DNA from: Thermodesulfobacteriota bacterium
GTDB lineage: Bacteria > Desulfobacterota > Desulfarculia > Adiutricales > JAGVGV01
Direction: 5' to 3'
Assembly (NCBI GenBank): GCA_040755515.1
Contig: JBFMAW010000032.1
Coordinates: 3,148-67,147 of the forward strand
Length of the DNA stretch: 64,000 bases
The notes under the pieces: generated by a model
Told to the model about the DNA's origin: nothing
What the model saw: only the letters and a program-made list of their open reading frames with translations
Database searches by the model: none
In this document: positions 1-64,000 of the stretch, in pieces
Position numbering within the stretch: the first letter of the stretch is position 1
Layout of the letters: every line of letters begins with the position of its first letter
Translations under genes and position numbers: made by a program

Positions 1-844
1 TGGGCTCCGGCCGCGGCAGGTCTCCGGCCGCCAGGATCATTTCTATGGTCGGAATGATCCGTTTCAAAAGACCGGTCTGGCGGAACATGTCCCGGCAGCC
101 CAGACGGACGGCCCGTTCGGGTTCGGAAGAAGGCCGGGCCGCGACCCGGAAGGCCACCGGCACCACGGTCTCGAATTTGAAAATGTCGGCGACGTCGAAG
201 ACGAACGACCGCGGCTTGCCGGTATGGATGAAACCCACCGACGGAGCATAACCGGCCGCCAGGATGGCCGCCTCGGTCAGGCCGTAGAGACATGACGTGG
301 CCGAACTCAGGCAACGATTGGTCAGATTGCTTCTATCCCAATTATTGGGATCGTAGTCCCGGCCGTCCCATTTTACCCCGGCCCGCTTGGCCAGGAGATC
401 ATAGAGCTTGCGGACCCTCGCGCCCTCGATGCCGCGAAGCTGATCCACGCTCCGGCGCTCGGGCGCCTCTTCGCCGAACCGAAGGCTGTACATCTTGCGC
501 ACCACTTTGAGTCGGGCCGTCTCGTCCGAAGCCAGGCGGAATTGGTAGAGCAGGCGGTCCGACCTGGCGCCGCCGGGCTGGCCGGCGGCATACAGTCGGA
601 CCCCGCCTTCACCGACCCAAACCAAAAGACAACCCGCCCGCGCGGCCAGGGTCACCGCGGCGTGGGAGACGCGGATGCCCGGTTCGAGCATGAGACAGCA
701 GACGCCGCCCACCGGGATGTGTGTCCGCACGCCGTTTTTGTCGAGCAAGACAAAGGAACCGTCCAGCACGTCCAGGTTTCCTTTCTCGAGGAACAGGATG
801 GACAGGCGTTCCTTGATGGTCAAGGGTCGTAGCGTCGGCAGCAT
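1..844 (-). CDS. cas1: Cas1, type I-E (partial; C-terminus lies beyond the left window edge)
   Basis: Not in the ORF track because it is truncated. Manual translation of the minus strand from ATG at 844-842 gives MLPTLRPLTIKERLSILFLEKGNLDVLDGSFVLLDKNGVRTH. This resembles the E. coli Cas1 N-terminus (LPLKDRVSMIFLQYG...). It sits 2 nt downstream of the cas6e stop, in the canonical I-E gene order. Confidence 0.85.
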   Translation of the reverse strand, partial: MLPTLRPLTIKERLSILFLEKGNLDVLDGSFVLLDKNGVRTHIPVGGVCCLMLEPGIRVSHAAVTLAARAGCLLVWVGEGGVRLYAAGQPGGARSDRLLYQFRLASDETARLKVVRKMYSLRFGEEAPERRSVDQLRGIEGARVRKLYDLLAKRAGVKWDGRDYDPNNWDRSNLTNRCLSSATSCLYGLTEAAILAAGYAPSVGFIHTGKPRSFVFDVADIFKFETVVPVAFRVAARPSSEPERAVRLGCRDMFRQTGLLKRIIPTIEMILAAGDLPRPEP

Positions 845-846
845 GA

Positions 847-1524
847 TCAGGCCCTCCGGATCAACAGCAGACCGCAACCGTAAGCCTTGGCCGGTCCGAG
901 ACCCAGATACAACGTTTCCTTGAACCGGCCGGCGTCCGTCACCCGCAGGCGGCCGTGGAAGTCCAGGGTCGAAAACCTGACCGCGCCGCGCGCTTTCGGT
1001 TTCTGATACACGTGCTGACGGTACCCGTCCACCCTGATCTCCTCGGGCTTGATCATGAAGCCGGACCGCTCCATCCGCTCCTCGAGCCAGGCCGCGCCGG
1101 CTTCCTGGATCAACCCGGCCGTGAAGGCGGCCTCGTTCCCGGGATCGGCCGCCCGCAACTTTTGCTTGGCCTCCATGACCACGTCGTGGCGGTGCTGGCG
1201 GTCGTCTTCGTCCCGCTTGGAGACCACGGGGTTGGCCTTCAGACTGAACAGAAAGGACCGGCCTTCTTCGATTCGCGGATCGTAATCCTTGCACTCGACC
1301 GACAGCGGACCTTCGGACGATCGAGGCGGCCGGGCCGAAACCACGTAGAAGGTCGGCAGGCCCGAGGTCATCTCCACCCGGTAAATGAAGTCCCTCTTCC
1401 GCTCCGGAGCGTCTCCGAAATGGGACCACAGCAGTTGGTGGAGCTGGTACCCGTCGCCCAGGGCCCGCCAGAAGTCCGGGCTCTTTTCCGCGCCCGGCCG
1501 GGGACGCAAGCGGCTGAAGTACAT
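847..1524 (-). CDS. cas6e: Cas6e (CasE/Cse3) crRNA endoribonuclease
   Basis: 225 aa. The C-terminal GLGPAKAYGCGLLLIRRA matches the Cas6e glycine-rich signature. It occupies the position after cas5e. Confidence 0.9.
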   Translation of the reverse strand: MYFSRLRPRPGAEKSPDFWRALGDGYQLHQLLWSHFGDAPERKRDFIYRVEMTSGLPTFYVVSARPPRSSEGPLSVECKDYDPRIEEGRSFLFSLKANPVVSKRDEDDRQHRHDVVMEAKQKLRAADPGNEAAFTAGLIQEAGAAWLEERMERSGFMIKPEEIRVDGYRQHVYQKPKARGAVRFSTLDFHGRLRVTDAGRFKETLYLGLGPAKAYGCGLLLIRRA

Positions 1525-1527
1525 GGC

Positions 1528-2268
1528 TCAATCCTCCCCTTTCAGGCCGGCCGGCAGGCCGGCGTGATACTCGGCCCTCTGACCGAACTGCCAGCGCCTC
1601 CGGCTCAGGGGTTCATCCAACCGAAAGAAGACCTGGTCGGGTTCGGCCCCGGCTTCGACCCCGTGTTCCCAGTAGAGTTCCGGCGATTGGGTTCTCGGCA
1701 GCCCGTCCAGAAAGCCGTCCCCCTGGAAAAACGCCCCTTGAAAAGCGGCCACCAGGCTTTCGGCCATGACCAGCCTAGGCTCGAAAGGCAGTCCCGGCGG
1801 GCAGGACTTGCGGCCCAGGCAGGGCGCGAATATCGGTTCGTCCAGGGCCTGGGCCAGTCGCGCCAGATCGTGGTCGGCCGGATGCCGCTTCAACCAGACA
1901 CAGACGGCATAGAGCGCTTCCATGCGATATTGCCGGCTCGAAAGAATGGTGACGATCTGTTTGGGATCGGCCTCCAGCTCCTCGCGCCGGGTGAAATAAC
2001 GCCTTCCCCCGGCCGCCTTGACCGTCTGGGTCGTGTGGTAGTCAGTCAGGAGAATGCCCATGGAATCCACTAGCACGGCCAGGCCCAGGTCCTGGATCAG
2101 GGCCTGGTGTCGTTCCTCCCGGTCGCGCCTGTATCCCAGAGCCCCGGCCAGGAGCCCGATCACGGCCGACTTGGTGGGATGGGTCAGACTGGGCCGCTCC
2201 TCGCCCACGGCCACGTGGCCCCAGGCGGCCAGGGTTCCGTACACCCTGAAAACCAGATAGTCCCGCAT
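1528..2268 (-). CDS. cas5: Cas5e (CasD)
   Basis: 246 aa. The N-terminus MRDYLVFRVYGTLAAWG...PTKSAVIGLLAGALG is typical of Cas5e. Its start overlaps the cas7 stop by 1 nt. Confidence 0.9.
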   Translation of the reverse strand: MRDYLVFRVYGTLAAWGHVAVGEERPSLTHPTKSAVIGLLAGALGYRRDREERHQALIQDLGLAVLVDSMGILLTDYHTTQTVKAAGGRRYFTRREELEADPKQIVTILSSRQYRMEALYAVCVWLKRHPADHDLARLAQALDEPIFAPCLGRKSCPPGLPFEPRLVMAESLVAAFQGAFFQGDGFLDGLPRTQSPELYWEHGVEAGAEPDQVFFRLDEPLSRRRWQFGQRAEYHAGLPAGLKGED

Positions 2269-3320
2269 CAGACCGCCTCCACGAAAGCGACTATCTCCTC
2301 GAGCGTACCGACTCCGGAATGAACGTTCATGACGCGATAGCCTTCAGCCAGGGGCCCGTAGGCCTGGTCCATCTTGGTCCGCGTTTCCTCGAGTCGGTCT
2401 ATGGCCCCGGCCAGCATGTCTTCGCCCTTGACCGGCCGGAGAAAGGCCACGGAAAGGGAACGGGGCTGCCGCTGGCCTTTTTCCGCCAGGATGTACGAGG
2501 CGTAGGCCCGGGAGGCGAAGCTGTTCTGTTTGCCGGTCGGGGCCACCATGGCCGCGGCCTGGACCAGGGCGCGCCCGGCCTTGACCGCCAGGCCGGGTTT
2601 GTATTTCAGATGCTCACGCAGCAGATCGCCATTGACGCAGACGTAGAGATAGAACAGGCCGGCCCCGAACTCGGTCTCGCCCATGTGGCCCGCGCCCAGG
2701 TCTTCCCGGCCCGTGTTGAGATCGTCCACGGCGGTGAAGAAATCGTCCTCGACCGCGGTTTCGTGCACGGTGACGGCGTGGGCCACCTGGACGGCCGCCT
2801 CGACGTTGAATTCGGTTTTACCGGCCAACATCCGGCCGAACATGGCCACGTCCACGGCCGTCTCGACCTTGGTCAGGAGATTCAGGTCGTCCTCGCCCGG
2901 CGGTTCCTTGGTCCGGGCCAGGCGGTCGGCCAGGGCCATGACCGCCGCCTCCTCGGCCGGGCTGAAATGGGCCAGTTGTTCGATCTCGAGTCCGTCTTTC
3001 TTGAGTTTGCCGAAGACTTCGGCGATCCGGCCGGCCCATTCCCTGGCCTGGCCTTCGTCGACGCCGCCCTCGAGCAGGCGGCTCAGGACCCGACCGCCCA
3101 TATCCTTGGTCCGGACGCCCACGTGGGCGGCCAGGCCGTCGGGATTTTTATCCAGCTTGAAGAACTCGGACGTGCGCCAGGCCCGTTTGAGGCTCTGGGA
3201 AGATATGCGCAGGCGCTGCCTGCCGCCCATGATGGCGGTCTTGGGCCGGCCGAGATCGTCCCGGTTCAGGTTGGCCGGGGGATAGGAAGTCAGGAAATGA
3301 AGCTGCAGGAACTGGGTCAT
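2268..3320 (-). CDS. cas7: Cas7e (CasC/Cse4) Cascade backbone subunit
   Basis: The ORF extends to 3374, but the internal start MTQFLQLHFLTSYPPANLNRDDLGRPK at 3320 follows a GGAGG-type RBS and avoids overlap with cse2. The LNRDD motif is characteristic of Cas7e. Confidence 0.9.
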   Translation of the reverse strand: MTQFLQLHFLTSYPPANLNRDDLGRPKTAIMGGRQRLRISSQSLKRAWRTSEFFKLDKNPDGLAAHVGVRTKDMGGRVLSRLLEGGVDEGQAREWAGRIAEVFGKLKKDGLEIEQLAHFSPAEEAAVMALADRLARTKEPPGEDDLNLLTKVETAVDVAMFGRMLAGKTEFNVEAAVQVAHAVTVHETAVEDDFFTAVDDLNTGREDLGAGHMGETEFGAGLFYLYVCVNGDLLREHLKYKPGLAVKAGRALVQAAAMVAPTGKQNSFASRAYASYILAEKGQRQPRSLSVAFLRPVKGEDMLAGAIDRLEETRTKMDQAYGPLAEGYRVMNVHSGVGTLEEIVAFVEAV

Positions 3321-3333
3321 GATGCTCCTCCTT

Positions 3334-3852
3334 TCAGGCTTTCTTCGGGTCTTCCCGGTCAGGGGCATGGTCATAGTAGTCGAAGGCCAGGCGCTTCTTG
3401 GCTTCCGGCCCCCAATAATAGACGGTCTGGGCCAGGTCGACGATGCCGGCCCGATGGTCGAGCAGGCCCAACACCCGGACCAGGCGCTCGGCCAGGTCCT
3501 CCCGGTCTTCCACCTTCAAGAGCCGGCGGAAACGGAGTCCGCTGACCGCGGCGTTCTGGGACTTGTCTTTGGGTTGGGCCATCCGTTGGCCCAGTTTGAA
3601 TTGAGGTTCATCCTGGCGGACGTGGGCCAGGACCCGAGCCGTCGCGGCCAGGCTTTCCGGGTTGGCCGGGCCGAAAGGCCGCAGGGCCCGGCGCAGTCGG
3701 TGAAAGGCCGGGCAGAAGGCCGCCTCGAGGCTCGAACGCGCGCGCCGCAACTCGGTCCGGCCGCCCTTGTCCTCTTCCAGGCCCTGCCACCAGGCGATCA
3801 GGGCCTCCCGGGGGCCGTCTTCGGCCAGTTTCAGACTTTGGATGTGGGGCAT
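3334..3852 (-). CDS. cse2: Cse2 (CasB/Cas11e) small Cascade subunit
   Basis: 172 aa, Arg-rich and helical. It lies between cse1 and cas7 as in canonical I-E operons. Confidence 0.8.
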   Translation of the reverse strand: MPHIQSLKLAEDGPREALIAWWQGLEEDKGGRTELRRARSSLEAAFCPAFHRLRRALRPFGPANPESLAATARVLAHVRQDEPQFKLGQRMAQPKDKSQNAAVSGLRFRRLLKVEDREDLAERLVRVLGLLDHRAGIVDLAQTVYYWGPEAKKRLAFDYYDHAPDREDPKKA

Positions 3853-3855
3853 GGT

Positions 3856-5505
3856 CTACCTCCTTTTCTTGGACGAAGCCGGTTGAGGAGACTCCGGCGG
3901 CTGGGGTAACAGCAGAGTCTTGATCACTTTCTTGCCGCCGGGGGCCAAGGAAAGACGTAAATCGCGCCGGGCCAGGGCTATTCTCTTGGGATCGGCGTCT
4001 TCGATCTGGTCGGCCTGCGAGTGCCGATCGAAGAGGCTTAAAGCCTCTTCCCGCAACCGGCTGAGCCAGACCAGTTTCAGATCGGTTATTTCCTGGGACC
4101 ACATGGAAGAGTCCGGAGTCAGGACCGCCTTTAACCGGCCCAAGGTCTGGTAAAACCCGGGTTCCGTGGCTTCACAAAGGGCCGGCCTGATAAACGCAGG
4201 GTCCCTGGTCTTGGCCCTGGGGCTGAACCAGGCCTTTTTTATCGCCTGGAGTAATACCCAGGCCGCGTAATCCGCGCCGCGTATCAGGGCCGCCGCGGTA
4301 TCTTCAAAAACCTGGCGCCGGTCCGCCGGAACCAGGACCAGCGGCATGACGGCCTCAGACCAGCCCCGGGCCTTCATGTTGTCCATGTCGTAGCCGAAAG
4401 CCCAGACTCTGAACGACTCCGCTCCGGCTGCTTCCGGGACGGCCTCTTCCGTGACATAAGCGACGTACCGGGAAATAACGGCGGCGGGCAGGCGGCCTTC
4501 TTCCGGGTCGGCCAGGACCAGGCCCAGAAAATCACGATAGGCCAGGCTGCCCGGCTGGCCGTGGACCGGCAGGTATTCGTCTTTGTTTTTATAGTAAGGC
4601 GTCAGGGGATGGCGCCATCCGCCTTTATAATTATCACCATAAGGTTTGGTCCGGTACGCGGTCACCAGCCTGGACTGGACCCGGCCGCAGAGATCGCAAA
4701 TCCCTTCTTCAGCCGATCGATCGAAATCCAGACGTAAGCGGCGGGGCGTGGCCCAGAAGTACTGATCCGGCGCGGCATCCAGGGGAGTGATCTGCTGGCC
4801 CTTTTCGCTGGTCCGGGTGGGACCGAGCCAGGGGAAGCGGTCCGCCGGGGCCGTATGATCTCGAGGCGGACAAAGTTGAAGGAAGTCGGGTTCAGTCAGA
4901 ACATTCAACCAGACCGTCTGCCACAAGTTTTGACCCAAAGCCAGGGTGGTCAAAGGACCGCCGCCGCGCAGGCCGGTCCGAACGCCGGCACCGCCTGAAG
5001 GGGCATTGGTTTGCAGGGTGAAGAGGGCTTGAGCAGCGCAGGGTAAGCATATGGCCGTGACCTGACCTCGATGAACGAAATGATCCGCGTTATCTGTTAG
5101 TGTCTTTTCCCCAGGTTGCTCGATGAACAAACGGTGGATGGAGGACGGTTCGGCCTCAGCCAGCGGGTCCAGGTCCTGCATGAACCTGGGGCCGGGGCCG
5201 TCCAGGTTGAAGGCCTCCTTTACGGTGGAGAAGGTCAGCCGGAGTTCTTCCGGGTCGGGCGGGTTCTTGATTCTTACCCGCCAGGCTTTTTCATCCAACG
5301 GCGGCCAAAGGGTCTGGGCCAGGCCGATGAGGAACTGGGTCAAAGCGCCGTTGAAGTCAGGCCGCGCCGCGGCCAAGGCGGTGAAAGGATCGTCGTTTTC
5401 CGGCCCGAAGTCGCTTACGCGCCAGGGCTGAATCCATTCCATGGCCCCGGATAGCCGCCGGGCCGGCAGCCAGGGTTCGTCAATCAGGTTGAAAGGCATG
5501 TTCAC
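3856..5505 (-). CDS. cse1: Cse1 (CasA/Cas8e) large Cascade subunit
   Basis: 549 aa. The N-terminus FNLIDEPWLPARR matches the CasA FNLLxDPWIPV motif. It is immediately downstream of cas3. Confidence 0.88.
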   Translation of the reverse strand: MNMPFNLIDEPWLPARRLSGAMEWIQPWRVSDFGPENDDPFTALAAARPDFNGALTQFLIGLAQTLWPPLDEKAWRVRIKNPPDPEELRLTFSTVKEAFNLDGPGPRFMQDLDPLAEAEPSSIHRLFIEQPGEKTLTDNADHFVHRGQVTAICLPCAAQALFTLQTNAPSGGAGVRTGLRGGGPLTTLALGQNLWQTVWLNVLTEPDFLQLCPPRDHTAPADRFPWLGPTRTSEKGQQITPLDAAPDQYFWATPRRLRLDFDRSAEEGICDLCGRVQSRLVTAYRTKPYGDNYKGGWRHPLTPYYKNKDEYLPVHGQPGSLAYRDFLGLVLADPEEGRLPAAVISRYVAYVTEEAVPEAAGAESFRVWAFGYDMDNMKARGWSEAVMPLVLVPADRRQVFEDTAAALIRGADYAAWVLLQAIKKAWFSPRAKTRDPAFIRPALCEATEPGFYQTLGRLKAVLTPDSSMWSQEITDLKLVWLSRLREEALSLFDRHSQADQIEDADPKRIALARRDLRLSLAPGGKKVIKTLLLPQPPESPQPASSKKRR

Positions 5506-5509
5506 CTCC

Positions 5510-8227
5510 TTACTTCGAGGCCATGACTTGAACCGACAGTCCCCGCCGGGGATGGTAGACCAGCCGGACCGGTTTCCCGGACTCGTTCCAGGCCAGGCCG
5601 GTCCAGGACTCCTCGGGTCCGGGTTCGAGCGCCAGGAGCAAAGCGTCCCGGCCGTTGCCGGGCAGATTAACGCGGGCCGATTCCAGGGCCTCCCGCCGGA
5701 CCGGATCGTCCGGATCAGCCTCCTTAAATACCTTGGACCGGCGCACCCGGACCTGGCTCAATGGCCAGGCCTGGCTTCCCTCTCCGGCCGCCCAGGGCGC
5801 CAGCCGGTCTTTTTCCCAGCGGGCCAGGAAAATCGTGGTTTCCGGCAGCCCCAGCCTGGTCGGGGTGTCTTCCTCCCAAGCGACGCCTTCGGCGGTGTAA
5901 CCGCTGTCAGGCTTGAGGCTGTTCTGCCAGGCCAGACTGAGCCTGGCCCGGGCCTCACCCTCGGCCTTCAGGTCTCTGTCAGCCAAAGCGGCAGGGATAT
6001 GGTCTTCCGCTTCCGGGCCGTATACGCCCTCGATCAAGTCCCGGCTGGCCTCGGGCAGATCGAGACAACCTCTTTCGGCCAGAAGGCGGGCCGTCAGCCA
6101 CAACCGGCCGTGGCGGGGGTAAACATAGGCGCCGCGCGGGAAAAATTCTTCGTACCAGTTTCGTTTCGGGACGCCGGCCGGAGCTGGGCCGAAGACGACC
6201 AGGGCAGGTTCGGTCAAGGGTCGAAGCGGCCGCGCGTGCCGGTGCAGCCGGCCGGCGCGCTGGACGATCAAGTCCATCGGCGCCAGGTCCGTCACCAGGA
6301 AATCGAAGTCCAGGTCCAGGCTCTGTTCGACGACCTGGGTGGCGATAAGGAGCCGGCCGGCCCGGTCAGCCGGGCCGCCGGACGGGCCGAACCATTGGAG
6401 CACGTCGTTTTCGATGGTCAGGCGGTCGCCCAGGGCCAGTCGGGCGTGGAAGAGGCCGAGCCGTTCAGGCTCGACGCGGCCGAGCAGGCGGTCATGGGCC
6501 TCGAGGGCGTCATCCACCGTGTTTCTGATCCAACAGGCGCAGCCGCCGGACCGGATCACGGTCAAAAGCCGTTCCTCGATCTCCTCGACCCGAGAGCGGA
6601 TTTCCACCCGGACCCGGCGGGACGAACCCTGACGCCGGGCCACGACCCGTTCGATTGCCGGCCGGCCGGCCGTCACCTGGGTGACCAGCGGAAAACCGGA
6701 TTCGCCCAGGGCGGAAGTTACTCCCCATGATCCGGCCAGTTGACCGGCGAAGCGGTCAACGTACCTTTGTCGGGCCGAACGGGGCAGCGTGGCCGACAGC
6801 AGGATGACGCTGCCGCCCAGGCCGGCCATGAATTCGAGCAGCCCGCGGATCAGTTCCGCAAGATATTCGTCATAGGCGTGGACTTCATCCAGGATGAGCA
6901 CGTTCCGGGCCAGACCCAGCAGGCGCAGGGCCTGGTGCCGCACGGGCAGAACGCCGAGGACGGCCTGGTCCACGGTCCCCACTCCCACCGAAGCCAGCAG
7001 CGACTTTTTCCGGTTGTCCGCCAGCCAAAGGGAGCACTCGGCTTCGGCCGTCTCTTCATCAGGACGGTAAAGCCGGGCTAGGCCGGGCCCGATTCGGATC
7101 AAGGAACGCCGGAAGACTTCGTTGACGCCGCGGCTGCCGTGGGCCAGGACCAGGGATACGCTCTCGTTTTCGGCAAACAGGCGGCGATAAGCCTTTATGA
7201 GCCGGCCGTACATGGCGTTGGCCGTGGCCATGGTGGGCAGGCCGATGAACAGGCCGTGGCCCTGGCCCGCGCACATGAGCCGATGGGCCAGGGTGATGGC
7301 CGCTTCGGTTTTACCTCCGCCCGTGGCTTCTTCGATGATGAAAAGCCGCGGGCCGGAATCGAGAGGGCATTCCTCGACGAAACGCTGGAGAGGCGTCGGT
7401 CGAGCCAGAGCCGGCCATAACCTGGCCAGGCCGGTCTCGAGAGACGGCCGACCCGGCAGGAGACCGCTGTCGGCCAAGGCGCTTTCGGCCTGTTGCCGGG
7501 CCTGGACCCAATAAATCTCCATGGGTACAGGATCGAGCCGGTAGGAGAAAAGCTCGGAATTCGAGGCCAGCCAGTCGCAGACAATAGCCAGGCCGGCCAG
7601 CAGCCAGGAGGCTCTCCGCCATTGTTCCGGGTCTCGAGGCCATTGGCCGGGTCGGGCTTCCGGCTCGAGCAACCGGACCAAAGCCTCGGCGTAGGCCAGC
7701 AAGGCGGCCCGATCGCCAGGGGTGAAAAAATCCTTGAATCGCCCGGCAAAGGGTTTGAGGCCGGACGGACGGCCGTGGTGGCCGGCCGAAGTCAAGGCCC
7801 AGGGCCTCAGCAAATCCCTGGGGTTGATGGCCTCGGTCATTCCGAACCAGCCGCGGCTCACCCAGTTCGGCAGGAGCGATTCCCGCCAGGCCAGCCCGGA
7901 CAGGTAGTCGTGCCGATGAGGATAAGGCGTGCGGCCGGTCGGACCGTTGAGTCGCCGGACCAGGTCCGGTCGCAAACCCTGGAAGCCTTCGGAAAACTTG
8001 CCCGCGTCGTGCAAGCCGATGAAGAAGGCCGTTAACGGGACGACCAGAGATTCGGACAGGCCGGCGACCAGGGCCAGGCGCCGGCGAAGAAGGCGGTCAT
8101 CTTCCAGCCATACTTTTGCCACGGCGGACGCATCGAGGCCGTGATAACAAAGGAGGTGGCCGTCGGATTCGCCGTGTCCCGATTTACCCCAATACGAATG
8201 ATAACTTTCCTGGACGGACGCCATCAT
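5510..8227 (-). CDS. cas3: Cas3 HD nuclease / DEAD-box helicase, type I-E
   Basis: 905 aa. The N-terminal HD region reads YWGKS...HLLCYHGLDASAV...HDAGKF. Helicase motifs are GGGKTEA (Walker A), DEVHAYD (motif II) and SATLP. Confidence 0.92.
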   Translation of the reverse strand: MMASVQESYHSYWGKSGHGESDGHLLCYHGLDASAVAKVWLEDDRLLRRRLALVAGLSESLVVPLTAFFIGLHDAGKFSEGFQGLRPDLVRRLNGPTGRTPYPHRHDYLSGLAWRESLLPNWVSRGWFGMTEAINPRDLLRPWALTSAGHHGRPSGLKPFAGRFKDFFTPGDRAALLAYAEALVRLLEPEARPGQWPRDPEQWRRASWLLAGLAIVCDWLASNSELFSYRLDPVPMEIYWVQARQQAESALADSGLLPGRPSLETGLARLWPALARPTPLQRFVEECPLDSGPRLFIIEEATGGGKTEAAITLAHRLMCAGQGHGLFIGLPTMATANAMYGRLIKAYRRLFAENESVSLVLAHGSRGVNEVFRRSLIRIGPGLARLYRPDEETAEAECSLWLADNRKKSLLASVGVGTVDQAVLGVLPVRHQALRLLGLARNVLILDEVHAYDEYLAELIRGLLEFMAGLGGSVILLSATLPRSARQRYVDRFAGQLAGSWGVTSALGESGFPLVTQVTAGRPAIERVVARRQGSSRRVRVEIRSRVEEIEERLLTVIRSGGCACWIRNTVDDALEAHDRLLGRVEPERLGLFHARLALGDRLTIENDVLQWFGPSGGPADRAGRLLIATQVVEQSLDLDFDFLVTDLAPMDLIVQRAGRLHRHARPLRPLTEPALVVFGPAPAGVPKRNWYEEFFPRGAYVYPRHGRLWLTARLLAERGCLDLPEASRDLIEGVYGPEAEDHIPAALADRDLKAEGEARARLSLAWQNSLKPDSGYTAEGVAWEEDTPTRLGLPETTIFLARWEKDRLAPWAAGEGSQAWPLSQVRVRRSKVFKEADPDDPVRREALESARVNLPGNGRDALLLALEPGPEESWTGLAWNESGKPVRLVYHPRRGLSVQVMASK

Positions 8228-8435
8228 GAACCTCGATCAACGGAGTCTGGTCACGCCTGACCAACTCCCTGAAAGAGAATGTTGACCATCACTCGATCGC
8301 GCCGGGCGGTTTAAAGTGAGAGCAAGTCGCCCCTTTCTTCCCAAGGTATTTCTAACACAGCGCGCCAGGCCGGTCAAAGACCTGGCTTGGGTCAAGGAAG
8401 ACGGGCGCACGGCCGTGCGCCCCTGCGAATTAACA

Positions 8436-8461
8436 CGGTTCATCCCCGCGCCGTAGGGAAC
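8436..8461 (-). repeat. Solitary, decayed type I-E-like CRISPR repeat upstream of cas3
   Basis: The minus strand reads GTTCCCTACGGCGCGGGGATGAACCG. The ends GTTCCC and GCGGGGATGAACCG match the I-E repeat family (E. coli GAGTTCCCCGCGCCAGCGGGGATAAACCG). The left arm of the stem is degenerate and one nt short. I saw no second copy at about 61-nt spacing on either side. Confidence 0.5.
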
Positions 8462-8597
8462 ATAACAATCCCCCGGCCTAGGACCCATCACCGGCCGTTG
8501 GTTCGAGCCTACACCGGCATTTTGTCAAATCAGGACAAAATGAAATAAATAATCGCCGGCGGGATTCGGGCCGGCTAGCTTCGCTATTTCTTTGAAC

Positions 8598-8626
8598 TTG
8601 GATTTTTACGCGCGATGAAGGATAAT
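8598..8626 (+). promoter_or_regulatory. Possible sigma70-type promoter for the SIR2-TIR/STAND pair
   Basis: TTGGAT, 17 nt, GATAAT, in the AT-richer part of the cas3 / SIR2-TIR divergent intergenic region. Motif match only. Confidence 0.3.
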
Positions 8627-8730
8627 GGAGATCAAGAAACAGACTTTAGCAACATGACGGCGGCCGGGGAGGACGGTTCCGTTACCGGCCGGATCGAGAC
8701 CGCCGGGAAACAGCCTCTCACTGGATAAAC

Positions 8731-10122
8731 ATGGACAGCGACCAATACTTCTGGGACGACCTGATCCAGTTCATCGAGGAAAAGTCGGTCATCCCCATCA
8801 TCGGACCGGAACTCCTAACCCTGGAGATTGACGGCCGGACGACCACGGTCTATCAACACCTGGGCGGGCTGCTGGCCGACAGCCTGCGCGTGCCCCGGGA
8901 CGGTCTGCCGGCCGAGTTCACCCTGTCCGACGTGATCCTGGCCTACCTGGGGACGCCCGGCAGCCGGCGCGAGTTCATGTACCGCCGCATGAGGAGCATC
9001 CTCACCGATACCCCTCTGCCGACGCCCGAACCCCTGCGCCGACTGGCCGGCATCGGCGCCTTCAATCTGTTCGTGACCACGACCATAGATTCCCTGCTCG
9101 AAAACGCCGTGGACGAGGTCAGGTTCCAGGGCCGGAAAATGACCCAGAGCCTGGCTTACACCATCAACGAAATCCGCGATCTGCCGGGCGAGGTCAAAGG
9201 CCTGGCCCAGCCCGTGGTCTTCCACCTGTTCGGACGCATCTCCTCCCAACCCGACTACGTCCTGACCGATGAAGACACCCTCGAGTTCATCCATTCCCTC
9301 CAGTCCGAGACCAGGCGGCCGAGCCTGCTCTTCGACGAATTGAAAAACCACCACCTGCTCCTCCTGGGCAATAACTATTCCGACTGGCTGACCAGGTTCT
9401 TCATCCGGACGGTGCGCAACGAACGCCTGGCCGTGCCCCTGGACCGGGAAGCCATCGTGGTCGGAGACATGGTCTATCGGGAGCAAGGCCTGGTCACCTT
9501 CCTGAGTTCGCCCCTGAGTTACGGGACCAAGGTGCTCGAGGGCGGGGCCGCGGCCTTTGTCCAGGAACTGAGCGACCGCTGGAGAAGTCTGCATCCGGAA
9601 GAAGCGTCGCCGACGGCCGAAGAACCGTCGGCGGCCGAGGAACCGCCGGCCGACCTCGAGGCCCTGCCGGAACTGGTTCAGGGCGGCGTGTTCATCAGTT
9701 ACGCCAGCCAGGACGTGGATATAGTGGAAAAGTCCAAACTCGATCTCGAGGACGCGGGTCTGGACGTCTGGTTCGACAAGCGGCGGCTCGAAGCCGGCGA
9801 CGATTACGACCAGAAGATTCAGCGCAGCATCCGCAAGTGCGCCCTGTTCTGCCCCTTCGTGTCCCGGGCCACGGAAGAGCGCCTCGAGGGCTATTTCCGC
9901 CGCGAATGGCGCTACGCCCTGGACCGGAGCCTGAACCTGGATCAGTCCGTGCCCTTCATCCTGCCCGTGGTGGTTGACGATACCGACCCCTATGCCAGCC
10001 GGACGCCCCTCGAGTTCCAGAAGCTGCAATGGACCCGCTTGAAAAGCGGCCGGCTGCCGGAAGACTTTGTCCGCAAGGTGGTCCAACTCGTTCGGGACTA
10101 CCGCAAGCGGGCCCGAGGCTGA
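8731..10122 (+). CDS. SIR2-like (SIR2_2-type) domain fused to a C-terminal TIR domain; putative NAD-consuming effector
   Basis: 463 aa. The N-terminal blocks IIGPELL, LFVTTTIDSLLENA, VVFHLFG..DYVLTDEDTLEF and LLLLGNNYSDW align by eye with ThsA-type SIR2 blocks (GAG, TTNYD, KMHG, FVGFSFTD). A Pro/Glu-rich linker spans aa 288-316. The TIR domain (aa ~318-445) reads VFISYASQDVD...GLDVWFDKRRLEAGDDY...GYFRREW. Confidence 0.8.
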   Translation: MDSDQYFWDDLIQFIEEKSVIPIIGPELLTLEIDGRTTTVYQHLGGLLADSLRVPRDGLPAEFTLSDVILAYLGTPGSRREFMYRRMRSILTDTPLPTPEPLRRLAGIGAFNLFVTTTIDSLLENAVDEVRFQGRKMTQSLAYTINEIRDLPGEVKGLAQPVVFHLFGRISSQPDYVLTDEDTLEFIHSLQSETRRPSLLFDELKNHHLLLLGNNYSDWLTRFFIRTVRNERLAVPLDREAIVVGDMVYREQGLVTFLSSPLSYGTKVLEGGAAAFVQELSDRWRSLHPEEASPTAEEPSAAEEPPADLEALPELVQGGVFISYASQDVDIVEKSKLDLEDAGLDVWFDKRRLEAGDDYDQKIQRSIRKCALFCPFVSRATEERLEGYFRREWRYALDRSLNLDQSVPFILPVVVDDTDPYASRTPLEFQKLQWTRLKSGRLPEDFVRKVVQLVRDYRKRARG

Positions 10123-10124
10123 CC

Positions 10125-13100
10125 ATGCCCGAGGCCAGGAAGGCCGGACCGGCCGGCATTGACCTGAACCAGGAAAACCCGTGGCTGGGACTGGCCTCGT
10201 ACACCGAGGACGTCCGCGACTATTTCTTCGGCCGGGACAACGAAACCATTGAACTGTTCCGCCTGGTCAAGCGGGAACCGCTGACGGTCCTGTTCGGCCA
10301 GTCCGGACTGGGCAAGACCTCCCTGCTCCAGGCCGGCCTATTTCCCCGGCTGCGGGAAAACAACTTCCTGCCGGTCTATATCCGCCTGGATCATTCGGCC
10401 GAGGCCCCGGACCTGATCGCTCAAATCAAGACGGCCCTGGCCAGGGAAATGGCGGCCCGGGGGGTGGACGCGCCGGCGCCCGGTCCGGACGAGACGCTCT
10501 GGGCTTATTTCCACCACGAAGAAACCGACTTCTGGAGCCCCAAGAATCAACTCCTGACCGTGGTCCTGGTCTTGGACCAGTTCGAGGAATTGTTCACCCT
10601 GGGCCGGACCACGGCAGAGAACGTCGGCCGCGGCCAGGCCTTGGTCGCCGAACTGGCCGACCTGATCGAAAACCGGCCGTCGGCGGCCCTGAAGGCCAGG
10701 CTGGAAAAGGACGCCGACCTGGCCCGGACCGTCAGTTTTCACAAACAGAACTACAAGATCGTCTTCAGCCTCCGGGAAGACTATCTGCCCCACCTGGAGA
10801 GCTTGAGGCGCCAGATCAGGCCCATCATGTCCGGCCGGCTGCGGCTGACCCGCATGAACGGCCGGCAGGCCCTGGCCGCGGTGATCGAGCCGGGCCGGAA
10901 GCTCCTGGACGAGGACCTGGCCGTTCGTCTGGTCGAGTTCGTGGCCGGCTCGAGCCGGGAGGGCCTGGACCTCGAGGCGGCTTCGGCCCGTCTCGAGGAA
11001 ATCGAGGTCGAGCCGGCCCTTTTGAGCGTGGTCTGCCGGGAACTGAACCACAAAAGATTGCAGTCAGGCCAGGATCGGATCACGGCGGGCCTTCTGGCCG
11101 GCTCGAAGTCGGAAATCATCAACGACTTTTACGAGACTTCGCTGCGGGACTTCTCGACCGAGGTCCGGGTCTTCATCGAGGAGCGCCTGCTGACCCGGTC
11201 CGGGTATCGGGACAGCGTGGCCCTGGAAGACTTCCTGGCCGTGCCCGGCGTGGTTAAAGCGGCCGTCGAGGCCCTGGTCAACCGCCGCCTGTTGCGCCTC
11301 GAGGAGCGTTTCGGCGTAACCCGGGTCGAGTTGACCCACGACCTCTTGACCGAGGTCATCCAGGCCAGCCGGGACCGGCGGCGCGAAGAAGAGCGGCTGG
11401 CCCGGGAAAAGCTCCAGACCCGGGAACTGCGGCGCAAGTTGTGGCGGGCCCGCCTGGCCATGGGCTTCTTCGCCGTCCTTTTGGTCCTGATGGTGATTGC
11501 CTCCCTGGTGGCCTACCAGGCCCGGAACCAGGCCACGGCGGCCCTGGAGAAGGTGGAGGACACCAAGGCCGAAGCCAATATCCGGCGGGGGGATCAGGCC
11601 CGCCAGGACAAGGATTACGGTCTGGCCTTGCTCTATTACTGTCGGGCGCTCAGGCAGAAGGATTCCCTGGCCGCCCGGATCGGCTTGACCGAGGCCCTGG
11701 TTCGTTTTGTCCCGGAATCCGCCTGTGGGGCAGGTCAAGACAAAGGCCTTCCGGCGGTCCTTGGCCCCGGCGTCAAGGGACTGTCCGCCGGCCAGGGCGT
11801 CGAGCGGATCAGCTTGAGTCCGGACGGGCGCCAGGCGGCCATCGTGGCCTCGAAGGGGCGGGTGGAACTGCTCGATCTCGAAACCGGCCAACGCCGGCCG
11901 GGCCCGGCCTGGTCGGGTCCAGGCGAGGTCACCGCCCTCGAGTGGGACCGGACCGGCCGGGTCCTGGCGGTGGCATTTTTCCCTCAGGCTCCGGAAGGGA
12001 AAGCCGCGGCGTCCAGGAAATCAGAGGAAAAAGCCCCGAGTGTGACTATATACAACGCCAACGAACAGAAATGGATGATGGAATGGCAAGCCAGGACCAG
12101 ACCCAAGGGGCGACGACCGCCGGCCGGCCTCGATCCGCTGGCCGACGAAATGGAGCGAAAAAGCCGCCGGGACAACGAACGCGTGACGGCCCTGGGTTTT
12201 GACCCGACCGGAAATTCAGTGGCCTGGATCAATGCCGGCGGCGTCCTTTTCGTCTGGAACATCTCGGCGCCCGAAACCGGACCACGGAGTTACCGGACCG
12301 AATTAACCGAGACTTCCCACCGGGACTTCTCCACTCAGGTCCAGATCTTCATCACCAAGAACGTCCGCTGTCTGGCCTGGGGTCCCGGTCATAAGCTGGC
12401 CTTGGGGACCGACAATCGTTTGATTAAAGTAATGGACTTGGCCCGGGGCGTGGCCACGGCCGTATTGCGAGGACACCGTGGCCCGGTCATGAGTCTGGCC
12501 TTCAGCCCCGATGGCCGGATGCTCGCCTCGGCTTCCACGGACGGCACTATCAGGACATGGCGGGTGGAAACCTGGAGCGAGGCCGGACTGGTCCGGAATT
12601 CCACCGGGCCGGTCAACGGCCTGGCCTTCACTCTGGACGGCCGGCGCCTTTTTGCCGCCGACCAGGGCGGATTCATCAGCTTGCGGGACGCGGCGACTTT
12701 GCGGGAAGAGACCTACCTGGCCCTGCCCAGGGGATTGCAATCCGTGGTATTGGCGGCCGCCGGGCCCGGCGTCATGCGCCTGGTTTCGGCCGCCGAGGAT
12801 AACACCATATTCTGGCGGGACATCAGCCTTGATTCCGCGGCCGATCTGTTGGCCAGACTTAAGCCGTACCTCGAGTTCGGCCTGGCCTGGGATCTGGACG
12901 CCAACGACCAGCCCAGGGACGTGCCGCCGGCCACCCTGGCCTCGAAGCGTCTGGAGGCGGCCCGGGCCGGACATATTCCTTGGCTGGCGGAGGGCGGACG
13001 ACGGGAAGTAGAATGCTTTCAGGCCGCCGCGACCCGGGCGCAAAAGGAGGCCGCGCTTCAAACCCTGGCCGAGGCCGTGACCAATCGCAACGCCGAGGAT

Positions 13101-14696
13101 ATTCAACAACTTGTTCGTGCGGGCCTGGACTTGAATGCTCCTCTGGCTTCCAAGAAGACGGCTTTGGGGCTGGCCGCCGAACTGGGGCATCCGGACATAG
13201 TGCGCCTCCTGCTGGACAAGGGAGCGGACATCAACGAGACCGACGGTCAAGGCCGGACCGCCCTGGATCGGGCCGTGGTAAAGAACCGCGGGGAAGTCAT
13301 AGGACTGTTGGCCAGGCGCGGCGCCGATCTGGATCAGGCCATCGGCCGGGCCGCAGCCAGGAAAGACCAGGCCGGACTCGAGGCCCTGTTGAAAAGTCTT
13401 CCGACTGTTGACGGGCTCGATTCCGGGGGAGACACGCGGCTGATCAAGGCGGCGGAAAGCGGAGACGTGGACCTGTCGCGGGCCCTGATCGAGGCCGGCG
13501 CCGGCCTCGAAGTCCGTGACCGGGAAGGCAGGACGGCCTTTTTCAGGGCCGCGCTCGGCGGCCGGATTCAAACCTTGTCCTTGCTGTTACAAACCGGCGC
13601 CGACGTGGAAACTCGGGACCTGAACGGCTGGACCGCCCTCCACCAGGCCGCCGCCGACGGACGCCTCGAGGTCTTGAACTTCCTGGTGGAAAACCGGGCC
13701 AACCTTGGATCATCGAGTCGGGACGGGTCCACGCCCCTGGCGGTCGCGGCCCGCAACGGACGCCAGGCCGTGGTCCGGCGCCTGCTGGAATTGGGCCTCG
13801 AGGTCAATACGCGCGACCCGGACGGTTGGACGGTTCTGATGACCGCCGCCGCGGCCGGTCAGACAACGATGGTTGACCTGTTAATGTCCCAAGGGGCTGA
13901 AGTAAGCGCGGCGGACCATAGCGGCCGCACGGCCCTGCACCAGGCCGCGGCCGAGGGACATGACCGGATAGTGGACCGGTTGCTGCAAGCCGGAGCGGAT
14001 ATCAACCGGGCCGACGCCCTGGGCTGGACGGCCGTTCATTACGCCGCCGCCGCGGGCCGGCCTCAAACCCTGGACCGGCTGATCGGGCGGGGCGCCGACG
14101 CGACGGTCCGGACCCGGGACGATCTGACCGCCTTGGACCTGGCGGCGAAAGGCGGACGGACCCAGGCCGCGGAGATGCTCCTGAAGCACGGAGCCAAAGT
14201 TCAGGCTTCGTCCCGAGGCGGCTGGACGGCCCTGCATCACGCCGCCGCGGCCGGACGGACGGAAGTCCTGGTCCCGCTGCTCGAAGCCGGCGGCGACGTC
14301 AAGGCCCGGACCCTGTCCGGCCAGACCGCCTTGCACCTGGCCGCCCTGGGCGGTCACGGCCGGATGGCCCTCTTCCTGCTCGAACGGGGCGTGGACAAGG
14401 ACGCGGCCGACCACCTGGGCCTCACCCCCCTGGCCCTGGCCGCCGGGCAGGGCCATTATGACCTGGCCGGACTGCTGATCGCCCGGGGGGCCGAGGTAGG
14501 TAAGAGAGACCGCCTGGGCTGGACTCCGCTGTTCCAGGCCGCGGCTTCGGGTCGTCCCAATCTGGTCAGGCTGCTGTTGGAACAGGGCGCCGACGTCCTG
14601 GCCGCGGACTCGAACGGCCGAACCGCCCTGGCCCTGGCCCAGGCCAATGGCCATAGGGAAGTGGTCGCTCTCCTGGCGGCCCGCCGGCCGAAATAA
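10125..14696 (+). CDS. STAND-type P-loop NTPase (nSTAND-like), single TM helix, WD40 beta-propeller, ~16 ankyrin repeats
   Basis: I prefer the start at ATG 10125, 2 nt after the upstream stop; the track ORF from 10029 overlaps gene 1. The NTPase has YFFGRDNE...LTVLFGQSGLGKTSLLQAGL (Walker A, nt 10296-10322) and VVLVLDQFEELF (Walker B). A hydrophobic helix AMGFFAVLLVLMVIASLVAY (nt ~11454-11516) is preceded by RRKLWRAR. WD40 blades (LRGHRGPVMSLAFSPDGRMLASASTDGTIRTWRV) cover nt ~11796-12824. Ankyrin repeats (GWTALHQAAADGRLEVLNFLVENRANL and similar) run from nt ~13071 to the end. Confidence 0.85.
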   Translation: MPEARKAGPAGIDLNQENPWLGLASYTEDVRDYFFGRDNETIELFRLVKREPLTVLFGQSGLGKTSLLQAGLFPRLRENNFLPVYIRLDHSAEAPDLIAQIKTALAREMAARGVDAPAPGPDETLWAYFHHEETDFWSPKNQLLTVVLVLDQFEELFTLGRTTAENVGRGQALVAELADLIENRPSAALKARLEKDADLARTVSFHKQNYKIVFSLREDYLPHLESLRRQIRPIMSGRLRLTRMNGRQALAAVIEPGRKLLDEDLAVRLVEFVAGSSREGLDLEAASARLEEIEVEPALLSVVCRELNHKRLQSGQDRITAGLLAGSKSEIINDFYETSLRDFSTEVRVFIEERLLTRSGYRDSVALEDFLAVPGVVKAAVEALVNRRLLRLEERFGVTRVELTHDLLTEVIQASRDRRREEERLAREKLQTRELRRKLWRARLAMGFFAVLLVLMVIASLVAYQARNQATAALEKVEDTKAEANIRRGDQARQDKDYGLALLYYCRALRQKDSLAARIGLTEALVRFVPESACGAGQDKGLPAVLGPGVKGLSAGQGVERISLSPDGRQAAIVASKGRVELLDLETGQRRPGPAWSGPGEVTALEWDRTGRVLAVAFFPQAPEGKAAASRKSEEKAPSVTIYNANEQKWMMEWQARTRPKGRRPPAGLDPLADEMERKSRRDNERVTALGFDPTGNSVAWINAGGVLFVWNISAPETGPRSYRTELTETSHRDFSTQVQIFITKNVRCLAWGPGHKLALGTDNRLIKVMDLARGVATAVLRGHRGPVMSLAFSPDGRMLASASTDGTIRTWRVETWSEAGLVRNSTGPVNGLAFTLDGRRLFAADQGGFISLRDAATLREETYLALPRGLQSVVLAAAGPGVMRLVSAAEDNTIFWRDISLDSAADLLARLKPYLEFGLAWDLDANDQPRDVPPATLASKRLEAARAGHIPWLAEGGRREVECFQAAATRAQKEAALQTLAEAVTNRNAEDIQQLVRAGLDLNAPLASKKTALGLAAELGHPDIVRLLLDKGADINETDGQGRTALDRAVVKNRGEVIGLLARRGADLDQAIGRAAARKDQAGLEALLKSLPTVDGLDSGGDTRLIKAAESGDVDLSRALIEAGAGLEVRDREGRTAFFRAALGGRIQTLSLLLQTGADVETRDLNGWTALHQAAADGRLEVLNFLVENRANLGSSSRDGSTPLAVAARNGRQAVVRRLLELGLEVNTRDPDGWTVLMTAAAAGQTTMVDLLMSQGAEVSAADHSGRTALHQAAAEGHDRIVDRLLQAGADINRADALGWTAVHYAAAAGRPQTLDRLIGRGADATVRTRDDLTALDLAAKGGRTQAAEMLLKHGAKVQASSRGGWTALHHAAAAGRTEVLVPLLEAGGDVKARTLSGQTALHLAALGGHGRMALFLLERGVDKDAADHLGLTPLALAAGQGHYDLAGLLIARGAEVGKRDRLGWTPLFQAAASGRPNLVRLLLEQGADVLAADSNGRTALALAQANGHREVVALLAARRPK

Positions 14697-14703
14697 ATCC
14701 GGG

Positions 14704-15234
14704 TTAGTCACCTACCTGCCATTCGATCCTGGGCCCGGGCGGCACGCCCTCGAGGGCGACCAGCCTTTTCAGCTTTCTTTCGGCCAGAACGGCCGAGCCC
14801 GCCTTGTCGCCCATTCGTTTGACTATCTGACCCGTGGCTTCGAGGAATATCCGATCGTCGTGGAGCCAGACCAGAACCCGGCAGTAGGACGACCGGCCGT
14901 CAATCTCGGGGAAATACTGGGCGCCGTATTCAAAGACCAGTTTCTCGCCGGGGCGGCCGGCGACCGGTTTGGATTCAGACCGGTTCAGCATCTCCCACAG
15001 GGCCAGTTCGATTCCCGATTCGGCCGCGGCTCGAGCCTCCAGGTGGTGGTAATCCTGGCCCACGCGCCGGATCTCCTGGCGCAACGGTTCGAGAGCGGCC
15101 ATCCACGTGGCCGAGATAACGGCCATAATGGCCAGGAGCAGGGCCAGGACATTACCCGGCCGGCCGGCCAGGCGCCTTGATCCCTGGTCAGGGCCGCCGC
15201 CGCGGCGTTTAGGGAATAAGCGAAGAACCATCAT
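14704..15234 (-). CDS. GspK-like minor pseudopilin (lacks Glu5)
   Basis: 176 aa. A basic N-terminus is followed by the hydrophobic segment GNVLALLLAIMAVISATWMAAL. It is the last gene of the pilus-like operon and overlaps the upstream gene by 4 nt. Confidence 0.5.
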   Translation of the reverse strand: MMVLRLFPKRRGGGPDQGSRRLAGRPGNVLALLLAIMAVISATWMAALEPLRQEIRRVGQDYHHLEARAAAESGIELALWEMLNRSESKPVAGRPGEKLVFEYGAQYFPEIDGRSSYCRVLVWLHDDRIFLEATGQIVKRMGDKAGSAVLAERKLKRLVALEGVPPGPRIEWQVGD

Positions 15235-15800
15235 CTGCCCACGCTGAAAACCCGGGTCAAGATCGCTTCCGGTCCGACCTTGGGCCGGCGAATAACGGTG
15301 GCCGTGACTCCGCCCGGCCGGTCGGCCGAACCTTCGAGCCCGAATTCGAGGGACTTGACGTCGCCTAGCAAGGCCAAAGTCGTCTTCGCGCCTTCCGGAG
15401 CGTATTCGTCCCGAAATACCTGTCCGTCCCGGCCCAGCCGATAGACTATCGTGACGTCCCGCGAGGGCGGCGGGCCGTCGTCGGACAGGTCGCCGGCGGC
15501 CGCCAGCAGGCGGTTTCGCTCGGACAGAGGCCGGACTTGAACGATCAAAGTCCGGGCGTCGGCCTTAACCTGGCCGAAGGAAGGGAGCAAAGTCCGGGCC
15601 TGGCCCAGGTCCAGGGCCAGGTATTTGAACAAGACCCTGGCGTCCCGCCTGGTTTCCCGGACGGATTGCAGGCGGTCAAAGCCTCTTTTCACGCCTTCAT
15701 GATAAAGACGATAGGCCACCGGCGTCAGCATGGCCGCCAAGGCCGCGACCAGCATCACTTCCAGGAGCAGGTAGCCTTTTCGTCGCCGGAGCGTTTTCAT
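15231..15800 (-). CDS. GspJ-like minor pseudopilin
   Basis: 189 aa. MKTLRRRKG/YLLLEVMLVAALAAML is a prepilin-like N-terminus with Glu at +5. Confidence 0.6.
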   Translation of the reverse strand: MKTLRRRKGYLLLEVMLVAALAAMLTPVAYRLYHEGVKRGFDRLQSVRETRRDARVLFKYLALDLGQARTLLPSFGQVKADARTLIVQVRPLSERNRLLAAAGDLSDDGPPPSRDVTIVYRLGRDGQVFRDEYAPEGAKTTLALLGDVKSLEFGLEGSADRPGGVTATVIRRPKVGPEAILTRVFSVGR

Positions 15801-15816
15801 AAGCCAAATTACCGGT

Positions 15817-16200
15817 TCAGGGCCGGGTGCGATACAGGGTCAAGCCCAGGGCCTGGGACCTGCGATGGCGGTCCGGCCAGGTTACTTCCAACCTTATCCG
15901 CTTCAAGCCCGGGGATATTTCCTCGATGGTCACGGCTCCCCTGGCGCCGGGCCAATCCAGGGGTCCGGCTTTTTCGGCCAGGGGGCCGAGCCTGGTTTCG
16001 GCCATCTGGTCATAGGGTTTCGACCGGAGCAGGGCCGCCTGGCTTTCCAGGACCCAGGCCGCCTTTTGTCTGTATTTCAAATCCAAGTTGACCTGGGTGG
16101 CCTGGTCCCGCAGTTGATACAGGTTGAGACCGATAATCAGGAGAATGGAAACAGCCACCAGGAGTTCGACTAAGGTGAAACCAGGCCGGCGACCTTTCAT
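15817..16200 (-). CDS. Minor pseudopilin (GspH/I-like), prepilin-type N-terminal methylation motif
   Basis: 127 aa. MKGRRPG/FTLVELLVAVSILLIIG is the canonical G/FTLxE cleavage-methylation site. Confidence 0.75.
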   Translation of the reverse strand: MKGRRPGFTLVELLVAVSILLIIGLNLYQLRDQATQVNLDLKYRQKAAWVLESQAALLRSKPYDQMAETRLGPLAEKAGPLDWPGARGAVTIEEISPGLKRIRLEVTWPDRHRRSQALGLTLYRTRP

Positions 16201-17693
16201 CCCACCACTCTCCTGATCTCCTCGAGGTCGGTGAGCCCGGCGTCGGCCAGCTTCAGTCCCTGTTCGAGCAGGGGCGTCAGGCCTTCGGCCCGGGCCGCCT
16301 GGTTTATGGCCCGGGTATCGGCGGCGGCGGCGATAAGGTCAATCACCCGGCCTTTATTGATCATTACTTCAGCCATGACCTGGCGGCCGCGGTACCCGGT
16401 CCCCCGGCAGCCGGAGCAGCCGGGGCCTCGGCCTTTGAGTTCCCCAGGCGAGTCCCGTCCCAGGCCGGGCGCGTTTTCATTGGCCACGGCCGCGTCCGGC
16501 CGGCAGGCGGGGCAGACCCGGCGGATCAGCCTCTGGCCGGACGCGCCCAGCAGCACCGAGGCCAACAGGGCCGGTCTGACGCCCAGGTCCAGGAGCCTGG
16601 CCACGGTTTCGGCCGCTGACCCGCAGTGGACCGCGCTCAAGACCAGATGTCCGGTGAGGGCGGCCTGGACGGCCGTTTCGGCCGTTTCAGGGTCGCGTAT
16701 CTCTCCGACCATGATCACGGCCGGGTCCTGGCGGAGCGAGGATTTGAGGGCCCGGGCCAGATCGGGTCCGCCCTCGAGGTTGACCTGGACCTGGATGACG
16801 CCGGCCAGACGGTATTCGATGGGGTCCTCGAGGGAGATGATGTTGGCCAGGCGGCCGCGGCTGGCCTGGAGCCGCCTGAGCAGCGCGTACAGGGTGGTGG
16901 TCTTGCCCGAACCGGCCGGTCCCGAGACCAGAAAAAGACCCTGGGGCGAGGAGGCCAGCCGTTCCAAGACCGCCAGCGTCTCCCGGTCGAACCCCAGGTC
17001 GGCCAAGTCCGAGGCCCCCTTGAGCCGGTCGAACAGGCGCAGGCCCACCCGTTCACCCTGGGCCGACGGCAGGATGGAAACCCGGGCGTCGTTCACCTCC
17101 CGGCCGTCGCTCCGGCTGATCCGGCCCTCCTGGATCAGGTCGCGGCGATGCAGGGTCAACCCGGCCGCCACCTTGAGGCAATTGATCAACCTGTCCCCGT
17201 CCGCGCGGCTGAAGGAGGCCGCCGGGAACATGGTCCCGTCTATCTTGAACCAGACCCGCCAGCGGTCCGGACCTGGTTCGAGGTTCAGGTCGCTGGCCTG
17301 ATGGGCCAGGGCCTGGGCGATGAGGAAGTCCAGGGCTTTGCGGTAATTGGCCCCTTTGGAGGCCGCCAGGTCCCGGGCCGTGGCCTCGAGGTCGTCCAAG
17401 GACCGCGGCCGCTCGTCTTTCAGGACCGCCGGTTCGAGGATTTCCCCCAAGGCGGCTCGAAAGGCCGCGGCCTCCGCGTCCGAAGCCAGTCGCAGCCTTA
17501 TCCGTCCGCCGTCCTTCAAGATCAGGGTCAGACCGGCGCCGGGCCGGCCGTTGACGGAAAGCTCCTCGAGGCGCTCGATGTCGGCGTAGTACACTTCGCG
17601 GGCCCCCAGGCGCAAACCCGGCCAGCGGGGAAAGCGCAGGACCTCGGCCCTGAATTCGAAATCGTCGAACTTGATGGCTTGAGACAGCATCAA
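16197..17693 (-). CDS. GspE/PilB-family secretion ATPase with an unassigned ~130-aa N-terminal domain
   Basis: 498 aa. Walker A is SGPAGSGKTTTLYALL. It also has the Asp/His boxes and a tetracysteine CPAC...CSGCRGTGYRGR motif. Confidence 0.88.
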   Translation of the reverse strand: MMLSQAIKFDDFEFRAEVLRFPRWPGLRLGAREVYYADIERLEELSVNGRPGAGLTLILKDGGRIRLRLASDAEAAAFRAALGEILEPAVLKDERPRSLDDLEATARDLAASKGANYRKALDFLIAQALAHQASDLNLEPGPDRWRVWFKIDGTMFPAASFSRADGDRLINCLKVAAGLTLHRRDLIQEGRISRSDGREVNDARVSILPSAQGERVGLRLFDRLKGASDLADLGFDRETLAVLERLASSPQGLFLVSGPAGSGKTTTLYALLRRLQASRGRLANIISLEDPIEYRLAGVIQVQVNLEGGPDLARALKSSLRQDPAVIMVGEIRDPETAETAVQAALTGHLVLSAVHCGSAAETVARLLDLGVRPALLASVLLGASGQRLIRRVCPACRPDAAVANENAPGLGRDSPGELKGRGPGCSGCRGTGYRGRQVMAEVMINKGRVIDLIAAAADTRAINQAARAEGLTPLLEQGLKLADAGLTDLEEIRRVVG

Positions 17694-18715
17694 AACATCG
17701 CCGCCAGGTTGTAGCTGAATAAAATGGCCTCAAAAACGTAGATTATCCCCAGCGCGGCCACGGCGCCGCAGACCAATATACAGCCTTTGAACAAGCGCTC
17801 CAGCTCCCGGTCCAGGTTGACCGACAGATGAGCGCGCAAGAGGTCGTTGGCCCCGGCCAGCAGCTCGGCCAGTTGTCCGGAAGCCGCGCCCAGCCGCAGA
17901 GTTTCCAGGATGGTCCAGCCGCTGAGTTCAGGCTCGAAGGCTTGGGACAGGGGTTCGCCTTTTTCCACCCGCTCGACCAGGTGCCGCCAAGCCGTGTGGT
18001 TTGAACCGGGCGGCAAGGCCTCGCCGGCCGCCGCCAGGGCTTGAGGGACGGTCCGGCCCAGTTCGAGCTGGCGGCCGCAGAGGACGCCCATTTCCAGGGA
18101 CAGGATATGACGGTAGTTACGGCCGATGATCGGGGTCAGGAGGAGCAGCCGGTCCGCCGGGTTCGGTCCGAGAATAAAAGACAAAGCCAGGAGGGATATG
18201 GCCAGTCCGATGGCCAGGAGGACCAGGAACCATGGTTCGGCCCCGAGAAACAGCAGCCGCATGATCAGGGGCGGGGCAATGGAGGAACCAGGGCCGGCCA
18301 GGTTGCGGCAGACTTCGGAGAAGATAAAGGAATAGTAGATCAGAAAGGCCGCCAAGAATATCAGGACCGCGGCCAGGTACCCATAGATGATACGCACCTG
18401 GCCGTGGAAGCGGCCGCGGAGGGGGTACTGGTCCATGATCATCCGGAGGGCCTGGGGCAGCCTCCCGGCTGCTTCGCCTTCCCGGATAAGCTGGACGAAA
18501 TAACCCGGCACGCCCTTGATGCCGGCCAGGGCCTCGGACAAGGTTTGCCCGTTGGCCAGGCCAAGCTTTATTTTTCGATATAAGGGATAGCGACCTAAAA
18601 ACCGGTCCGCCGTCCGATCAGGACCAGGCCCGGGGATCAAGGGCAGGCCTTTTTCCGCCCGGGCGTACCAGTAGGGGATGATCAGCTCCAGTCCTTTCAG
18701 GCGGCTCGGGTTCAT
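17690..18715 (-). CDS. GspF/PilC-like platform protein, paralog 3
   Basis: I used the internal start MNPSRLKG at 18715, 6 nt after the upstream stop. The 503-aa track ORF has an Arg/Pro-rich out-of-context extension that overlaps paralog 2. The protein is polytopic with T2SSF-like helical repeats. Confidence 0.7.
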   Translation of the reverse strand: MNPSRLKGLELIIPYWYARAEKGLPLIPGPGPDRTADRFLGRYPLYRKIKLGLANGQTLSEALAGIKGVPGYFVQLIREGEAAGRLPQALRMIMDQYPLRGRFHGQVRIIYGYLAAVLIFLAAFLIYYSFIFSEVCRNLAGPGSSIAPPLIMRLLFLGAEPWFLVLLAIGLAISLLALSFILGPNPADRLLLLTPIIGRNYRHILSLEMGVLCGRQLELGRTVPQALAAAGEALPPGSNHTAWRHLVERVEKGEPLSQAFEPELSGWTILETLRLGAASGQLAELLAGANDLLRAHLSVNLDRELERLFKGCILVCGAVAALGIIYVFEAILFSYNLAAMF

Positions 18716-18720
18716 GACTT

Positions 18721-19890
18721 CTAATCGGTGAAGAGCGCCAGCTTGAAGATGGGTTGATAAAAGGACACGATCCAAAGGCCGCCCAACAGGGCCCATAGAA
18801 GGTGCAGGGCGAGTTCGAGGCGGCGGTAGATGATTTTGGCTCGTCCTAATATTTGTTCGCGGCCGCCGGTCAGAAAAAGGTCCAAGGCGGCCGGAATGTC
18901 TCCGGCCGAGGCGGCGGCCTCGAGGATTTCCACCAGGCCCGGGGGAAGACGGCCCTCCTTCCTTTCCAGGTGGAAGCCGGCCTGACCGTTGCCGGCCTTT
19001 TGGCTCAGAAAGGTCGCGGCCTGTATGTATTTCTTGAAGCCGTGAATCCTGGCCGAGGCCAGCAGGGCCTGTTGGGGCGTCCGGCCGAGGCCGATCAGAC
19101 GTTTGATGAACAATACCAGAAAAACCCGGTCCAGTTGATCGAGCCAGGTATTTAATATACCCCGATAGGTCAAGGTTTTTCTCAAGTAATGTATCAACCA
19201 CAAGACCAGGACGGTGTAGAGCGCGTATCGGATCACGTCGACCATGATCATGGCCGTTTGGGTCAGGACGGGCAGGGGCTGGCCTATTTCCGAGAACGTC
19301 TGTTCGAAGCTGGGGAAAATAAGGGCGCTGGTCGCAATACCCAAAAATCCCAGGACCGCCAGGAGCAGGGTCGGATAGGCCAGGCTCTTGTTGCGGATCG
19401 AGCGCAGTTGCTTCTCCAGGCTTTCATAAAGGAAATAGTCGCCGGTCAGGCCGAACATGTCCCGGCAGGTTTCACCTTCGGCCAGGGTCAGGAGGAAGCG
19501 GGGCGGCAGCCAGGGCAGTCGCCGGCCGCAGGCTTCGACCAGGGAAGCTCCGTTCTCGAGGTCCTGGATAACATGGTTCCATCTCTTTTTTTGGCGGGGG
19601 AAATGAACTTTGAGCCTTTCGAAAGCCTCGATAAAGGTCAGTCCCAGTTTGAGGCCGGCGGAAAGCTGGCCGAACCAGCGGTTCGGATCCGGCTTCTTGA
19701 AATAGAAGACGAGAGAGGCTTCGGCCAGGAGGAAAAACAGCGCCAGGGTGATATCCAGCGGGGTCGGCGCGCCCAGCGAAACAAGCAGAAGAAGGCCGCA
19801 CAGGACCATACCCAGCCGGCGCCAGGGCAGCCGGCGCCTCAGCCGGGACAAGATCGAAGGGGCGCGGTCCAAGTCTTGTACGTTGTTCAA
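18721..19890 (-). CDS. GspF/PilC-like platform protein, paralog 2
   Basis: 389 aa with alternating cytoplasmic helical bundles and TM segments. It has a 4-nt overlap with paralog 1. Confidence 0.7.
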   Translation of the reverse strand: MNNVQDLDRAPSILSRLRRRLPWRRLGMVLCGLLLLVSLGAPTPLDITLALFFLLAEASLVFYFKKPDPNRWFGQLSAGLKLGLTFIEAFERLKVHFPRQKKRWNHVIQDLENGASLVEACGRRLPWLPPRFLLTLAEGETCRDMFGLTGDYFLYESLEKQLRSIRNKSLAYPTLLLAVLGFLGIATSALIFPSFEQTFSEIGQPLPVLTQTAMIMVDVIRYALYTVLVLWLIHYLRKTLTYRGILNTWLDQLDRVFLVLFIKRLIGLGRTPQQALLASARIHGFKKYIQAATFLSQKAGNGQAGFHLERKEGRLPPGLVEILEAAASAGDIPAALDLFLTGGREQILGRAKIIYRRLELALHLLWALLGGLWIVSFYQPIFKLALFTD

Positions 19891-20846
19891 GATACCACCC
19901 CGGCCATTTGAAAAAGCGGCAGGTATATGGCGATCAGAAAGGCCACGGCCAGGCAGATCAGCGTTATGAACAAACCGGCCCCGACCAGTTCCACTATCCG
20001 GACCTTTACGGCCCGGGCTTCATAGTAGGCGGCGATTTCGGCCACCGCGCCTTGGCCCTGGGCCAGCAGGCCCGCGGCGAACTTGGGAAAAAGGCCGGAC
20101 GCGGCCAGGGCCTGGGCCGGATTCCGGCTCGGGTCCAGGCCTTTCAACCCGGCCAGGACGCGGCGGCGGAGCCAGGGATTTTCGGTCAAGGCCGCGGCCG
20201 CGGCCAGACCTTGGCCCAGGTTGAGTCCTCGATCGAGTCCGGCCCGCAGAACGGCGAAGACAAAACCCGGGTTGGACGTCTTAAAAACCAATAGAGGCAG
20301 GACCAGGATCAGGGCGATCCCGACCAGGGTCGTCGCCAGGAAGTGATGCCTGACCAGGTTGGTCAAGTCGATGAACGCCTGGGTCAAGAACGGTAGCCTG
20401 GCCCCGAAACTGGTGTACATATCCGCGAAGGCCGGCGCGACGAATCCGGTCAGAAAAAGCCAAACGGCCAGGGCCACCAAGCCCTGCCCCACCAGGAGGA
20501 AATAGGTCCGCCAGTCGGACGGCTGGTAATACCTGGCTCGGGCCGCATAAGCTTCTTCCAGGAAGCCGAAGATGTTTTCCAAGGGGTGAGCGGCGGCCTC
20601 GAGGTCTTTGAGACAACGGCCCAGGCCGGCGGGCCAGGGATGTTTCCGGTCGAACAGGGCTTCGGCCAGGGACCGTCCGGAGGTCAGGGCCTGACCGGCC
20701 CGGGTAAAATGGGACCTCAAATGAACGCCGCCGGCGCCGGCGGCCATTAATTCCAAAGCCGCGGCCGGATTATGCCCGCCGGACAGAAGGACCCGGAAGT
20801 TCTTCAGGAAGAGGAGCAGGGCCAGGTTATCCGGTTTGGAGTTCAT
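19887..20846 (-). CDS. GspF/PilC-like platform protein, paralog 1
   Basis: 319 aa. The C-terminus IAIYLPLFQMAGVV is typical of GspF/PilC (consensus ..P.f....). Confidence 0.7.
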   Translation of the reverse strand: MNSKPDNLALLLFLKNFRVLLSGGHNPAAALELMAAGAGGVHLRSHFTRAGQALTSGRSLAEALFDRKHPWPAGLGRCLKDLEAAAHPLENIFGFLEEAYAARARYYQPSDWRTYFLLVGQGLVALAVWLFLTGFVAPAFADMYTSFGARLPFLTQAFIDLTNLVRHHFLATTLVGIALILVLPLLVFKTSNPGFVFAVLRAGLDRGLNLGQGLAAAAALTENPWLRRRVLAGLKGLDPSRNPAQALAASGLFPKFAAGLLAQGQGAVAEIAAYYEARAVKVRIVELVGAGLFITLICLAVAFLIAIYLPLFQMAGVVS

Positions 20847-20863
20847 CGACCCGGGAGCGCAGG

Positions 20864-21265
20864 TTATGGTCTTACGATTTCGTAAGTGGCGTGGGTGGCG
20901 GCGAAAACGTTCCGGCCGTCCTTCAGGGCCAGGGCGGTGAACCCTTCGGCCGTGGCTTCCACCTTGAACTGGTAACCGTAGAGATTCTGTCCGGGTTCAA
21001 AGGCCAGGGACCGCCACTGATCCTTCATTTCCCACGGACCGTTCTTGGCCGCCGGATTGAGGGGGCAGGCCAGGTACTGACCATGCTCGGCCCGGTACTC
21101 ACGCTCCCTCGAGGCAATCTCCGCCAGCAGAAGCTGGATGGCTGTTTCCTGGGCCTTCTGGCGGTACAGGGAATAGTTGGGCACGGCCACGCCGGCCAGA
21201 ATGGCGATGATAGCCATGACGATGGTCAGTTCGATCAAGGTGAAACCAGCGGCGTCGCGACTCAT
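20864..21265 (-). CDS. Major pilin / GspG-like pseudopilin
   Basis: 133 aa. MSRDAAG/FTLIELTIVMAIIAILAGVAVPNY has a short leader and Glu5. It is the first gene of the operon. Confidence 0.85.
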   Translation of the reverse strand: MSRDAAGFTLIELTIVMAIIAILAGVAVPNYSLYRQKAQETAIQLLLAEIASREREYRAEHGQYLACPLNPAAKNGPWEMKDQWRSLAFEPGQNLYGYQFKVEATAEGFTALALKDGRNVFAATHATYEIVRP

Positions 21266-21484
21266 CGTTTCACCACCCCCTCTGATCCGAACCGGCCCCG
21301 TGTTTCCATCGGCCGGTCATATTCCTCAGGGTAAAAGCAGCTTCGAGTCTGATTGAAGACAGGAATATGGATATAACAAAACGCCCGTGGCGTCAAGGCT
21401 GACTGTCTAATCCTTGACTAAATACTTGACTTCCTGAAAAATCCAATGCTACTAGAACATTTTTCCACGTTCCGGAGAAGCAGC

Positions 21485-22030
21485 ATGGGACCAACCCTGA
21501 AGAAAACCATCCTTGACGCGCGGGGCGTCGGCGAGACCCTCGGGAGCCTGGCCGACGAAATCATGGCCGCCGATGCCAAGGCCGAAAATCTGGTTCTGGT
21601 AGGCATCCGCACCGGGGGGGTCTTCCTGGCCCAGCGCCTGAAGTCCATCCTGGAGAAGAAAGTCGGTCAACCCATTCCTTCCGGGGCTATAGACATCAAC
21701 CTTTACCGCGACGACTGGACCAGGATCGGCGTCAAGCCCCGGGTGGGCAAGACCGAACTCAACTTCTCCATTGACGACAAGAGAGTCGTCCTGGTGGACG
21801 ACGTGCTTTACACCGGCCGCACCGTTCGCGCCGCCATGGACGCCCTGATGGACTTCGGCCGGCCGGGACGGATCGAACTGGTCGTCCTGGTGGACCGCGG
21901 CCACCGCGAGCTGCCCATCTGCTCCAATTTCACCGGCCTTACCCTTAAGACCGAACGTGAAGAAAGGGTCAACGTCTACTTCGAGGAACTGGGCCGGGAA
22001 GATGAAGTGGCCGTGGAGCGAGCCGTCTAA
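21485..22030 (+). CDS. pyrR: PyrR, pyrimidine operon regulator / uracil phosphoribosyltransferase
   Basis: The PRPP-binding motif is VVLVDDVLYTGRTVRAA, followed by VVLVDRGHRELPI. I prefer the start at MGPTLKK; the track ORF begins at 21446. Confidence 0.9.
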   Translation: MGPTLKKTILDARGVGETLGSLADEIMAADAKAENLVLVGIRTGGVFLAQRLKSILEKKVGQPIPSGAIDINLYRDDWTRIGVKPRVGKTELNFSIDDKRVVLVDDVLYTGRTVRAAMDALMDFGRPGRIELVVLVDRGHRELPICSNFTGLTLKTEREERVNVYFEELGREDEVAVERAV

Positions 22031-22133
22031 ACACCCTTGACAATCCCCAAGTCTTTCGATAGACGTGTTATTCGTCCTTTTTGCTTTATATTGTATAAAG
22101 TGAAAACTTGAACAAACAGTCTGGGAGGTTGGC

Positions 22134-25100
22134 ATGGGTATCACGGCCAAAGAGACCGTGGGATCGGTCATGGTGGTCGGTGGAGGCATCGCCGGCATGC
22201 AGGCGGCCCTGGATCTGGCTGATTCCGGTTACTTCGTCTATCTGATTGAAAAATCGCCGGCCATAGGCGGGCGGATGGCCCAACTGGACAAGACCTTCCC
22301 GACCAATGACTGCTCCATGTGAATTATCTCGCCCAAACTGGTCGAGGTCGGCCGGCATATAAACATCGAGTTGATGACCCTTTCCGAAATCCAGGCGGTT
22401 TCCGGAGAGGAAGGTAATTTCACCGTCACCGTCCGCCAGAACCCCCGGTTCGTGGACATGGACAAGTGCATCGCCTGCGGCGACTGCGCGGCTAAATGTC
22501 CCAAAAAGGTGGACAACGAATACAATGAAAAGCTGGACAAGCGCAAAGCGGCCTACGTCCAATACGCCCAGGCCGTGCCGCTCAAGTACTGCCTGGATCA
22601 GGCCAACTGCATTTACTTTGTCAAGGGCAAATGCCGGGCCTGCGAAAAGTTCTGCCCCACCGGCGCCATCTATTTCGCGGACCAGGCCAAGGAGGTCAGC
22701 CTGAAGGTGGGTTCGATCGTCCTGGCCCCGGGTTTTGAACCCTTTGATCCCAGTATTTTCAATACTTATCTGTATGCGCAACATCCCAACGTGGTTACGG
22801 CCCTGGAGTTCGAGCGCTTGCTGGCCGCCTCGGGGCCGACCCTGGGCCATATCCTCCGCCCCGGCGATCAGGCCGAACCGCGCCGGATCGCCTTCATGCA
22901 GTGCGTGGGTTCTCGGGACATCAACAAGTGCGATAACGGATACTGTTCGAGCGTCTGCTGCATGTACGCGGTCAAGGAAGCCACTTTGGCCATGGAGCAC
23001 AGCCACGACCCGCTGGACGTGGCCATCTTTTTCATGGACATGCGCACCTTCGGCAAAGACTTTGAAAAGTATTACGAAAAGGCCAAGACCAAGGGCGTGC
23101 GCTTCATCCGTTCCCGCATCCACACCGTGGACCCTCTCCCGGACGGCGGCTTGCGCCTGAACTTCGTGACCGAGGACGGCCGGCCGGAGTCCGAGGACTT
23201 CGACCTGCTGGTGCTGTCGCACGGCCTACAGATTTCGGCCGAGACCCAGGCCTTGGCCAAGCGCCTGAACGTGGACCTGGACCATTACAAGTTCGTCAAG
23301 GCTTCGTCTTTCCAGCCCGTGGCCACCAACCGGCCGGGAATTTACGCCTGCGGCGTCTTGACCGGGCCCAAGGACATCCCCATTTCGGTGATGGAAGCCA
23401 GCGCCGCGGCCTCGGCCGCCTCCTCGAAGCTGGCCGCGGCCCGCAACACCCTGATCAGGGAAAAAGTGATCCCGCCGGCCCGCAACGTCATGGGCGAACC
23501 GCCCCGGATCGGCGTCTTCGTCTGCAACTGCGGCATAAACATCGGCAGCGTGGTCCGGGTGCCCGAGGTGGTCGAGTTCGCCAAGACCCTGCCTTTCGTC
23601 GAGTACAGCGAGGAAAACCTATTTTCCTGCTCCCAGGACACCCAGAACAAGATCACCGAGATCATCAAGGCCAACAATCTCAACCGCATCGTGGTGGCCG
23701 CCTGTTCGCCCCGGACCCATGAGCCGCTCTTCCAGGAGACCCTGGTCAACGCCGGCCTGAACAAGTACCTGTTCGAAATGGCCAACATCCGCAACCACGA
23801 TTCCTGGGTCCACGGCGGCGACCGAGATTCGGCCACGGAAAAAGCCAAGGACCTGGTGCGCATGGCGGTGGCCAAGGCCGCCCTGCTGTCGCCCTTGAGC
23901 GAAACCACCATCCAGGTGGAGCCTTCGGCCCTGGTCATCGGCGGCGGCGTGGCCGGATTGAACGCGGCTTTGGCCCTGTCGGCCCAGGGCTTTAAGGTCA
24001 ACGTGGTGGAAAAGACCGACGTCCTGGGCGGCAACGCCCGCCGGCTGACCAGGACGTCCAAGGGCGAAAACGTGGCCGCGTACCTGGACGAATTGACGGC
24101 CAGGGTCGAGGCCGACCCGAATATCAGTCTGCATATGCAGGCCACCGTGGCCGACGTGGACGGCTTCATCGGCAACTTCACCACCAGGCTGAGCGACGGC
24201 CGGGAGATCAAGCACGGCGCGGCCGTGATCGCCACCGGCGCCCATGAACTGACCCCCACCGAATACTTGTACGGCCGGGACAAGCGGGTCTTGACCGCCC
24301 TGGAACTGGACGCCCTGATCAAGAAGGACGATCCCGGCCTGAAGAAGGCCAGGACCTTCGCCTTCATCCAGTGCGTGGGCTCGCGCGAGCCGGAGCGGGC
24401 GTACTGCTCGAAGGTCTGCTGCACCCATACGGTCATGAGCGCCCTCGAAATCAAGGAGAAAAATCCCCAGGCCAGGGTCTTTGTTCTGTACCGCGACATC
24501 AGGACCTACGGCGGCCGGGAAGACCTGTATAAAGAGGCCCGGAGCAAGGGCGTCATCTTCATCCGCTACGACCTGGAAGGTAAACCGGCGGTGAGGACCG
24601 GCGCCTCGGCCCTGGAAATAACGGTCTTCGACCCCATCCTCCAGCGCGAAGTGACCGTTCCGGCCGACTACCTGACCTTGGCCACGGCCATCGTCAGCGA
24701 AAAGGACGAGCGCCTGGCCCAGTTGTTCAAGGTGCCCCTGGACGGCGACGGCTGGTTCCTCGAGGCCCACCAGAAACTCAGACCCGTGGACTTCGCCACC
24801 GACGGCGTGTTCATGGCCGGCCTGGCCCATTACCCCAAGCCGATCGAAGAATCGGTGGCCCAGGCCCAGGCCGCGGCTTCCCGGGCCGCCTGCGTCCTGA
24901 CCAGGACCGAACTCCTGGTGGGCGGCGTGGTGGCCGAGATCAACCAGAACCGTTGCGTGGGCTGCAACGTCTGCGTGCTGGTCTGTCCGTACAAGGCCAT
25001 CGCCCTCAACGACAAGGACAAGGCCGAGGTCAACGAGGCCTTGTGCAAGGGCTGCGGCACTTGCGTCTCGTCCTGCCGCAGCGGCGCGCCGCAACTGCGA

Positions 25101-25148
25101 GGCTTCACCAACGCGGCCATCTTCGCCCAGATCGCCTCCTCCTTCTGA
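22134..25148 (+). CDS. hdrA: HdrA-like heterodisulfide reductase flavoprotein, large tandem form, with in-frame TGA (probable selenocysteine) at codon 63
   Basis: The ORFs 22134-22322 and 22371-25148 are in the same frame. Read-through gives [30 protein letters not shown], which matches the conserved HdrA motif [10 protein letters not shown](I/L)..PK(L/M)VEVGRH. There are two GxGxxG modules ([16 protein letters not shown] and [15 protein letters not shown]) and several CxxCxxCxxxCP ferredoxin motifs. Confidence 0.8.
22320..22322 (+). other. In-frame UGA, predicted Sec codon in hdrA
   Basis: The TGA aligns with the second Cys of the CSMC motif. The reading frame continues with conserved HdrA sequence. 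Confidence 0.7.
22326..22348 (+). other. Candidate bacterial SECIS hairpin
   Basis: AUCUCG pairs with CGAGGU (6 bp including one G-U) around the loop CCCAAACUGGU. The loop GGU lies about 19-21 nt after the UGA, similar to the spacing in E. coli fdhF. Hand-folded only. Confidence 0.35.
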
Positions 25149-25158
25149 AGGTGAACCA

Positions 25159-25608
25159 ATGACCGAGAAACGGAAAAGCGACGGATACGAACCCAAGATC
25201 ATCGCCTTCTTCTGCAACTGGTGCACCTATGGCGCGGCCGACCTGGCCGGCGTGAGCCGCCTGCAGTACCCGCCCAACTTCCGGGCCATCCGCCTGCCCT
25301 GCACCGGCCGGATGAGCCCCAAGTTCATTCTCGAGGCCTTCAAGCGCGGGGCGGACGGAGTCTGGGTGTCAGGCTGCCATCCGGGCGACTGCCATTTCAT
25401 CGCCGGCAACTACTTCGCCCGCCGGAAGTTCACTTTGCTGTACAACCTGTTCCAGAACCTGGGCCTCGAGCCGGGCCGGCTGCACTTTTCCTGGATATCC
25501 TCGGCCGAAGCCTCCAAGTTCCAGACCGTGGCCACGGAGGTCATCGAGGCGGTCAAGGCGGCCGGACCGAGCCAGCGCTACATCAAGCCCAGAGTCGAGG
25601 TGGCCTAG
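25159..25608 (+). CDS. mvhD: MvhD/FlxD-type [2Fe-2S] subunit (methyl-viologen-reducing hydrogenase delta family)
   Basis: 149 aa. FFCNWCTYGAADLAG...LPCTGRM...GADGVWVSGCHPGDCHF is the diagnostic MvhD pattern. Confidence 0.9.
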   Translation: MTEKRKSDGYEPKIIAFFCNWCTYGAADLAGVSRLQYPPNFRAIRLPCTGRMSPKFILEAFKRGADGVWVSGCHPGDCHFIAGNYFARRKFTLLYNLFQNLGLEPGRLHFSWISSAEASKFQTVATEVIEAVKAAGPSQRYIKPRVEVA

Positions 25609-26553
25609 ATGAACGAACTCACCAGCAAGATACGAGCAGCGGCCAAGCGGGTCCTGGCCGAAGGCAAGGCCGACTTGGTCCTGGGCTTTCGGGCCGGCAC
25701 CATCCCCCTGAACAGTTCGCCGTATTTCGTCCGGAACGAGGTCCAGGCCGAAAAATTGATCTGGGATTCCCACTGCCGCCTGAACCTGGCCAACTACCTG
25801 CCCCGCCGGAAGGACAAGGTGGCGGTGGTGGCCAAGGGCTGCGACGCCCGCAACATCGTCAACCATATCCTCGAAAAACAGATCAAGCGCGAACAGGTTT
25901 TCATCCTCGGCGTCCCCTGCGACGGCATGGTTGACCCGCGGAAGATATCGGCCCGGGAAGGACGAGTGGTGCTGGAAGCCTCCGAGGCCGACGGCCGGTT
26001 GACCCTCAAGGGCCGGGACTTCACCACCGTCATCGACAAGGACGAGGTCCTGCGCCAGAACTGCCAGGTCTGCGTCCATCGCAACCCGCCGGTTTACGAT
26101 GAACTGCTGGCCGAAGTCGTGCCGGAGCGGGCCCCGGACCGCTACGCCGACCTGAAGGAACTGCTGGGCCGGCCGGATGGCGATCGCTGGGCCTACTACT
26201 CCGACCTGATCAAGGACTGTATCCGGTGTTACGCCTGCCGCGACGCCTGCCCCCTGTGTTACTGCCACGTCTGCTTCGTGGACGAGGCCATGCCCCAGTG
26301 GCTGGGCAAGTCGATCGACCGGACCGACACCCTGACCTACCACATCCTGCGGGCCTTCCACTGCGCCGGCCGCTGCACGGACTGCGGGGCCTGCGAGTCG
26401 GCCTGTTCCCTGGGCATCAAGGTGCGGCAGTTCACCCGTCTCCTGGAGAAAGACGTGAGCGAACTGTATGGCTATGAGGCCGGGCTGTCCCTGGACAAAA
26501 ACCCGCCCTTGACCGTCTATCGTCCCGACGACCCTCAGGAATTCTTCAAATAA
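25609..26553 (+). CDS. Fe-S oxidoreductase subunit (FlxC-like)
   Basis: 314 aa with cluster motifs CIRCYACRDACPLCYC and CTDCGACESACSLG. It abuts the mvhD stop. Confidence 0.65.
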   Translation: MNELTSKIRAAAKRVLAEGKADLVLGFRAGTIPLNSSPYFVRNEVQAEKLIWDSHCRLNLANYLPRRKDKVAVVAKGCDARNIVNHILEKQIKREQVFILGVPCDGMVDPRKISAREGRVVLEASEADGRLTLKGRDFTTVIDKDEVLRQNCQVCVHRNPPVYDELLAEVVPERAPDRYADLKELLGRPDGDRWAYYSDLIKDCIRCYACRDACPLCYCHVCFVDEAMPQWLGKSIDRTDTLTYHILRAFHCAGRCTDCGACESACSLGIKVRQFTRLLEKDVSELYGYEAGLSLDKNPPLTVYRPDDPQEFFK

Positions 26554-26565
26554 GGACGGCGAGTC

Positions 26566-27597
26566 ATGGCAGACAAGATACTGAAGAAAAGCGATTTCAA
26601 CGGATTCATCAAGTCCCTGGCCGGCCGGTACGAGGTCCTGGGGCCGGTGGAGGCGGACGGCGTGATTAAGTACGCCCCGGCCGGGCCGGAGGAGTTCAAG
26701 CTGGACTTCACCAATTCCCACCTTTCGCCCAAGAATCTCTTCTTTCCCCAGTCGGAAAGGATGTTCGAATTCGACGCCGACCGGAAGGCCGAAGGAGCCT
26801 TTATCCTGAAGGAACTGCCCGAACCGGATGACCCTCGCCTGGTCTTCGGCCTCAGGCCCTGCGACGCCAAGGCTTTTTTCGTCCTGGACAAGATTTTCAA
26901 GAACGACCAGTATGAAGACCCGTACTGGTTCCAGAAACGAAACCGGACGGTCTTGATCGGCCTGGGCTGCGACGCCCCCTGCCCCACCTGCTTTTGCACC
27001 AGCGTCAACTGCGGGCCGTTCCACGAGGAGGGGCTGGACGCCCTGGCCTATGACCTGGGCGACGGCTTTCTGATCAAGACCTTGAGCGAGAAGGGGCAAA
27101 AGGCCCTGGGTCAGGCCCAGGGCCTGTCCGAGGCCAAGGCCCAGGACCTGTCGAGCGCCGCGGCTCTGAAGGACAAAGCCGAGGCGGCCCTGGCCGATCG
27201 AATCCATCTGGACAAGATCGCCGGCCGGACCGTGCTGGAGCTTTTCCAAGCCGGGCACTGGGACTATCTCCACGAGACCTGCATCAACTGCGGCACCTGC
27301 ACCTATTGCTGTCCGACCTGCCATTGCTTCGACATTCAGGACGAGGCGGCCGGCCGAGACGGCGACCGCCTTCGGAACTGGGACACCTGCATGTCCTGGC
27401 TGTTCACCATGCACGGCTCCGGCCACAACCCCCGGCCGACCAAGAAGGAACGGGTGCGGCAGCGGTTCATGCACAAGTTCAAGTACATTCCCCTCAAGCG
27501 CGGCGGCGAGATCGGCTGCGTCGGTTGCGGTCGTTGCGTCAATTTCTGTCCGGTCAACATAGACGTCCGGGACGTGGTCCGGGACATGAACGCCTGA
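26566..27597 (+). CDS. 4Fe-4S dicluster subunit (FlxB / AsrA / sulfhydrogenase-beta-like)
   Basis: 343 aa with CINCGTCTYCCPTCHCFD and CVGCGRCVNFCPVNID. Confidence 0.7.
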   Translation: MADKILKKSDFNGFIKSLAGRYEVLGPVEADGVIKYAPAGPEEFKLDFTNSHLSPKNLFFPQSERMFEFDADRKAEGAFILKELPEPDDPRLVFGLRPCDAKAFFVLDKIFKNDQYEDPYWFQKRNRTVLIGLGCDAPCPTCFCTSVNCGPFHEEGLDALAYDLGDGFLIKTLSEKGQKALGQAQGLSEAKAQDLSSAAALKDKAEAALADRIHLDKIAGRTVLELFQAGHWDYLHETCINCGTCTYCCPTCHCFDIQDEAAGRDGDRLRNWDTCMSWLFTMHGSGHNPRPTKKERVRQRFMHKFKYIPLKRGGEIGCVGCGRCVNFCPVNIDVRDVVRDMNA

Positions 27598-27617
27598 GGA
27601 TTCCAAGGAGAGGGACA

Positions 27618-28457
27618 GTGCGCAATCCATATCTACCCTATCCGGTCAGAATAGATGATGTCGTCGTCGAGACCGAGGACAAGAACCTGAAGACCTTCAA
27701 ACTGGTTTTTCTCGACCCCGAGGACGAGAAGGCTTTCAGCTATACGCCGGGTCAATTCGCCGAACTGTCCGTGGCCGGCCTGGGCGAAATCCCGATCGGC
27801 ATCGCTTCCTCGCCCACGGAGAAGGGGTTCCTCCTTTTCACCGTCAACAAGGTCGGCGCGGTGACCACCCACCTGCACAACCTGAAGGCCGGCGAGGTCA
27901 TGGGCGTGCGCGGGCCCTTGGGGAATTCCTATCCGTTGCGGGAACTGGAGGGTCGCAACATCGTCATCGTCGCCGGCGGATTTGCCGTGACCACCTTGCG
28001 TTCGACCATCACCTGGCTGCTCGACCCGGCCCACCGCCGGAAGTACGGCCGGATCACCTTCATCTACGGCGCCCGCACTCCGGGCATGCTGCTGTACCAA
28101 GATGAATGGCGGGCCTGGCAGAAGCGGGACGACATCGAGACCTATATCACGGTGGACCGCGAGTTCCCCGGCTGGGACGGGCTGGTCGGATTCGTACCGG
28201 CCGTGACCGAAAAAGTGGCGCCCGATCCGGAAAACGCTTCGGCCCTGGTCTGCGGCCCGCCCATCATGATCAAGTTCACCCAACCCGTCCTCGAGAAGGC
28301 CGGCTTCCCGCCGGAGCAGATTATCATGAGCCTGGAAAACAGGATGAAATGCGGCATCGGCATCTGCGGCCGCTGCAACGTGGGGCCGGAATACGTCTGC
28401 AAGGACGGCCCGGTCTTCACCCTGGCCCAGCTCAACCAGTTGCCCAGGGAATATTAA
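27618..28457 (+). CDS. FAD/NAD(P)-binding oxidoreductase with C-terminal [2Fe-2S] (FlxA / AsrB / PyrK-like)
   Basis: The GTG start at 27618 follows AAGGAGAG; the track ORF from 27306 overlaps the previous gene. Motifs are PGQFAELS, the IASSP-type flavin site, and CGIGICGRCNVGPEYVCKDGPVF. Confidence 0.75.
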   Translation: MRNPYLPYPVRIDDVVVETEDKNLKTFKLVFLDPEDEKAFSYTPGQFAELSVAGLGEIPIGIASSPTEKGFLLFTVNKVGAVTTHLHNLKAGEVMGVRGPLGNSYPLRELEGRNIVIVAGGFAVTTLRSTITWLLDPAHRRKYGRITFIYGARTPGMLLYQDEWRAWQKRDDIETYITVDREFPGWDGLVGFVPAVTEKVAPDPENASALVCGPPIMIKFTQPVLEKAGFPPEQIIMSLENRMKCGIGICGRCNVGPEYVCKDGPVFTLAQLNQLPREY

Positions 28458-28484
28458 GGGCGATCCTGGGCTTCGATTTCCATC

Positions 28485-28516
28485 GGGGGAACCACAACGT
28501 TCCCCCTTTAAGTTTT
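28485..28516 (+). terminator. Rho-independent terminator after the hdr/flx operon
   Basis: GGGGGAAC-cacaac-GTTCCCCC is a perfect 8-bp stem followed by TTTAAGTTTT. Confidence 0.8.
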
Positions 28517-28530
28517 AAGGGAACCGTGGC

Positions 28531-29067
28531 ATGGCTGAAATAAAGAGCACCCTGGACCTGGTCCTGGAACGGACCAGGCACCTGTCCTTGAGCGAAGAGG
28601 AAAAAGCCCTGGCCCGGGCCCAGGAATGGGAGGCTAAGGTCAAGGGCCATCTGCTGGCCTTGAAAGAGGGCCGGCTGAGGGCCGAAGAACTGCCCGGTCT
28701 CCTGACCCAGGCCGGAGACCAGGCCGAGGATTTTAAGGCCGCCCTGCGGAAGGCCTTGGTCGAAACCCTGGACCTGACTGGAGACAACCTGCCGCTGCTG
28801 GCCGGCCTGGCCAGCCTCATCGGCCCGGATATCAAAGGGCTTCTAGCGGAAATCGAGACCTTGCTGGCCGACCATAAGGCCGCAAGCAGGACACTGACGG
28901 TACGGGCTAGAGAAAAGGCCCTCAAAGACCTGGCCGACCTCGGTCTGTCCGGATCGGCGCTCAAACCCAAGATAGAGAGGGACCAAGGGTACGTGGAAGC
29001 CCTGGCCCGTTTGAAGCAGGCCTACGCGGATCGTCTGGCCGAAATCAAGGAGCGGCTGCTGGCGTAA
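28531..29067 (+). CDS. Hypothetical protein, helical/charged
   Basis: 178 aa ORF with coding-like composition. I recognised no motif. Confidence 0.5.
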   Translation: MAEIKSTLDLVLERTRHLSLSEEEKALARAQEWEAKVKGHLLALKEGRLRAEELPGLLTQAGDQAEDFKAALRKALVETLDLTGDNLPLLAGLASLIGPDIKGLLAEIETLLADHKAASRTLTVRAREKALKDLADLGLSGSALKPKIERDQGYVEALARLKQAYADRLAEIKERLLA

Positions 29068-29249
29068 CCGGCCCGCCGTCGCTTTCTGACCTCGGTCCTG
29101 AGACCTTCTCGACTTATATTACTCGGGGCGAAATCTTAGTTTTCCGGGCGCACGCCGGGCGCCCCGACCTGGCTTCCTGCCTTCGCCGGAAGGACATTTG
29201 GAACAGGCAACTTACTTCATGCACCTAATAATAACCAGGTAATCCTTGG

Positions 29250-29915
29250 TTACAGCAGGTGGAAGTACATCTTCTCGATGATCTGAAAGTTCCTCAAGAC
29301 TTTGTCCCGGCCGATGATGGCCGGGCCATGCCCGGGGAGAATCGTATCCACGTCCAGGGCGGCCATGCGCCGGATGCTTTCCTTGAGCTGCCGGCCGTTG
29401 CCGCCGGGAAAGTCGGTCCGACCCACGCCCTGGGCAAAGATCAGGTCGCCGGCGATCAAAACTTTATTTTTAGGCCAGTAAAGACAGATAGACCCCGGCG
29501 AATGCCCGGGCGTATGATAAATCATGAGGTTTTTATCGCCCAGGTTGAGATCGCCTTCCACGAGGTTGAGATCAATTTTTACGGCGGGCATGGTTAATCC
29601 CATGGCCCGGTAGAATTCGGGGCCGATCTGGCGCAGGTAGGTTTCATCGTCCGGGTGCATGGCCTGCTTGGCCCCCTGCCCGGCCAGTTCCGGTCCGGCT
29701 TCCATGTGGTCCGGATGGCAATGGGTGTATATGACCAAGGCCACGTCTTCGGGGGCTGTTCCGTCGGCCCTCATCCTGGACGCCAGTTGGCTGAAGAGGT
29801 GCTTGTGGCCCGGATCAATCAGGGTCTTGACCGCGCCGTCAATCATGATACTGTTACAATTATTTTGGGAATAATTCTCCCAGGGGTGGAAATAGAGGTC
29901 CTCGGCGATCTTCAT
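29250..29915 (-). CDS. MBL-fold metallo-hydrolase
   Basis: THCHPDHMEAG (HxHxDH motif) and HTPGHSPGS. The start is taken at MKIAEDLYF; the track ORF extends to 29972. Confidence 0.85.
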   Translation of the reverse strand: MKIAEDLYFHPWENYSQNNCNSIMIDGAVKTLIDPGHKHLFSQLASRMRADGTAPEDVALVIYTHCHPDHMEAGPELAGQGAKQAMHPDDETYLRQIGPEFYRAMGLTMPAVKIDLNLVEGDLNLGDKNLMIYHTPGHSPGSICLYWPKNKVLIAGDLIFAQGVGRTDFPGGNGRQLKESIRRMAALDVDTILPGHGPAIIGRDKVLRNFQIIEKMYFHLL

Positions 29916-30041
29916 GTAACGACTCCAAAATGATTTGGAGACAAAATTAACCGATGGCGCCGGGCCGGTCAAGATCGAGCCGGCGGCCGCCGATCATAAT
30001 TTGGTCCGGGAAACCGCCCGGAACGACCAAGGGAGGAAAAA

Positions 30042-31016
30042 ATGAAGAAGGCTGTTCTGATATCGGTTTTAACCCTGACCTTGGGTTGGTGGATAGGTAC
30101 GGCCCAGGTCCTGGCCGCGGACGCAGCCATGGTGGTGGACCTGAGCGGTCAAGCCAAGTTCGAAGGCGGGGCCAAGGCCGGCCAGGAAGTCAACCTGATG
30201 GATTTTCTGGCGGAAGGCGACAAACTGGTCCTGGCCGGCGGCGCCAAATTGATTCTGAATTACTTTGCTACCGGCCAAAGAGAAAGCGTGAGCGGTCCGG
30301 GCGGAGTGACCATCGGCGCTTCCGCCAGTAAAGCCGGCGCCGGGGTGAAGATCGAAACCTCGGCCGCGGCCGCGCCGCCGCCTCAATCCGTGATTGACGC
30401 GGGCGCCCACCACGCCGGCACCGTGGCCCTGCGGGGAGTCAAGCCTCCTCCCGGAGCCAAACAGCCACCGGCCAAAGGTGTGCTGGCCATAAGGCGGGAC
30501 CGGTTCCTGGCCGAATGCGTCGGACCGAACAAGATGGCGCCTTTGGGCCTGTATTTGACCGCGTCGGCTTCGACCAAACCTTTTTTCGCCTGGCAGGCCG
30601 TGGCCGGAGCCCAGGCCTATTCCTTCAAGCTGATGGATAGCCAGGGCAAAAAGGTTTTTGAATCGGTCGTGGATAAGAATTCCCTGGCCTACAACGGGCC
30701 CGAACTCACTCCCGGCGACCGCTACCGCTGGACCGCGGCGGCCTTGACCGGCCGCAAGGAAATCGCCAATGGCGGAGGGGAATTCTGGGTTCTGCCCGCG
30801 GCCAAGCTGAACAGCCGGGCCCAGGAGGAAGAAAAGATCAAAAAGGAATACGGCCTCAATTCCACCGAAGGCCAGATCGGGCTGGCCATGCTCTATCAGA
30901 AGTACGAAATGTACGACGACGCGGCGGCGGTCATGCGCGCCCTTTTACAGAAACATCCCCAGAACAAGCAGATGGCCATGCAGCTCAGCCTGCTGGACCC
31001 GAGCGTAAGAAAATAA
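30042..31016 (+). CDS. Secreted hypothetical protein with C-terminal TPR-like helices
   Basis: 324 aa. The signal peptide is MKKAVLISVLTLTLGWWIGTAQVLAADA, and a GGGAGG RBS lies upstream. Confidence 0.6.
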   Translation: MKKAVLISVLTLTLGWWIGTAQVLAADAAMVVDLSGQAKFEGGAKAGQEVNLMDFLAEGDKLVLAGGAKLILNYFATGQRESVSGPGGVTIGASASKAGAGVKIETSAAAAPPPQSVIDAGAHHAGTVALRGVKPPPGAKQPPAKGVLAIRRDRFLAECVGPNKMAPLGLYLTASASTKPFFAWQAVAGAQAYSFKLMDSQGKKVFESVVDKNSLAYNGPELTPGDRYRWTAAALTGRKEIANGGGEFWVLPAAKLNSRAQEEEKIKKEYGLNSTEGQIGLAMLYQKYEMYDDAAAVMRALLQKHPQNKQMAMQLSLLDPSVRK

Positions 31017-31068
31017 TATCGGCGGGCGGTCTCGGCCGTTGAGGTTCGAGACCGCCTTTGACCGCCAA

Positions 31069-32646
31069 TCACGGCCCGCTTAAGGGCGCGTGAAAAAAGT
31101 TGTAGGCCGAACCCGCCACCGGCAGTCTGAGACCCAACTCCACCAGGAATATCAGCCAGACCAGGACCAGCCAGATGGTAAGCCCTCCGGCCCTGGCCGA
31201 GACCAGGCCGGCCAGCCGTTTCAGACCCATCAGATAAAGGATAAAGAACGGAATCAGGCCGCAGAGTATCAACCGGCCCGAAACGAAGAAAGGCTTGGTC
31301 CGGGAAGGATACAGGCACTGGCCGAAGTCAAAGGCCATGGACAGCATGGCCAAATATAACATCGCGGCCAGGACCACGGCGCCGGCCAGAAAAGAAACGG
31401 CCCGTTCGCCGTCCGCCTCTTTTTTCCGGATCGTAAAATAGCCGGCCAGGGCCAGGAAGGCCAGCGAGGACAGGGTGAAGAACAGGTCCCCAGCCGGAAG
31501 GGTGAGCCGTTGAGTATGCCAGACGAATTCACCCCGCCAGAAGGAAGCCAGGAGGTTATGGAGGAAATAGGCCAGCCCGGACGGGGTGAAGATAGGGTGC
31601 CACAAGATTTGGGACAGCGGCTTGTAGGCCCAGCCCCAAGCCGCCACTTTATGGTCCGCGCCGGTCAGACCGCCCACGTACATTTCGTTCCTGGCCATCC
31701 AGGCGGCTAAAGGCAAAACCAGGCCCGCGGCCAAAGACCCCCATCGCTCTAAGCTCCCGGCGGCCGAAACGGCGCGACCGTCACGACGGAAGGCCAGCCA
31801 TAAAACCCCGGCCGGGGCGGCCAGAATGGGCAGGTTGGAAAGCTTGACCAACACCGCCGCGGCCAGGCTCAAGCCCGCCAGGACGTAGACGACGGGGCCT
31901 TCTTCCGGCTGGAGATATATTCGGCCGAGAAAATAGAAAGCCAGGCCGGCCGTCAGCGGCGAAAGCACGTCGCTGTTGAGGGAATAGAATACGTCCTGGG
32001 GCAGAAAGGCCACGGCCAGGGGCAGGCCCAGACGGATCAGGGCCTCACCGGGGAAAAAGGTCCGGCCGATAAGCCAGGCCAGCCAGACGGTCAGGGCCAG
32101 AACCGGCGCGTTCAGAAAACGGACGAAATACAACAATCCGGCGCCGGTCAGACCCAGGGCCCGGCCCAGGGCCAGCCAGAGCCCATAGACCCCATAATAC
32201 AAGGGCGGCGAATATTCCTCGTAGTTATCGCCCCGGGCCTTGACCCGGTCCAGAACCGAGTCGCGCAATTCCCGCGGTTGGGTGAAAAGGGGCGGCGGAA
32301 ACTTGCCGCCCGCATATCTCTCCGGCCGATGGTTGTATTCGGGAGAACCATAGAGAACAATGAACCGCGTGGCTTCCGGGTCCTTGGCCGCCCGATCCTT
32401 TACCGGCCATTTCCCCTGCGAGTATTTCCAGATAAGATCGAAGTGGGCCTGCTCGTCCACGTTATTGAAAAACGGAAAGGCCGCGGAGAAAAACCAGACC
32501 TTTAAGGCGGCCAGGACCAAGACCACGGCGATGAACTTCCGTTCGCGGGCCAGGAGAAAAGACTCCACCCGGCCTGGTCCCGTCTCGGCCGCCCGTTCCA
32601 CGACCGCCGCCTGTTTCTTTGGTTTAGTCTTCTTTTTCCCGCCCAC
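31069..32646 (-). CDS. Polytopic membrane protein, GT-C (ArnT/PMT or DUF2142-like) glycosyltransferase fold
   Basis: 525 aa with more than 10 hydrophobic helices. NNVDEQAHFD sits in the first loop, which is a GT-C-like acidic motif. Assignment is by pattern only. Confidence 0.45.
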   Translation of the reverse strand: MGGKKKTKPKKQAAVVERAAETGPGRVESFLLARERKFIAVVLVLAALKVWFFSAAFPFFNNVDEQAHFDLIWKYSQGKWPVKDRAAKDPEATRFIVLYGSPEYNHRPERYAGGKFPPPLFTQPRELRDSVLDRVKARGDNYEEYSPPLYYGVYGLWLALGRALGLTGAGLLYFVRFLNAPVLALTVWLAWLIGRTFFPGEALIRLGLPLAVAFLPQDVFYSLNSDVLSPLTAGLAFYFLGRIYLQPEEGPVVYVLAGLSLAAAVLVKLSNLPILAAPAGVLWLAFRRDGRAVSAAGSLERWGSLAAGLVLPLAAWMARNEMYVGGLTGADHKVAAWGWAYKPLSQILWHPIFTPSGLAYFLHNLLASFWRGEFVWHTQRLTLPAGDLFFTLSSLAFLALAGYFTIRKKEADGERAVSFLAGAVVLAAMLYLAMLSMAFDFGQCLYPSRTKPFFVSGRLILCGLIPFFILYLMGLKRLAGLVSARAGGLTIWLVLVWLIFLVELGLRLPVAGSAYNFFHAPLSGP

Positions 32647-32704
32647 GCCCGCTTACCCGTAGTCGTGCTATTTAACCCGGCCGAATCAATGGGTCAAGGC
32701 TAAT

Positions 32705-34030
32705 ATGGACTTCGTCGCCACGGTCCCATTTCCAGACTATTCAAAGCAGGGGTCCTGTGATATGAAACCAGCTATCTTGGCTTGCTTGGGAGCGGGCATG
32801 GCTGGGCCGAAAAAGAAAGGCGGCGAACTTTCGGAGAACGTTCAGTCACTGATTGACCTGACCGCCGCCGGTATGCTGGAAGTCCCACCCTCCCGGAACC
32901 CGGCCGAGGTCTTTAATGGAGCCTGCTCCGGCTTGCCCGGCCGGGAGTATGATCTGATCGAGGCCCTGACGCGGATAAAGACCCCGGCGACCTTGAATTT
33001 TCTGTATCGGCTGTCCTCCAGTCTCAAGGACAAGCCTCTGATCAAGGCCGCGCGGAAAGCCATCTACCGCCTCGAGCAAGCCGGCCTCAAGGCCGATGAC
33101 CAGGCCAGAGACAAAGGGGCGCCCCTGGTGCGCCCGCCGGAAGCGCGGCGGCCGATCGGATACTTGAGCACCTACGACCCCTCGGGACAGCGGATGGGTC
33201 TGTTGGCCTGGCCCGGACAGCCGACGGGGTATGATACCGGCTTCTTCGCCATTGACCAAACCCGGGGCTTGCCGAACTTCAATCTCGGCCATGTCACCAG
33301 CAACGGGCTGAAAAGGATAAACGACCAAATCCGGGAGCAGCCTTATTACAAGAGGCTGGTTGAAGTGCCTGTAGCCGCGGTGCGTTTCGCCCTGGCCGAA
33401 GCCGCCGGTCTGGGTCTGAACCTGGACGAAAGAGACCTGGAAGACTACGAATATTTTCTCACTCTGGCCGGCGCCGTACCAGTGCCGGAGAGACCCTTGA
33501 TTTATGACTTGATACCAGAGGCCTCCCAAGAGCTGAACCATTCCGTCGCGATTGGTCGGAAAATCATGGAGCACGAGTTTCTGAACCGGTCCCTGATTCT
33601 CGGTCCAGAGGACCTGGAGCCGTACTGGAGTAAGTTCGAGGAGGTGGACCAGGGCGTCCTGGTGCTGACGCCGGACCAAAAAGAGGAACAACGCCTGGCC
33701 ATCATCGAGAGAGCCGGCCGGGAGATATTCGCCCCGGACCGGATCAGAAAGCTCAAACGCCAACTGGAGGAGATAGGCCTGTTATTGTGGCAGGTCGGCG
33801 AAAAGGATCTAGCCCACGGCGCCCTGGCCGTGGCCCGCGGGCTCGCGGCTGAACCCGAATCGGCCGCCGGCCACCCTTTCATCCAAGAGATAATACGGCG
33901 CACTTGCGATTTTCTGGACAAAGCCGATAAAAAAGATGAAGACGAGGGAAAAGAGGGAGAAAGAACTTCTCCGGAAGGCTTCCGTCTGAGTGAATCCGGG
34001 CTGCTGGTCCCGGAGAACATTCTGGACTGA
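32705..34030 (+). CDS. Hypothetical protein
   Basis: 441 aa ORF with no recognised motif. The long antisense ORFs overlapping it look like GC artefacts. Confidence 0.5.
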   Translation: MDFVATVPFPDYSKQGSCDMKPAILACLGAGMAGPKKKGGELSENVQSLIDLTAAGMLEVPPSRNPAEVFNGACSGLPGREYDLIEALTRIKTPATLNFLYRLSSSLKDKPLIKAARKAIYRLEQAGLKADDQARDKGAPLVRPPEARRPIGYLSTYDPSGQRMGLLAWPGQPTGYDTGFFAIDQTRGLPNFNLGHVTSNGLKRINDQIREQPYYKRLVEVPVAAVRFALAEAAGLGLNLDERDLEDYEYFLTLAGAVPVPERPLIYDLIPEASQELNHSVAIGRKIMEHEFLNRSLILGPEDLEPYWSKFEEVDQGVLVLTPDQKEEQRLAIIERAGREIFAPDRIRKLKRQLEEIGLLLWQVGEKDLAHGALAVARGLAAEPESAAGHPFIQEIIRRTCDFLDKADKKDEDEGKEGERTSPEGFRLSESGLLVPENILD

Positions 34031-34443
34031 TGGGAGGTGAGACCTTGGGTTTGGAATTTTCCGTTCAAACCAACCGGACCACGGAAATGATCAACATCAC
34101 TACAGAGGTCCAACGCCTGGTTACGGCCGGAGGACACAAAAGCGGATTGGCGATGGTTTACGTGCCGCATACCACGGCCGGCATAACCATAAATGAAGGG
34201 GCGGATCCCAGCGTCAAGGCCGACATCATGGACACCCTCAACGCCATCGTACCCTGGGAGAGGGTTTACGGCCACGCCGAAGGCAATTCCCCGGCCCATA
34301 TAAAATCCAGCCTGGTCGGGTCTTCCGTACTGCTGATTCTGGAAGAGGGGCGACTTCGGTTGGGCCAATGGCAGAGCATATTCCTGTGCGAGTTCGATGG
34401 TCCCCGCCGCCGCCAGGTTTTCCTCAAGGTCCTGCCGGAATGA
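34030..34443 (+). CDS. yjbQ: YjbQ/UPF0047 family (secondary thiamine-phosphate synthase-like)
   Basis: MINITTEVQ...VYVPHTTAGITINEGADPSV..D...H..GNSPAHIKSSLVG is the family signature. An alternative TTG start lies 5 codons in, after GGAGGTGA. Confidence 0.85.
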   Translation: MGGETLGLEFSVQTNRTTEMINITTEVQRLVTAGGHKSGLAMVYVPHTTAGITINEGADPSVKADIMDTLNAIVPWERVYGHAEGNSPAHIKSSLVGSSVLLILEEGRLRLGQWQSIFLCEFDGPRRRQVFLKVLPE

Positions 34444-35090
34444 CGAACGAGGAACCAAGAATGCACCTTGAAGACGACGCGCAGCTCGAGGGCCTGATTG
34501 ACCGACTCAAGCAATACCTGGCCGCCAATCCCAGGAACGCCACCGCCCACTATAACCTGGCCTTGGCCTTCTTGAAAAAAGGTCGGATCGAGGACGCGGA
34601 GTTCGCCTTCAAGTTCGCCCTGGACCTGGAACCGGAGATGGTCGAAGCCCTGATCAACCTGGGCGGTCTCTATCTGCGTCAGGAAAAGCTCGACGAGGCC
34701 GTGGCCTGCAACCAAAAAGCCTTGGAAATCAATCCCCGCGCCACTCTGGCCCTGAATAATATCGGGTTCGCCCGGATGATCCAGGGCCGCATGGATGAAG
34801 CCGCCGCGGCCTTCCGGTCGGCCATCGAGTTAAACCCCGAGCTAATTCCGGCCCGGCTGTCCCTGGTCCGGGTGTTCGAAGCCCAGGATAATCTCGACGC
34901 GGCCATGACCCAGTATGAAGAGATACTCAGGCTCAATCCGGGTTTCGCCCTGGCCCATTACAGCCTGGCCATGGGACGGCTGGCCCAGGGCCGCATCGAG
35001 GAAGCGGCCCGGCATTACCAGGAGGCGGCGGCCTTGAACTTCCCCGTTGACCCTCATCTCGGCCGCCGGATCGAAGAGGCCCGGGGTTGA
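34440..35090 (+). CDS. TPR repeat protein
   Basis: Repeated AHYNLALAF / ALNNIGF / AHYSLAM TPR consensus. Its ATGA start overlaps the yjbQ stop. Confidence 0.75.
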   Translation: MTNEEPRMHLEDDAQLEGLIDRLKQYLAANPRNATAHYNLALAFLKKGRIEDAEFAFKFALDLEPEMVEALINLGGLYLRQEKLDEAVACNQKALEINPRATLALNNIGFARMIQGRMDEAAAAFRSAIELNPELIPARLSLVRVFEAQDNLDAAMTQYEEILRLNPGFALAHYSLAMGRLAQGRIEEAARHYQEAAALNFPVDPHLGRRIEEARG

Positions 35091-35833
35091 TCGAGGCCAA
35101 CCTGGAAAAGATGGAGGAACTTAAAGACGGACTGGACCAGGCCCGGACCGCCGGAGACCTTTCGGCCCAGGCCGCCATGCTATACGAAATAGCTCGTCTC
35201 TATCATAAGGAAAAGATTGAAGACGCGGCCCGGGATTACTGGATCGAGTGCCGGGACCTCTGCCGCCGGGCCGGCCTGATCCAGGAAACGGCCCAGGTCA
35301 TGATCGACCTAGGCGACCTGGCCAGAGACCGGGACGACTTTGACCAGGCGGAAGAAAGCTACCGTTCGGCCCAGGCCATCTACCAAGAGACCGGCGACCT
35401 CAAGGGTCGGGCCAGAATAAGCGAACGCCTGGGCGACTTGATTTCGAGAAAAGGTGACCACGAACAGGCCCTGGTCTTTTTCCGGGAAGGCCTGGACCTT
35501 TGCCGCGAACACGACGACCCCATCGGCTGCCTGTTTTTTTTGGATCAGATGATGCCTCTGTTGAGGGCGGGGGACAAGGTTTCGGAATTGGAACAGGCCG
35601 GACGGTTGACCATTACCCTGGCCGAAAAAATGGGCGATCGGGAACGCATGGCTCTGGGTCTGGCCAGATTGGCCGACCTTTACATCAAAACAGGCCGTAT
35701 TAAGGAGGCCGAAGCCGGCCTGGTCCTGGCCCATGACTTGTACCTGCATCTGGGCCGAGATAAAGAAGCCGGCCTGATCCGTGCCGAATTGGACCGTCTG
35801 GACTTGGATTCCGTAAAATCACTAAGCCCATGA
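35087..35833 (+). CDS. TPR-like repeat protein
   Basis: 248 aa with 40-aa helical repeats (LGDLARDRDDFDQAEESYRSA and similar). It has a TTG start overlapping the upstream stop; ATG at 35111 is an alternative. Confidence 0.6.
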   Translation: MIEANLEKMEELKDGLDQARTAGDLSAQAAMLYEIARLYHKEKIEDAARDYWIECRDLCRRAGLIQETAQVMIDLGDLARDRDDFDQAEESYRSAQAIYQETGDLKGRARISERLGDLISRKGDHEQALVFFREGLDLCREHDDPIGCLFFLDQMMPLLRAGDKVSELEQAGRLTITLAEKMGDRERMALGLARLADLYIKTGRIKEAEAGLVLAHDLYLHLGRDKEAGLIRAELDRLDLDSVKSLSP

Positions 35834-35880
35834 TCGTCTGTTCTCATTTTTTTTATTTTGTGAGAAAAGAGACAAGGTTC

Positions 35881-35910
35881 TTGACATGCATTCGTCCCTA
35901 AGCTTATAGT
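35881..35910 (+). promoter_or_regulatory. Sigma70-like promoter upstream of dsrD
   Basis: TTGACA, 18 nt, TATAGT. Confidence 0.5.
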
Positions 35911-35956
35911 CCAAAGGGCAAAATAATCGGCCTGCGGGCTAACGGGAGGTAGATGA

Positions 35957-36187
35957 ATGGACGAAGCTGAAATCAAACAGAAGATACTGGACTTTTTGGA
36001 GAAGAAATCTGCCGTCGGCAAGAAAATGCACTATCTGAGTGACGTGGCCAAGGGTATAGACATGAAAAAGAAAGATATTAAAGACGTTGTCCAGGCCATG
36101 ATAGAAAAGGGCGAGATCGAGCCGTGGTCCAGCGGCAGCACGACCTACTACATGCTACCCGGCGCCCGCGACACGGAAAATCTCTGA
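35957..36187 (+). CDS. dsrD: DsrD, small winged-helix protein of dissimilatory sulfite reductase loci
   Basis: 76 aa. KQKILDFLEKKS...KKDIKDVVQAMIEKGEIEPWSSGSTTYYMLPG parallels Desulfovibrio DsrD as I recall it (..YWSSGSTTMYGL..). Confidence 0.75.
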   Translation: MDEAEIKQKILDFLEKKSAVGKKMHYLSDVAKGIDMKKKDIKDVVQAMIEKGEIEPWSSGSTTYYMLPGARDTENL

Positions 36188-36309
36188 TCCTCACCGCCGA
36201 TTTTTGACGGTCCAGGATATATCTATCAATATCGGTCCTGGCCAGAGTTGGTTCGGCCGGCGATTCAAACTTGCTGGCCGGGGATAAGAGATTGCCTCCG
36301 GAATTTTAA

Positions 36310-36339
36310 TTGACAAAGCGGGCGGCCGTTATCTATAAT
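36310..36339 (+). promoter_or_regulatory. Near-consensus sigma70 promoter for dsrAB
   Basis: TTGACA, 18 nt, TATAAT, about 240 nt upstream of the dsrA ATG. Confidence 0.6.
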
Positions 36340-36581
36340 CCCGACCGACGCTGGCTGGTAAAATATAATCTAAAATTCATCACATCAGCCTATCCCCGCC
36401 TGGAACGGAATCAAAGGGAGCGGGCTTTTTCGGGTTGTAGTAAGTGAAAAAAAGAACGGGGCCGGGTGACGCCTTGGGCTGTATCCGCCGGTCCTGGGAT
36501 GGGATTTCGCTTTTATCAGGCAAGAACACTGGCCGGAGTCGGCCGCACCGTGATTACCGCAAACCATGACTGGAGGTACCT

Positions 36582-37838
36582 ATGGAATTAACGCACAAGA
36601 CTCCTCTTCTGGACGATCTGGAGAAGGGTCCATTCCCGAGCTTCGTCAAGGAACTGAAACGCGCGGCCGTGGAGGGAAACAGCGCCACGGCCAACGACCT
36701 TCTGGGCCAGCTCGAGCTGTCCTACAAGCAGAAGGTCGGACACTGGAAGCACGGCGGCATCGTCGGCGTGCTGGGATACGGCGGCGGGGTAATCGGCCGT
36801 TACTCGGACGTTCCGCACATGTTCCCGGCGGTGGAACATTTCCACACCATGCGTATCAACCAACCGGCCGGTTTTTTCTATTCCAGCAAGGCCCTGAACA
36901 CGCTGTGCGACATCTGGGACAAATACGGCAGCAAGATCACCAACATGCACGGCTCGACCGGCGACATCATTTTCCTGGGCACCCGCACCGAGAACCTCGA
37001 GCCCTGCTTCACCGAGTTGATCGAGCATGGCTTTGATCTGGGCGGCTCCGGATCGGCCCTGCGCACTCCGAATTGCTGCGTGGGCAAAGCCCGCTGCGAA
37101 TGGTCCTGTCTCGATACCAGCGACATCTGTTATAGCGTGACCATGACTTACCAGGACGAGATGCACCGGCCGGCCTGGCCTTACAAGTTCAAGGTCAAGA
37201 TTTCCGGCTGCCCCAACGACTGCGTGGCGGCCATCGCCCGATCCGACTGCGCCGTTATCGGCACCTGGCGGGACGATATCCGCGTCAACCAGGCCGAAGT
37301 CAAGAAGTACGCCGATTCCGGTTTCAAGATCCAGAAGTACGTGGTCGAACTTTGCCCCACCAAGTGCATCGTCTATGCCGACGGCGCCATCAAGATTGAC
37401 AACAAGAACTGCACCCGCTGCATGCACTGCATCAACACCCTGCCCAAGGCTCTCCGGCCCGGCACCGACACCGGCGCCACCATCCTCATCGGCGCCAAGG
37501 CCCCCATCCTGGAAGGCGCCCAGATGGGCGCGGTGGTCATCCCCTTCATGAAGATGGACGGCGGCGGCGACGACGTAACCGAACAGTATCGCGAGTTCAA
37601 GGACTTCCTGAATAAGCTGCTGGAGTGGTGGGACGAGGAAGGCAAGAACCGCGAACGCGCCGGCGAATTGATTCAGCGGGTGGGTTACCGGGCCTTCCTG
37701 GAGGCCGTCGAGATTGACCCGATTCCGCAGATGATCAAAGAGCCGCGGTCCAACCCCTACATCTTCTTCAAGGAAGAAGACGTGGAAGGCGGTTGGGAGC
37801 GCAACCTTGAAGAATTCCGCGCCAGGCATCAGGCTTAA
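36582..37838 (+). CDS. dsrA: Dissimilatory sulfite reductase alpha subunit
   Basis: 418 aa. [20 protein letters not shown]...[24 protein letters not shown], with siroheme/Fe-S Cys motifs and a ferredoxin insert (CPTKC...CTRCMHC). GGAGG RBS upstream. Confidence 0.93.
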
Positions 37839-37859
37839 TTAGTTGAGGAGGTAACGAAC

Positions 37860-38957
37860 ATGGCAGAAGCTCCCAAAAGGAAGACGCATATCGGGCCGCC
37901 CAAGTACGACACCATGTGGCCTGATTTCATAAAGAAAAATTACGGCAAGTGGCTCTACCACGAAGAACTCAAACCCGGCGTGCTCAAGCACGTCTCCGAG
38001 ACCGGCGACAAGGTGTACACCGTGCGCGTCGCCGGCACCCGCCTCATGAGCACCCTGACCATCCGGGACCTGGCCAAGATCGCCGACCAGTTCTGCGGCG
38101 GTTACCTGCGCTTCACCACCCGGAACAACGTCGAGTTCATGGTCACCGACGAAGGCCAGCTCAAGGCCCTCCAGGACAAGCTCAAGGCCGACGGCTGGCT
38201 GATCGGCGGCACCGGCGCGGGCATCACCAACATCGTCCACACCCAGGGCTGGGTCCACTGCCATACCCCGGCCATAGACGCCTCGGGCATCGTCAAGGCG
38301 GTCATGGACGAACTGGCGGATTACTTCACCACCAAGAGGCTGCCGGGCAAGCTGCGCATCTCCCTGGCCTGCTGCCTGAACATGTGCGGCGCGGTCCACT
38401 GCTCGGACATCTCCATCCTGGGCATTCACCGCAAGCCGCCCCTGATCGAGCACGACCGTCTGGTCAACGTCTGTGAAATCCCGACCACCATAGCCGCCTG
38501 CCCGACCGCGGCCATCAAGCCCTACAACTTCGAGGAAGGCGGCAAGAAGTACAAGTCGGTCCAGGTCAACAACGAGCGGTGCATGTTCTGCGGCAACTGC
38601 TACACCATGTGCCCGGCCATGCCGCTGGCCGACCCGCAAGGCGACGGCATCGCTTTGTGGGTGGGCGGCAAGGTTTCCAATGCCCGCTCCATGCCCAAGT
38701 TCTCGAAACTGGCCGTCCCCTTTCTGCCCAACAACCCGCCGCGCTGGCCGGAAACCGTGGAAAAGGTCAAGGTCATGGTGGAAACCTACGCGGCCAACGC
38801 CCGGCCGTTTGAACGGATGGGCGAATGGATCGAGCGGATCGGCTGGGAAAGATGGTTCGACCTGACCGGCTTCGAATTCACTCATTTCCATATTGACGAC
38901 TATCGCTTTGCCGCCACCACTTGGCGGACCAGCACCCAGTTCAAGTTCAGCGAATAA
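37860..38957 (+). CDS. dsrB: Dissimilatory sulfite reductase beta subunit
   Basis: 365 aa. [21 protein letters not shown]...[10 protein letters not shown], Cys clusters [11 protein letters not shown] and [11 protein letters not shown], and ferredoxin motif [12 protein letters not shown]. Confidence 0.93.
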
Positions 38958-38961
38958 GGAG

Positions 38962-39177
38962 ATGGATCGCGAAGACTTGAAAAAACAAGTCTTCGAGCTG
39001 GTGACCCAAAGCCAGAAACGACTGAAGCCCGGCGACTTGGCCCGCACCCTGGCCAGGTCGCTGGGCATTGACAAAAAAGAAGTCAAGACAGCCATCGCCG
39101 AACTGGCTTCGGAAGGCAAGATCGTTTACACCTACGCCGGACATAGCTGGATCGAAATACCGGCGGATAAAGAGTGA
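38962..39177 (+). CDS. Small winged-helix protein in the canonical dsrD position (DsrD-like paralog)
   Basis: 71 aa starting at ATG 38962 after AAGGAG. KKQVFELV...LKPGDLARTLARSLGIDKKEVKTAIAELASEGKIVYTYAGHSWIEIP has DsrD-like size and helix-turn-wing layout but lacks the WSSGSTT motif. Confidence 0.55.
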   Translation: MDREDLKKQVFELVTQSQKRLKPGDLARTLARSLGIDKKEVKTAIAELASEGKIVYTYAGHSWIEIPADKE

Positions 39178-40598
39178 TCTCCTCCTGCCCTCGCCTCATC
39201 GTGGCCGCGCTCCGCGGCGGCTGCGGCAAGACCACCATCTCCCTGGGGATCATCTCCGCCTGGCGTCGCGCCGGGCGGCGAATCATCCCTTTTAAAAAAG
39301 GTCCGGACTATATTGACGCGGGTTGGTTGGCCCAGGCCGCCGGCCGGCCCTGCTTCAACCTCGATCCCTATCTCATGACCCCGGAACAGATTGTCCGTTC
39401 CTTCGGCCACCGCGCCTCCGGAAACCATGACGGCGCGCTGATCGAAGGCAATCGCGGCCTGTTCGACGGTACCGACGAAGCCGGCACGTACTCGACGGCC
39501 GAACTGGCCAAACTCCTGAAGACGCCCATCATCCTGGTCGTGGACTGCACCAAGGCCACCAGGACCCTGGCCGCCGTGGTGTACGGCTGCCGGCTCTTCG
39601 ACCCCGGGCTGGACCTGGCCGGCGTGATCCTCAACCAGGTTGCCACCCGCCGGCAGGAGACCTTGGTGCGCCACGTCATCGAGGCCCAGGCCGGCGTGCC
39701 GGTCCTGGGCGCCGTGCCCAGGCTCAGGGACCACGACCTCCCGGAAAGGCACCTGGGGCTGATCCCGCACCAGGAACACCCGGCGGCGACTAAAGCCCTC
39801 GATCTGCTGGCCGAACTGATAAAAGACAGCGTGGACCTGAAAAGGCTTGAAACCCTGGCCGCCGCGGCGCCCGATATCGATTCCGCCCTCGATCCCTGGA
39901 CCTGGCCGACCTCGGCCGGCCCGGTCGGCGTAAGGATCGGCGTCATCCGCGATTCCGCCTTCCAGTTCTATTACCCGGAAAACCTCGAGGCCCTCGAGCG
40001 CCTGGGCGCACGCCTGGTGGTATTTTCCTCGCTGGACGCGGATCGCCTGCCGGACGTGGACGGCCTCTATCTCGGCGGAGGCTTTCCGGAAACCCACGCC
40101 GAAATCCTGGCCGGCAACCAGGGACTGAGAACCTCGATCCGGAAAGAGGCCCTGGCCGGCCTGCCCATATACGCCGAATGCGGCGGGCTCATGTACCTCG
40201 GCCAAAGCCTGGTCCTGAATGGATCGTCCTTTCCCATGGCCGGCGTCTTTCCGGTCAGCTTCGGCCTGGAAAAACGTCCCCAGGGCCACGGCTACGTCCA
40301 GGCCGAAGCCGACTCGATCAATCCTTACTTCCCCGTGGGCGAAAAACTGACCGGCCACGAGTTCCATTATTCCCGACCCCTGGAACACGACCCGGACCAG
40401 GTGAAGCTGGCGCTGAAGGTCGACCGCGGTCACGGCTTCCACCAGGGCCGCGACGGGTTGCTTGCCCATAACGTCCTGGCCGCTTATACTCACCTCCATG
40501 CCCTGACCAACATCCGCTGGGCCGAATCCCTGGTGCGTCTGGCCGCGGCCCGCCGTTCGCGGGATGTGGCCGTCGAGGAGGAAGAACATGGACCTTAA
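39174..40598 (+). CDS. dsrN: DsrN, cobyrinate a,c-diamide synthase homolog (siroheme amidase)
   Basis: 474 aa. It has the CbiA-type ATPase N-terminus AALRGGCGKTTISLGI and a glutamine amidotransferase domain with YAECGGLMYLG. The GTG start overlaps the upstream stop. Confidence 0.85.
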   Translation: MISSCPRLIVAALRGGCGKTTISLGIISAWRRAGRRIIPFKKGPDYIDAGWLAQAAGRPCFNLDPYLMTPEQIVRSFGHRASGNHDGALIEGNRGLFDGTDEAGTYSTAELAKLLKTPIILVVDCTKATRTLAAVVYGCRLFDPGLDLAGVILNQVATRRQETLVRHVIEAQAGVPVLGAVPRLRDHDLPERHLGLIPHQEHPAATKALDLLAELIKDSVDLKRLETLAAAAPDIDSALDPWTWPTSAGPVGVRIGVIRDSAFQFYYPENLEALERLGARLVVFSSLDADRLPDVDGLYLGGGFPETHAEILAGNQGLRTSIRKEALAGLPIYAECGGLMYLGQSLVLNGSSFPMAGVFPVSFGLEKRPQGHGYVQAEADSINPYFPVGEKLTGHEFHYSRPLEHDPDQVKLALKVDRGHGFHQGRDGLLAHNVLAAYTHLHALTNIRWAESLVRLAAARRSRDVAVEEEEHGP

Positions 40599-41226
40599 AG
40601 ACCGGGTCCGCGACCTGCTGGCGGCTAATGATCGGGAAGGACTCCTGACCCTGCTGAAAAAAGACCGGAAAGTGGTCCCGGCCCTCAACCGCCTGCTCTT
40701 CGACCAGGAAGAGATCATCGCCTGGCGGGCGGTCGAGGCCTTGGGCTGGGTGGCCCGGGCAGACCAGTGGCTCTTGGAAAAGATCATCGGCCGGCTGATC
40801 TATACCTTGAACGAAGACTCGGGCAGCGTCGGTTGGATGGCCCCCCAGGCCCTGGCGGAAATATGCGTCCAGGCGCCCGACCTGGTGGAAGATTTCTTTC
40901 CCCAGGTGATCAACTCGATGAAAATGCCGGTCTTCCGGCCCGGCGTGGTCTGGGCTATAGGCCGGGTGGCCAGGGATTTACCCCACTTGGTGGCGGAAAC
41001 CGGCCCGGCCCTGATGGAATGCCTTTCCGACCCCAATCCCCAGGTCCGAGGCCTGGCCGGCCGGGCTCTGGGCCGATTAGGCCGCGCTCCCTCGCTGGTC
41101 GAACTCGAGCGGCTGACCCAGGACCAGGCCCGTTTGATCGTGTTCGAAGAGGGCCGGCTTGAGGAAAAGACCGTGGCCGAACTGGCGCGGGAGGCCCTGG
41201 CGGCCTTGAGAACCGGTCATGGTTGA
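40588..41226 (+). CDS. HEAT/PBS-lyase-like repeat protein
   Basis: 212 aa from ATG 40588 after GAGGAGGAAG. WRAVEALGWV, VVWAIGRVA and DPNPQVRGLAGRALGRLG are HEAT-like repeats. Confidence 0.65.
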   Translation: MDLKDRVRDLLAANDREGLLTLLKKDRKVVPALNRLLFDQEEIIAWRAVEALGWVARADQWLLEKIIGRLIYTLNEDSGSVGWMAPQALAEICVQAPDLVEDFFPQVINSMKMPVFRPGVVWAIGRVARDLPHLVAETGPALMECLSDPNPQVRGLAGRALGRLGRAPSLVELERLTQDQARLIVFEEGRLEEKTVAELAREALAALRTGHG

Positions 41227-41252
41227 ATCGTTCGCGCCGACCCGCTAGGCCC

Positions 41253-42050
41253 ATGTCCTACTTGCTTTTCGGTGTCCTGCCCTATTTCGCCGCGGCCTTG
41301 TTTCTGGGAGGCCTGGCGGCCAGGGTCTCGGAGTGGCGACGAACGCCGGTCCCGCTCTGGCTGGCGCTGCCGCCCGTTCCCCCGTCAAAATCCGCGGCCG
41401 CCCGACGACTCGTGGTTGATGCTTTACTCTTCCGGCCGCTGAGAAAGCGGGACTTTCTTCTCTGGCTGGGCGCCGTCCTTTTCCATTACAGCCTGTTGCT
41501 GGCCCTGCTGGGACACTTGCGCTTCTTTGTTTATCCCGTGCCGATATGGATCAGTCTACTTCAATACCCGGCCGCGGCCGCCTCCCTGGTTCTGCCGGCC
41601 TCGCTTTTTCTGTTGTTCTTCAGAAGGCTGGTTATTAATCGCCTGATTTCCACTTGGACCGACTACCTGCCCCTGGGGCTCATCCTGGCTTCGGTCCTGA
41701 CCGGCCTGGCCCTCAAATACCTGGCCCGAGAGAACCTGGTCGAAGTCAAGGCCATGACCTTGGGCCTGGTCCTGATCAGGCCTTACCTGCCCCGCGACCT
41801 ATCGTGGCTCTTTTACCTGCATTTTCTTCTGGCCCTGACCCTGATGGCTTATTGCCCTTTTTCCAAGCTTATCCACGGGCTAGGTCTGTTTTTTTCTCCC
41901 TTGAACCACCAGGCCGACGACCCCGGCCGCCGGCGGCACGTCAACCCGTGGGACGCCGAAGAACCGGCTGACTGGCCCTTGTCCCGGACAATGGAGGAAG
42001 AACCGGGCCGGACGATCCGGGCCGGAACACGGGCCTCGAACCAGGGTTGA
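41253..42050 (+). CDS. dsrM: DsrM, NarI-like membrane cytochrome b
   Basis: About 5 TM helices with conserved His (LFHYSLLLALLGHLRFF). It is directly upstream of dsrK. The start is uncertain (TTG 41223 or ATG 41253). Confidence 0.75.
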   Translation: MSYLLFGVLPYFAAALFLGGLAARVSEWRRTPVPLWLALPPVPPSKSAAARRLVVDALLFRPLRKRDFLLWLGAVLFHYSLLLALLGHLRFFVYPVPIWISLLQYPAAAASLVLPASLFLLFFRRLVINRLISTWTDYLPLGLILASVLTGLALKYLARENLVEVKAMTLGLVLIRPYLPRDLSWLFYLHFLLALTLMAYCPFSKLIHGLGLFFSPLNHQADDPGRRRHVNPWDAEEPADWPLSRTMEEEPGRTIRAGTRASNQG

Positions 42051-42056
42051 AACGAC

Positions 42057-43502
42057 GTGGCCGGCCCTTGCCCCCTACCGCCCCGGACCGCTCCGGCCTC
42101 ACGGCCGCTCGGCCGGCCGGCCGATCACCTTGACCTCGATCTGCCCGAACAACCGCCGGCCGACTGGCCGAACCGATTCCTGGCCGCCTTCGGCCGGCGA
42201 CTGGAACGCTACCGATCCTTCAAGCTCTGCCTGGACCTCTGCGTCGGATGCGGCGCCTGTGCCGAAGCCTGTCCCCTGTACCAAACGACCAGCGACCCGA
42301 TGGTCTCGCCGGCGGCCATGATCGCCCTGGCCCGGCGGGTTTACGCGCGGTTCTTCACCGCGGCCGGCCGGATCGGTTCGGCGCTGAGCCGTCGGGCTTT
42401 ATTGACCGAAGAATTCCTGAACCATTTGTTTGACCGCTTCCACCAGTGCCTGACCTGCCGGCGCTGCGCCCTATTCTGCCCCCTGGGGCTCGATCCGTCG
42501 GAAGTCGCCTTGGCCGGACGGGAAATATTGGCCGAGACCGGTCTGACGGCCTCGGGCCTCTCCGGACCGGCCGCGGCCCAGGTTCGGACCGGCAATCCTT
42601 TCGGCTTTACGGCCGAGGACTTGCTCCAAGCCTGCGCCGACCTGGAACAAAGAATCTTCCAGGAAACCGGACTGGCCGTCCGTCTGCCGGTGGACGAGAC
42701 CAGGGCCGAAGTCATGCTCCTGGTCCCGGCCGCCGACATCTTTACCAACCCGGAAGTCATGATCACGTACGCCAAGACCTTGCACGCGGCCGGCATAAGG
42801 TGGACCATCAGCACTCGCGCCGCCGAAGCCGATAATCCAGGCTATCTACTGGGGTACAGGCACATGAAGAGGCTCGGCCGGGGGATCGTGGAAGCCGCCC
42901 AGGATTTAGAACCAAGAGGATTGGTCTGGGGAGAAGCCGGCTTGGGCTGGCGCGTGGCCCGCTCCTTTCTGGATACCCTGACCGGACCTTTATCCGGCTT
43001 GGGTTTCCTCGGGACGGGGCGGCCGCGCCATATAACGGAACTGACCGCGGACCTGATTCGTCGCGGCGCCTTTGCGGGCAAGCTCGATCCGGAAGTGAAC
43101 GGCCGGCGTCTGTTCACCTATCATGATCCCTGCCAAGCGGCCCGGGGGGCCGGACTGTTCGATCCGCCCCGCGAGGTTCTCCGCTCCGCGGTCCTGGAAT
43201 TCAGGGAGATGCGGCCGGACGCCGTCCGCGAAATGACCCTGTGCTGCGGCGGAGGCGGTGGCCGGAACGGCCTGGGACCGGAATATTGGTCCGCCGGCCG
43301 GCCCAGGGCCGAAGCCTTCCGCGATAGCGGGGCCCAGGCCTTGGCCACCATCTGCCACGTCTGCCGGATGGTCCTTCCGGCCGTGTTGAAGGCCCATATC
43401 GAGCGGGAGGCGCCCGTATTCAGCGTCATGGAACTCTTCGGGCGGGCCCTGACGCCGTACCTGACCGGACTCACGCTGAAAGACGAACCGGCGATAATAT
43501 GA
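42057..43502 (+). CDS. dsrK: DsrK, HdrD-like catalytic Fe-S subunit
   Basis: CVGCGACAEACPLY and CLTCRRCALFCPLG, plus CCG-domain motifs YHDPCQAARG and TLCCGGGGG. GTG start. Confidence 0.88.
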   Translation: MAGPCPLPPRTAPASRPLGRPADHLDLDLPEQPPADWPNRFLAAFGRRLERYRSFKLCLDLCVGCGACAEACPLYQTTSDPMVSPAAMIALARRVYARFFTAAGRIGSALSRRALLTEEFLNHLFDRFHQCLTCRRCALFCPLGLDPSEVALAGREILAETGLTASGLSGPAAAQVRTGNPFGFTAEDLLQACADLEQRIFQETGLAVRLPVDETRAEVMLLVPAADIFTNPEVMITYAKTLHAAGIRWTISTRAAEADNPGYLLGYRHMKRLGRGIVEAAQDLEPRGLVWGEAGLGWRVARSFLDTLTGPLSGLGFLGTGRPRHITELTADLIRRGAFAGKLDPEVNGRRLFTYHDPCQAARGAGLFDPPREVLRSAVLEFREMRPDAVREMTLCCGGGGGRNGLGPEYWSAGRPRAEAFRDSGAQALATICHVCRMVLPAVLKAHIEREAPVFSVMELFGRALTPYLTGLTLKDEPAII

Positions 43503-43867
43503 AAAATACCCGACCGCGCCTCCCCCACCTGAAAGTCCGGACCGGGCTGGCCGCGTTCCTGCTTCTGGCCGGTCTGCTTGCCTGGCTGGGAACCTGGCGC
43601 GCCGCCAACGATACCCGGCCTCTCTGGCCGGCCGTGTCCGCGGCGGACCGAGGGGAAGCGAAGCCATGGCCCCGGACGCCCGAGTATCACCTGCCCCTGG
43701 CTTGGTGGCGGGCCGATCATGGCTCCCATATCGAAACCGGACGCATCGGCGGCCGGCGGCCCTTTCATGTCCTGGAGTGCCGGTCGTGCCACCGGCTTAG
43801 GCAATTTTGTCATCCCTGCCATGCCTACGTGGGCGGATGGCCGACCGGAGGGTTCCTTGTGCCTTAG
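43499..43867 (+). CDS. Membrane-anchored dihaem c-type cytochrome (DsrJ-like position)
   Basis: 122 aa. It has an N-terminal hydrophobic anchor GLAAFLLLAGLLAWLG and two CxxCH motifs (CRSCH, CHPCH). Its ATGA start overlaps the dsrK stop. Confidence 0.6.
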   Translation: MKNTRPRLPHLKVRTGLAAFLLLAGLLAWLGTWRAANDTRPLWPAVSAADRGEAKPWPRTPEYHLPLAWWRADHGSHIETGRIGGRRPFHVLECRSCHRLRQFCHPCHAYVGGWPTGGFLVP

Positions 43868-44411
43868 ATTTACCATCCTGGTCCTGGCCGTAACCCTGGC
43901 CCACCTGGTTATCTTATCTCCGGCCCGGGCCGGGGAGACCCGCTGCTTCCAATGCCACCTCAGAGGAGAGTTTTCGGCAACCCCAGGCTGGACCTTCCGG
44001 TTCGCCGAAACCCAGGACCAGGGCCGTAACTGTCCGGGCTTGTCCATCTTCCGGGACCAGGCTTTTCTCACGGAAACGAGACTCGAATCCCTGGAATCCT
44101 GGGTCCTGAAGCTTGACGGCTCCGGCGGCCGATATCACCGGGCCTGGCGTGACCTCAGGAGCGAATACCTGGGGTGGTTAAGCGAACCGTTGACCGACGC
44201 CGGCCTTTTCGCCAAACGCGCTTCCGGATTGCGGGGGAGACTGGATAAAGAGGTATTCAGGCCCCTCGAGGCCCGTGAGACCAGGCGTCGTTGGCTAATA
44301 GGCCTGGGCTTATTCCTGATCATGACCTTGCCGCCGGCGGCCCTCGTCCGGTTCAAATACCATCGCCGGAGGCCGGCCTTTTCGGGCCCGAACAGGGACG
44401 AGCCGGCCTGA
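43821..44411 (+). CDS. Monohaem c-type cytochrome with signal peptide and C-terminal TM anchor
   Basis: Signal-like FTILVLAVTLAHLVILSPARA/GE, then CFQCH, with a C-terminal helix WLIGLGLFLIMTLPPAAL. The start is uncertain (ATG 43821 or TTG 43857; the track ORF begins at 43578). Confidence 0.5.
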   Translation: MPTWADGRPEGSLCLRFTILVLAVTLAHLVILSPARAGETRCFQCHLRGEFSATPGWTFRFAETQDQGRNCPGLSIFRDQAFLTETRLESLESWVLKLDGSGGRYHRAWRDLRSEYLGWLSEPLTDAGLFAKRASGLRGRLDKEVFRPLEARETRRRWLIGLGLFLIMTLPPAALVRFKYHRRRPAFSGPNRDEPA

Positions 44412-44444
44412 TTTTATATATTGACTTTCTGAAAGGATTGGGTA

Positions 44445-46130
44445 TTGGTTAACCTCGGACGAGCTCTCGCGACGGTGGGAGCCGTGCTGTTTTTGTCGGT
44501 CGTTGCCCCGCCGATGGCGCTTTTGCCCTCATCGGCCGGCAAGGGTCTGGTCCGGGCCGGGGAAGTAGAACCTTCCAGGCTCGGGGCCTCCCTGGAGAGG
44601 GCGAGGAATCATCTCGACCTGCTGGCCGAACGGGAAGCCAGGATCGAGTTTTTTATCGAACTGGCCGGCCGGTGGGCTGAAGTCAATCCAGCCCAGGCCG
44701 AAGCGGTCTTGCGAAGAACCTGGACCGATCTTCCCGCCTTCGAGGACGAGGAAGCGCGGACCGCGGCCTTTAGGCTGATAAGTGAAGCGCGGGATGGCGG
44801 GCCAAGGGAAAAGAAGGCGGCCCTGGAGCTGGCCGAGCGTCTTCTGGCCAAGACCAATCCTACGTGGACGCTCATCCGCCTGGCTGAAACATGGGGGCGT
44901 CTTAACCCGGAGCGGGCGGAAAAAGTTATTATCCAGGCCCTCGGTCTGGCCCGGAGGGAAGGAACGGGCCGGAAACGGGACCTCGCTTTGCGGGCCCTGG
45001 CGCTGGTGGCCGGGGGATGGAATAGACGACTGGCTGAAGACATCACGGCGGCCATAACCTTGCCGGAGATCAAGACCTGGGCTTTCAGCGGCTTGGGGAC
45101 CAGGTTGGCCGGGATCGATCCGGAAGCGGGGCTAAGGTATTTCGGCCGGGCCTTTGAATCGTCCGTATCCAACCCGGACCCGTACGCCGGAGCCCTGGGC
45201 GTGGCCAGGGCCGCGGCGGCCTTGAGCGGATTGGACCGGAGGGCGGCCGACGCCGCTTTCAAAGAAGCGGTCAAGCTGGCTGGCCGGATAAAGGACGGGC
45301 GCCGCTTCGCCCAGGCCCTGACTGAAGTGGCCCTGGCTTGGGGAAAAACGGACCAGAACCAGGCCTTGGCCGTGACGGAATTGATACCGGCGGATTACCC
45401 TGAACTGAGGTTCGAGGTCTTAATTGGTCTGGCCGGAGAAAAAATTGACGCGGACCGGAAAAAGGTCTTGATCGAAGCAGCCGGGCGGGAGGCAACGGCC
45501 TTGCCCCTGGAAGAAGATCGACGCCGGGCCGCCGGCCGGCTTCTGGTCTTGACCGCGGCCCTGGACCTCGATCGCGCCTGGGAGGGTATCAACCGCCTGG
45601 CCGCGCCTGGATCTGCCCGGTCCGAGGAATTGCTGGCCGAGGCGGTGCGGGTTGTTCTGGCCGACGATCCGGAGCGGGCGGTCCGGACGCTCGGGCGGAC
45701 CGGTGGCAACAGGGTCCTGAACCGGGTGCTGATAAAATTGGCCGAGCGGGACTGCCCTCGAGCCGCGGCCTGGTTGGCCGGCCGGGAAGAAGAACACACC
45801 GGCCGCCAGTCTGACCAGGAGAAGCTGGAGTCGGCCTCGAGGCTGGCGGCCTGCGCCGCGGACCAGGCCCTGACTCTGGCCGCCGGCATAAGGGACCCGG
45901 ACAAAAGGGCCCGGGCCTACGCCTCGATCGGCCGGGAACTAAGCCGGCTGGGCCGGCGGGCCGCGGCCGGAAAGGCTTGGCATCAGGCCTTGGCCACGGC
46001 CGAGGAGATGCCGGGAGCGAAGCTGGAAAAAGCTCGCACCCTCAAGGAATTGGCCTGGATCTGGAGCGCCGTGGCGCCGGAAACGGCGGAAGATGTTTAT
46101 AAAAAAGCCTACCAACTGGTGGCGGACTGA
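44445..46130 (+). CDS. Secreted alpha-helical (HEAT/TPR-like) repeat protein, function unknown
   Basis: 561 aa with N-terminal signal ALATVGAVLFLSVVAPPMA and an Ala/Arg/Leu-rich repetitive helical sequence. Confidence 0.55.
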   Translation: MVNLGRALATVGAVLFLSVVAPPMALLPSSAGKGLVRAGEVEPSRLGASLERARNHLDLLAEREARIEFFIELAGRWAEVNPAQAEAVLRRTWTDLPAFEDEEARTAAFRLISEARDGGPREKKAALELAERLLAKTNPTWTLIRLAETWGRLNPERAEKVIIQALGLARREGTGRKRDLALRALALVAGGWNRRLAEDITAAITLPEIKTWAFSGLGTRLAGIDPEAGLRYFGRAFESSVSNPDPYAGALGVARAAAALSGLDRRAADAAFKEAVKLAGRIKDGRRFAQALTEVALAWGKTDQNQALAVTELIPADYPELRFEVLIGLAGEKIDADRKKVLIEAAGREATALPLEEDRRRAAGRLLVLTAALDLDRAWEGINRLAAPGSARSEELLAEAVRVVLADDPERAVRTLGRTGGNRVLNRVLIKLAERDCPRAAAWLAGREEEHTGRQSDQEKLESASRLAACAADQALTLAAGIRDPDKRARAYASIGRELSRLGRRAAAGKAWHQALATAEEMPGAKLEKARTLKELAWIWSAVAPETAEDVYKKAYQLVAD

Positions 46131-46168
46131 AAATGTTTGTGCGAAATAGCGCAAATCAACGGCCATAA

Positions 46169-46369
<201 letters not shown>

Positions 46370-46396
46370 GACCCGCCTGGTTGACGCCTTTACCCG

Positions 46397-46442
46397 GGCG
46401 CCGGTCCCCCCCTGGACTGGCGCCTTTTTATTTCCTTTTTTA
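46397..46442 (+). terminator. Rho-independent terminator after ferredoxin
   Basis: GGCGCCGGTCC-ccccct-GGACTGGCGCC (11-bp stem with 1 mismatch) followed by TTTTTATTTCCTTTTTT. Confidence 0.75.
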
Positions 46443-46528
46443 GACAAGACCTCGGCCCATATCACCAATAGCCCGTGGGGGTTCCGGGGCGCCTGACCCC
46501 GCGCCCGGCCGCGGCCCGCGGAAAAATA

Positions 46529-46557
46529 TTGACAAGCCTATATTCTAATGGTATATA
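46529..46557 (+). promoter_or_regulatory. Sigma70-like promoter of the gntR/ABC cluster
   Basis: TTGACA, 17 nt, TATATA. Confidence 0.55.
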
Positions 46558-46567
46558 CTTATATACC
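46550..46567. promoter_or_regulatory. Perfect 8-2-8 palindrome overlapping the -10 box; candidate GntR/HutC operator
   Basis: GGTATATA-CT-TATATACC. It contains GT..TA..AC half-sites of the kind reported for HutC-subfamily GntR regulators. Confidence 0.55.
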
Positions 46568-46595
46568 TGTTGATGACTTTTGAAAGGGAGGCCCC

Positions 46596-47321
46596 ATGGC
46601 GTCGGTACTCAAGGACCATCTCCTGCCCCTGTACATGCAGGCGGCCAAGGAACTGCAGGGCCGAATACAGAACGGCGACCTGAAACCCAACGATCGCCTG
46701 CCGAGCCTGGAACGGTTGGCCGCGGAATTTCATATCTCCCGGATCACCGCCCGCCAGGCCGTTTCCCTCCTCGAACGGGATGGGCTGATCTGGCGCAAGC
46801 AGGGCAAGGGCACTTTCGTTTCCCCGAAATATAAGGCCGAGCCACGGCTGGAGCTGCATACTGACTGGTCCATGATCTCCAGAATGATAGAAGGAACCAC
46901 GGTCAAACTGTTAAAAAAAGCGGTCGTTCAAGAAATTCCAAAATTGTCGCCGACCGCCGGCAAACTGGCCCCGGCCTATACCTTCCTCAAACGAGTCCAC
47001 AGCAAAGACGGTTCACCTTATGGTGTAATTGATATATATCTCGATGAGCGCGTCTATGATAAATCGCCCTTCATCTTTTTAAAGAACCCCATCTTGCCTT
47101 TCCTGGAAAAAGTTCACGATCTAAAGATCAAAAACGCCCGCCAAACGCTCACGGTCGGAAGCGCCAATCTGCAGGCGGCCAAGAATTTGAAAATTGAAGT
47201 CGGCTCGCCGGTGGCCTTGGTCCGGCGCGTCATTTCCGATGAAAACGATACCATCATTTATGTCGGCGACATCACCTACCGGGGGGATTACATCAAGCTC
47301 GAAATAGATATGATCAAGTAA
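46596..47321 (+). CDS. GntR-family (HutC-type, UTRA effector domain) transcriptional regulator
   Basis: 241 aa. The HTH is LPSLERLAAEFHISRITARQAVSLLERDGLIWRKQGKGTFV, followed by a C-terminal UTRA-like domain. Confidence 0.88.
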   Translation: MASVLKDHLLPLYMQAAKELQGRIQNGDLKPNDRLPSLERLAAEFHISRITARQAVSLLERDGLIWRKQGKGTFVSPKYKAEPRLELHTDWSMISRMIEGTTVKLLKKAVVQEIPKLSPTAGKLAPAYTFLKRVHSKDGSPYGVIDIYLDERVYDKSPFIFLKNPILPFLEKVHDLKIKNARQTLTVGSANLQAAKNLKIEVGSPVALVRRVISDENDTIIYVGDITYRGDYIKLEIDMIK

Positions 47322-47354
47322 CATTATCTTCTTAAAGAGACGAAAAGGAGGCCA

Positions 47355-48938
47355 ATGATGAGTAAAGAAGTAAGCCGTCGTAACTTTTTGAAAAGCACGG
47401 CCATCGCCGGCGCCGCAGTGATGAGCGCCGGCGCTCTGCTCGGGATGCCGAAGCAGGCTTGGGCCCAAACGCCTCAATACGGCGGCAAGCTCAAGTTCGC
47501 CATCGCCGACTCGCCGCTTTCCTTTGACCCCGCTTATAACGCCAGTCAATACACCGCCAGATGGTTGGGGTTCTTGCTTTTTGACACCTTGACCTTTCAA
47601 ACGGCCGACATGAAGATCGTCCCCAACCTGGCCACTTCCTGGAAGGTGGTCGATAAAGGCGGCGCCTGGGTTTTTGATCTACGGAAAGGGGTGACCTTTC
47701 ATAACAACCGTGAATTGACCGCCAAAGACGTGGCCGATCACTTCAATCGAGTCATGGACCCCAAATCCGGCTCGCACGTCGCCGCCGCCCTCTTCCCCTT
47801 AAAGAACGCGGAAATCATGGATCAATACACGGTCAAACTCAACCTGACTTCCGCTTATGCCGATTTTCCGGTAACCGTCGCCAAGCCGGACGCGGCCATC
47901 ATCGCCCTGGAGAGCGCGGGACGGGAGACCAAGAATCCCCTAGGCACCGGACCATTCAAACTAAAGGAATTCGTCCCGGGCGAAAAAGTTCTCTTCGAAA
48001 AGAATCCCAAATACTGGAAGAAAGGTCTGCCCTATTTGGATTCCATCGAATGGCTGAATATTCCCGATCCAGCCACCCAGGTGAGCGCGTTGCTGAGCGG
48101 ACAGATTGACAGCTTCCCGGAACTGAGCAAGGACTATTTCGAGGTCTTGAAAAAGAACAACAAGATCGTCGTGGAAGAAATACCCACCGGCGCCCACCAG
48201 CCGGTCGTGATGCAGATGAGCAAAAAACCCTTTAATGACCCGCGGGTGGTCAAGGCGATCAAGTATTGCCTGGACCGGGAAAAATTCGTCGAACTCGTGC
48301 TGAACGGTCATGGCGTAGCCGCCAATGACGTGGCCGTACCGCCCACCGACCCGTTCTACCACGGCATTCCCCTTCGAAAACAGGATTATGCCCTGGCCAA
48401 GAAACTCTTGGCCGAGGCCGGATATCCGAATGGGCTGGACCTTGAATTGATAACGTCAGAGGTTCGAGTAAACATGGTCCCCACGGCCTTGACGCTTAAG
48501 GATATGTGCGCCCCCGCCGGAATCCGCATAAACGTCAAAATGGCCCCGCCGGATACCTTCTGGACCGAGGTATGGCGCGTGAAACCGTTCTTCGTGGGCA
48601 ACTGGGTCGGACGGCCGACCATTCATGACACCCTGTATCCCTTCTTCCATAAGAATTCCTTTGACTGGAATAATCCCGGCGGCGCCAAGGATAAGTTCAA
48701 CGATTGCCATCTATACAACCCGACTCTAAGCGACTTATTGGATATGGGAATGAGTGAAATGAACGACGAAAAACGCCGGGGAATATATAAAATGTCCCAG
48801 GCCGTCATCATGGAGGAAGGCGGTTATATCACTCCCTACGTGGCCAATTATATCATGGCCAGAAGGGCCAACGTCCACGGGCTGGTTCCCCATCCGCTGA
48901 AGATATCCGATTTCTCGACCGTGTGGAAGTCCGCTTGA
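47355..48938 (+). CDS. ABC transporter substrate-binding protein, family 5 (Dpp/Opp/Nik type), Tat signal
   Basis: 527 aa. The twin-arginine leader is SRRNFLKSTAIAGAAVMSAGALLG...AWAQ, followed by a family-5 SBP body. Confidence 0.88.
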   Translation: MMSKEVSRRNFLKSTAIAGAAVMSAGALLGMPKQAWAQTPQYGGKLKFAIADSPLSFDPAYNASQYTARWLGFLLFDTLTFQTADMKIVPNLATSWKVVDKGGAWVFDLRKGVTFHNNRELTAKDVADHFNRVMDPKSGSHVAAALFPLKNAEIMDQYTVKLNLTSAYADFPVTVAKPDAAIIALESAGRETKNPLGTGPFKLKEFVPGEKVLFEKNPKYWKKGLPYLDSIEWLNIPDPATQVSALLSGQIDSFPELSKDYFEVLKKNNKIVVEEIPTGAHQPVVMQMSKKPFNDPRVVKAIKYCLDREKFVELVLNGHGVAANDVAVPPTDPFYHGIPLRKQDYALAKKLLAEAGYPNGLDLELITSEVRVNMVPTALTLKDMCAPAGIRINVKMAPPDTFWTEVWRVKPFFVGNWVGRPTIHDTLYPFFHKNSFDWNNPGGAKDKFNDCHLYNPTLSDLLDMGMSEMNDEKRRGIYKMSQAVIMEEGGYITPYVANYIMARRANVHGLVPHPLKISDFSTVWKSA

Positions 48939-49028
48939 TTAGTTGGTCACATCAAGATATTGGACCGCGGGTCTCCCGTTGCTCGCGGTTCAATATCAAT
49001 ATGCGGGCACCGCGGGGAATCAGGAGAA

Positions 49029-49982
49029 ATGAATAAAATCGCCGAATTGATTCTAAAGCGATTCATCTATCTTATTTTTACCATGCTTTTGGTTTCCATT
49101 ATCGTTTTCTTAATCACCCAGGTCATGCCCGGAGACGTGGCCACGGCCATCCTGGGCCAAAGCGCCACCAAAGAGAACATTGAAATATTAAGAGAGGAAC
49201 TGGGGCTTAATCGCCCCACCCATGATCAATATCTCTCCTGGCTGAAGAATACGGTCAGTTTTGATCTGGGTAATTCCTTGTCCCTCTCCCGGCCCATCGC
49301 CCCAATTCTTTGGGAGCGAATGAAAAGATCGTTATCATTGAGCGGGGTGGCCTTATTCGAGGTCATTGTCATCGGCATATCCCTCGGTATTCTCGCCAGC
49401 CTGAAAAAGGATAAGCCTTTTGATCAAGCGGCCTCCGCCGTGTCCTTCGTCCTTATCTCGATCCCGGAATTCGTTTCCGGCTCACTCCTGATTCTCGTTG
49501 TCGGCGGGGGGTGGTTCAACTTTTTCCCTTCCTCGGGCTACGCCAGCTTGAACGAAGGCTTCGGCAACTGGCTGTGGCACTTGGTTCTGCCCTCGACGAC
49601 CTTGACCATGGTGCTCCTGGCCTATGTGTTGAGGATGATGCGGGCCGACATGATCGAAGTACTCAGACAGAATTACATCCGCACGGCCCGATTGAACGGA
49701 CTGCCGGAATCGCGGGTCATTCTTGTCCACGCGCTGAAGAATAGTTTGATCCCCACGGTCACCTTGCTGGCCAATAATATCGGCTGGATGATCGGAGGCA
49801 TTGTGGTCGTGGAAAAGGTTTTCGCCTATCCCGGAGTGGGACTATTACTGATTCATGCCATTAACTACCGGGATATTCCTCTTATCCAGGCAACCATTAT
49901 GTCCGTGGCCACAATTTATGTTTTGGCCAGCCTGCTGGCCGACCTGGCCTATTTCTACCTGGATCCCAGAACCAGAGATTAA
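49029..49982 (+). CDS. ABC transporter permease (DppB-like)
   Basis: The start MNKIAELILKRFIYLIF follows AGGAG. The sequence is typical of the DppB/OppB family (YIRTARLNGL...). Confidence 0.85.
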   Translation: MNKIAELILKRFIYLIFTMLLVSIIVFLITQVMPGDVATAILGQSATKENIEILREELGLNRPTHDQYLSWLKNTVSFDLGNSLSLSRPIAPILWERMKRSLSLSGVALFEVIVIGISLGILASLKKDKPFDQAASAVSFVLISIPEFVSGSLLILVVGGGWFNFFPSSGYASLNEGFGNWLWHLVLPSTTLTMVLLAYVLRMMRADMIEVLRQNYIRTARLNGLPESRVILVHALKNSLIPTVTLLANNIGWMIGGIVVVEKVFAYPGVGLLLIHAINYRDIPLIQATIMSVATIYVLASLLADLAYFYLDPRTRD

Positions 49983-50016
49983 TAGGGTCGAGATCGGCAT
50001 ATTGAAGGGTCCTCCG

Positions 50017-50883
50017 ATGATGAGGTTAATAAAAAGGCTTTTCGCCTTGACTCAATATAACCGGAAGATCGCCGTCGGCGGCTGCTGCGCCCTGATTTTC
50101 ATTACCATGGCCTTGTTCTCTCCGCTTGTTTATGATTATTCGCGGAATGTAATCAAATATGATGCTTCCAACAGATTCAAGGCGCCGAACCTGTCTCATT
50201 TCTTTGGGACCGATCAATACGGCCGGGACGTTTTCGTTCGGGTCGTGTGGGGAACACGAACCGCGCTGTATCTGGCGGTCTGCTCGGTGCTGATAGGTCT
50301 CTTTATCGGCGTGCCCTATGGAATGCTCAGCGGCTACTGGGGAGGATGGCGCGACGAATTCATGATGAGAATAAACGACGCCCTCTTGAGTCTGCCGGCG
50401 CTGATGCTGGCTTTGTTGATCATAGCCACTTTAGGGTCCAGCCTGGAAAACGCGATCGTCGCCATCGGAGCCGCCTTTGTTCCTCGAGTGGCGCGGATCA
50501 TGAGGAGCTGTGCTATCACCATCAAGAACGAGCAGTATGTCTTGGCGGCCCGCGCCAGAGGAGAAAGCAGTTATTATATTATTTTCAGGGAGATATTGCC
50601 CAACGCCCTCGGCCCGATGATCGTGGAAGGCGGCATCAGGATGAGTTACGCGGTCATGGTCGGGACCTCGCTGAGTTTTCTGGGGCTGGGCACTCAACCG
50701 CCCCAGCCGGACTGGGGTCTGATGATCTATGAAGCCAGACAACAGATTTTTCTGGCGCCCTGGACCCTGATCTTCCCCTCGGTCGCCCTGACCTTGATGA
50801 TTTTGTCGTTCAATACTCTCGGCGACGCGCTGCGCGACACTCTGGACCCCAAGGAAAAGCGTCTGCACCAAAGGAACATTTAA
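50017..50883 (+). CDS. ABC transporter permease (DppC-like)
   Basis: Start MMRLIKRL. HFFGTDQYGRDVF is the characteristic DppC/OppC N-terminal periplasmic motif. Confidence 0.85.
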   Translation: MMRLIKRLFALTQYNRKIAVGGCCALIFITMALFSPLVYDYSRNVIKYDASNRFKAPNLSHFFGTDQYGRDVFVRVVWGTRTALYLAVCSVLIGLFIGVPYGMLSGYWGGWRDEFMMRINDALLSLPALMLALLIIATLGSSLENAIVAIGAAFVPRVARIMRSCAITIKNEQYVLAARARGESSYYIIFREILPNALGPMIVEGGIRMSYAVMVGTSLSFLGLGTQPPQPDWGLMIYEARQQIFLAPWTLIFPSVALTLMILSFNTLGDALRDTLDPKEKRLHQRNI

Positions 50884-52973
50884 TGGACCGTCAGGTAGTT
50901 ATTAACGCCGAGAATTTGTCCATCAGTTTCTTGACCGAGAATGGAAAGCTGCCGGCGGTAAGAAATGTGAGTTTTTCCATCAACCGCGGCGAAACCATGG
51001 GCTTGGTGGGCGAATCGGGATCGGGCAAAAGCACTATCGCCTACGCCTTGATGGGCTATATGCCGCCCAACGCCCAAATCAAAAGCGACCGCCTTGATAT
51101 TCTTGGACAAAATATTCTAGAGCTGAGGAATAACGAGCTAAGAGAGCTGAGAAGAAAAAGCCTGGCCATGGTTTATCAAGATCCGGTGACCTCCCTTAAT
51201 CCGGCCTTGACCATTGGGTTTCAAATCGCGGAGTTGATCCAGTCCTTGGATAATATCAATAAGAAGGCGGCCTTCGAAAAGGGTATCCATTTATTCGACC
51301 TGGTCGGTATTCCCGATCCTCTGACCAGCGCCAAGAAATATCCTCATCAGATGAGCGGCGGCCAGGTTCAGCGTATAGTCATCGCCATGGCCCTCTGCCA
51401 CAACCCTGACCTCTTGATAATGGACGAGCCCACCACGGGCCTGGATGTAACAACCGAGGCGACCGTCCTGGACCTGATAAACGATCTCAAGCAAAAACTG
51501 AATTTGGCCATATTATTTATCAGTCACAATCTCGGAATTATCAGAAAAGTTTGCGATAAAGTTGGTGTGCTATACGCGGGACAGATGATTGAAATGGGTC
51601 CGGTCCGCGATGTCTTTGCCCGGCCGATGAATCCATATACGATTGCCTTGATTGACTGCCTCCCCACTATTTCACAAGAAAAGGATGCGGTTATCAAAGC
51701 CATCCCTGGTTCGTTCCCCGATCTTAAAGAAATAAAGGACGAATGCATATTTTATCCCAGATGCCAATTCGCTCAACCAGTTTGCGGGCAAGGCAGGGTA
51801 GACCCGCGGACCGTCAATGATAGCCGTCAGGTCGCCTGCCTTCGGTGGAAACAGGTCGACTTGATTCATAATACCCAATTTGACCAACAAATAATTACAC
51901 CATCGGATAAAACCATCATCCCCTTGCAAAATGACCGCAACAGGAAGGTGTTCCTCGATCTTTCCGGAATTAGAAAATATTACGGTTCACGTTCGATTCT
52001 GTCGAGAGTGACCGATAAAGATATATCTCTTATAAAGGCTGTCGATAATATTTCGTTGACTGTCGCCCGGGGAGAATCTTTAGGTATCGTCGGCGAGAGC
52101 GGATGCGGTAAAAGCACCCTGGCCGAAATCATTTGCAAGCTGCAAAAACCATCCGATGGATTCATCCGCTATAGAGGAATGGATATATGGAAGATGGTGA
52201 AAAGCGAAGAAGGAAGATACAGGAAGGAATGCCAAATAGTTTTCCAAAACCCCGACTCCTCGCTGAATCCCCGTAAAACCGTCGGTCAAATCATCGAACG
52301 GCCTCTGATATTGTTCAATTATGGTAACCGAGACAAGCGGATGAAACGGGTAATGGAGTTGCTTGATTCAGTCAAGATGGACGAAAGCTGCGTCAAGTCA
52401 TATCCGCATGAACTATCGGGCGGACAGAAGCAGCGGGTCGCCATCGCCCGCGCCCTGGCCGCGGACCCCCTGGTCATAATTTTTGACGAGCCGCTGTCCG
52501 CCCTCGATGTATCCGTCCAGTCCTCAATTCTGAATTTGCTGCGCGATCTGAAGAAAAACATGGAATTGACCTTCATATTCATTTCTCACGACCTGAGCGT
52601 GGTGCGGCACATATGTGAAAAAGTCTCGGTGATGTATTTAGGAAAAATATGCGAAATCGGATACGCGCGAAATATTTTATCTAAACCCTTTCATCCTTAC
52701 ACGGAGGCCCTTATCTCGGCCATTCCACAAATCAGGAACGATCTCGAAAAGGACCCCCAACAAATACGACTGAGCCGGTCTGTTCCCAGTCCGAGAAACC
52801 CGCCGCCCGGTTGCCGCTTTCACACCCGCTGCCATCGACGGATTGGAGCGGTTTGCGAAGAGGAGGAGCCCGGCGCGACTCAACTGGATGAGACCCATAC
52901 GGTTTATTGTCATTTGGCCGGTAGTCGGAATGGAAAATGGATTCACCAACTATTTATTCCGACCAATAATTGA
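50883..52973 (+). CDS. Fused double ATP-binding subunit (DppD-DppF type)
   Basis: 696 aa with two NBDs. Walker A motifs are GESGSGKST and GESGCGKST. Signature motifs are MSGGQVQR and LSGGQKQR. Confidence 0.9.
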   Translation: MDRQVVINAENLSISFLTENGKLPAVRNVSFSINRGETMGLVGESGSGKSTIAYALMGYMPPNAQIKSDRLDILGQNILELRNNELRELRRKSLAMVYQDPVTSLNPALTIGFQIAELIQSLDNINKKAAFEKGIHLFDLVGIPDPLTSAKKYPHQMSGGQVQRIVIAMALCHNPDLLIMDEPTTGLDVTTEATVLDLINDLKQKLNLAILFISHNLGIIRKVCDKVGVLYAGQMIEMGPVRDVFARPMNPYTIALIDCLPTISQEKDAVIKAIPGSFPDLKEIKDECIFYPRCQFAQPVCGQGRVDPRTVNDSRQVACLRWKQVDLIHNTQFDQQIITPSDKTIIPLQNDRNRKVFLDLSGIRKYYGSRSILSRVTDKDISLIKAVDNISLTVARGESLGIVGESGCGKSTLAEIICKLQKPSDGFIRYRGMDIWKMVKSEEGRYRKECQIVFQNPDSSLNPRKTVGQIIERPLILFNYGNRDKRMKRVMELLDSVKMDESCVKSYPHELSGGQKQRVAIARALAADPLVIIFDEPLSALDVSVQSSILNLLRDLKKNMELTFIFISHDLSVVRHICEKVSVMYLGKICEIGYARNILSKPFHPYTEALISAIPQIRNDLEKDPQQIRLSRSVPSPRNPPPGCRFHTRCHRRIGAVCEEEEPGATQLDETHTVYCHLAGSRNGKWIHQLFIPTNN

Positions 52974-53032
52974 AATCGTCCCTCTCGTTTCGGATAACTT
53001 CGTGGGCTAAAGAAATTAAGCGGGAAAGCGAT

Positions 53033-54394
53033 ATGGCCAGACTAAACTTTCATCAGTTTTATTATCAGACTAAAAATGAGATGTTTCCTTTGCCTGTATT
53101 GGAAAAGGTAAAGCTGTGTATATTAGACACTATTGGAGCGATTATCAGCGGGCATTCATCCAAGGCCGGGCCGGCGGCTATTCTTTTCGGTAAAAAAACG
53201 TCCTCGGGTCACGAAGCGACCGTCCTCGGCACCAGCACCAGGATGTCCTGGCCTTATGCCGCTTTCTGCAACGCTATTCTGGGCAGCGCCTGGGACATAG
53301 ATGACGGGTCCTTGTTGGCCCTGGGCCACCCGGGCGCCGCGACGTTATCCGCCGCCCTCGGCGCGGCTCAGCTCACGGGATCAAGCGGGAATGACCTTTT
53401 GAGGTCCGTCCTATTCGGATATGAGATAGCTTTGTTAACCGGATCTCGCTTGAACGCCGTCCCGGACAAGCGCTTTTTCGGTTCCGGGGCTTGGGCCGCC
53501 GCCGGCGCGGCCGCCGCCGCCGGTTATCTGTTGGGATTGGACCTGGAGAGCCTGGTTAATGCCATCGGCCTCGCCGAGGCCCACGCTCCTGTGTCTCCGG
53601 TTGACCAAAGCATTGAAGATGGCGCCATGGTCAAGGAAAGCCTGGGTTGGGCCGCCTTTACCGGAGTGTGCGCCTGTCTATTATCGGCCGCCGGTTTCGG
53701 TGGGATAACGCCTCGCTTTCATGATCGTTCGTTTCCCGCGCTCGAGGAAGTTGATTCCTTTAGGATCTTGAGCATCTATTTCAAAAAATATACCTGCTGC
53801 CGCTGGGGGCACGCCGCCCTGGATGGTGTACTGGAATTAATGGATAGAGATTCTATTGACGCTTCGAAAATAATGGAAGTTACCATTGGAACACACTCCA
53901 AAGGAATGCTGTTAAATGGAAGAAATATAAACAGCCCCGAAAAGGCCCAATACAGCTTGCCTTTTTGTATAGCGGCCGCGCTCGTTGATAAGGAGGTCGG
54001 CCCTAAGCAGGTTTCCCCAAAACGCCTCAATGATCCTATCCTGACCGAAATCATGAACAAGGTGCGATTGGAGGTTGATCCGGAAATAGATGCCGCGTTT
54101 CCAAAATTTAACTCCGCGCGTGTTTCCATCCGTACGGCGCCCGATATCGAATATAACCTGTTCGTCAAAAATGCCAAGGGATCCGAACAAAATCCATTAA
54201 GCCATACCGATATTATCGACAAATTTCTATGGATTACCGACGGCCTTTTATCGAGAAACCAAGCCTTGAGCCTAGTGGAAAGAATTCAGGGCATTGAAAC
54301 AGTGGATAATATAAAGGCTATTTTTGATGAATTGACCATCAACGAAAAAATTGATGACCGCGGGTCTCGCGTTCCTCGTGAGGTTTTACGGTAA
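53033..54394 (+). CDS. MmgE/PrpD-family protein (2-methylcitrate dehydratase superfamily), substrate unknown
   Basis: About 453 aa. VKLCILDTIGAIISG... and the overall length and pattern fit MmgE/PrpD. I prefer the ATG start at 53033 over TTG at 52970. Confidence 0.75.
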   Translation: MARLNFHQFYYQTKNEMFPLPVLEKVKLCILDTIGAIISGHSSKAGPAAILFGKKTSSGHEATVLGTSTRMSWPYAAFCNAILGSAWDIDDGSLLALGHPGAATLSAALGAAQLTGSSGNDLLRSVLFGYEIALLTGSRLNAVPDKRFFGSGAWAAAGAAAAAGYLLGLDLESLVNAIGLAEAHAPVSPVDQSIEDGAMVKESLGWAAFTGVCACLLSAAGFGGITPRFHDRSFPALEEVDSFRILSIYFKKYTCCRWGHAALDGVLELMDRDSIDASKIMEVTIGTHSKGMLLNGRNINSPEKAQYSLPFCIAAALVDKEVGPKQVSPKRLNDPILTEIMNKVRLEVDPEIDAAFPKFNSARVSIRTAPDIEYNLFVKNAKGSEQNPLSHTDIIDKFLWITDGLLSRNQALSLVERIQGIETVDNIKAIFDELTINEKIDDRGSRVPREVLR

Positions 54395-54415
54395 AACTAT
54401 AAGGGAGGACAAGGA

Positions 54416-55864
54416 ATGTCAAATATATGCGGCGAGGAGTTAATACTGCGTACTGCTTACGGGAAGAAGCTTTCGGAAAGGCAATGTCAGAAGCTTTATT
54501 GGGCCTGCCTGGAGATTTTGGAGCGGACCGGCGTGCTGCTTTATGAGGAGGCGGCGATTGATCTGCTGAAATCGGCTGGAGCGATAATAAACGGGAATCA
54601 TGCCCGTATTCCTTCAGGTCTGGTGGAGAAGGCCTTTTCCACGGTTCCCCGGAAAATAACTTTGTGCGACCTGTCGGGAAAACGCAGTATGCCCATTGAA
54701 GGTCGGCGCACCTTTTTCGGGCCGGGCGCTGATTGCCCCTACATAATCGATCATAAGGACAACCAGCGCCGAAGAGCGGTGTTGGGTGATGTCGTTGAGG
54801 GCGTGACTGTCTGCGATTCTTTATCTCACCTTGATTTCGTGATGAGTATGTTCTTGCCGTCCGATGTCGACCAAAGGATCGCCGATAGATATCAGATGGA
54901 AATAATGCTGAAACACTCGACTAAACCGATATTCTTCTGCTCCACGGAATTATCGGGCTGCCAAATCGCCGTCGAAATGGCTGAAGTGGTCGCCGGCGGC
55001 GCCCGGGAGTTGGAAAAGAATCCCCGAATAGCCTGCTATATAAACGTTACCACCGGCCTCCGTCATAACAAGGAAGCCCTGCAGAAGCTGCTGTTTCTAT
55101 CCGAGAAGAGGATACCGTTCTCCTACTGCCCGAACAACATGGGCGGGGTGACCGCGCCGATTACGGTGGCGGCTTCAATGGCCATGTGGCAAGCCGGCGG
55201 CCTGGTGGGGTTGGTTTTATCTCAACTCAAGAAGGAGGGGGCTCCCTTCATAATGCCGGGTTGGGGCGGCAACATGTTGGATATGCGGACAACCGTGCAA
55301 CCATACGCCGACCCTGAAAAGAGAGCCCAGAGTCTGGATTTCGCCCATTATCTGGGCCTGCCGATGTTCAACCAGGCTGGAACGAGCGACTCCAAGGCGG
55401 TCGATCAACAAGCCGCGGCCGAAGCGGCCTTGACCTTGTTCACCGATGCCCTTTTCGGTGGAAACATTGTCCATGACGTCGGTTATCTCGAGTCCGGACT
55501 CAGTTCCTCCTTGGTTCAGTTGGCTATTTGCGATGAAATCATAGACTGGCTGAAGGCGTTCGTTAAAGAAGTGGAAATCTCCGATGAAACGTTATGCCTT
55601 GACTTGATACATGAAATTGGTCCGAACGGCCAGTTCATGCAGACGACGCATACCATGGAGAATTACAAAAAGCGCTGGTATCCCTCTTTGTTTGATCGGT
55701 CGAATTACAACAGTTGGCGGAAGAAAGGCGCCAAAACCCTCCGGGAGCGGGCGACGGAGAAAGTCCAACGGATATTGGCTGAACCCGGAAAAAGCTGCTT
55801 ACCCCAGGATGCGATAAAGGATATCCACGCCATTGTCGAACGGTCGGAAAGAGAATTGAATTAA
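54416..55864 (+). CDS. MttB-superfamily methyltransferase, non-pyrrolysine type
   Basis: 482 aa, uninterrupted, with no in-frame TAG. Family-typical blocks are ILERTGVLLYEEAAIDLLKSAGA...ARIPSGLVEKAFSTVPRK and GGNIVHDVGYLESGLSSSLVQLAICDEII. Confidence 0.8.
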   Translation: MSNICGEELILRTAYGKKLSERQCQKLYWACLEILERTGVLLYEEAAIDLLKSAGAIINGNHARIPSGLVEKAFSTVPRKITLCDLSGKRSMPIEGRRTFFGPGADCPYIIDHKDNQRRRAVLGDVVEGVTVCDSLSHLDFVMSMFLPSDVDQRIADRYQMEIMLKHSTKPIFFCSTELSGCQIAVEMAEVVAGGARELEKNPRIACYINVTTGLRHNKEALQKLLFLSEKRIPFSYCPNNMGGVTAPITVAASMAMWQAGGLVGLVLSQLKKEGAPFIMPGWGGNMLDMRTTVQPYADPEKRAQSLDFAHYLGLPMFNQAGTSDSKAVDQQAAAEAALTLFTDALFGGNIVHDVGYLESGLSSSLVQLAICDEIIDWLKAFVKEVEISDETLCLDLIHEIGPNGQFMQTTHTMENYKKRWYPSLFDRSNYNSWRKKGAKTLRERATEKVQRILAEPGKSCLPQDAIKDIHAIVERSERELN

Positions 55865-55875
55865 GGAGACGAAAG

Positions 55876-56832
55876 ATGCTGGTAGTTCAGGATATCAACG
55901 ATTTAATCGGCCAGACTCCCCTTCTGGAACTCAGAAAACTGTACCCGGGCTCGGTCAAGGCCAAGATCATGGCGAAACTGGAATTGTGCAATCCGACTTC
56001 CATCAAGGACAGGGGCGTCTACTTCATGGTTCGAGAGGCCGTCAAGGCCGGTCAAATAACCCCAGGGACCGAGGTGGTCGAGGCCAGCAGCGGCAATACC
56101 GGCATCGCGCTGGCCAGGGCCGCGGCGACCATGGGATTCAAGGCCAGAATCTATATGAGTGAATTGTGCAGTGTCGAACGATTAAGGATTATGTCCGCCT
56201 ATGGGGCGACCATTGTTCTGACTCCCGCGGCTGAACATACGCGCGGAGCTCGAGAACGGGCGATCGCTTATTGTGAAGCCAACAGGGCCAAAACCTTTTT
56301 CCTTAACCAGCACGGAAACAGGAACAATGGCCTGGCTCATGAAATGACCACCGGACCGGAGCTGTGGACCCAGACGGGCGGAGAACTGGCCGCCATGATC
56401 ATCGGACTCGGAACAGCCGGTACGTTTGACGGGCTCTCGCGTTACCTGAAGTCAAAATCGAAAGACATACGCATAATCGCTTTTGAACCAGCCAAGAGTC
56501 CGGTCTATGCCGGTGGCAAGCAGGGGGTTCACCGGTTGATCGGTATCGGCCCGGGTTTTGTGACCGACAACTTCAAACGCTCCCGGATGAACCTCGATGA
56601 AATTATACACGTAACTGATGAGGATGCCTACCAATTTACTCGAGGGCTGGCCAGGAAAGAAGGCGTGCTGGCGGGTCCGACTTCGGGAGCGGCCGCCTGG
56701 GTCGCCGGCGAAGTCGGCCGACGGGATGAATTCGCGGGCAAGACAATCGTGTGTTTCTTTTACGATAGCGGCGAGCGCTACCTGTCCACGGAAGGATTAT
56801 TTGAAGTCAACAATTGTGAGAAAGCATCTTGA
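55876..56832 (+). CDS. PLP-dependent cysteine synthase / CBS-family (fold type II) enzyme
   Basis: 318 aa. IGQTPLLEL, the PLP-lysine motif NPTSIKDRG, and SSGNTGIALA. Confidence 0.85.
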   Translation: MLVVQDINDLIGQTPLLELRKLYPGSVKAKIMAKLELCNPTSIKDRGVYFMVREAVKAGQITPGTEVVEASSGNTGIALARAAATMGFKARIYMSELCSVERLRIMSAYGATIVLTPAAEHTRGARERAIAYCEANRAKTFFLNQHGNRNNGLAHEMTTGPELWTQTGGELAAMIIGLGTAGTFDGLSRYLKSKSKDIRIIAFEPAKSPVYAGGKQGVHRLIGIGPGFVTDNFKRSRMNLDEIIHVTDEDAYQFTRGLARKEGVLAGPTSGAAAWVAGEVGRRDEFAGKTIVCFFYDSGERYLSTEGLFEVNNCEKAS

Positions 56833-56913
56833 GGCTTGATAGGTGGTTAATCTGTTTTAATTCATCTAAGTTTTTAAAATACTGCTTCCATCAATATTTA
56901 GGAGGTGACCGCC

Positions 56914-57555
56914 ATGTTTGATTTTACTCAAATTAAACAGGCTCTGATCGATCTGGATAGGAATAGAACCCTTGCTTCAGTTAAAAACGCCTTAAATCGA
57001 AACGAAAACCCCCAAGACATTTTAGAACAGGGGCTTATAGCGGGGATGGAAGTTATTGGCGACAAGATGGAAATGGAAGAAATGTTTATTCCTGAAGTAC
57101 TGGCCGCCGCGGATACGATGCGAGCCTGCCTAGACGTGATAAAACCTTTGTTGGGTTCCACGGAGGTATTGAGCAAGGGGAATATAGTGATCGGTACGGT
57201 AAAAGGTGATTTGCACGACATCGGCAAAAATCTGGTGGCGATGATGCTGGAAACCAGTGGCTTCAAAGTTATCAATTTAGGAGTTGATATTCCAACGGAA
57301 GATTTTGTTACGGCGGTTTACCAGAACAGCGCCGACGTTCTTTGTTTATCCGCCCTTTTGACCACTACCATGCCGGTCATGAAAGACGTAATTAATTCAG
57401 TCAGGAGAAGCACGTCCGACAATCGAGTCAAAGTACTTATCGGCGGAGCCCCGGTAAGTCAGGACTATGCTAATAAAATCGGCGCCGATGGCTACGCCCC
57501 GGACGCCGCCTCCGCCGTGAAGGCCGTCAAGTCGCTTTTACACCGGAATAAATAA
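56914..57555 (+). CDS. Corrinoid (cobalamin-binding) methyl-carrier protein
   Basis: B12-binding motifs are GDLHDIGKNLV (DxHxxG), SALLTTTM (SxL) and LIGGAPV. ATG 56914 follows AGGAGG. Confidence 0.88.
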   Translation: MFDFTQIKQALIDLDRNRTLASVKNALNRNENPQDILEQGLIAGMEVIGDKMEMEEMFIPEVLAAADTMRACLDVIKPLLGSTEVLSKGNIVIGTVKGDLHDIGKNLVAMMLETSGFKVINLGVDIPTEDFVTAVYQNSADVLCLSALLTTTMPVMKDVINSVRRSTSDNRVKVLIGGAPVSQDYANKIGADGYAPDAASAVKAVKSLLHRNK

Positions 57556-57752
57556 GGTCGGGTCTTGTTCAACCGATGTATCGACTTAAAGGACATTAGT
57601 GTGAAAGATAGATGGTTTCGCGCCGGGGCGAATTCCCGCTGGATTGGACGGGACCGATTTCCGGAAAAACTTTGCCTTCACGAAACCCCTTAAATCTTCC
57701 GGTACGACGGATGTGACAATATATTCGACCTTATCGGAAATTGGTGGGAATT

Positions 57753-58859
57753 ATGGGAAGAGTGCATAATTTCAGCGCCGGACCGGCGGTATTGCCGGTA
57801 AGCGTGCTGGAGGAAGCCCAGAAGGAATTATTGGACTACAAGGGCGTGGGAATGTCCATCATGGAGATGAGCCACCGGAGCCAGGAATATGAAGCCGTCC
57901 AGTTCGAGGCGGAATCATTGCTGAAGGAATTATTAAGCGCTCCTAATGGATACCGGGTGTTATTTCTGGGTGGCGGCGCCCACACCCAATTCGCGGCCGT
58001 ACCGTTGAACTTTCTGTTTCCGGACGCGGAAGCCGACTACGTGATTACCGGCGGTTGGGCCGAAAGAGCCTACGAAGAAGCCCTTAAGCTCCACGCGGTG
58101 ACGAAATTATGCGGTAAAGCCAATATGGCCTCGAGCTCCAAAGCGACTAATTTCGACCGTATTCCAACCAGGAGTGAAATCAAGCTCAGTCCAAATCCGG
58201 CCTATGTTCATATTACCTCCAACAACACTTTATATGGCACCCAATGGCCGGCCAGGCCTGATTTTGGAAAGAAAACTCTTTTTGCCGACATGTCGAGCGA
58301 TTTCTTGTCCAGACCTTTCGACTTGTCCCAGTTCGCTTTAATCTATGCCGGCGCCCAGAAAAACTGCGGGCCCGCCGGCGTCACCATCGTCGTTTTGCGC
58401 GAAGATATGATTGAAAAAGCCAACAAGAACATCCCGACCATGCTGTCCTACGGGATACACGCCAAAAACAACTCTCGATATAATACACCACCGGTATTCT
58501 CGATCTACATGGTGAGCCTGGTATTGAATTGGCTTAAGAATAAAGGCGGATTAGCCGCCATGAAAAAAATCAATGTCGAGAAGGCCGGCTGCGTCTATGA
58601 GGCGATAGATAACAGCGGCGGCTTCTACCAGGGCCACGCCCGGAAAGACAGCCGTTCGATGATGAACATTACCTTTAGGTTACCCACCGAAGAACTGGAA
58701 AATAAATTCGTCGACGAAGCCAGGAAATCAGGGCTGGTTGGCCTGAAAGGTCATCGTTCGGTCGGCGGTATAAGAGCATCCACTTATAATGCCTTACCGA
58801 TTCAAGCCTGCCGGGACTTGGCCTCTTTTATGGGAGATTTCCAAAAGAACAATGGTTGA
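57753..58859 (+). CDS. serC: Phosphoserine aminotransferase
   Basis: MGRVHNFSAGPAVLPVSVLEEA...MSIMEMSHRS matches the SerC N-terminus. The track ORF starts 4 codons earlier at a TTG. Confidence 0.9.
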   Translation: MGRVHNFSAGPAVLPVSVLEEAQKELLDYKGVGMSIMEMSHRSQEYEAVQFEAESLLKELLSAPNGYRVLFLGGGAHTQFAAVPLNFLFPDAEADYVITGGWAERAYEEALKLHAVTKLCGKANMASSSKATNFDRIPTRSEIKLSPNPAYVHITSNNTLYGTQWPARPDFGKKTLFADMSSDFLSRPFDLSQFALIYAGAQKNCGPAGVTIVVLREDMIEKANKNIPTMLSYGIHAKNNSRYNTPPVFSIYMVSLVLNWLKNKGGLAAMKKINVEKAGCVYEAIDNSGGFYQGHARKDSRSMMNITFRLPTEELENKFVDEARKSGLVGLKGHRSVGGIRASTYNALPIQACRDLASFMGDFQKNNG

Positions 58860-58868
58860 AACTAGACT

Positions 58869-58905
58869 AAAAAGGAGGCGGCGCCGGCCGGCCCCGCCTT
58901 CTTTA
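58869..58905. terminator. Bidirectional rho-independent terminator between serC and cytochrome c3
   Basis: AAAAA-GGAGGCGG-cgccggccggcc-CCGCCTTC-TTT. The GC-rich stem is flanked by an A-run and a T-rich run, and lies between convergent genes. Confidence 0.65.
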
Positions 58906-58931
58906 CATATGGAAAATCAGCTTTCAGCCGA

Positions 58932-59339
58932 TCACTGCTTCTCGGCGTGACACTCGTTGCATTTGGCTTCCGGACCCTTGCCTTGTTTCTTATGGCAGCC
59001 CCGGCAGTTGTTGTGAAAGGCGTTCTGGAGCTTGTCTATCTTGCCTTCCTTATTCTTCTTGTGACACTCGTCGCATTTCTGGACCGGGTCGCCTTCCTTC
59101 CAGTTGTTGGTCTTGCCGTCGTACTTGGCGTCATGGTGGCATTCGACGCAGGCGACTTTGTGTTCATCAACGTGCTTCTTGTGAGTGAACTCGACCGGTC
59201 CCTTGGTGTGTTTGCCGAAGGTTTCGGTCTTATAGATTTTGACCGTGTCCGGCTGATCGGCGGCCACAAGCAGACCAGCGGCGAAGACGGCGACCAGGAA
59301 AGCGGCTAAGCAGAAACAGATCAAGCCCTTACCTTTCAT
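58932..59339 (-). CDS. Tetrahaem cytochrome c3 (class III)
   Basis: 135 aa with a signal peptide and four CxxCH motifs (CVECH, CDECH, CRGCH, CNECH). Confidence 0.9.
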   Translation of the reverse strand: MKGKGLICFCLAAFLVAVFAAGLLVAADQPDTVKIYKTETFGKHTKGPVEFTHKKHVDEHKVACVECHHDAKYDGKTNNWKEGDPVQKCDECHKKNKEGKIDKLQNAFHNNCRGCHKKQGKGPEAKCNECHAEKQ

Positions 59340-59534
59340 GTCTCTCCTCCCCTCGATCAGGCATGAATAACAAACGTGCAGAATATTAATTCACGGCCGT
59401 CGAGGGTGTCAAGGACCAAAACCACATCGGAGTGGAACTCTTCGCCGAGGACGGCGATTAAATATGATATACTCCGGCCCGCCCCATCACGGTCGCGGCC
59501 GGTTTTGGGTCCGATCCGCGCCAGGGAGGTCGAT

Positions 59535-60518
59535 ATGCGGGAACGGCAACTGCTTTATCTGAGCCGGGCGGACGTGATCGCGGCCGGTCTGGCCCCGGCC
59601 GACATCATCGCGGCCGTGGAAAAAGGCTTTGAAGAACTGGGTCACGGCCGGGTCGAGATGCCGCCGAAATGCGGTCTTCATCCCGGAACCGGCGGCGACA
59701 ACGTCATCAAAGCCATGCCGGCCTATATCCCGGCCCTCGATTCGGCCGGGGTGAAGTGGGTCAGCGGCTACCCGCCCAACCAGGCCAAGGGCCTGCCCTA
59801 TGTATCCGGGCTCATCATCCTCAACGACCCCGAGACCGGTCTGCCCCGGGCGGTCATGGACTGCACCTGGATCACGGCCATGAGGACCGGCGCGGCTTCG
59901 GCGGTCTCGGCCAAATACCTGGCCCGTCCCGGATCGGAGACCATCGGCCTTTTGGCCTGCGGCGCCCAGGGGCACGCCCACCTCGAGGCCATGCGGGTCG
60001 TGTTGCCCTTGAAGAAGGTCAAGGCCTACGACGTGGACCGACGGCGGGCCCGGGTCCTGGCCGACTTCGCCCGCGAAAAGCTTCAGCTCGAGGCCGAGGT
60101 GGTTATGGAACCCAGGCCGGCGGTCACGGGCTGCGACATCATCGTGACCTCGGGCCCTATTCTGAAAAAGCCCCACCAAACCATCCAGGCCGGCTGGATG
60201 GAGGAAGGGGCCTTCGCCTCCCTGGTGGACCTGGATTCGTACTGGTCCCGGGACGCCTTGCGGCAAGCCGATAAATGGACCACCGACCACCTGGGCCAGT
60301 ACCAGGAATATAGGGACGAAGGCGGCTTTTTTCAGGACTGTCCGGAGGTGGACGCCGAACTGGCCGAACTGGTCACCGGCCGCAAACCGGGTCGGGAGAG
60401 GCCGGAAGAGCGCACTTTCGCCGTCAACCTAGGTCTGGCCCTGGACGACCTGGCCGTGGCCCCGCTGGTGTACGAACGGGCCATCCAGGCCGGGCTCGGG
60501 ACTTGGCTGCCCTTCTGA
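59535..60518 (+). CDS. Ornithine cyclodeaminase / mu-crystallin family NAD(P)-dependent enzyme
   Basis: The start MRERQLLYLSRADV follows GGGAGG. WITAMRTGAASAVSAKYLA and the LLACGAQGHAHLEA Rossmann motif are typical of the OCD/mu-crystallin family. Confidence 0.8.
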   Translation: MRERQLLYLSRADVIAAGLAPADIIAAVEKGFEELGHGRVEMPPKCGLHPGTGGDNVIKAMPAYIPALDSAGVKWVSGYPPNQAKGLPYVSGLIILNDPETGLPRAVMDCTWITAMRTGAASAVSAKYLARPGSETIGLLACGAQGHAHLEAMRVVLPLKKVKAYDVDRRRARVLADFAREKLQLEAEVVMEPRPAVTGCDIIVTSGPILKKPHQTIQAGWMEEGAFASLVDLDSYWSRDALRQADKWTTDHLGQYQEYRDEGGFFQDCPEVDAELAELVTGRKPGRERPEERTFAVNLGLALDDLAVAPLVYERAIQAGLGTWLPF

Positions 60519-60552
60519 AAGCGGGTAGGGGCACGGCGCGCCGGGCCCCTAC

Positions 60553-62910
60553 TCAGAACGCCTTGTGCTCGGTCCGGGCGATGATCTCGTTCTGCAACGT
60601 TTCGGAAAGATCGCAGAAGAAGTCGCTGTACCCGGCCACGCGGACGATCAGGTCCCGATACTCCTCCGGCCGGGCCTGGGCCGCCCGCAGGGTTTCGGCG
60701 CGGACAACGTTGAACTGGAGGTGGTGGCCGTCCAGTTTGAAATAGGTCCGGACCAGGCTGGCCAGGTTGTCGAGGCCCTCGTCTCCCTCGAGGAGATCCG
60801 GGGTGAATTTTTGGTTGAGCAAGGCGCCGCCGGTGCGGACGTGATCCATCTTGGAGGCGGATTTGACCACGCCGGTGGGACCGTGGCGGTCGGCGCCCTG
60901 GGTGGGTGAGATACCCTCGGACAGAGGTTCGAAGGCCAGGCGGCCGTCAGGGGTGGCCCCGGTCACTGACCCGAAATAGATGTGGCAGGTGGTGGGCAGC
61001 ATGTTGACGCGGTACACGCCGCCCCGGACGGTGGGCCGGCCGTTGACGGCCTGGTAATACATATCGAAAAGGCTCCGCATGATCTCGTCGGCCCGGTCGT
61101 CGTCGTTGCCGTACCGCGGGGTCTTGTTCAAGATGAGCTGCCGCATCTTTTCCCGGCCCTCGAAGTTACTAGCCAGGGCTGCCAGCAGTTCGTCCAGGCC
61201 GAAGGATCGCCAGTCATAGACGTGATGTTTTATGGCCGAAACAGCGTCGGTCAGAGTCCCGATGCCCACGCCCTGGATGTAATTGGTGTTGTACCGAGCC
61301 CCGCCGGCATGGTAATCCCTGCCCCGGGCCACGCAGTCGGAGATGACCAGGGACAGGAAGGGCGCCGGCATGGACTCGGCGAACAGGGACTCGATGATGT
61401 TGTTGCCCCGGACCTTGACGTCCACGAAGTGGCGAAGCTGTCTTTCGAAGGCCGCCAGTAGTTCCTCCAGGGTGGCCAGTCCGCGGGGATCGCCGGTTTC
61501 GAGGCCTATTCTCCGTCCGGTCCGGGGGTCCAGGCCGTTGTTCAGCGTTATCTCGAGGACCTTGGGCAGATTGAAATACCCGGTCAGGATGTAGGCCTCC
61601 TTGCCGAAAGCCCCGGTCTCGACGCAGCCGCTGGTTCCGCCCTCGCGGGCGTCTTCGAGAGATTTACCCTGCCGCAACAGTTCCTCGACCACCAGGTCCG
61701 CGTTGAACAGGGAAGGCTGTCCCCAGCCTTTCCGGACTATGCGGCAGGCTCTTTTTAAAAAACGGTCCGGGTTCTTCCGGCTGAGTTGAATATTCGAACT
61801 GGGCTGGAGCAACCGCATCTCGTCTATGACGTCCAGGATCAGGTAGGTGACTTCATTGACGCCGTCGGTCCCGTCGGGCTTCAGACCGCCCGTGTTGATG
61901 TTGGCGAAGTCGGTGTACGTGCCGCTCTCGGCGGCCGTGACCCCAACCTTGGGCGGGGCCGGCTGATTGTTGAATTTGATCCAGAAACACTGGAGCAGTT
62001 CCCTGGCTTTTTCTTTGGTCAGGGTCCCGTCTTCCAGGCCCAGCCGATAAAAGGGATAAAGGTGCTGGTCCAGCCGGCCGGGATTGAAGGCGTCCCAGGG
62101 ATTGAGTTCGATAATGACGCCCAGATGAACGAACCAATAATATTGGAGGGCTTCCCAGAAACTCCGGGGTCGTTCGGCCGGCACCCTCGAGCAGATTGCG
62201 GCGATGGTCTCGAGTTCTTGGCGCCGGACGGAATCCGGCTCGACCGCCGCCAGTTCCCTGGCCTTATCGGCGTGCCGGCGGGCGAAGGCGATCAGGGCCT
62301 CGGCGCAGAGGCGCATGGCTTTCAATTGCTGCTGTTTCTTGTACGCGTCAGGATCGTCTAAAAAGTCCAGGCCGGCCAGGTTCCGGTCAATATCGGCCCT
62401 GAAGTCCTTCAGGCCTTTGTGGTAGATTTTGCCGTCCAGGACGGTGTGGCCCGGAGCGCGCTGCTCCATGAACTCGGTGAAGACGCCAGCCCGGTACGCC
62501 TCGATCCACTCCTCGGACATCTCGGCAAAAATGCGCCGGCGCATGTTCCGGCCCCGCCAGTACGGTATGATCACTTCCTCGTACGCTTGCCGGGTTTCCG
62601 GGTCCACCCGGAAGGAGGTCTTGGGCCGGGTGTCGAGTACGTCCAGGTCGGCCAGGGAATGGCAGCAAAGCTCGGGACAGGTCGGCGTGGCCTTGGGTCC
62701 GGGGCCCCGCTCGCCCACGATCAACTCCCCTGGACCGAAGTAAATGGTCTTGTTCTCGAGGATGTATTTAAAGGCCAGGGCCCGCCGCATGGGGGCCGAG
62801 ACTTCACCCATTTCCTGGTAGGCCCTGGTTACCAGCAAGGCCCGTTCAGCGGAAAGACATTCCACCGCCGCCAGGCTTTCCTCTCGCAGCCTGGCCACCC
62901 GTTCGTTCAT
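60553..62910 (-). CDS. Glycyl radical enzyme, PFL2/1,2-eliminase-like clade, substrate unknown
   Basis: 785 aa. The C-terminal glycyl radical motif is RVAGYSDFF. The active-site GCVE (Cys-x-Glu) sits in GGTSGCVETGAFGKE. Confidence 0.88.
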   Translation of the reverse strand: MNERVARLREESLAAVECLSAERALLVTRAYQEMGEVSAPMRRALAFKYILENKTIYFGPGELIVGERGPGPKATPTCPELCCHSLADLDVLDTRPKTSFRVDPETRQAYEEVIIPYWRGRNMRRRIFAEMSEEWIEAYRAGVFTEFMEQRAPGHTVLDGKIYHKGLKDFRADIDRNLAGLDFLDDPDAYKKQQQLKAMRLCAEALIAFARRHADKARELAAVEPDSVRRQELETIAAICSRVPAERPRSFWEALQYYWFVHLGVIIELNPWDAFNPGRLDQHLYPFYRLGLEDGTLTKEKARELLQCFWIKFNNQPAPPKVGVTAAESGTYTDFANINTGGLKPDGTDGVNEVTYLILDVIDEMRLLQPSSNIQLSRKNPDRFLKRACRIVRKGWGQPSLFNADLVVEELLRQGKSLEDAREGGTSGCVETGAFGKEAYILTGYFNLPKVLEITLNNGLDPRTGRRIGLETGDPRGLATLEELLAAFERQLRHFVDVKVRGNNIIESLFAESMPAPFLSLVISDCVARGRDYHAGGARYNTNYIQGVGIGTLTDAVSAIKHHVYDWRSFGLDELLAALASNFEGREKMRQLILNKTPRYGNDDDRADEIMRSLFDMYYQAVNGRPTVRGGVYRVNMLPTTCHIYFGSVTGATPDGRLAFEPLSEGISPTQGADRHGPTGVVKSASKMDHVRTGGALLNQKFTPDLLEGDEGLDNLASLVRTYFKLDGHHLQFNVVRAETLRAAQARPEEYRDLIVRVAGYSDFFCDLSETLQNEIIARTEHKAF

Positions 62911-62931
62911 TTGATCACCCTTTCTCCCACG

Positions 62932-63855
62932 TCAGGCCCCCAGGGACGCTTTCAAGCCATGGGCTTCGAGCAGCCGGACCATTTCCTCGAGGCGCTCCTG
63001 AGAAGGCCGCTCGGTCCCGGCGACCCGGCACTCTCTCCCCAGAAGCCGGTATTTGTCCAGGCCGGTTTCATGATACGGCAACAATATAATATACCGGATT
63101 TTTTCCAAAGCCGCCACAAACCGGGCCAAGGCCGAAAGATTGTCCTGCCCGTCGGTCAGGCCCGGAATGACGGGCAGCCTGATCCAGACCTCCTTGGCGG
63201 TCCGGTCCAGTTTTTTAAGATTTTCGAGTATGAGGCGGTTCGACGCGCCGGTTTCCCTTTGGTGGGCCTCGTCGTCCATGATCTTGAGGTCGTACAGGAA
63301 CAGATCGACGAAGGGCATTATCCTTTCCAGGACCCCGACGTCGGCCAGACCGCAGGTGTCCACCGCGGTATGGATTTCTTCATCCTTACAGGCCTTCAGC
63401 AACGCTTCGAGGAACTCGGGCTGGCTCAAGGGCTCGCCGCCGGAAAAAGTAACCCCGCCTCCTGATTCCTCGAAAAAGGGCAGGTCTTTCTTTATTTCCT
63501 CCATGACCTGGGCCACGGTCATCCTCCGGCCGATGACCTCTCTGGCTTCGGCCGGACAGGACTCGACGCAACGGCCGCAACGGACGCAAAGTTCCTCGAG
63601 TTTGATGAATTTCCCCTGGATCAAGACAATGGCGCCCTGGGGGCAGACCAGTTCGCACTCGCCGCAGCCGATACAGCGGTTTGGACGAAAGACGATCTCA
63701 GGATGGACGGACTGGCTTTCCGGGTTGTGACACCAGAGGCAGCCCAGGGGACAGCCTTTCAGAAAGACGGTGGTTCGGAGGCGAGGGCCGTCCCGGGTCG
63801 AGAACCTCATGATATTGAATACTATTCCCGTCTGCTCGTACCCGTGGCCGGTCAC
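62932..63855 (-). CDS. Glycyl radical enzyme activating enzyme (radical SAM)
   Basis: 307 aa. GCPLGCLWCHNPES is the CxxxCxxC motif. Two auxiliary ferredoxin motifs are CIGCGECELVCPQG and CVRCGRCVESCP. Confidence 0.9.
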   Translation of the reverse strand: MTGHGYEQTGIVFNIMRFSTRDGPRLRTTVFLKGCPLGCLWCHNPESQSVHPEIVFRPNRCIGCGECELVCPQGAIVLIQGKFIKLEELCVRCGRCVESCPAEAREVIGRRMTVAQVMEEIKKDLPFFEESGGGVTFSGGEPLSQPEFLEALLKACKDEEIHTAVDTCGLADVGVLERIMPFVDLFLYDLKIMDDEAHQRETGASNRLILENLKKLDRTAKEVWIRLPVIPGLTDGQDNLSALARFVAALEKIRYIILLPYHETGLDKYRLLGRECRVAGTERPSQERLEEMVRLLEAHGLKASLGA

Positions 63856-63870
63856 GCGGATCGCCCCACC

Positions 63871-64000
63871 CTACAACCCTTCCGACTTGGCCTCGGCCCA
63901 CAGCCGGTCCATCTCCTCGAGACCGGCCTCGGCCGGCCGCCGGCCCTCGGCGGCCAGCTTGGCCTCGATATATTTGAACCTCCGGGTGAAGCGGTTGTTG
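63871..64000 (-). CDS. mazG: MazG-family NTP pyrophosphohydrolase, C-terminal fragment (continues beyond the right edge)
   Basis: Manual minus-strand translation gives NNRFTRRFKYIEAKLAAEGRRPAEAGLEEMDRLWAEAKSEGL-stop. This is a typical MazG C-terminus (F.RRF.YIE......sLeEMD.LW.EAK). Confidence 0.7.
   Translation of the reverse strand, partial: NNRFTRRFKYIEAKLAAEGRRPAEAGLEEMDRLWAEAKSEGL

Follow-up and report, generated by a model that had tools for sequence, protein, structure and literature searches.

A ten-gene low-GC block encoding a non-pyrrolysine MttB-superfamily methyltransferase, its corrinoid protein and a divergent PrpD-like protein

Gene content and boundaries of the block

Ten co-directional, intact genes, running from a HutC-type repressor gene to the gene for SerC, occupy 46.5-58.9 kb of the window, the whole 64-kb stretch of DNA that was analysed. 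The genes and the sites that flank them are as follows.

46396..46425, plus strand: terminator-like hairpin (12-bp stem with 9 G-C, T-run)
46529..46567, plus strand: promoter-like -35 TTGACA, then an AT-rich -10 region (sequence reading)
46596..47321, plus strand: GntR-family regulator, HutC subfamily (GntR HTH, PF00392, 1.7e-18; UTRA effector domain, PF07702, 7.8e-15)
47355..48938, plus strand: family-5 binding protein (SBP) with Tat signal (SBP_bac_5, 1.9e-85; TAT_signal at threshold)
49029..49982, plus strand: ABC permease PermB, DppB/NikB-like (BPD_transp_1 profile match; AGGAGA ribosome-binding site before ATG 49029)
50017..50883, plus strand: ABC permease, DppC/NikC/GsiD-like (BPD_transp_1 profile match)
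50883..52973, plus strand: fused DppD/DppF-type double ATPase (two ABC_tran, two oligo_HPY)
53033..54394 (alternative start 52970), plus strand: divergent MmgE/PrpD-family protein, here PrpD-like (MmgE/PrpD N and C domains)
54416..55864, plus strand: non-pyrrolysine MttB-superfamily methyltransferase (PF06253, 282 bits, profile positions 32-499 of 500)
55876..56832, plus strand: fold-type-II PLP enzyme forming a distinct subfamily of the CysK family, here CysK-like (NPTSIKDR and SSGNTG motifs)
56914..57555 (alternative start 56905), plus strand: cognate corrinoid protein, CoP (B12-binding_2 and B12-binding; GDLHDIG, matching DxHxxG)
57753..58859, plus strand: phosphoserine aminotransferase SerC (NF003764, 499 against a cut-off of 253; TIGR01364, 494.5 against 443.6)
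58871..58904, no strand: G+C-rich palindrome (22-nt arms, 91% complementary) where the SerC and cytochrome c3 genes converge

Domain search confirmed that the genes named in a first-pass annotation of this DNA are all present, intact and co-directional at these positions, including the MttB gene without an amber codon, the two motifs of the PLP enzyme and the DxHxxG motif of the corrinoid protein. The gene set stood as first described, but the unit runs one gene further, to SerC. All ten ORFs were full length against their profiles and carried strong ribosome-binding sites (profile search and sequence reading), and domain E-values across the cluster ranged from 1e-15 to 1e-85, so chance matches are of no concern. 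Probable true starts of PermB (49029), the PrpD-like protein (53033) and CoP (56914, preceded by AGGAGG) were set by the positions of the ribosome-binding sites.

Intergenic gaps are 90 bp or less as far as CoP, the start of the double ATPase overlaps the stop of the preceding permease gene, and there is a single promoter-like site and one terminator, after SerC. A terminator scan and sequence reading revealed no terminator-like site between CoP and SerC, and SerC is probably co-transcribed with the upstream genes. As judged from the sequence, the ten genes form one real operon. The -10 region overlaps a palindrome, GGTATATA-CT-TATATACC (46550-46567), which occurs once in the window, was produced in none of 100 shuffles and is a candidate HutC-type operator. 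The regulator reached no NCBIfam equivalog cut-off.

The upstream hairpin closes a host operon and marks the left edge of a low-GC block, GC falling past ~46.5 kb. Within the block GC is ~0.51, against 0.64 in the flanks, and GC3 is 0.53-0.70, against 0.71-0.86. SerC (GC3 0.62) is the last gene of the block, with its nearest relatives outside Desulfobacterota, and the palindrome beyond it reads as a bidirectional terminator and the right boundary. The ten-gene block was probably acquired horizontally. The surrounding DNA is rich in defence genes, so the region is probably variable.

The twin-arginine signal of the SBP reads SRRNFLK. The top named models for this protein (GsiB, NikA/Opp5A, DppA and CntA) all scored well under cut-off, and the best PDB matches were an SBP without ligand, YliB/GsiB and the opine binder AgaA.

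The methyltransferase and its corrinoid partner

The MttB homolog has an uninterrupted reading frame without UAG or pyrrolysine, carries Thr323 at the pyrrolysine position and scored 320 with TIGR02369, below the cut-off of 525. It is predicted to be an MT1, transferring a methyl group from the substrate to the Co(I)-corrinoid protein. The homolog sits in a large uncharacterised clade (60-71% identity). The substrate residues Y97, R312, H348 and F356 of MtgB are A, F, H and G in the window protein, the Phe replacing R312 throughout its clade, whereas the carboxylate-binding Arg is reported to be conserved in all characterised quaternary-amine methyltransferases (PMC13080624). At two pocket residues the homolog departs from its own clade. 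These residues support a non-Pyl MttB/corrinoid system outside the characterised specificities.

CoP comprises a cap helix bundle and a Rossmann B12 domain, with structural matches to 1y80 and MttC, and among NCBIfam models that of MtgC, the corrinoid protein for glycine betaine, matches it best (MtgC_2; 226 bits, below the cut-off of 370). Beside MttB orthologs of 60-67% identity, surveyed in 43 loci, a corrinoid protein was found in at least 20, a pterin-type MT2 in 12 and a RACo activase in four. A fused-ATPase Dpp-type importer (41-55% identity) lies directly 3' of the MttB ortholog in L013 and L051-L054, and a Dpp-type system also adjoins it in L002, L022, L023 and L040. The lack of MT2 and RamA genes remarked on earlier for the cluster extends to the 64-kb window, in which no pterin-type MT2, RACo-type activase or DUF1638 was found. 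Related loci have MT2 or activase next to MttB; the system is thus incomplete as seen, which counts against the pathway proposed below.

Among the closest known systems is the glycine betaine:tetrahydrofolate methyltransferase of Desulfitobacterium hafniense (MtgB/MtgC/MtgA, with RamA; PDB 2QNE/9YCE). Its host is likewise an anaerobe, a non-pyrrolysine MttB-superfamily MT1 again adjoins a corrinoid protein with DxHxxG, and the expected mechanism, Co(I) attack on the methyl of an onium centre, would be the same. However, the window protein is 26% identical to MtgB and retains H348 alone, its importer is of Dpp rather than betaine type, no MT2 or activase is nearby, and PrpD-like, CysK-like and SerC genes are added. 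The Eubacterium limosum enzymes MtpB, MtcB, MtyB and MthB (proline betaine, carnitine, gamma-butyrobetaine and phosphocholine systems) are of the same superfamily, and in them too each substrate has its own MT1 that feeds a corrinoid protein; they are reported to retain the Arg equivalent to R312, for an acidic substrate (PMC13080624), and the Phe at this published residue sets the window protein and its clade apart. Pyl-dependent trimethylamine MttB/MttC (PDB 7XCL/7XCN) shares the fold, the corrinoid partner, an aromatic residue at the position of the window protein's Phe (here Tyr) and Gly at the F356-equivalent position, but has pyrrolysine in place of Thr323, and the two proteins are 25% identical. 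In Ruegeria pomeroyi and other marine bacteria, MtgBCD(E) is a split methionine synthase/glycine betaine demethylase, its components on separate ORFs in R. pomeroyi and frequently colocated in the others (PMC12478193). It shows that parts of an MttB-type system can be scattered over a genome, but the hosts are aerobic, the MT1 is of MtgB type and a PrpD-like or CysK-like partner is not described.

The PrpD-like, CysK-like and SerC proteins

Identity as PrpD was rejected, since the PrpD equivalogs require 950 and 458 bits and the protein scored 47 and 19. Within a subfamily found alongside MttB systems it diverges most (33-35% identity to the rest, best homolog 35%), and its nearest structures are iminodisuccinate (IDS) epimerase, then CAD. 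Of the MmgE/PrpD catalytic residues it keeps D88, H99, K198 and K266 (PMC12290011), while Ser and Phe take the places of the carboxylate-coordinating histidines H85 and H150, and it has no counterpart of the second-base Tyr145; its substrate is therefore probably no plain 1,4-dicarboxylate. The low identity and the loss of both histidines also mean that its function may differ from that of the subfamily. IDS epimerase and (S)-(R)-methylsuccinate isomerase share its two-domain fold and the equivalents of catalytic His99, enolate-stabilising Lys266, Asp88 and Lys198, and both act, cofactor-independently, at the carbon beside a carboxylate; they differ from it at the three altered positions and in overall identity, which is low (~70 bits).

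In a set of 40 metagenomic loci, each 10 kb or longer, an MttB gene was found within 8 kb of the PrpD-like subfamily in 30, compared with 0/142 control loci, a corrinoid protein in 18 and MT2 in 13. These neighbourhoods place the gene in a putative helper-enzyme subfamily that regularly accompanies cobalamin methyltransferase systems, a link for which no description was found in the literature searched. The best matches of the window protein lie in MttB loci L002 and L009 and in the OpuAC/BHMT-like loci L048-L050, whose hosts are aerobic and whose PF02574 (Bhmt/MtgE-like) context belongs to betaine demethylation (PMC12478193). One relative, P0145, has Ser at the H85 position; it is flanked by a Dpp-type importer on one side and by saccharopine-dehydrogenase-type genes on the other. 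The usual importer beside the subfamily is an OpuA-type betaine system, and this weakens the earlier suggestion of a larger peptide or opine as the substrate in general; Dpp-type systems do also occur. The clade of the window MttB differs from the usual MttB partner of the subfamily, which again counts against the proposed pathway.

The CysK-like enzyme scored under the cut-offs for cysK (302 < 351), cysKM (309 < 344) and SbnA (183 < 350), is ~45% identical to solved O-acetylserine sulfhydrylases (OASS) and shows both the PLP-lysine and the Asn-loop motif. Its gene lies between MttB and CoP, starting 11 bp past the MttB stop with a strong ribosome-binding site of its own. Relatives (57-79%) adjoin unrelated transporters and regulators of the LysR/GntR type, and serine acetyltransferase is missing from their annotated neighbours. 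Mining of gene neighbourhoods, as proposed in the first-pass annotation, showed that MttB, corrinoid protein, binding-protein importer and PrpD-like protein recur together elsewhere, but CysK-like and SerC were absent from 44/44 MttB-clade loci and 80/80 PrpD-subfamily loci. The four-way set of MttB, PrpD, CysK-like enzyme and family-5 SBP that it had put forward is conserved in no searched locus, and a second example of the exact cluster was absent from the databases searched (a further point against the proposed pathway). Any pathway role for CysK-like and SerC would therefore follow from operon position, which likewise speaks against the proposed scheme. Overall, the first-pass interpretation is partly supported.

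A proposed pathway and its rivals

The reading that we favour, at about even chances, is of a substrate-inducible catabolic operon, acquired as a block by a sulfur-metabolising anaerobe, that imports and demethylates a methylated compound. The substrate is best read as a methyl-onium or N-methyl amino-acid-like compound. The HutC-type repressor would occupy the promoter and leave it once its UTRA domain has bound the substrate or an intermediate; the Dpp-type ABC system, served by the Tat-exported binding protein, would import the compound. The MttB homolog would take one methyl off an onium or N-methyl centre and pass it to Co(I) of the adjacent corrinoid protein, and an MT2 (methyl-corrinoid:tetrahydrofolate methyltransferase) and a reductive activase from elsewhere in the genome would finish the cycle in trans. 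With its conserved His/Lys machinery the PrpD-like enzyme may deprotonate a carbon beside a carboxylate (enolate-type chemistry), giving epimerisation, isomerisation or elimination on the substrate or the demethylated product. The CysK-like enzyme and SerC would be locus-specific additions, passing a primary-amine product to cysteine/serine metabolism via beta-replacement or beta-elimination, then transamination. The scheme builds on observed gene content, operon structure, foreign composition, altered active-site residues and recurrent gene associations; from these we infer which way the flux runs, what kind of substrate is used and what the PrpD-like, CysK-like and SerC proteins do.

It is possible, if doubtful, that the operon is a mosaic, in which importer, PrpD-like, MttB and corrinoid genes are the functional unit and CysK-like and SerC are ordinary genes of cysteine/serine biosynthesis, carried along in the transferred block as passengers without a part in handling the substrate. 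Their absence from all the related loci, the resemblance of CysK-like to solved O-acetylserine sulfhydrylases and the equivalog scores of SerC fit such a history; the position of the CysK-like gene inside the MttB-CoP pair, its scores below the cysK and cysKM cut-offs and the neighbours of its relatives speak against it. A remnant or silent acquisition, transferred without MT2 and activase and giving no working methyltransferase pathway in this host, is unlikely. Foreign composition, the missing partner genes and a probably variable neighbourhood would suit it, but all ten reading frames are unbroken and match their profiles over the full length, the ribosome-binding sites are strong and the promoter could plausibly be regulated, and MT2 and activase are often unlinked, as on the separate ORFs of R. 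pomeroyi (PMC12478193).

Decidedly unlikely is aminopolycarboxylate (opine-like or metallophore-like) metabolism, in which SerC would supply O-phosphoserine, the CysK-like enzyme, in the manner of SbnA-type enzymes, would form or cleave an N-(2-amino-2-carboxyethyl) linkage, the IDS-epimerase-like protein would epimerise an iminodiacid moved by a nickel/opine-type ABC system, and MttB/CoP would add or remove an N-methyl. The pairing of SerC with CysK-like is consistent with this scheme, the best named SBP and permease models are of nickel, glutathione and staphylopine systems, and AgaA, IDS epimerase and P0145 point the same way. Against it, the SbnA-family model is under its cut-off and the transporter equivalogs are far under theirs, exporter, opine dehydrogenase and nicotianamine-synthase-like genes are absent, an importer with a HutC-type repressor is the usual catabolic layout, and OpuA-type betaine importers pair with the PrpD-like subfamily in most related loci. 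An ordinary glycine-betaine or other characterised quaternary-amine system (MtgB/MtpB/MtcB/MtyB/MthB-type) is very improbable: the common superfamily, the adjacent corrinoid protein and the MtgC model recall one, but the homolog is distant from MtgB and lacks the Arg reported for all characterised members (PMC13080624) as well as both cation-pi aromatics, the MtgC cut-off is not reached and the importer is not of betaine type.

For the favoured demethylation pathway, the hydroxyproline-betaine 2-epimerase HpbD, of the enolase superfamily, offers a precedent: Schiff bases cannot form on a quaternary nitrogen, so betaine catabolism needs an epimerase that works without PLP. HpbD has an unrelated fold and no sequence or experimental link to the window locus, but the PrpD-like enzyme may have a role of this kind.

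Organization and origin of the operon

The genes named in the first-pass annotation, and their arrangement as a co-directional array, were borne out by ORF listing and profile searches, and the motifs quoted there (NPTSIKDR, SSGNTG and DxHxxG) were all present in the translations. The features of the locus are listed below.

46396-46425, strong hairpin closing the upstream host operon
46550-46567, candidate operator palindrome GGTATATA-CT-TATATACC with perfect arms, after a -35 TTGACA and just upstream of the regulator gene
46596-47321, + strand, GntR+UTRA (HutC-type) regulator (profile search)
47355-48938, + strand, family-5 solute-binding protein (SBP) with a twin-arginine signal (profile search)
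49029-49982, + strand, first permease (profile search)
50017-50883, + strand, second permease (profile search)
50883-52973, + strand, fused double ATPase with two oligo_HPY domains (profile search)
53033-54394, + strand, MmgE/PrpD-family protein (profile search)
54416-55864, + strand, uninterrupted MttB-superfamily protein (ORF listing and profile search)
55876-56832, + strand, CysK-family PLP enzyme (profile search)
56914-57555, + strand, corrinoid protein with DxHxxG (profile search and translation)
57753-58859, + strand, SerC (equivalog cut-offs passed)
58871-58904, G+C-rich palindrome 3' of SerC, between it and a convergent tetraheme cytochrome c3 gene

The regulator contains both a GntR winged helix and a UTRA effector domain, as in the HutC subfamily. 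The palindrome at 46550-46567 occurred once within the window, was generated in none of 100 shuffles, and is a plausible HutC-type operator. Reading of the junctions identified a good ribosome-binding site before each operon gene and intergenic gaps of no more than 90 bp as far as the corrinoid gene, and neither this reading nor a terminator scan detected a terminator-like site between the corrinoid gene and SerC. As there was no terminator 5' of SerC, a palindrome 3' of it and a hairpin at 46396-46425, the unit was taken to comprise ten genes, one more than originally listed.

The SBP_bac_5 protein, the two BPD_transp_1 permeases and the oligo_HPY ATPase together constitute a Dpp/Opp/Nik-type ABC importer by profile search. 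The SBP scored far below the equivalog cut-offs of all models of named specificity (DppA, OppA, NikA, GsiB and CntA; 159 against 594 for GsiB), and assignment of a ligand class from solved structures was abandoned, the best matches being weak and mixed. An amino-acid-like skeleton is suggested for the substrate by the kind of importer and by the presence of the PLP enzyme.

The block differs in composition from its surroundings, with a GC content of ∼0.51 and a GC3 of 0.53-0.70, against ∼0.64 and 0.71-0.86 in the flanking genes; the GC3 of the cytochrome c3 gene is host-like. As high GC resumes on both sides, the block is an insertion and not a chimera of the assembly. Its edges carry no tRNA gene, no integrase gene and no flanking direct repeats. 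A locus lacking the island was sought via SerC and the flanking glycyl-radical enzyme and was not found, both being too widespread: their relatives (up to 61% identity for SerC, 66-71% for the glycyl-radical enzyme) are spread across many phyla. No close relative of the whole cluster was present in the collections searched. A look-up of the window's own protein matched no record, and a search for sequencing runs that might show co-transcription listed none.

The MttB homolog and its clade

There are thousands of non-pyrrolysine MttB homologs, for which to our knowledge no more than a handful of substrates have been established. In sediments and guts these proteins govern what share of methylated osmolyte carbon becomes trimethylamine, methane or acetate. 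The window MttB covers the MTTB profile (PF06253) end to end (282 bits; residues 17-481 align with positions 32-499 of the 500 in the profile). Its 482-aa ORF has no in-frame UAG, and Thr323 aligns with the pyrrolysine (X) of the Pyl-dependent MttB structure 7XCL. The score against TIGR02369, the model for the Pyl-dependent trimethylamine enzyme, was 320 bits, short of the cut-off of 525, and identity was 26% to MtgB, the glycine betaine methyltransferase of Desulfitobacterium hafniense, and 25% to Pyl-MttB. The neighbouring corrinoid protein carries GDLHDIG, an instance of DxHxxG, and the two are predicted to form a substrate:cob(I)alamin methyl transfer pair. In a search of 5.8 billion proteins the top match to the window MttB was 71% identical and lay on a 2-kb contig; next came a very large clade of 60-67% identity, mostly from Desulfobacterales and Anaerolineae/Chloroflexota.

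The window MttB was aligned with 119 members of its clade and with three proteins of solved structure, and the pocket residues were compared.

Residues equivalent to Y97, R312, Pyl334, H348 and F356, in that order
Window MttB: A105, F318, T323, H353, G361
60-71% clade: S, F, C (113/120), H, G
MtgB: Y, R, L, H, F
4YYC: Y, R, L, H, G
Pyl-MttB: V, Y, Pyl, Y, G

R312 is reported to be conserved in all MttB-superfamily members of known function, where it salt-bridges their acidic substrates (PMC13080624). Members of known function include MtgB, MtpB, MtcB, MtyB and MthB; the window MttB has Phe318, and Phe was found in 120/120 clade members. The Y97/F356 cation-pi pair of MtgB is replaced by A105 and G361, leaving only H353 as the counterpart of H348. 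The published conserved-Arg criterion stood in for a phylogeny against MtpB, MtcB, MtyB and MthB, and by it the window MttB lies outside the clades of known specificity; a place inside one would have counted against the first-pass annotation. Because the anchoring Arg is lost, the known acidic quaternary amines are argued against as substrates. The two large Arg-less clades encountered here (signatures S-F-C-H-G and G-Y-L-H-M) do not have the residue by which all known substrates are anchored, and so probably act on a different chemical class.

The Cys at the Pyl-equivalent position of the clade, accompanied by an invariant His and Phe nearby, is a conserved pocket thiol with no counterpart in MtgB or Pyl-MttB. 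Among the 120 aligned sequences, Ala and Thr at two pocket positions were particular to the window MttB.

Neighbourhoods of the clade were clustered for 43 of 44 loci fetched. A corrinoid protein, the partner shared with the window operon, was present in at least 20/43, a pterin-type MT2 (methyl-corrinoid:tetrahydrofolate methyltransferase) in 12/43, an AsnB-like amidotransferase in 12/43, an MBL-fold protein in 11/43, a CN-hydrolase in 8/43 and a RACo activase in 4/43. The conserved Desulfobacterales order, MttB'-AsnB-MBL-MttB''-CoP-MttB-[MT2]-CN-hydrolase (CoP, corrinoid protein), is not the layout of the window. This operon of three MttB paralogs, with one CoP, AsnB-like and MBL-fold genes and often the pterin MT2 and CN-hydrolase, lies alongside a divergent MarR gene in loci L003-L005, L007, L010, L012, L015, L017, L019, L021 and L043 (for example L010:5485-12975), and may be a sequential demethylation system involving amide chemistry.

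Components of the window operon other than the CoP also recurred. In L013/L051-L054 a family-5 SBP, two permeases and a fused ATPase (41-55% identity) lie directly 3' of the MttB ortholog; there an arginase-family gene comes after the importer, and genes for fumarate reductase and fumarase come before it. Dpp-type genes also adjoin MttB in L002, L022, L023 and L040. In L002 a PrpD-like gene lies within the Dpp operon, downstream of MttB-MttB-CoP, and in L009 a PrpD-like gene heads RACo-MttB-CoP-MT2. The L051 array (L051:4310-19430, equivalent to L013) is co-directional under a GntR/FCD regulator and, in addition to the MttB ortholog and Dpp-type importer, encodes fumarate reductase/succinate dehydrogenase subunits, a class-I fumarase, an arginase-family ureohydrolase and TauE, which hints that the substrate of that clade may be linked to C4-dicarboxylates or guanidino compounds.

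The PrpD-like protein and its subfamily

Both MmgE/PrpD domains are present in the window protein (PF03972, 130 bits; PF19305, 114 bits). Identity as PrpD itself, the 2-methylcitrate dehydratase, was rejected (NF042438, 47 bits against 950; TIGR02330, 19 against 458). The closest homolog among 5.8 billion proteins was only 35% identical, a genome scan with the window protein returned no match, and the nearest solved structures were iminodisuccinate (IDS) epimerase and cis-aconitate decarboxylase. The top-scoring relatives were the PrpD-like proteins of the MttB loci L002 and L009. Loci of the next relatives encode an OpuAC binding protein, a ProV-type ATPase, a DAO oxidase and a PF02574 (Bhmt/MtgE-like) methyltransferase, of a kind that has been assigned to betaine demethylation (PMC12478193).

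A metagenome scan with the subfamily alignment yielded 80 loci. Those of at least 10 kb were compared with control loci that had been retrieved with SerC or the glycyl-radical enzyme and were of similar or greater length and in many cases from the same phyla.

Loci with the gene nearby
PrpD-like loci, 10 kb or longer (n=40; gene within 8 kb): MttB 30, corrinoid protein 18, pterin MT2 13
Control loci (n=142): MttB 0, corrinoid protein 0, pterin MT2 0

The partnership of PrpD-like and MttB proteins (30/40 loci against 0/142 controls) is general. An OpuAC-type binding protein was found in 31/80 loci and Dpp-type genes in ∼18/80; "Opu" counts from an ATPase query were dropped in favour of the binding-protein count, as control loci matched too. 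The usual order was MttB-(CoP-MT2)-[ABC importer]-PrpD-like-(CN-hydrolase or a ∼1,500-aa protein), and the usual MttB partner belongs to the other Arg-less clade (signature G-Y-L-H-M), with 29% identity to the window MttB. In the literature searched, no paper was found connecting MttB with MmgE/PrpD proteins; this link and the two Arg-less clades are the main by-product of the analysis. The PrpD-like neighbours, being frequent and statistically clear, point to an unrecognised step such as stereo-inversion or elimination.

The active-site set of the family is H85, D88, H99, H150, K198 and K266 in IDS-epimerase numbering, H99 being the catalytic base and K266 the enolate stabiliser (PMC12290011). 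D88, H99 and K266 are kept in the window protein, as is K198, one alignment column off; H85 is changed to Ser, H150 to Phe, and the second-base Tyr of the epimerases is missing. Elsewhere in the MttB-linked subfamily H85 is replaced by Asn and H150 is retained. From these residues we infer enolate-type chemistry on the carbon beside a carboxylate, which may be epimerisation, isomerisation or beta-elimination, on a substrate that would differ from the 1,4-dicarboxylates usual in the family. PLP is presumably unusable with a quaternary or N-alkylated nitrogen, which could explain the recruitment of a cofactor-independent enzyme.

Three further arrangements were observed around PrpD-like genes. 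The relative P0145, which like the window protein has Ser at H85 and a non-His residue at H150, lies between a Dpp-type importer, a saccharopine-dehydrogenase-family gene and an AlaDH/PNT-type gene, in what looks like an opine-like iminodiacid catabolic cluster. The ∼1,500-aa protein, with a weak SIS-domain match only, is encoded directly 3' of the PrpD-like gene, in the position otherwise taken by the CN-hydrolase, in 13 metagenomic loci (L231, L240, L247, L251, L254, L255, L257, L263, L273, L288, L292, L293, for example L254:9376-13923; also, as a 1524-aa ORF, L006). A fold-type-I Cys/Met-metabolism PLP enzyme adjoins a second MttB gene in six PrpD-like/MttB-CoP-MT2 loci (L247, L251, L254, L273, L288 and L293); as these share one arrangement, probably of one lineage, it was discounted as independent support for a sulfur link.

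The CysK-like enzyme, SerC and the proposed pathway

The CysK-like enzyme is ∼45% identical to solved O-acetylserine sulfhydrylases and, aligned to OASS 5XA2, has the PLP-lysine motif NPTSIKDR and the Asn loop SSGNTG. It scored under the curated cut-offs for cysK (302 against 351), cysKM (309 against 344) and CysM (241 against 413). It is a member of a widespread subfamily (closest relatives 75-79% identity, distant ones 57-64%), whose genes adjoin SDF, TctC, TRAP/TAXI or amino-acid ABC transporters, LysR/GntR regulators or a sulfatase; no MttB, corrinoid or PrpD-like genes lay beside these relatives among the loci examined. SerC passes its equivalog cut-offs (NF003764, 499 against 253; TIGR01364, 494.5 against 443.6) and by these scores is a genuine phosphoserine aminotransferase, with its nearest relatives outside Desulfobacterota. 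SbnA/SbnB-type synthesis of 2,3-diaminopropionate by the CysK-like enzyme and the downstream OCD-family gene was rejected: the SbnA model (TIGR03945) scored 183 bits against 350, and the OCD gene has host-type composition and lies beyond the terminator and the convergent cytochrome gene, beside the glycyl-radical enzyme.

In the proposed pathway a HutC-type repressor would govern the ten-gene operon, and a methylated compound would be taken in by the Tat-exported SBP and the ABC system. MttB would transfer a methyl group onto the Co(I) corrinoid protein, with MT2 and an activase supplied in trans. The PrpD-like enzyme would alter the stereochemistry of the substrate or product or catalyse an elimination on it, and the CysK-like enzyme and SerC possibly feed a primary-amine product to cysteine/serine metabolism. 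Aspartate-like, sulfonium or aminopolycarboxylate substrates are a matter of speculation.

The interpretation in the first-pass annotation was partly supported. The association of MttB, CoP, importer and PrpD-like protein proved real and general, recurring elsewhere; the CysK-like enzyme, which the annotation had included in the combination, was found with it at this locus alone. The main rival explanation is that the CysK-like enzyme and SerC are passengers in a mosaic operon. Both were found in 0/80 PrpD-subfamily loci, and the CysK-like gene was absent from all MttB-clade loci examined. The CysK-like gene begins 11 bp past the end of MttB, is followed by the corrinoid gene and has the composition of the rest of the block; the place of both enzymes in the pathway was assigned because of position only, and is the weakest part of the earlier hypothesis. 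This one operon joins an MttB system with a sulfur-amino-acid PLP enzyme and SerC, which hints that methyl-onium catabolism may be tied to cysteine/serine metabolism in a sulfidogen.

A broader reading, which we consider rather improbable, is that PrpD-like proteins of this subfamily are general accessory enzymes of non-Pyl MttB and BHMT-type systems, serving as epimerases or onium-eliminating lyases, with the window operon a derived version in which the CysK-like enzyme leads to cysteine. This would make them a previously unrecognised, cofactor-independent group acting on chiral betaines or sulfonium/ammonium carboxylates. The window operon would then handle a new substrate class without the usual acidic anchor, and the demethylated product would be a beta-substituted alanine, from which the CysK-like enzyme and sulfide would form cysteine in a sulfidogenic host.

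The lack of MT2 and RamA genes noted for the cluster holds across the 64-kb window as regards pterin-type MT2, RACo-type activase and DUF1638. Query proteins taken from related loci (MT2, RACo, DUF1638, AsnB, MBL, CN-hydrolase, DAO and SoxA) matched only the single MttB and single corrinoid genes, and profile annotation of the other large ORFs revealed no URO-D-type or MetH-like gene. MT2 and the activase are either encoded in another part of the genome or absent, in which case the system that was acquired is incomplete. There is a precedent for such dispersal: the MtgBCDE components of R. pomeroyi are separate ORFs, unlike those of other marine bacteria, which are often colocated (PMC12478193).

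The remainder of the window encodes secretion genes, HdrA-like, sulfite-reductase-like and DsrMK-like genes, a glycyl-radical enzyme with its activase, and CRISPR-Cas and other defence-type genes; this content indicates an anaerobic, sulfur-metabolising host and a variable neighbourhood. Individual features are as follows.

847-8227, - strand, type I-E CRISPR-Cas genes (Cas5, Cas7/CT1975, Cse1, Cas3)
8731-14696, + strand, SIR2-TIR protein, then a 1555-aa nSTAND1 NTPase-WD40-ankyrin (STAND) protein
58932-59339, - strand, small secreted protein with four CxxCH motifs, of tetraheme cytochrome c3 type, convergent with SerC
59376/59535-63855, ornithine cyclodeaminase/mu-crystallin family gene adjoining a 785-aa glycyl-radical enzyme and radical-SAM activase

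The SIR2-TIR and nSTAND1 genes, lying beside CRISPR-Cas, are probably defence genes. The glycyl-radical enzyme may represent a hydroxyproline-dehydratase-type system.
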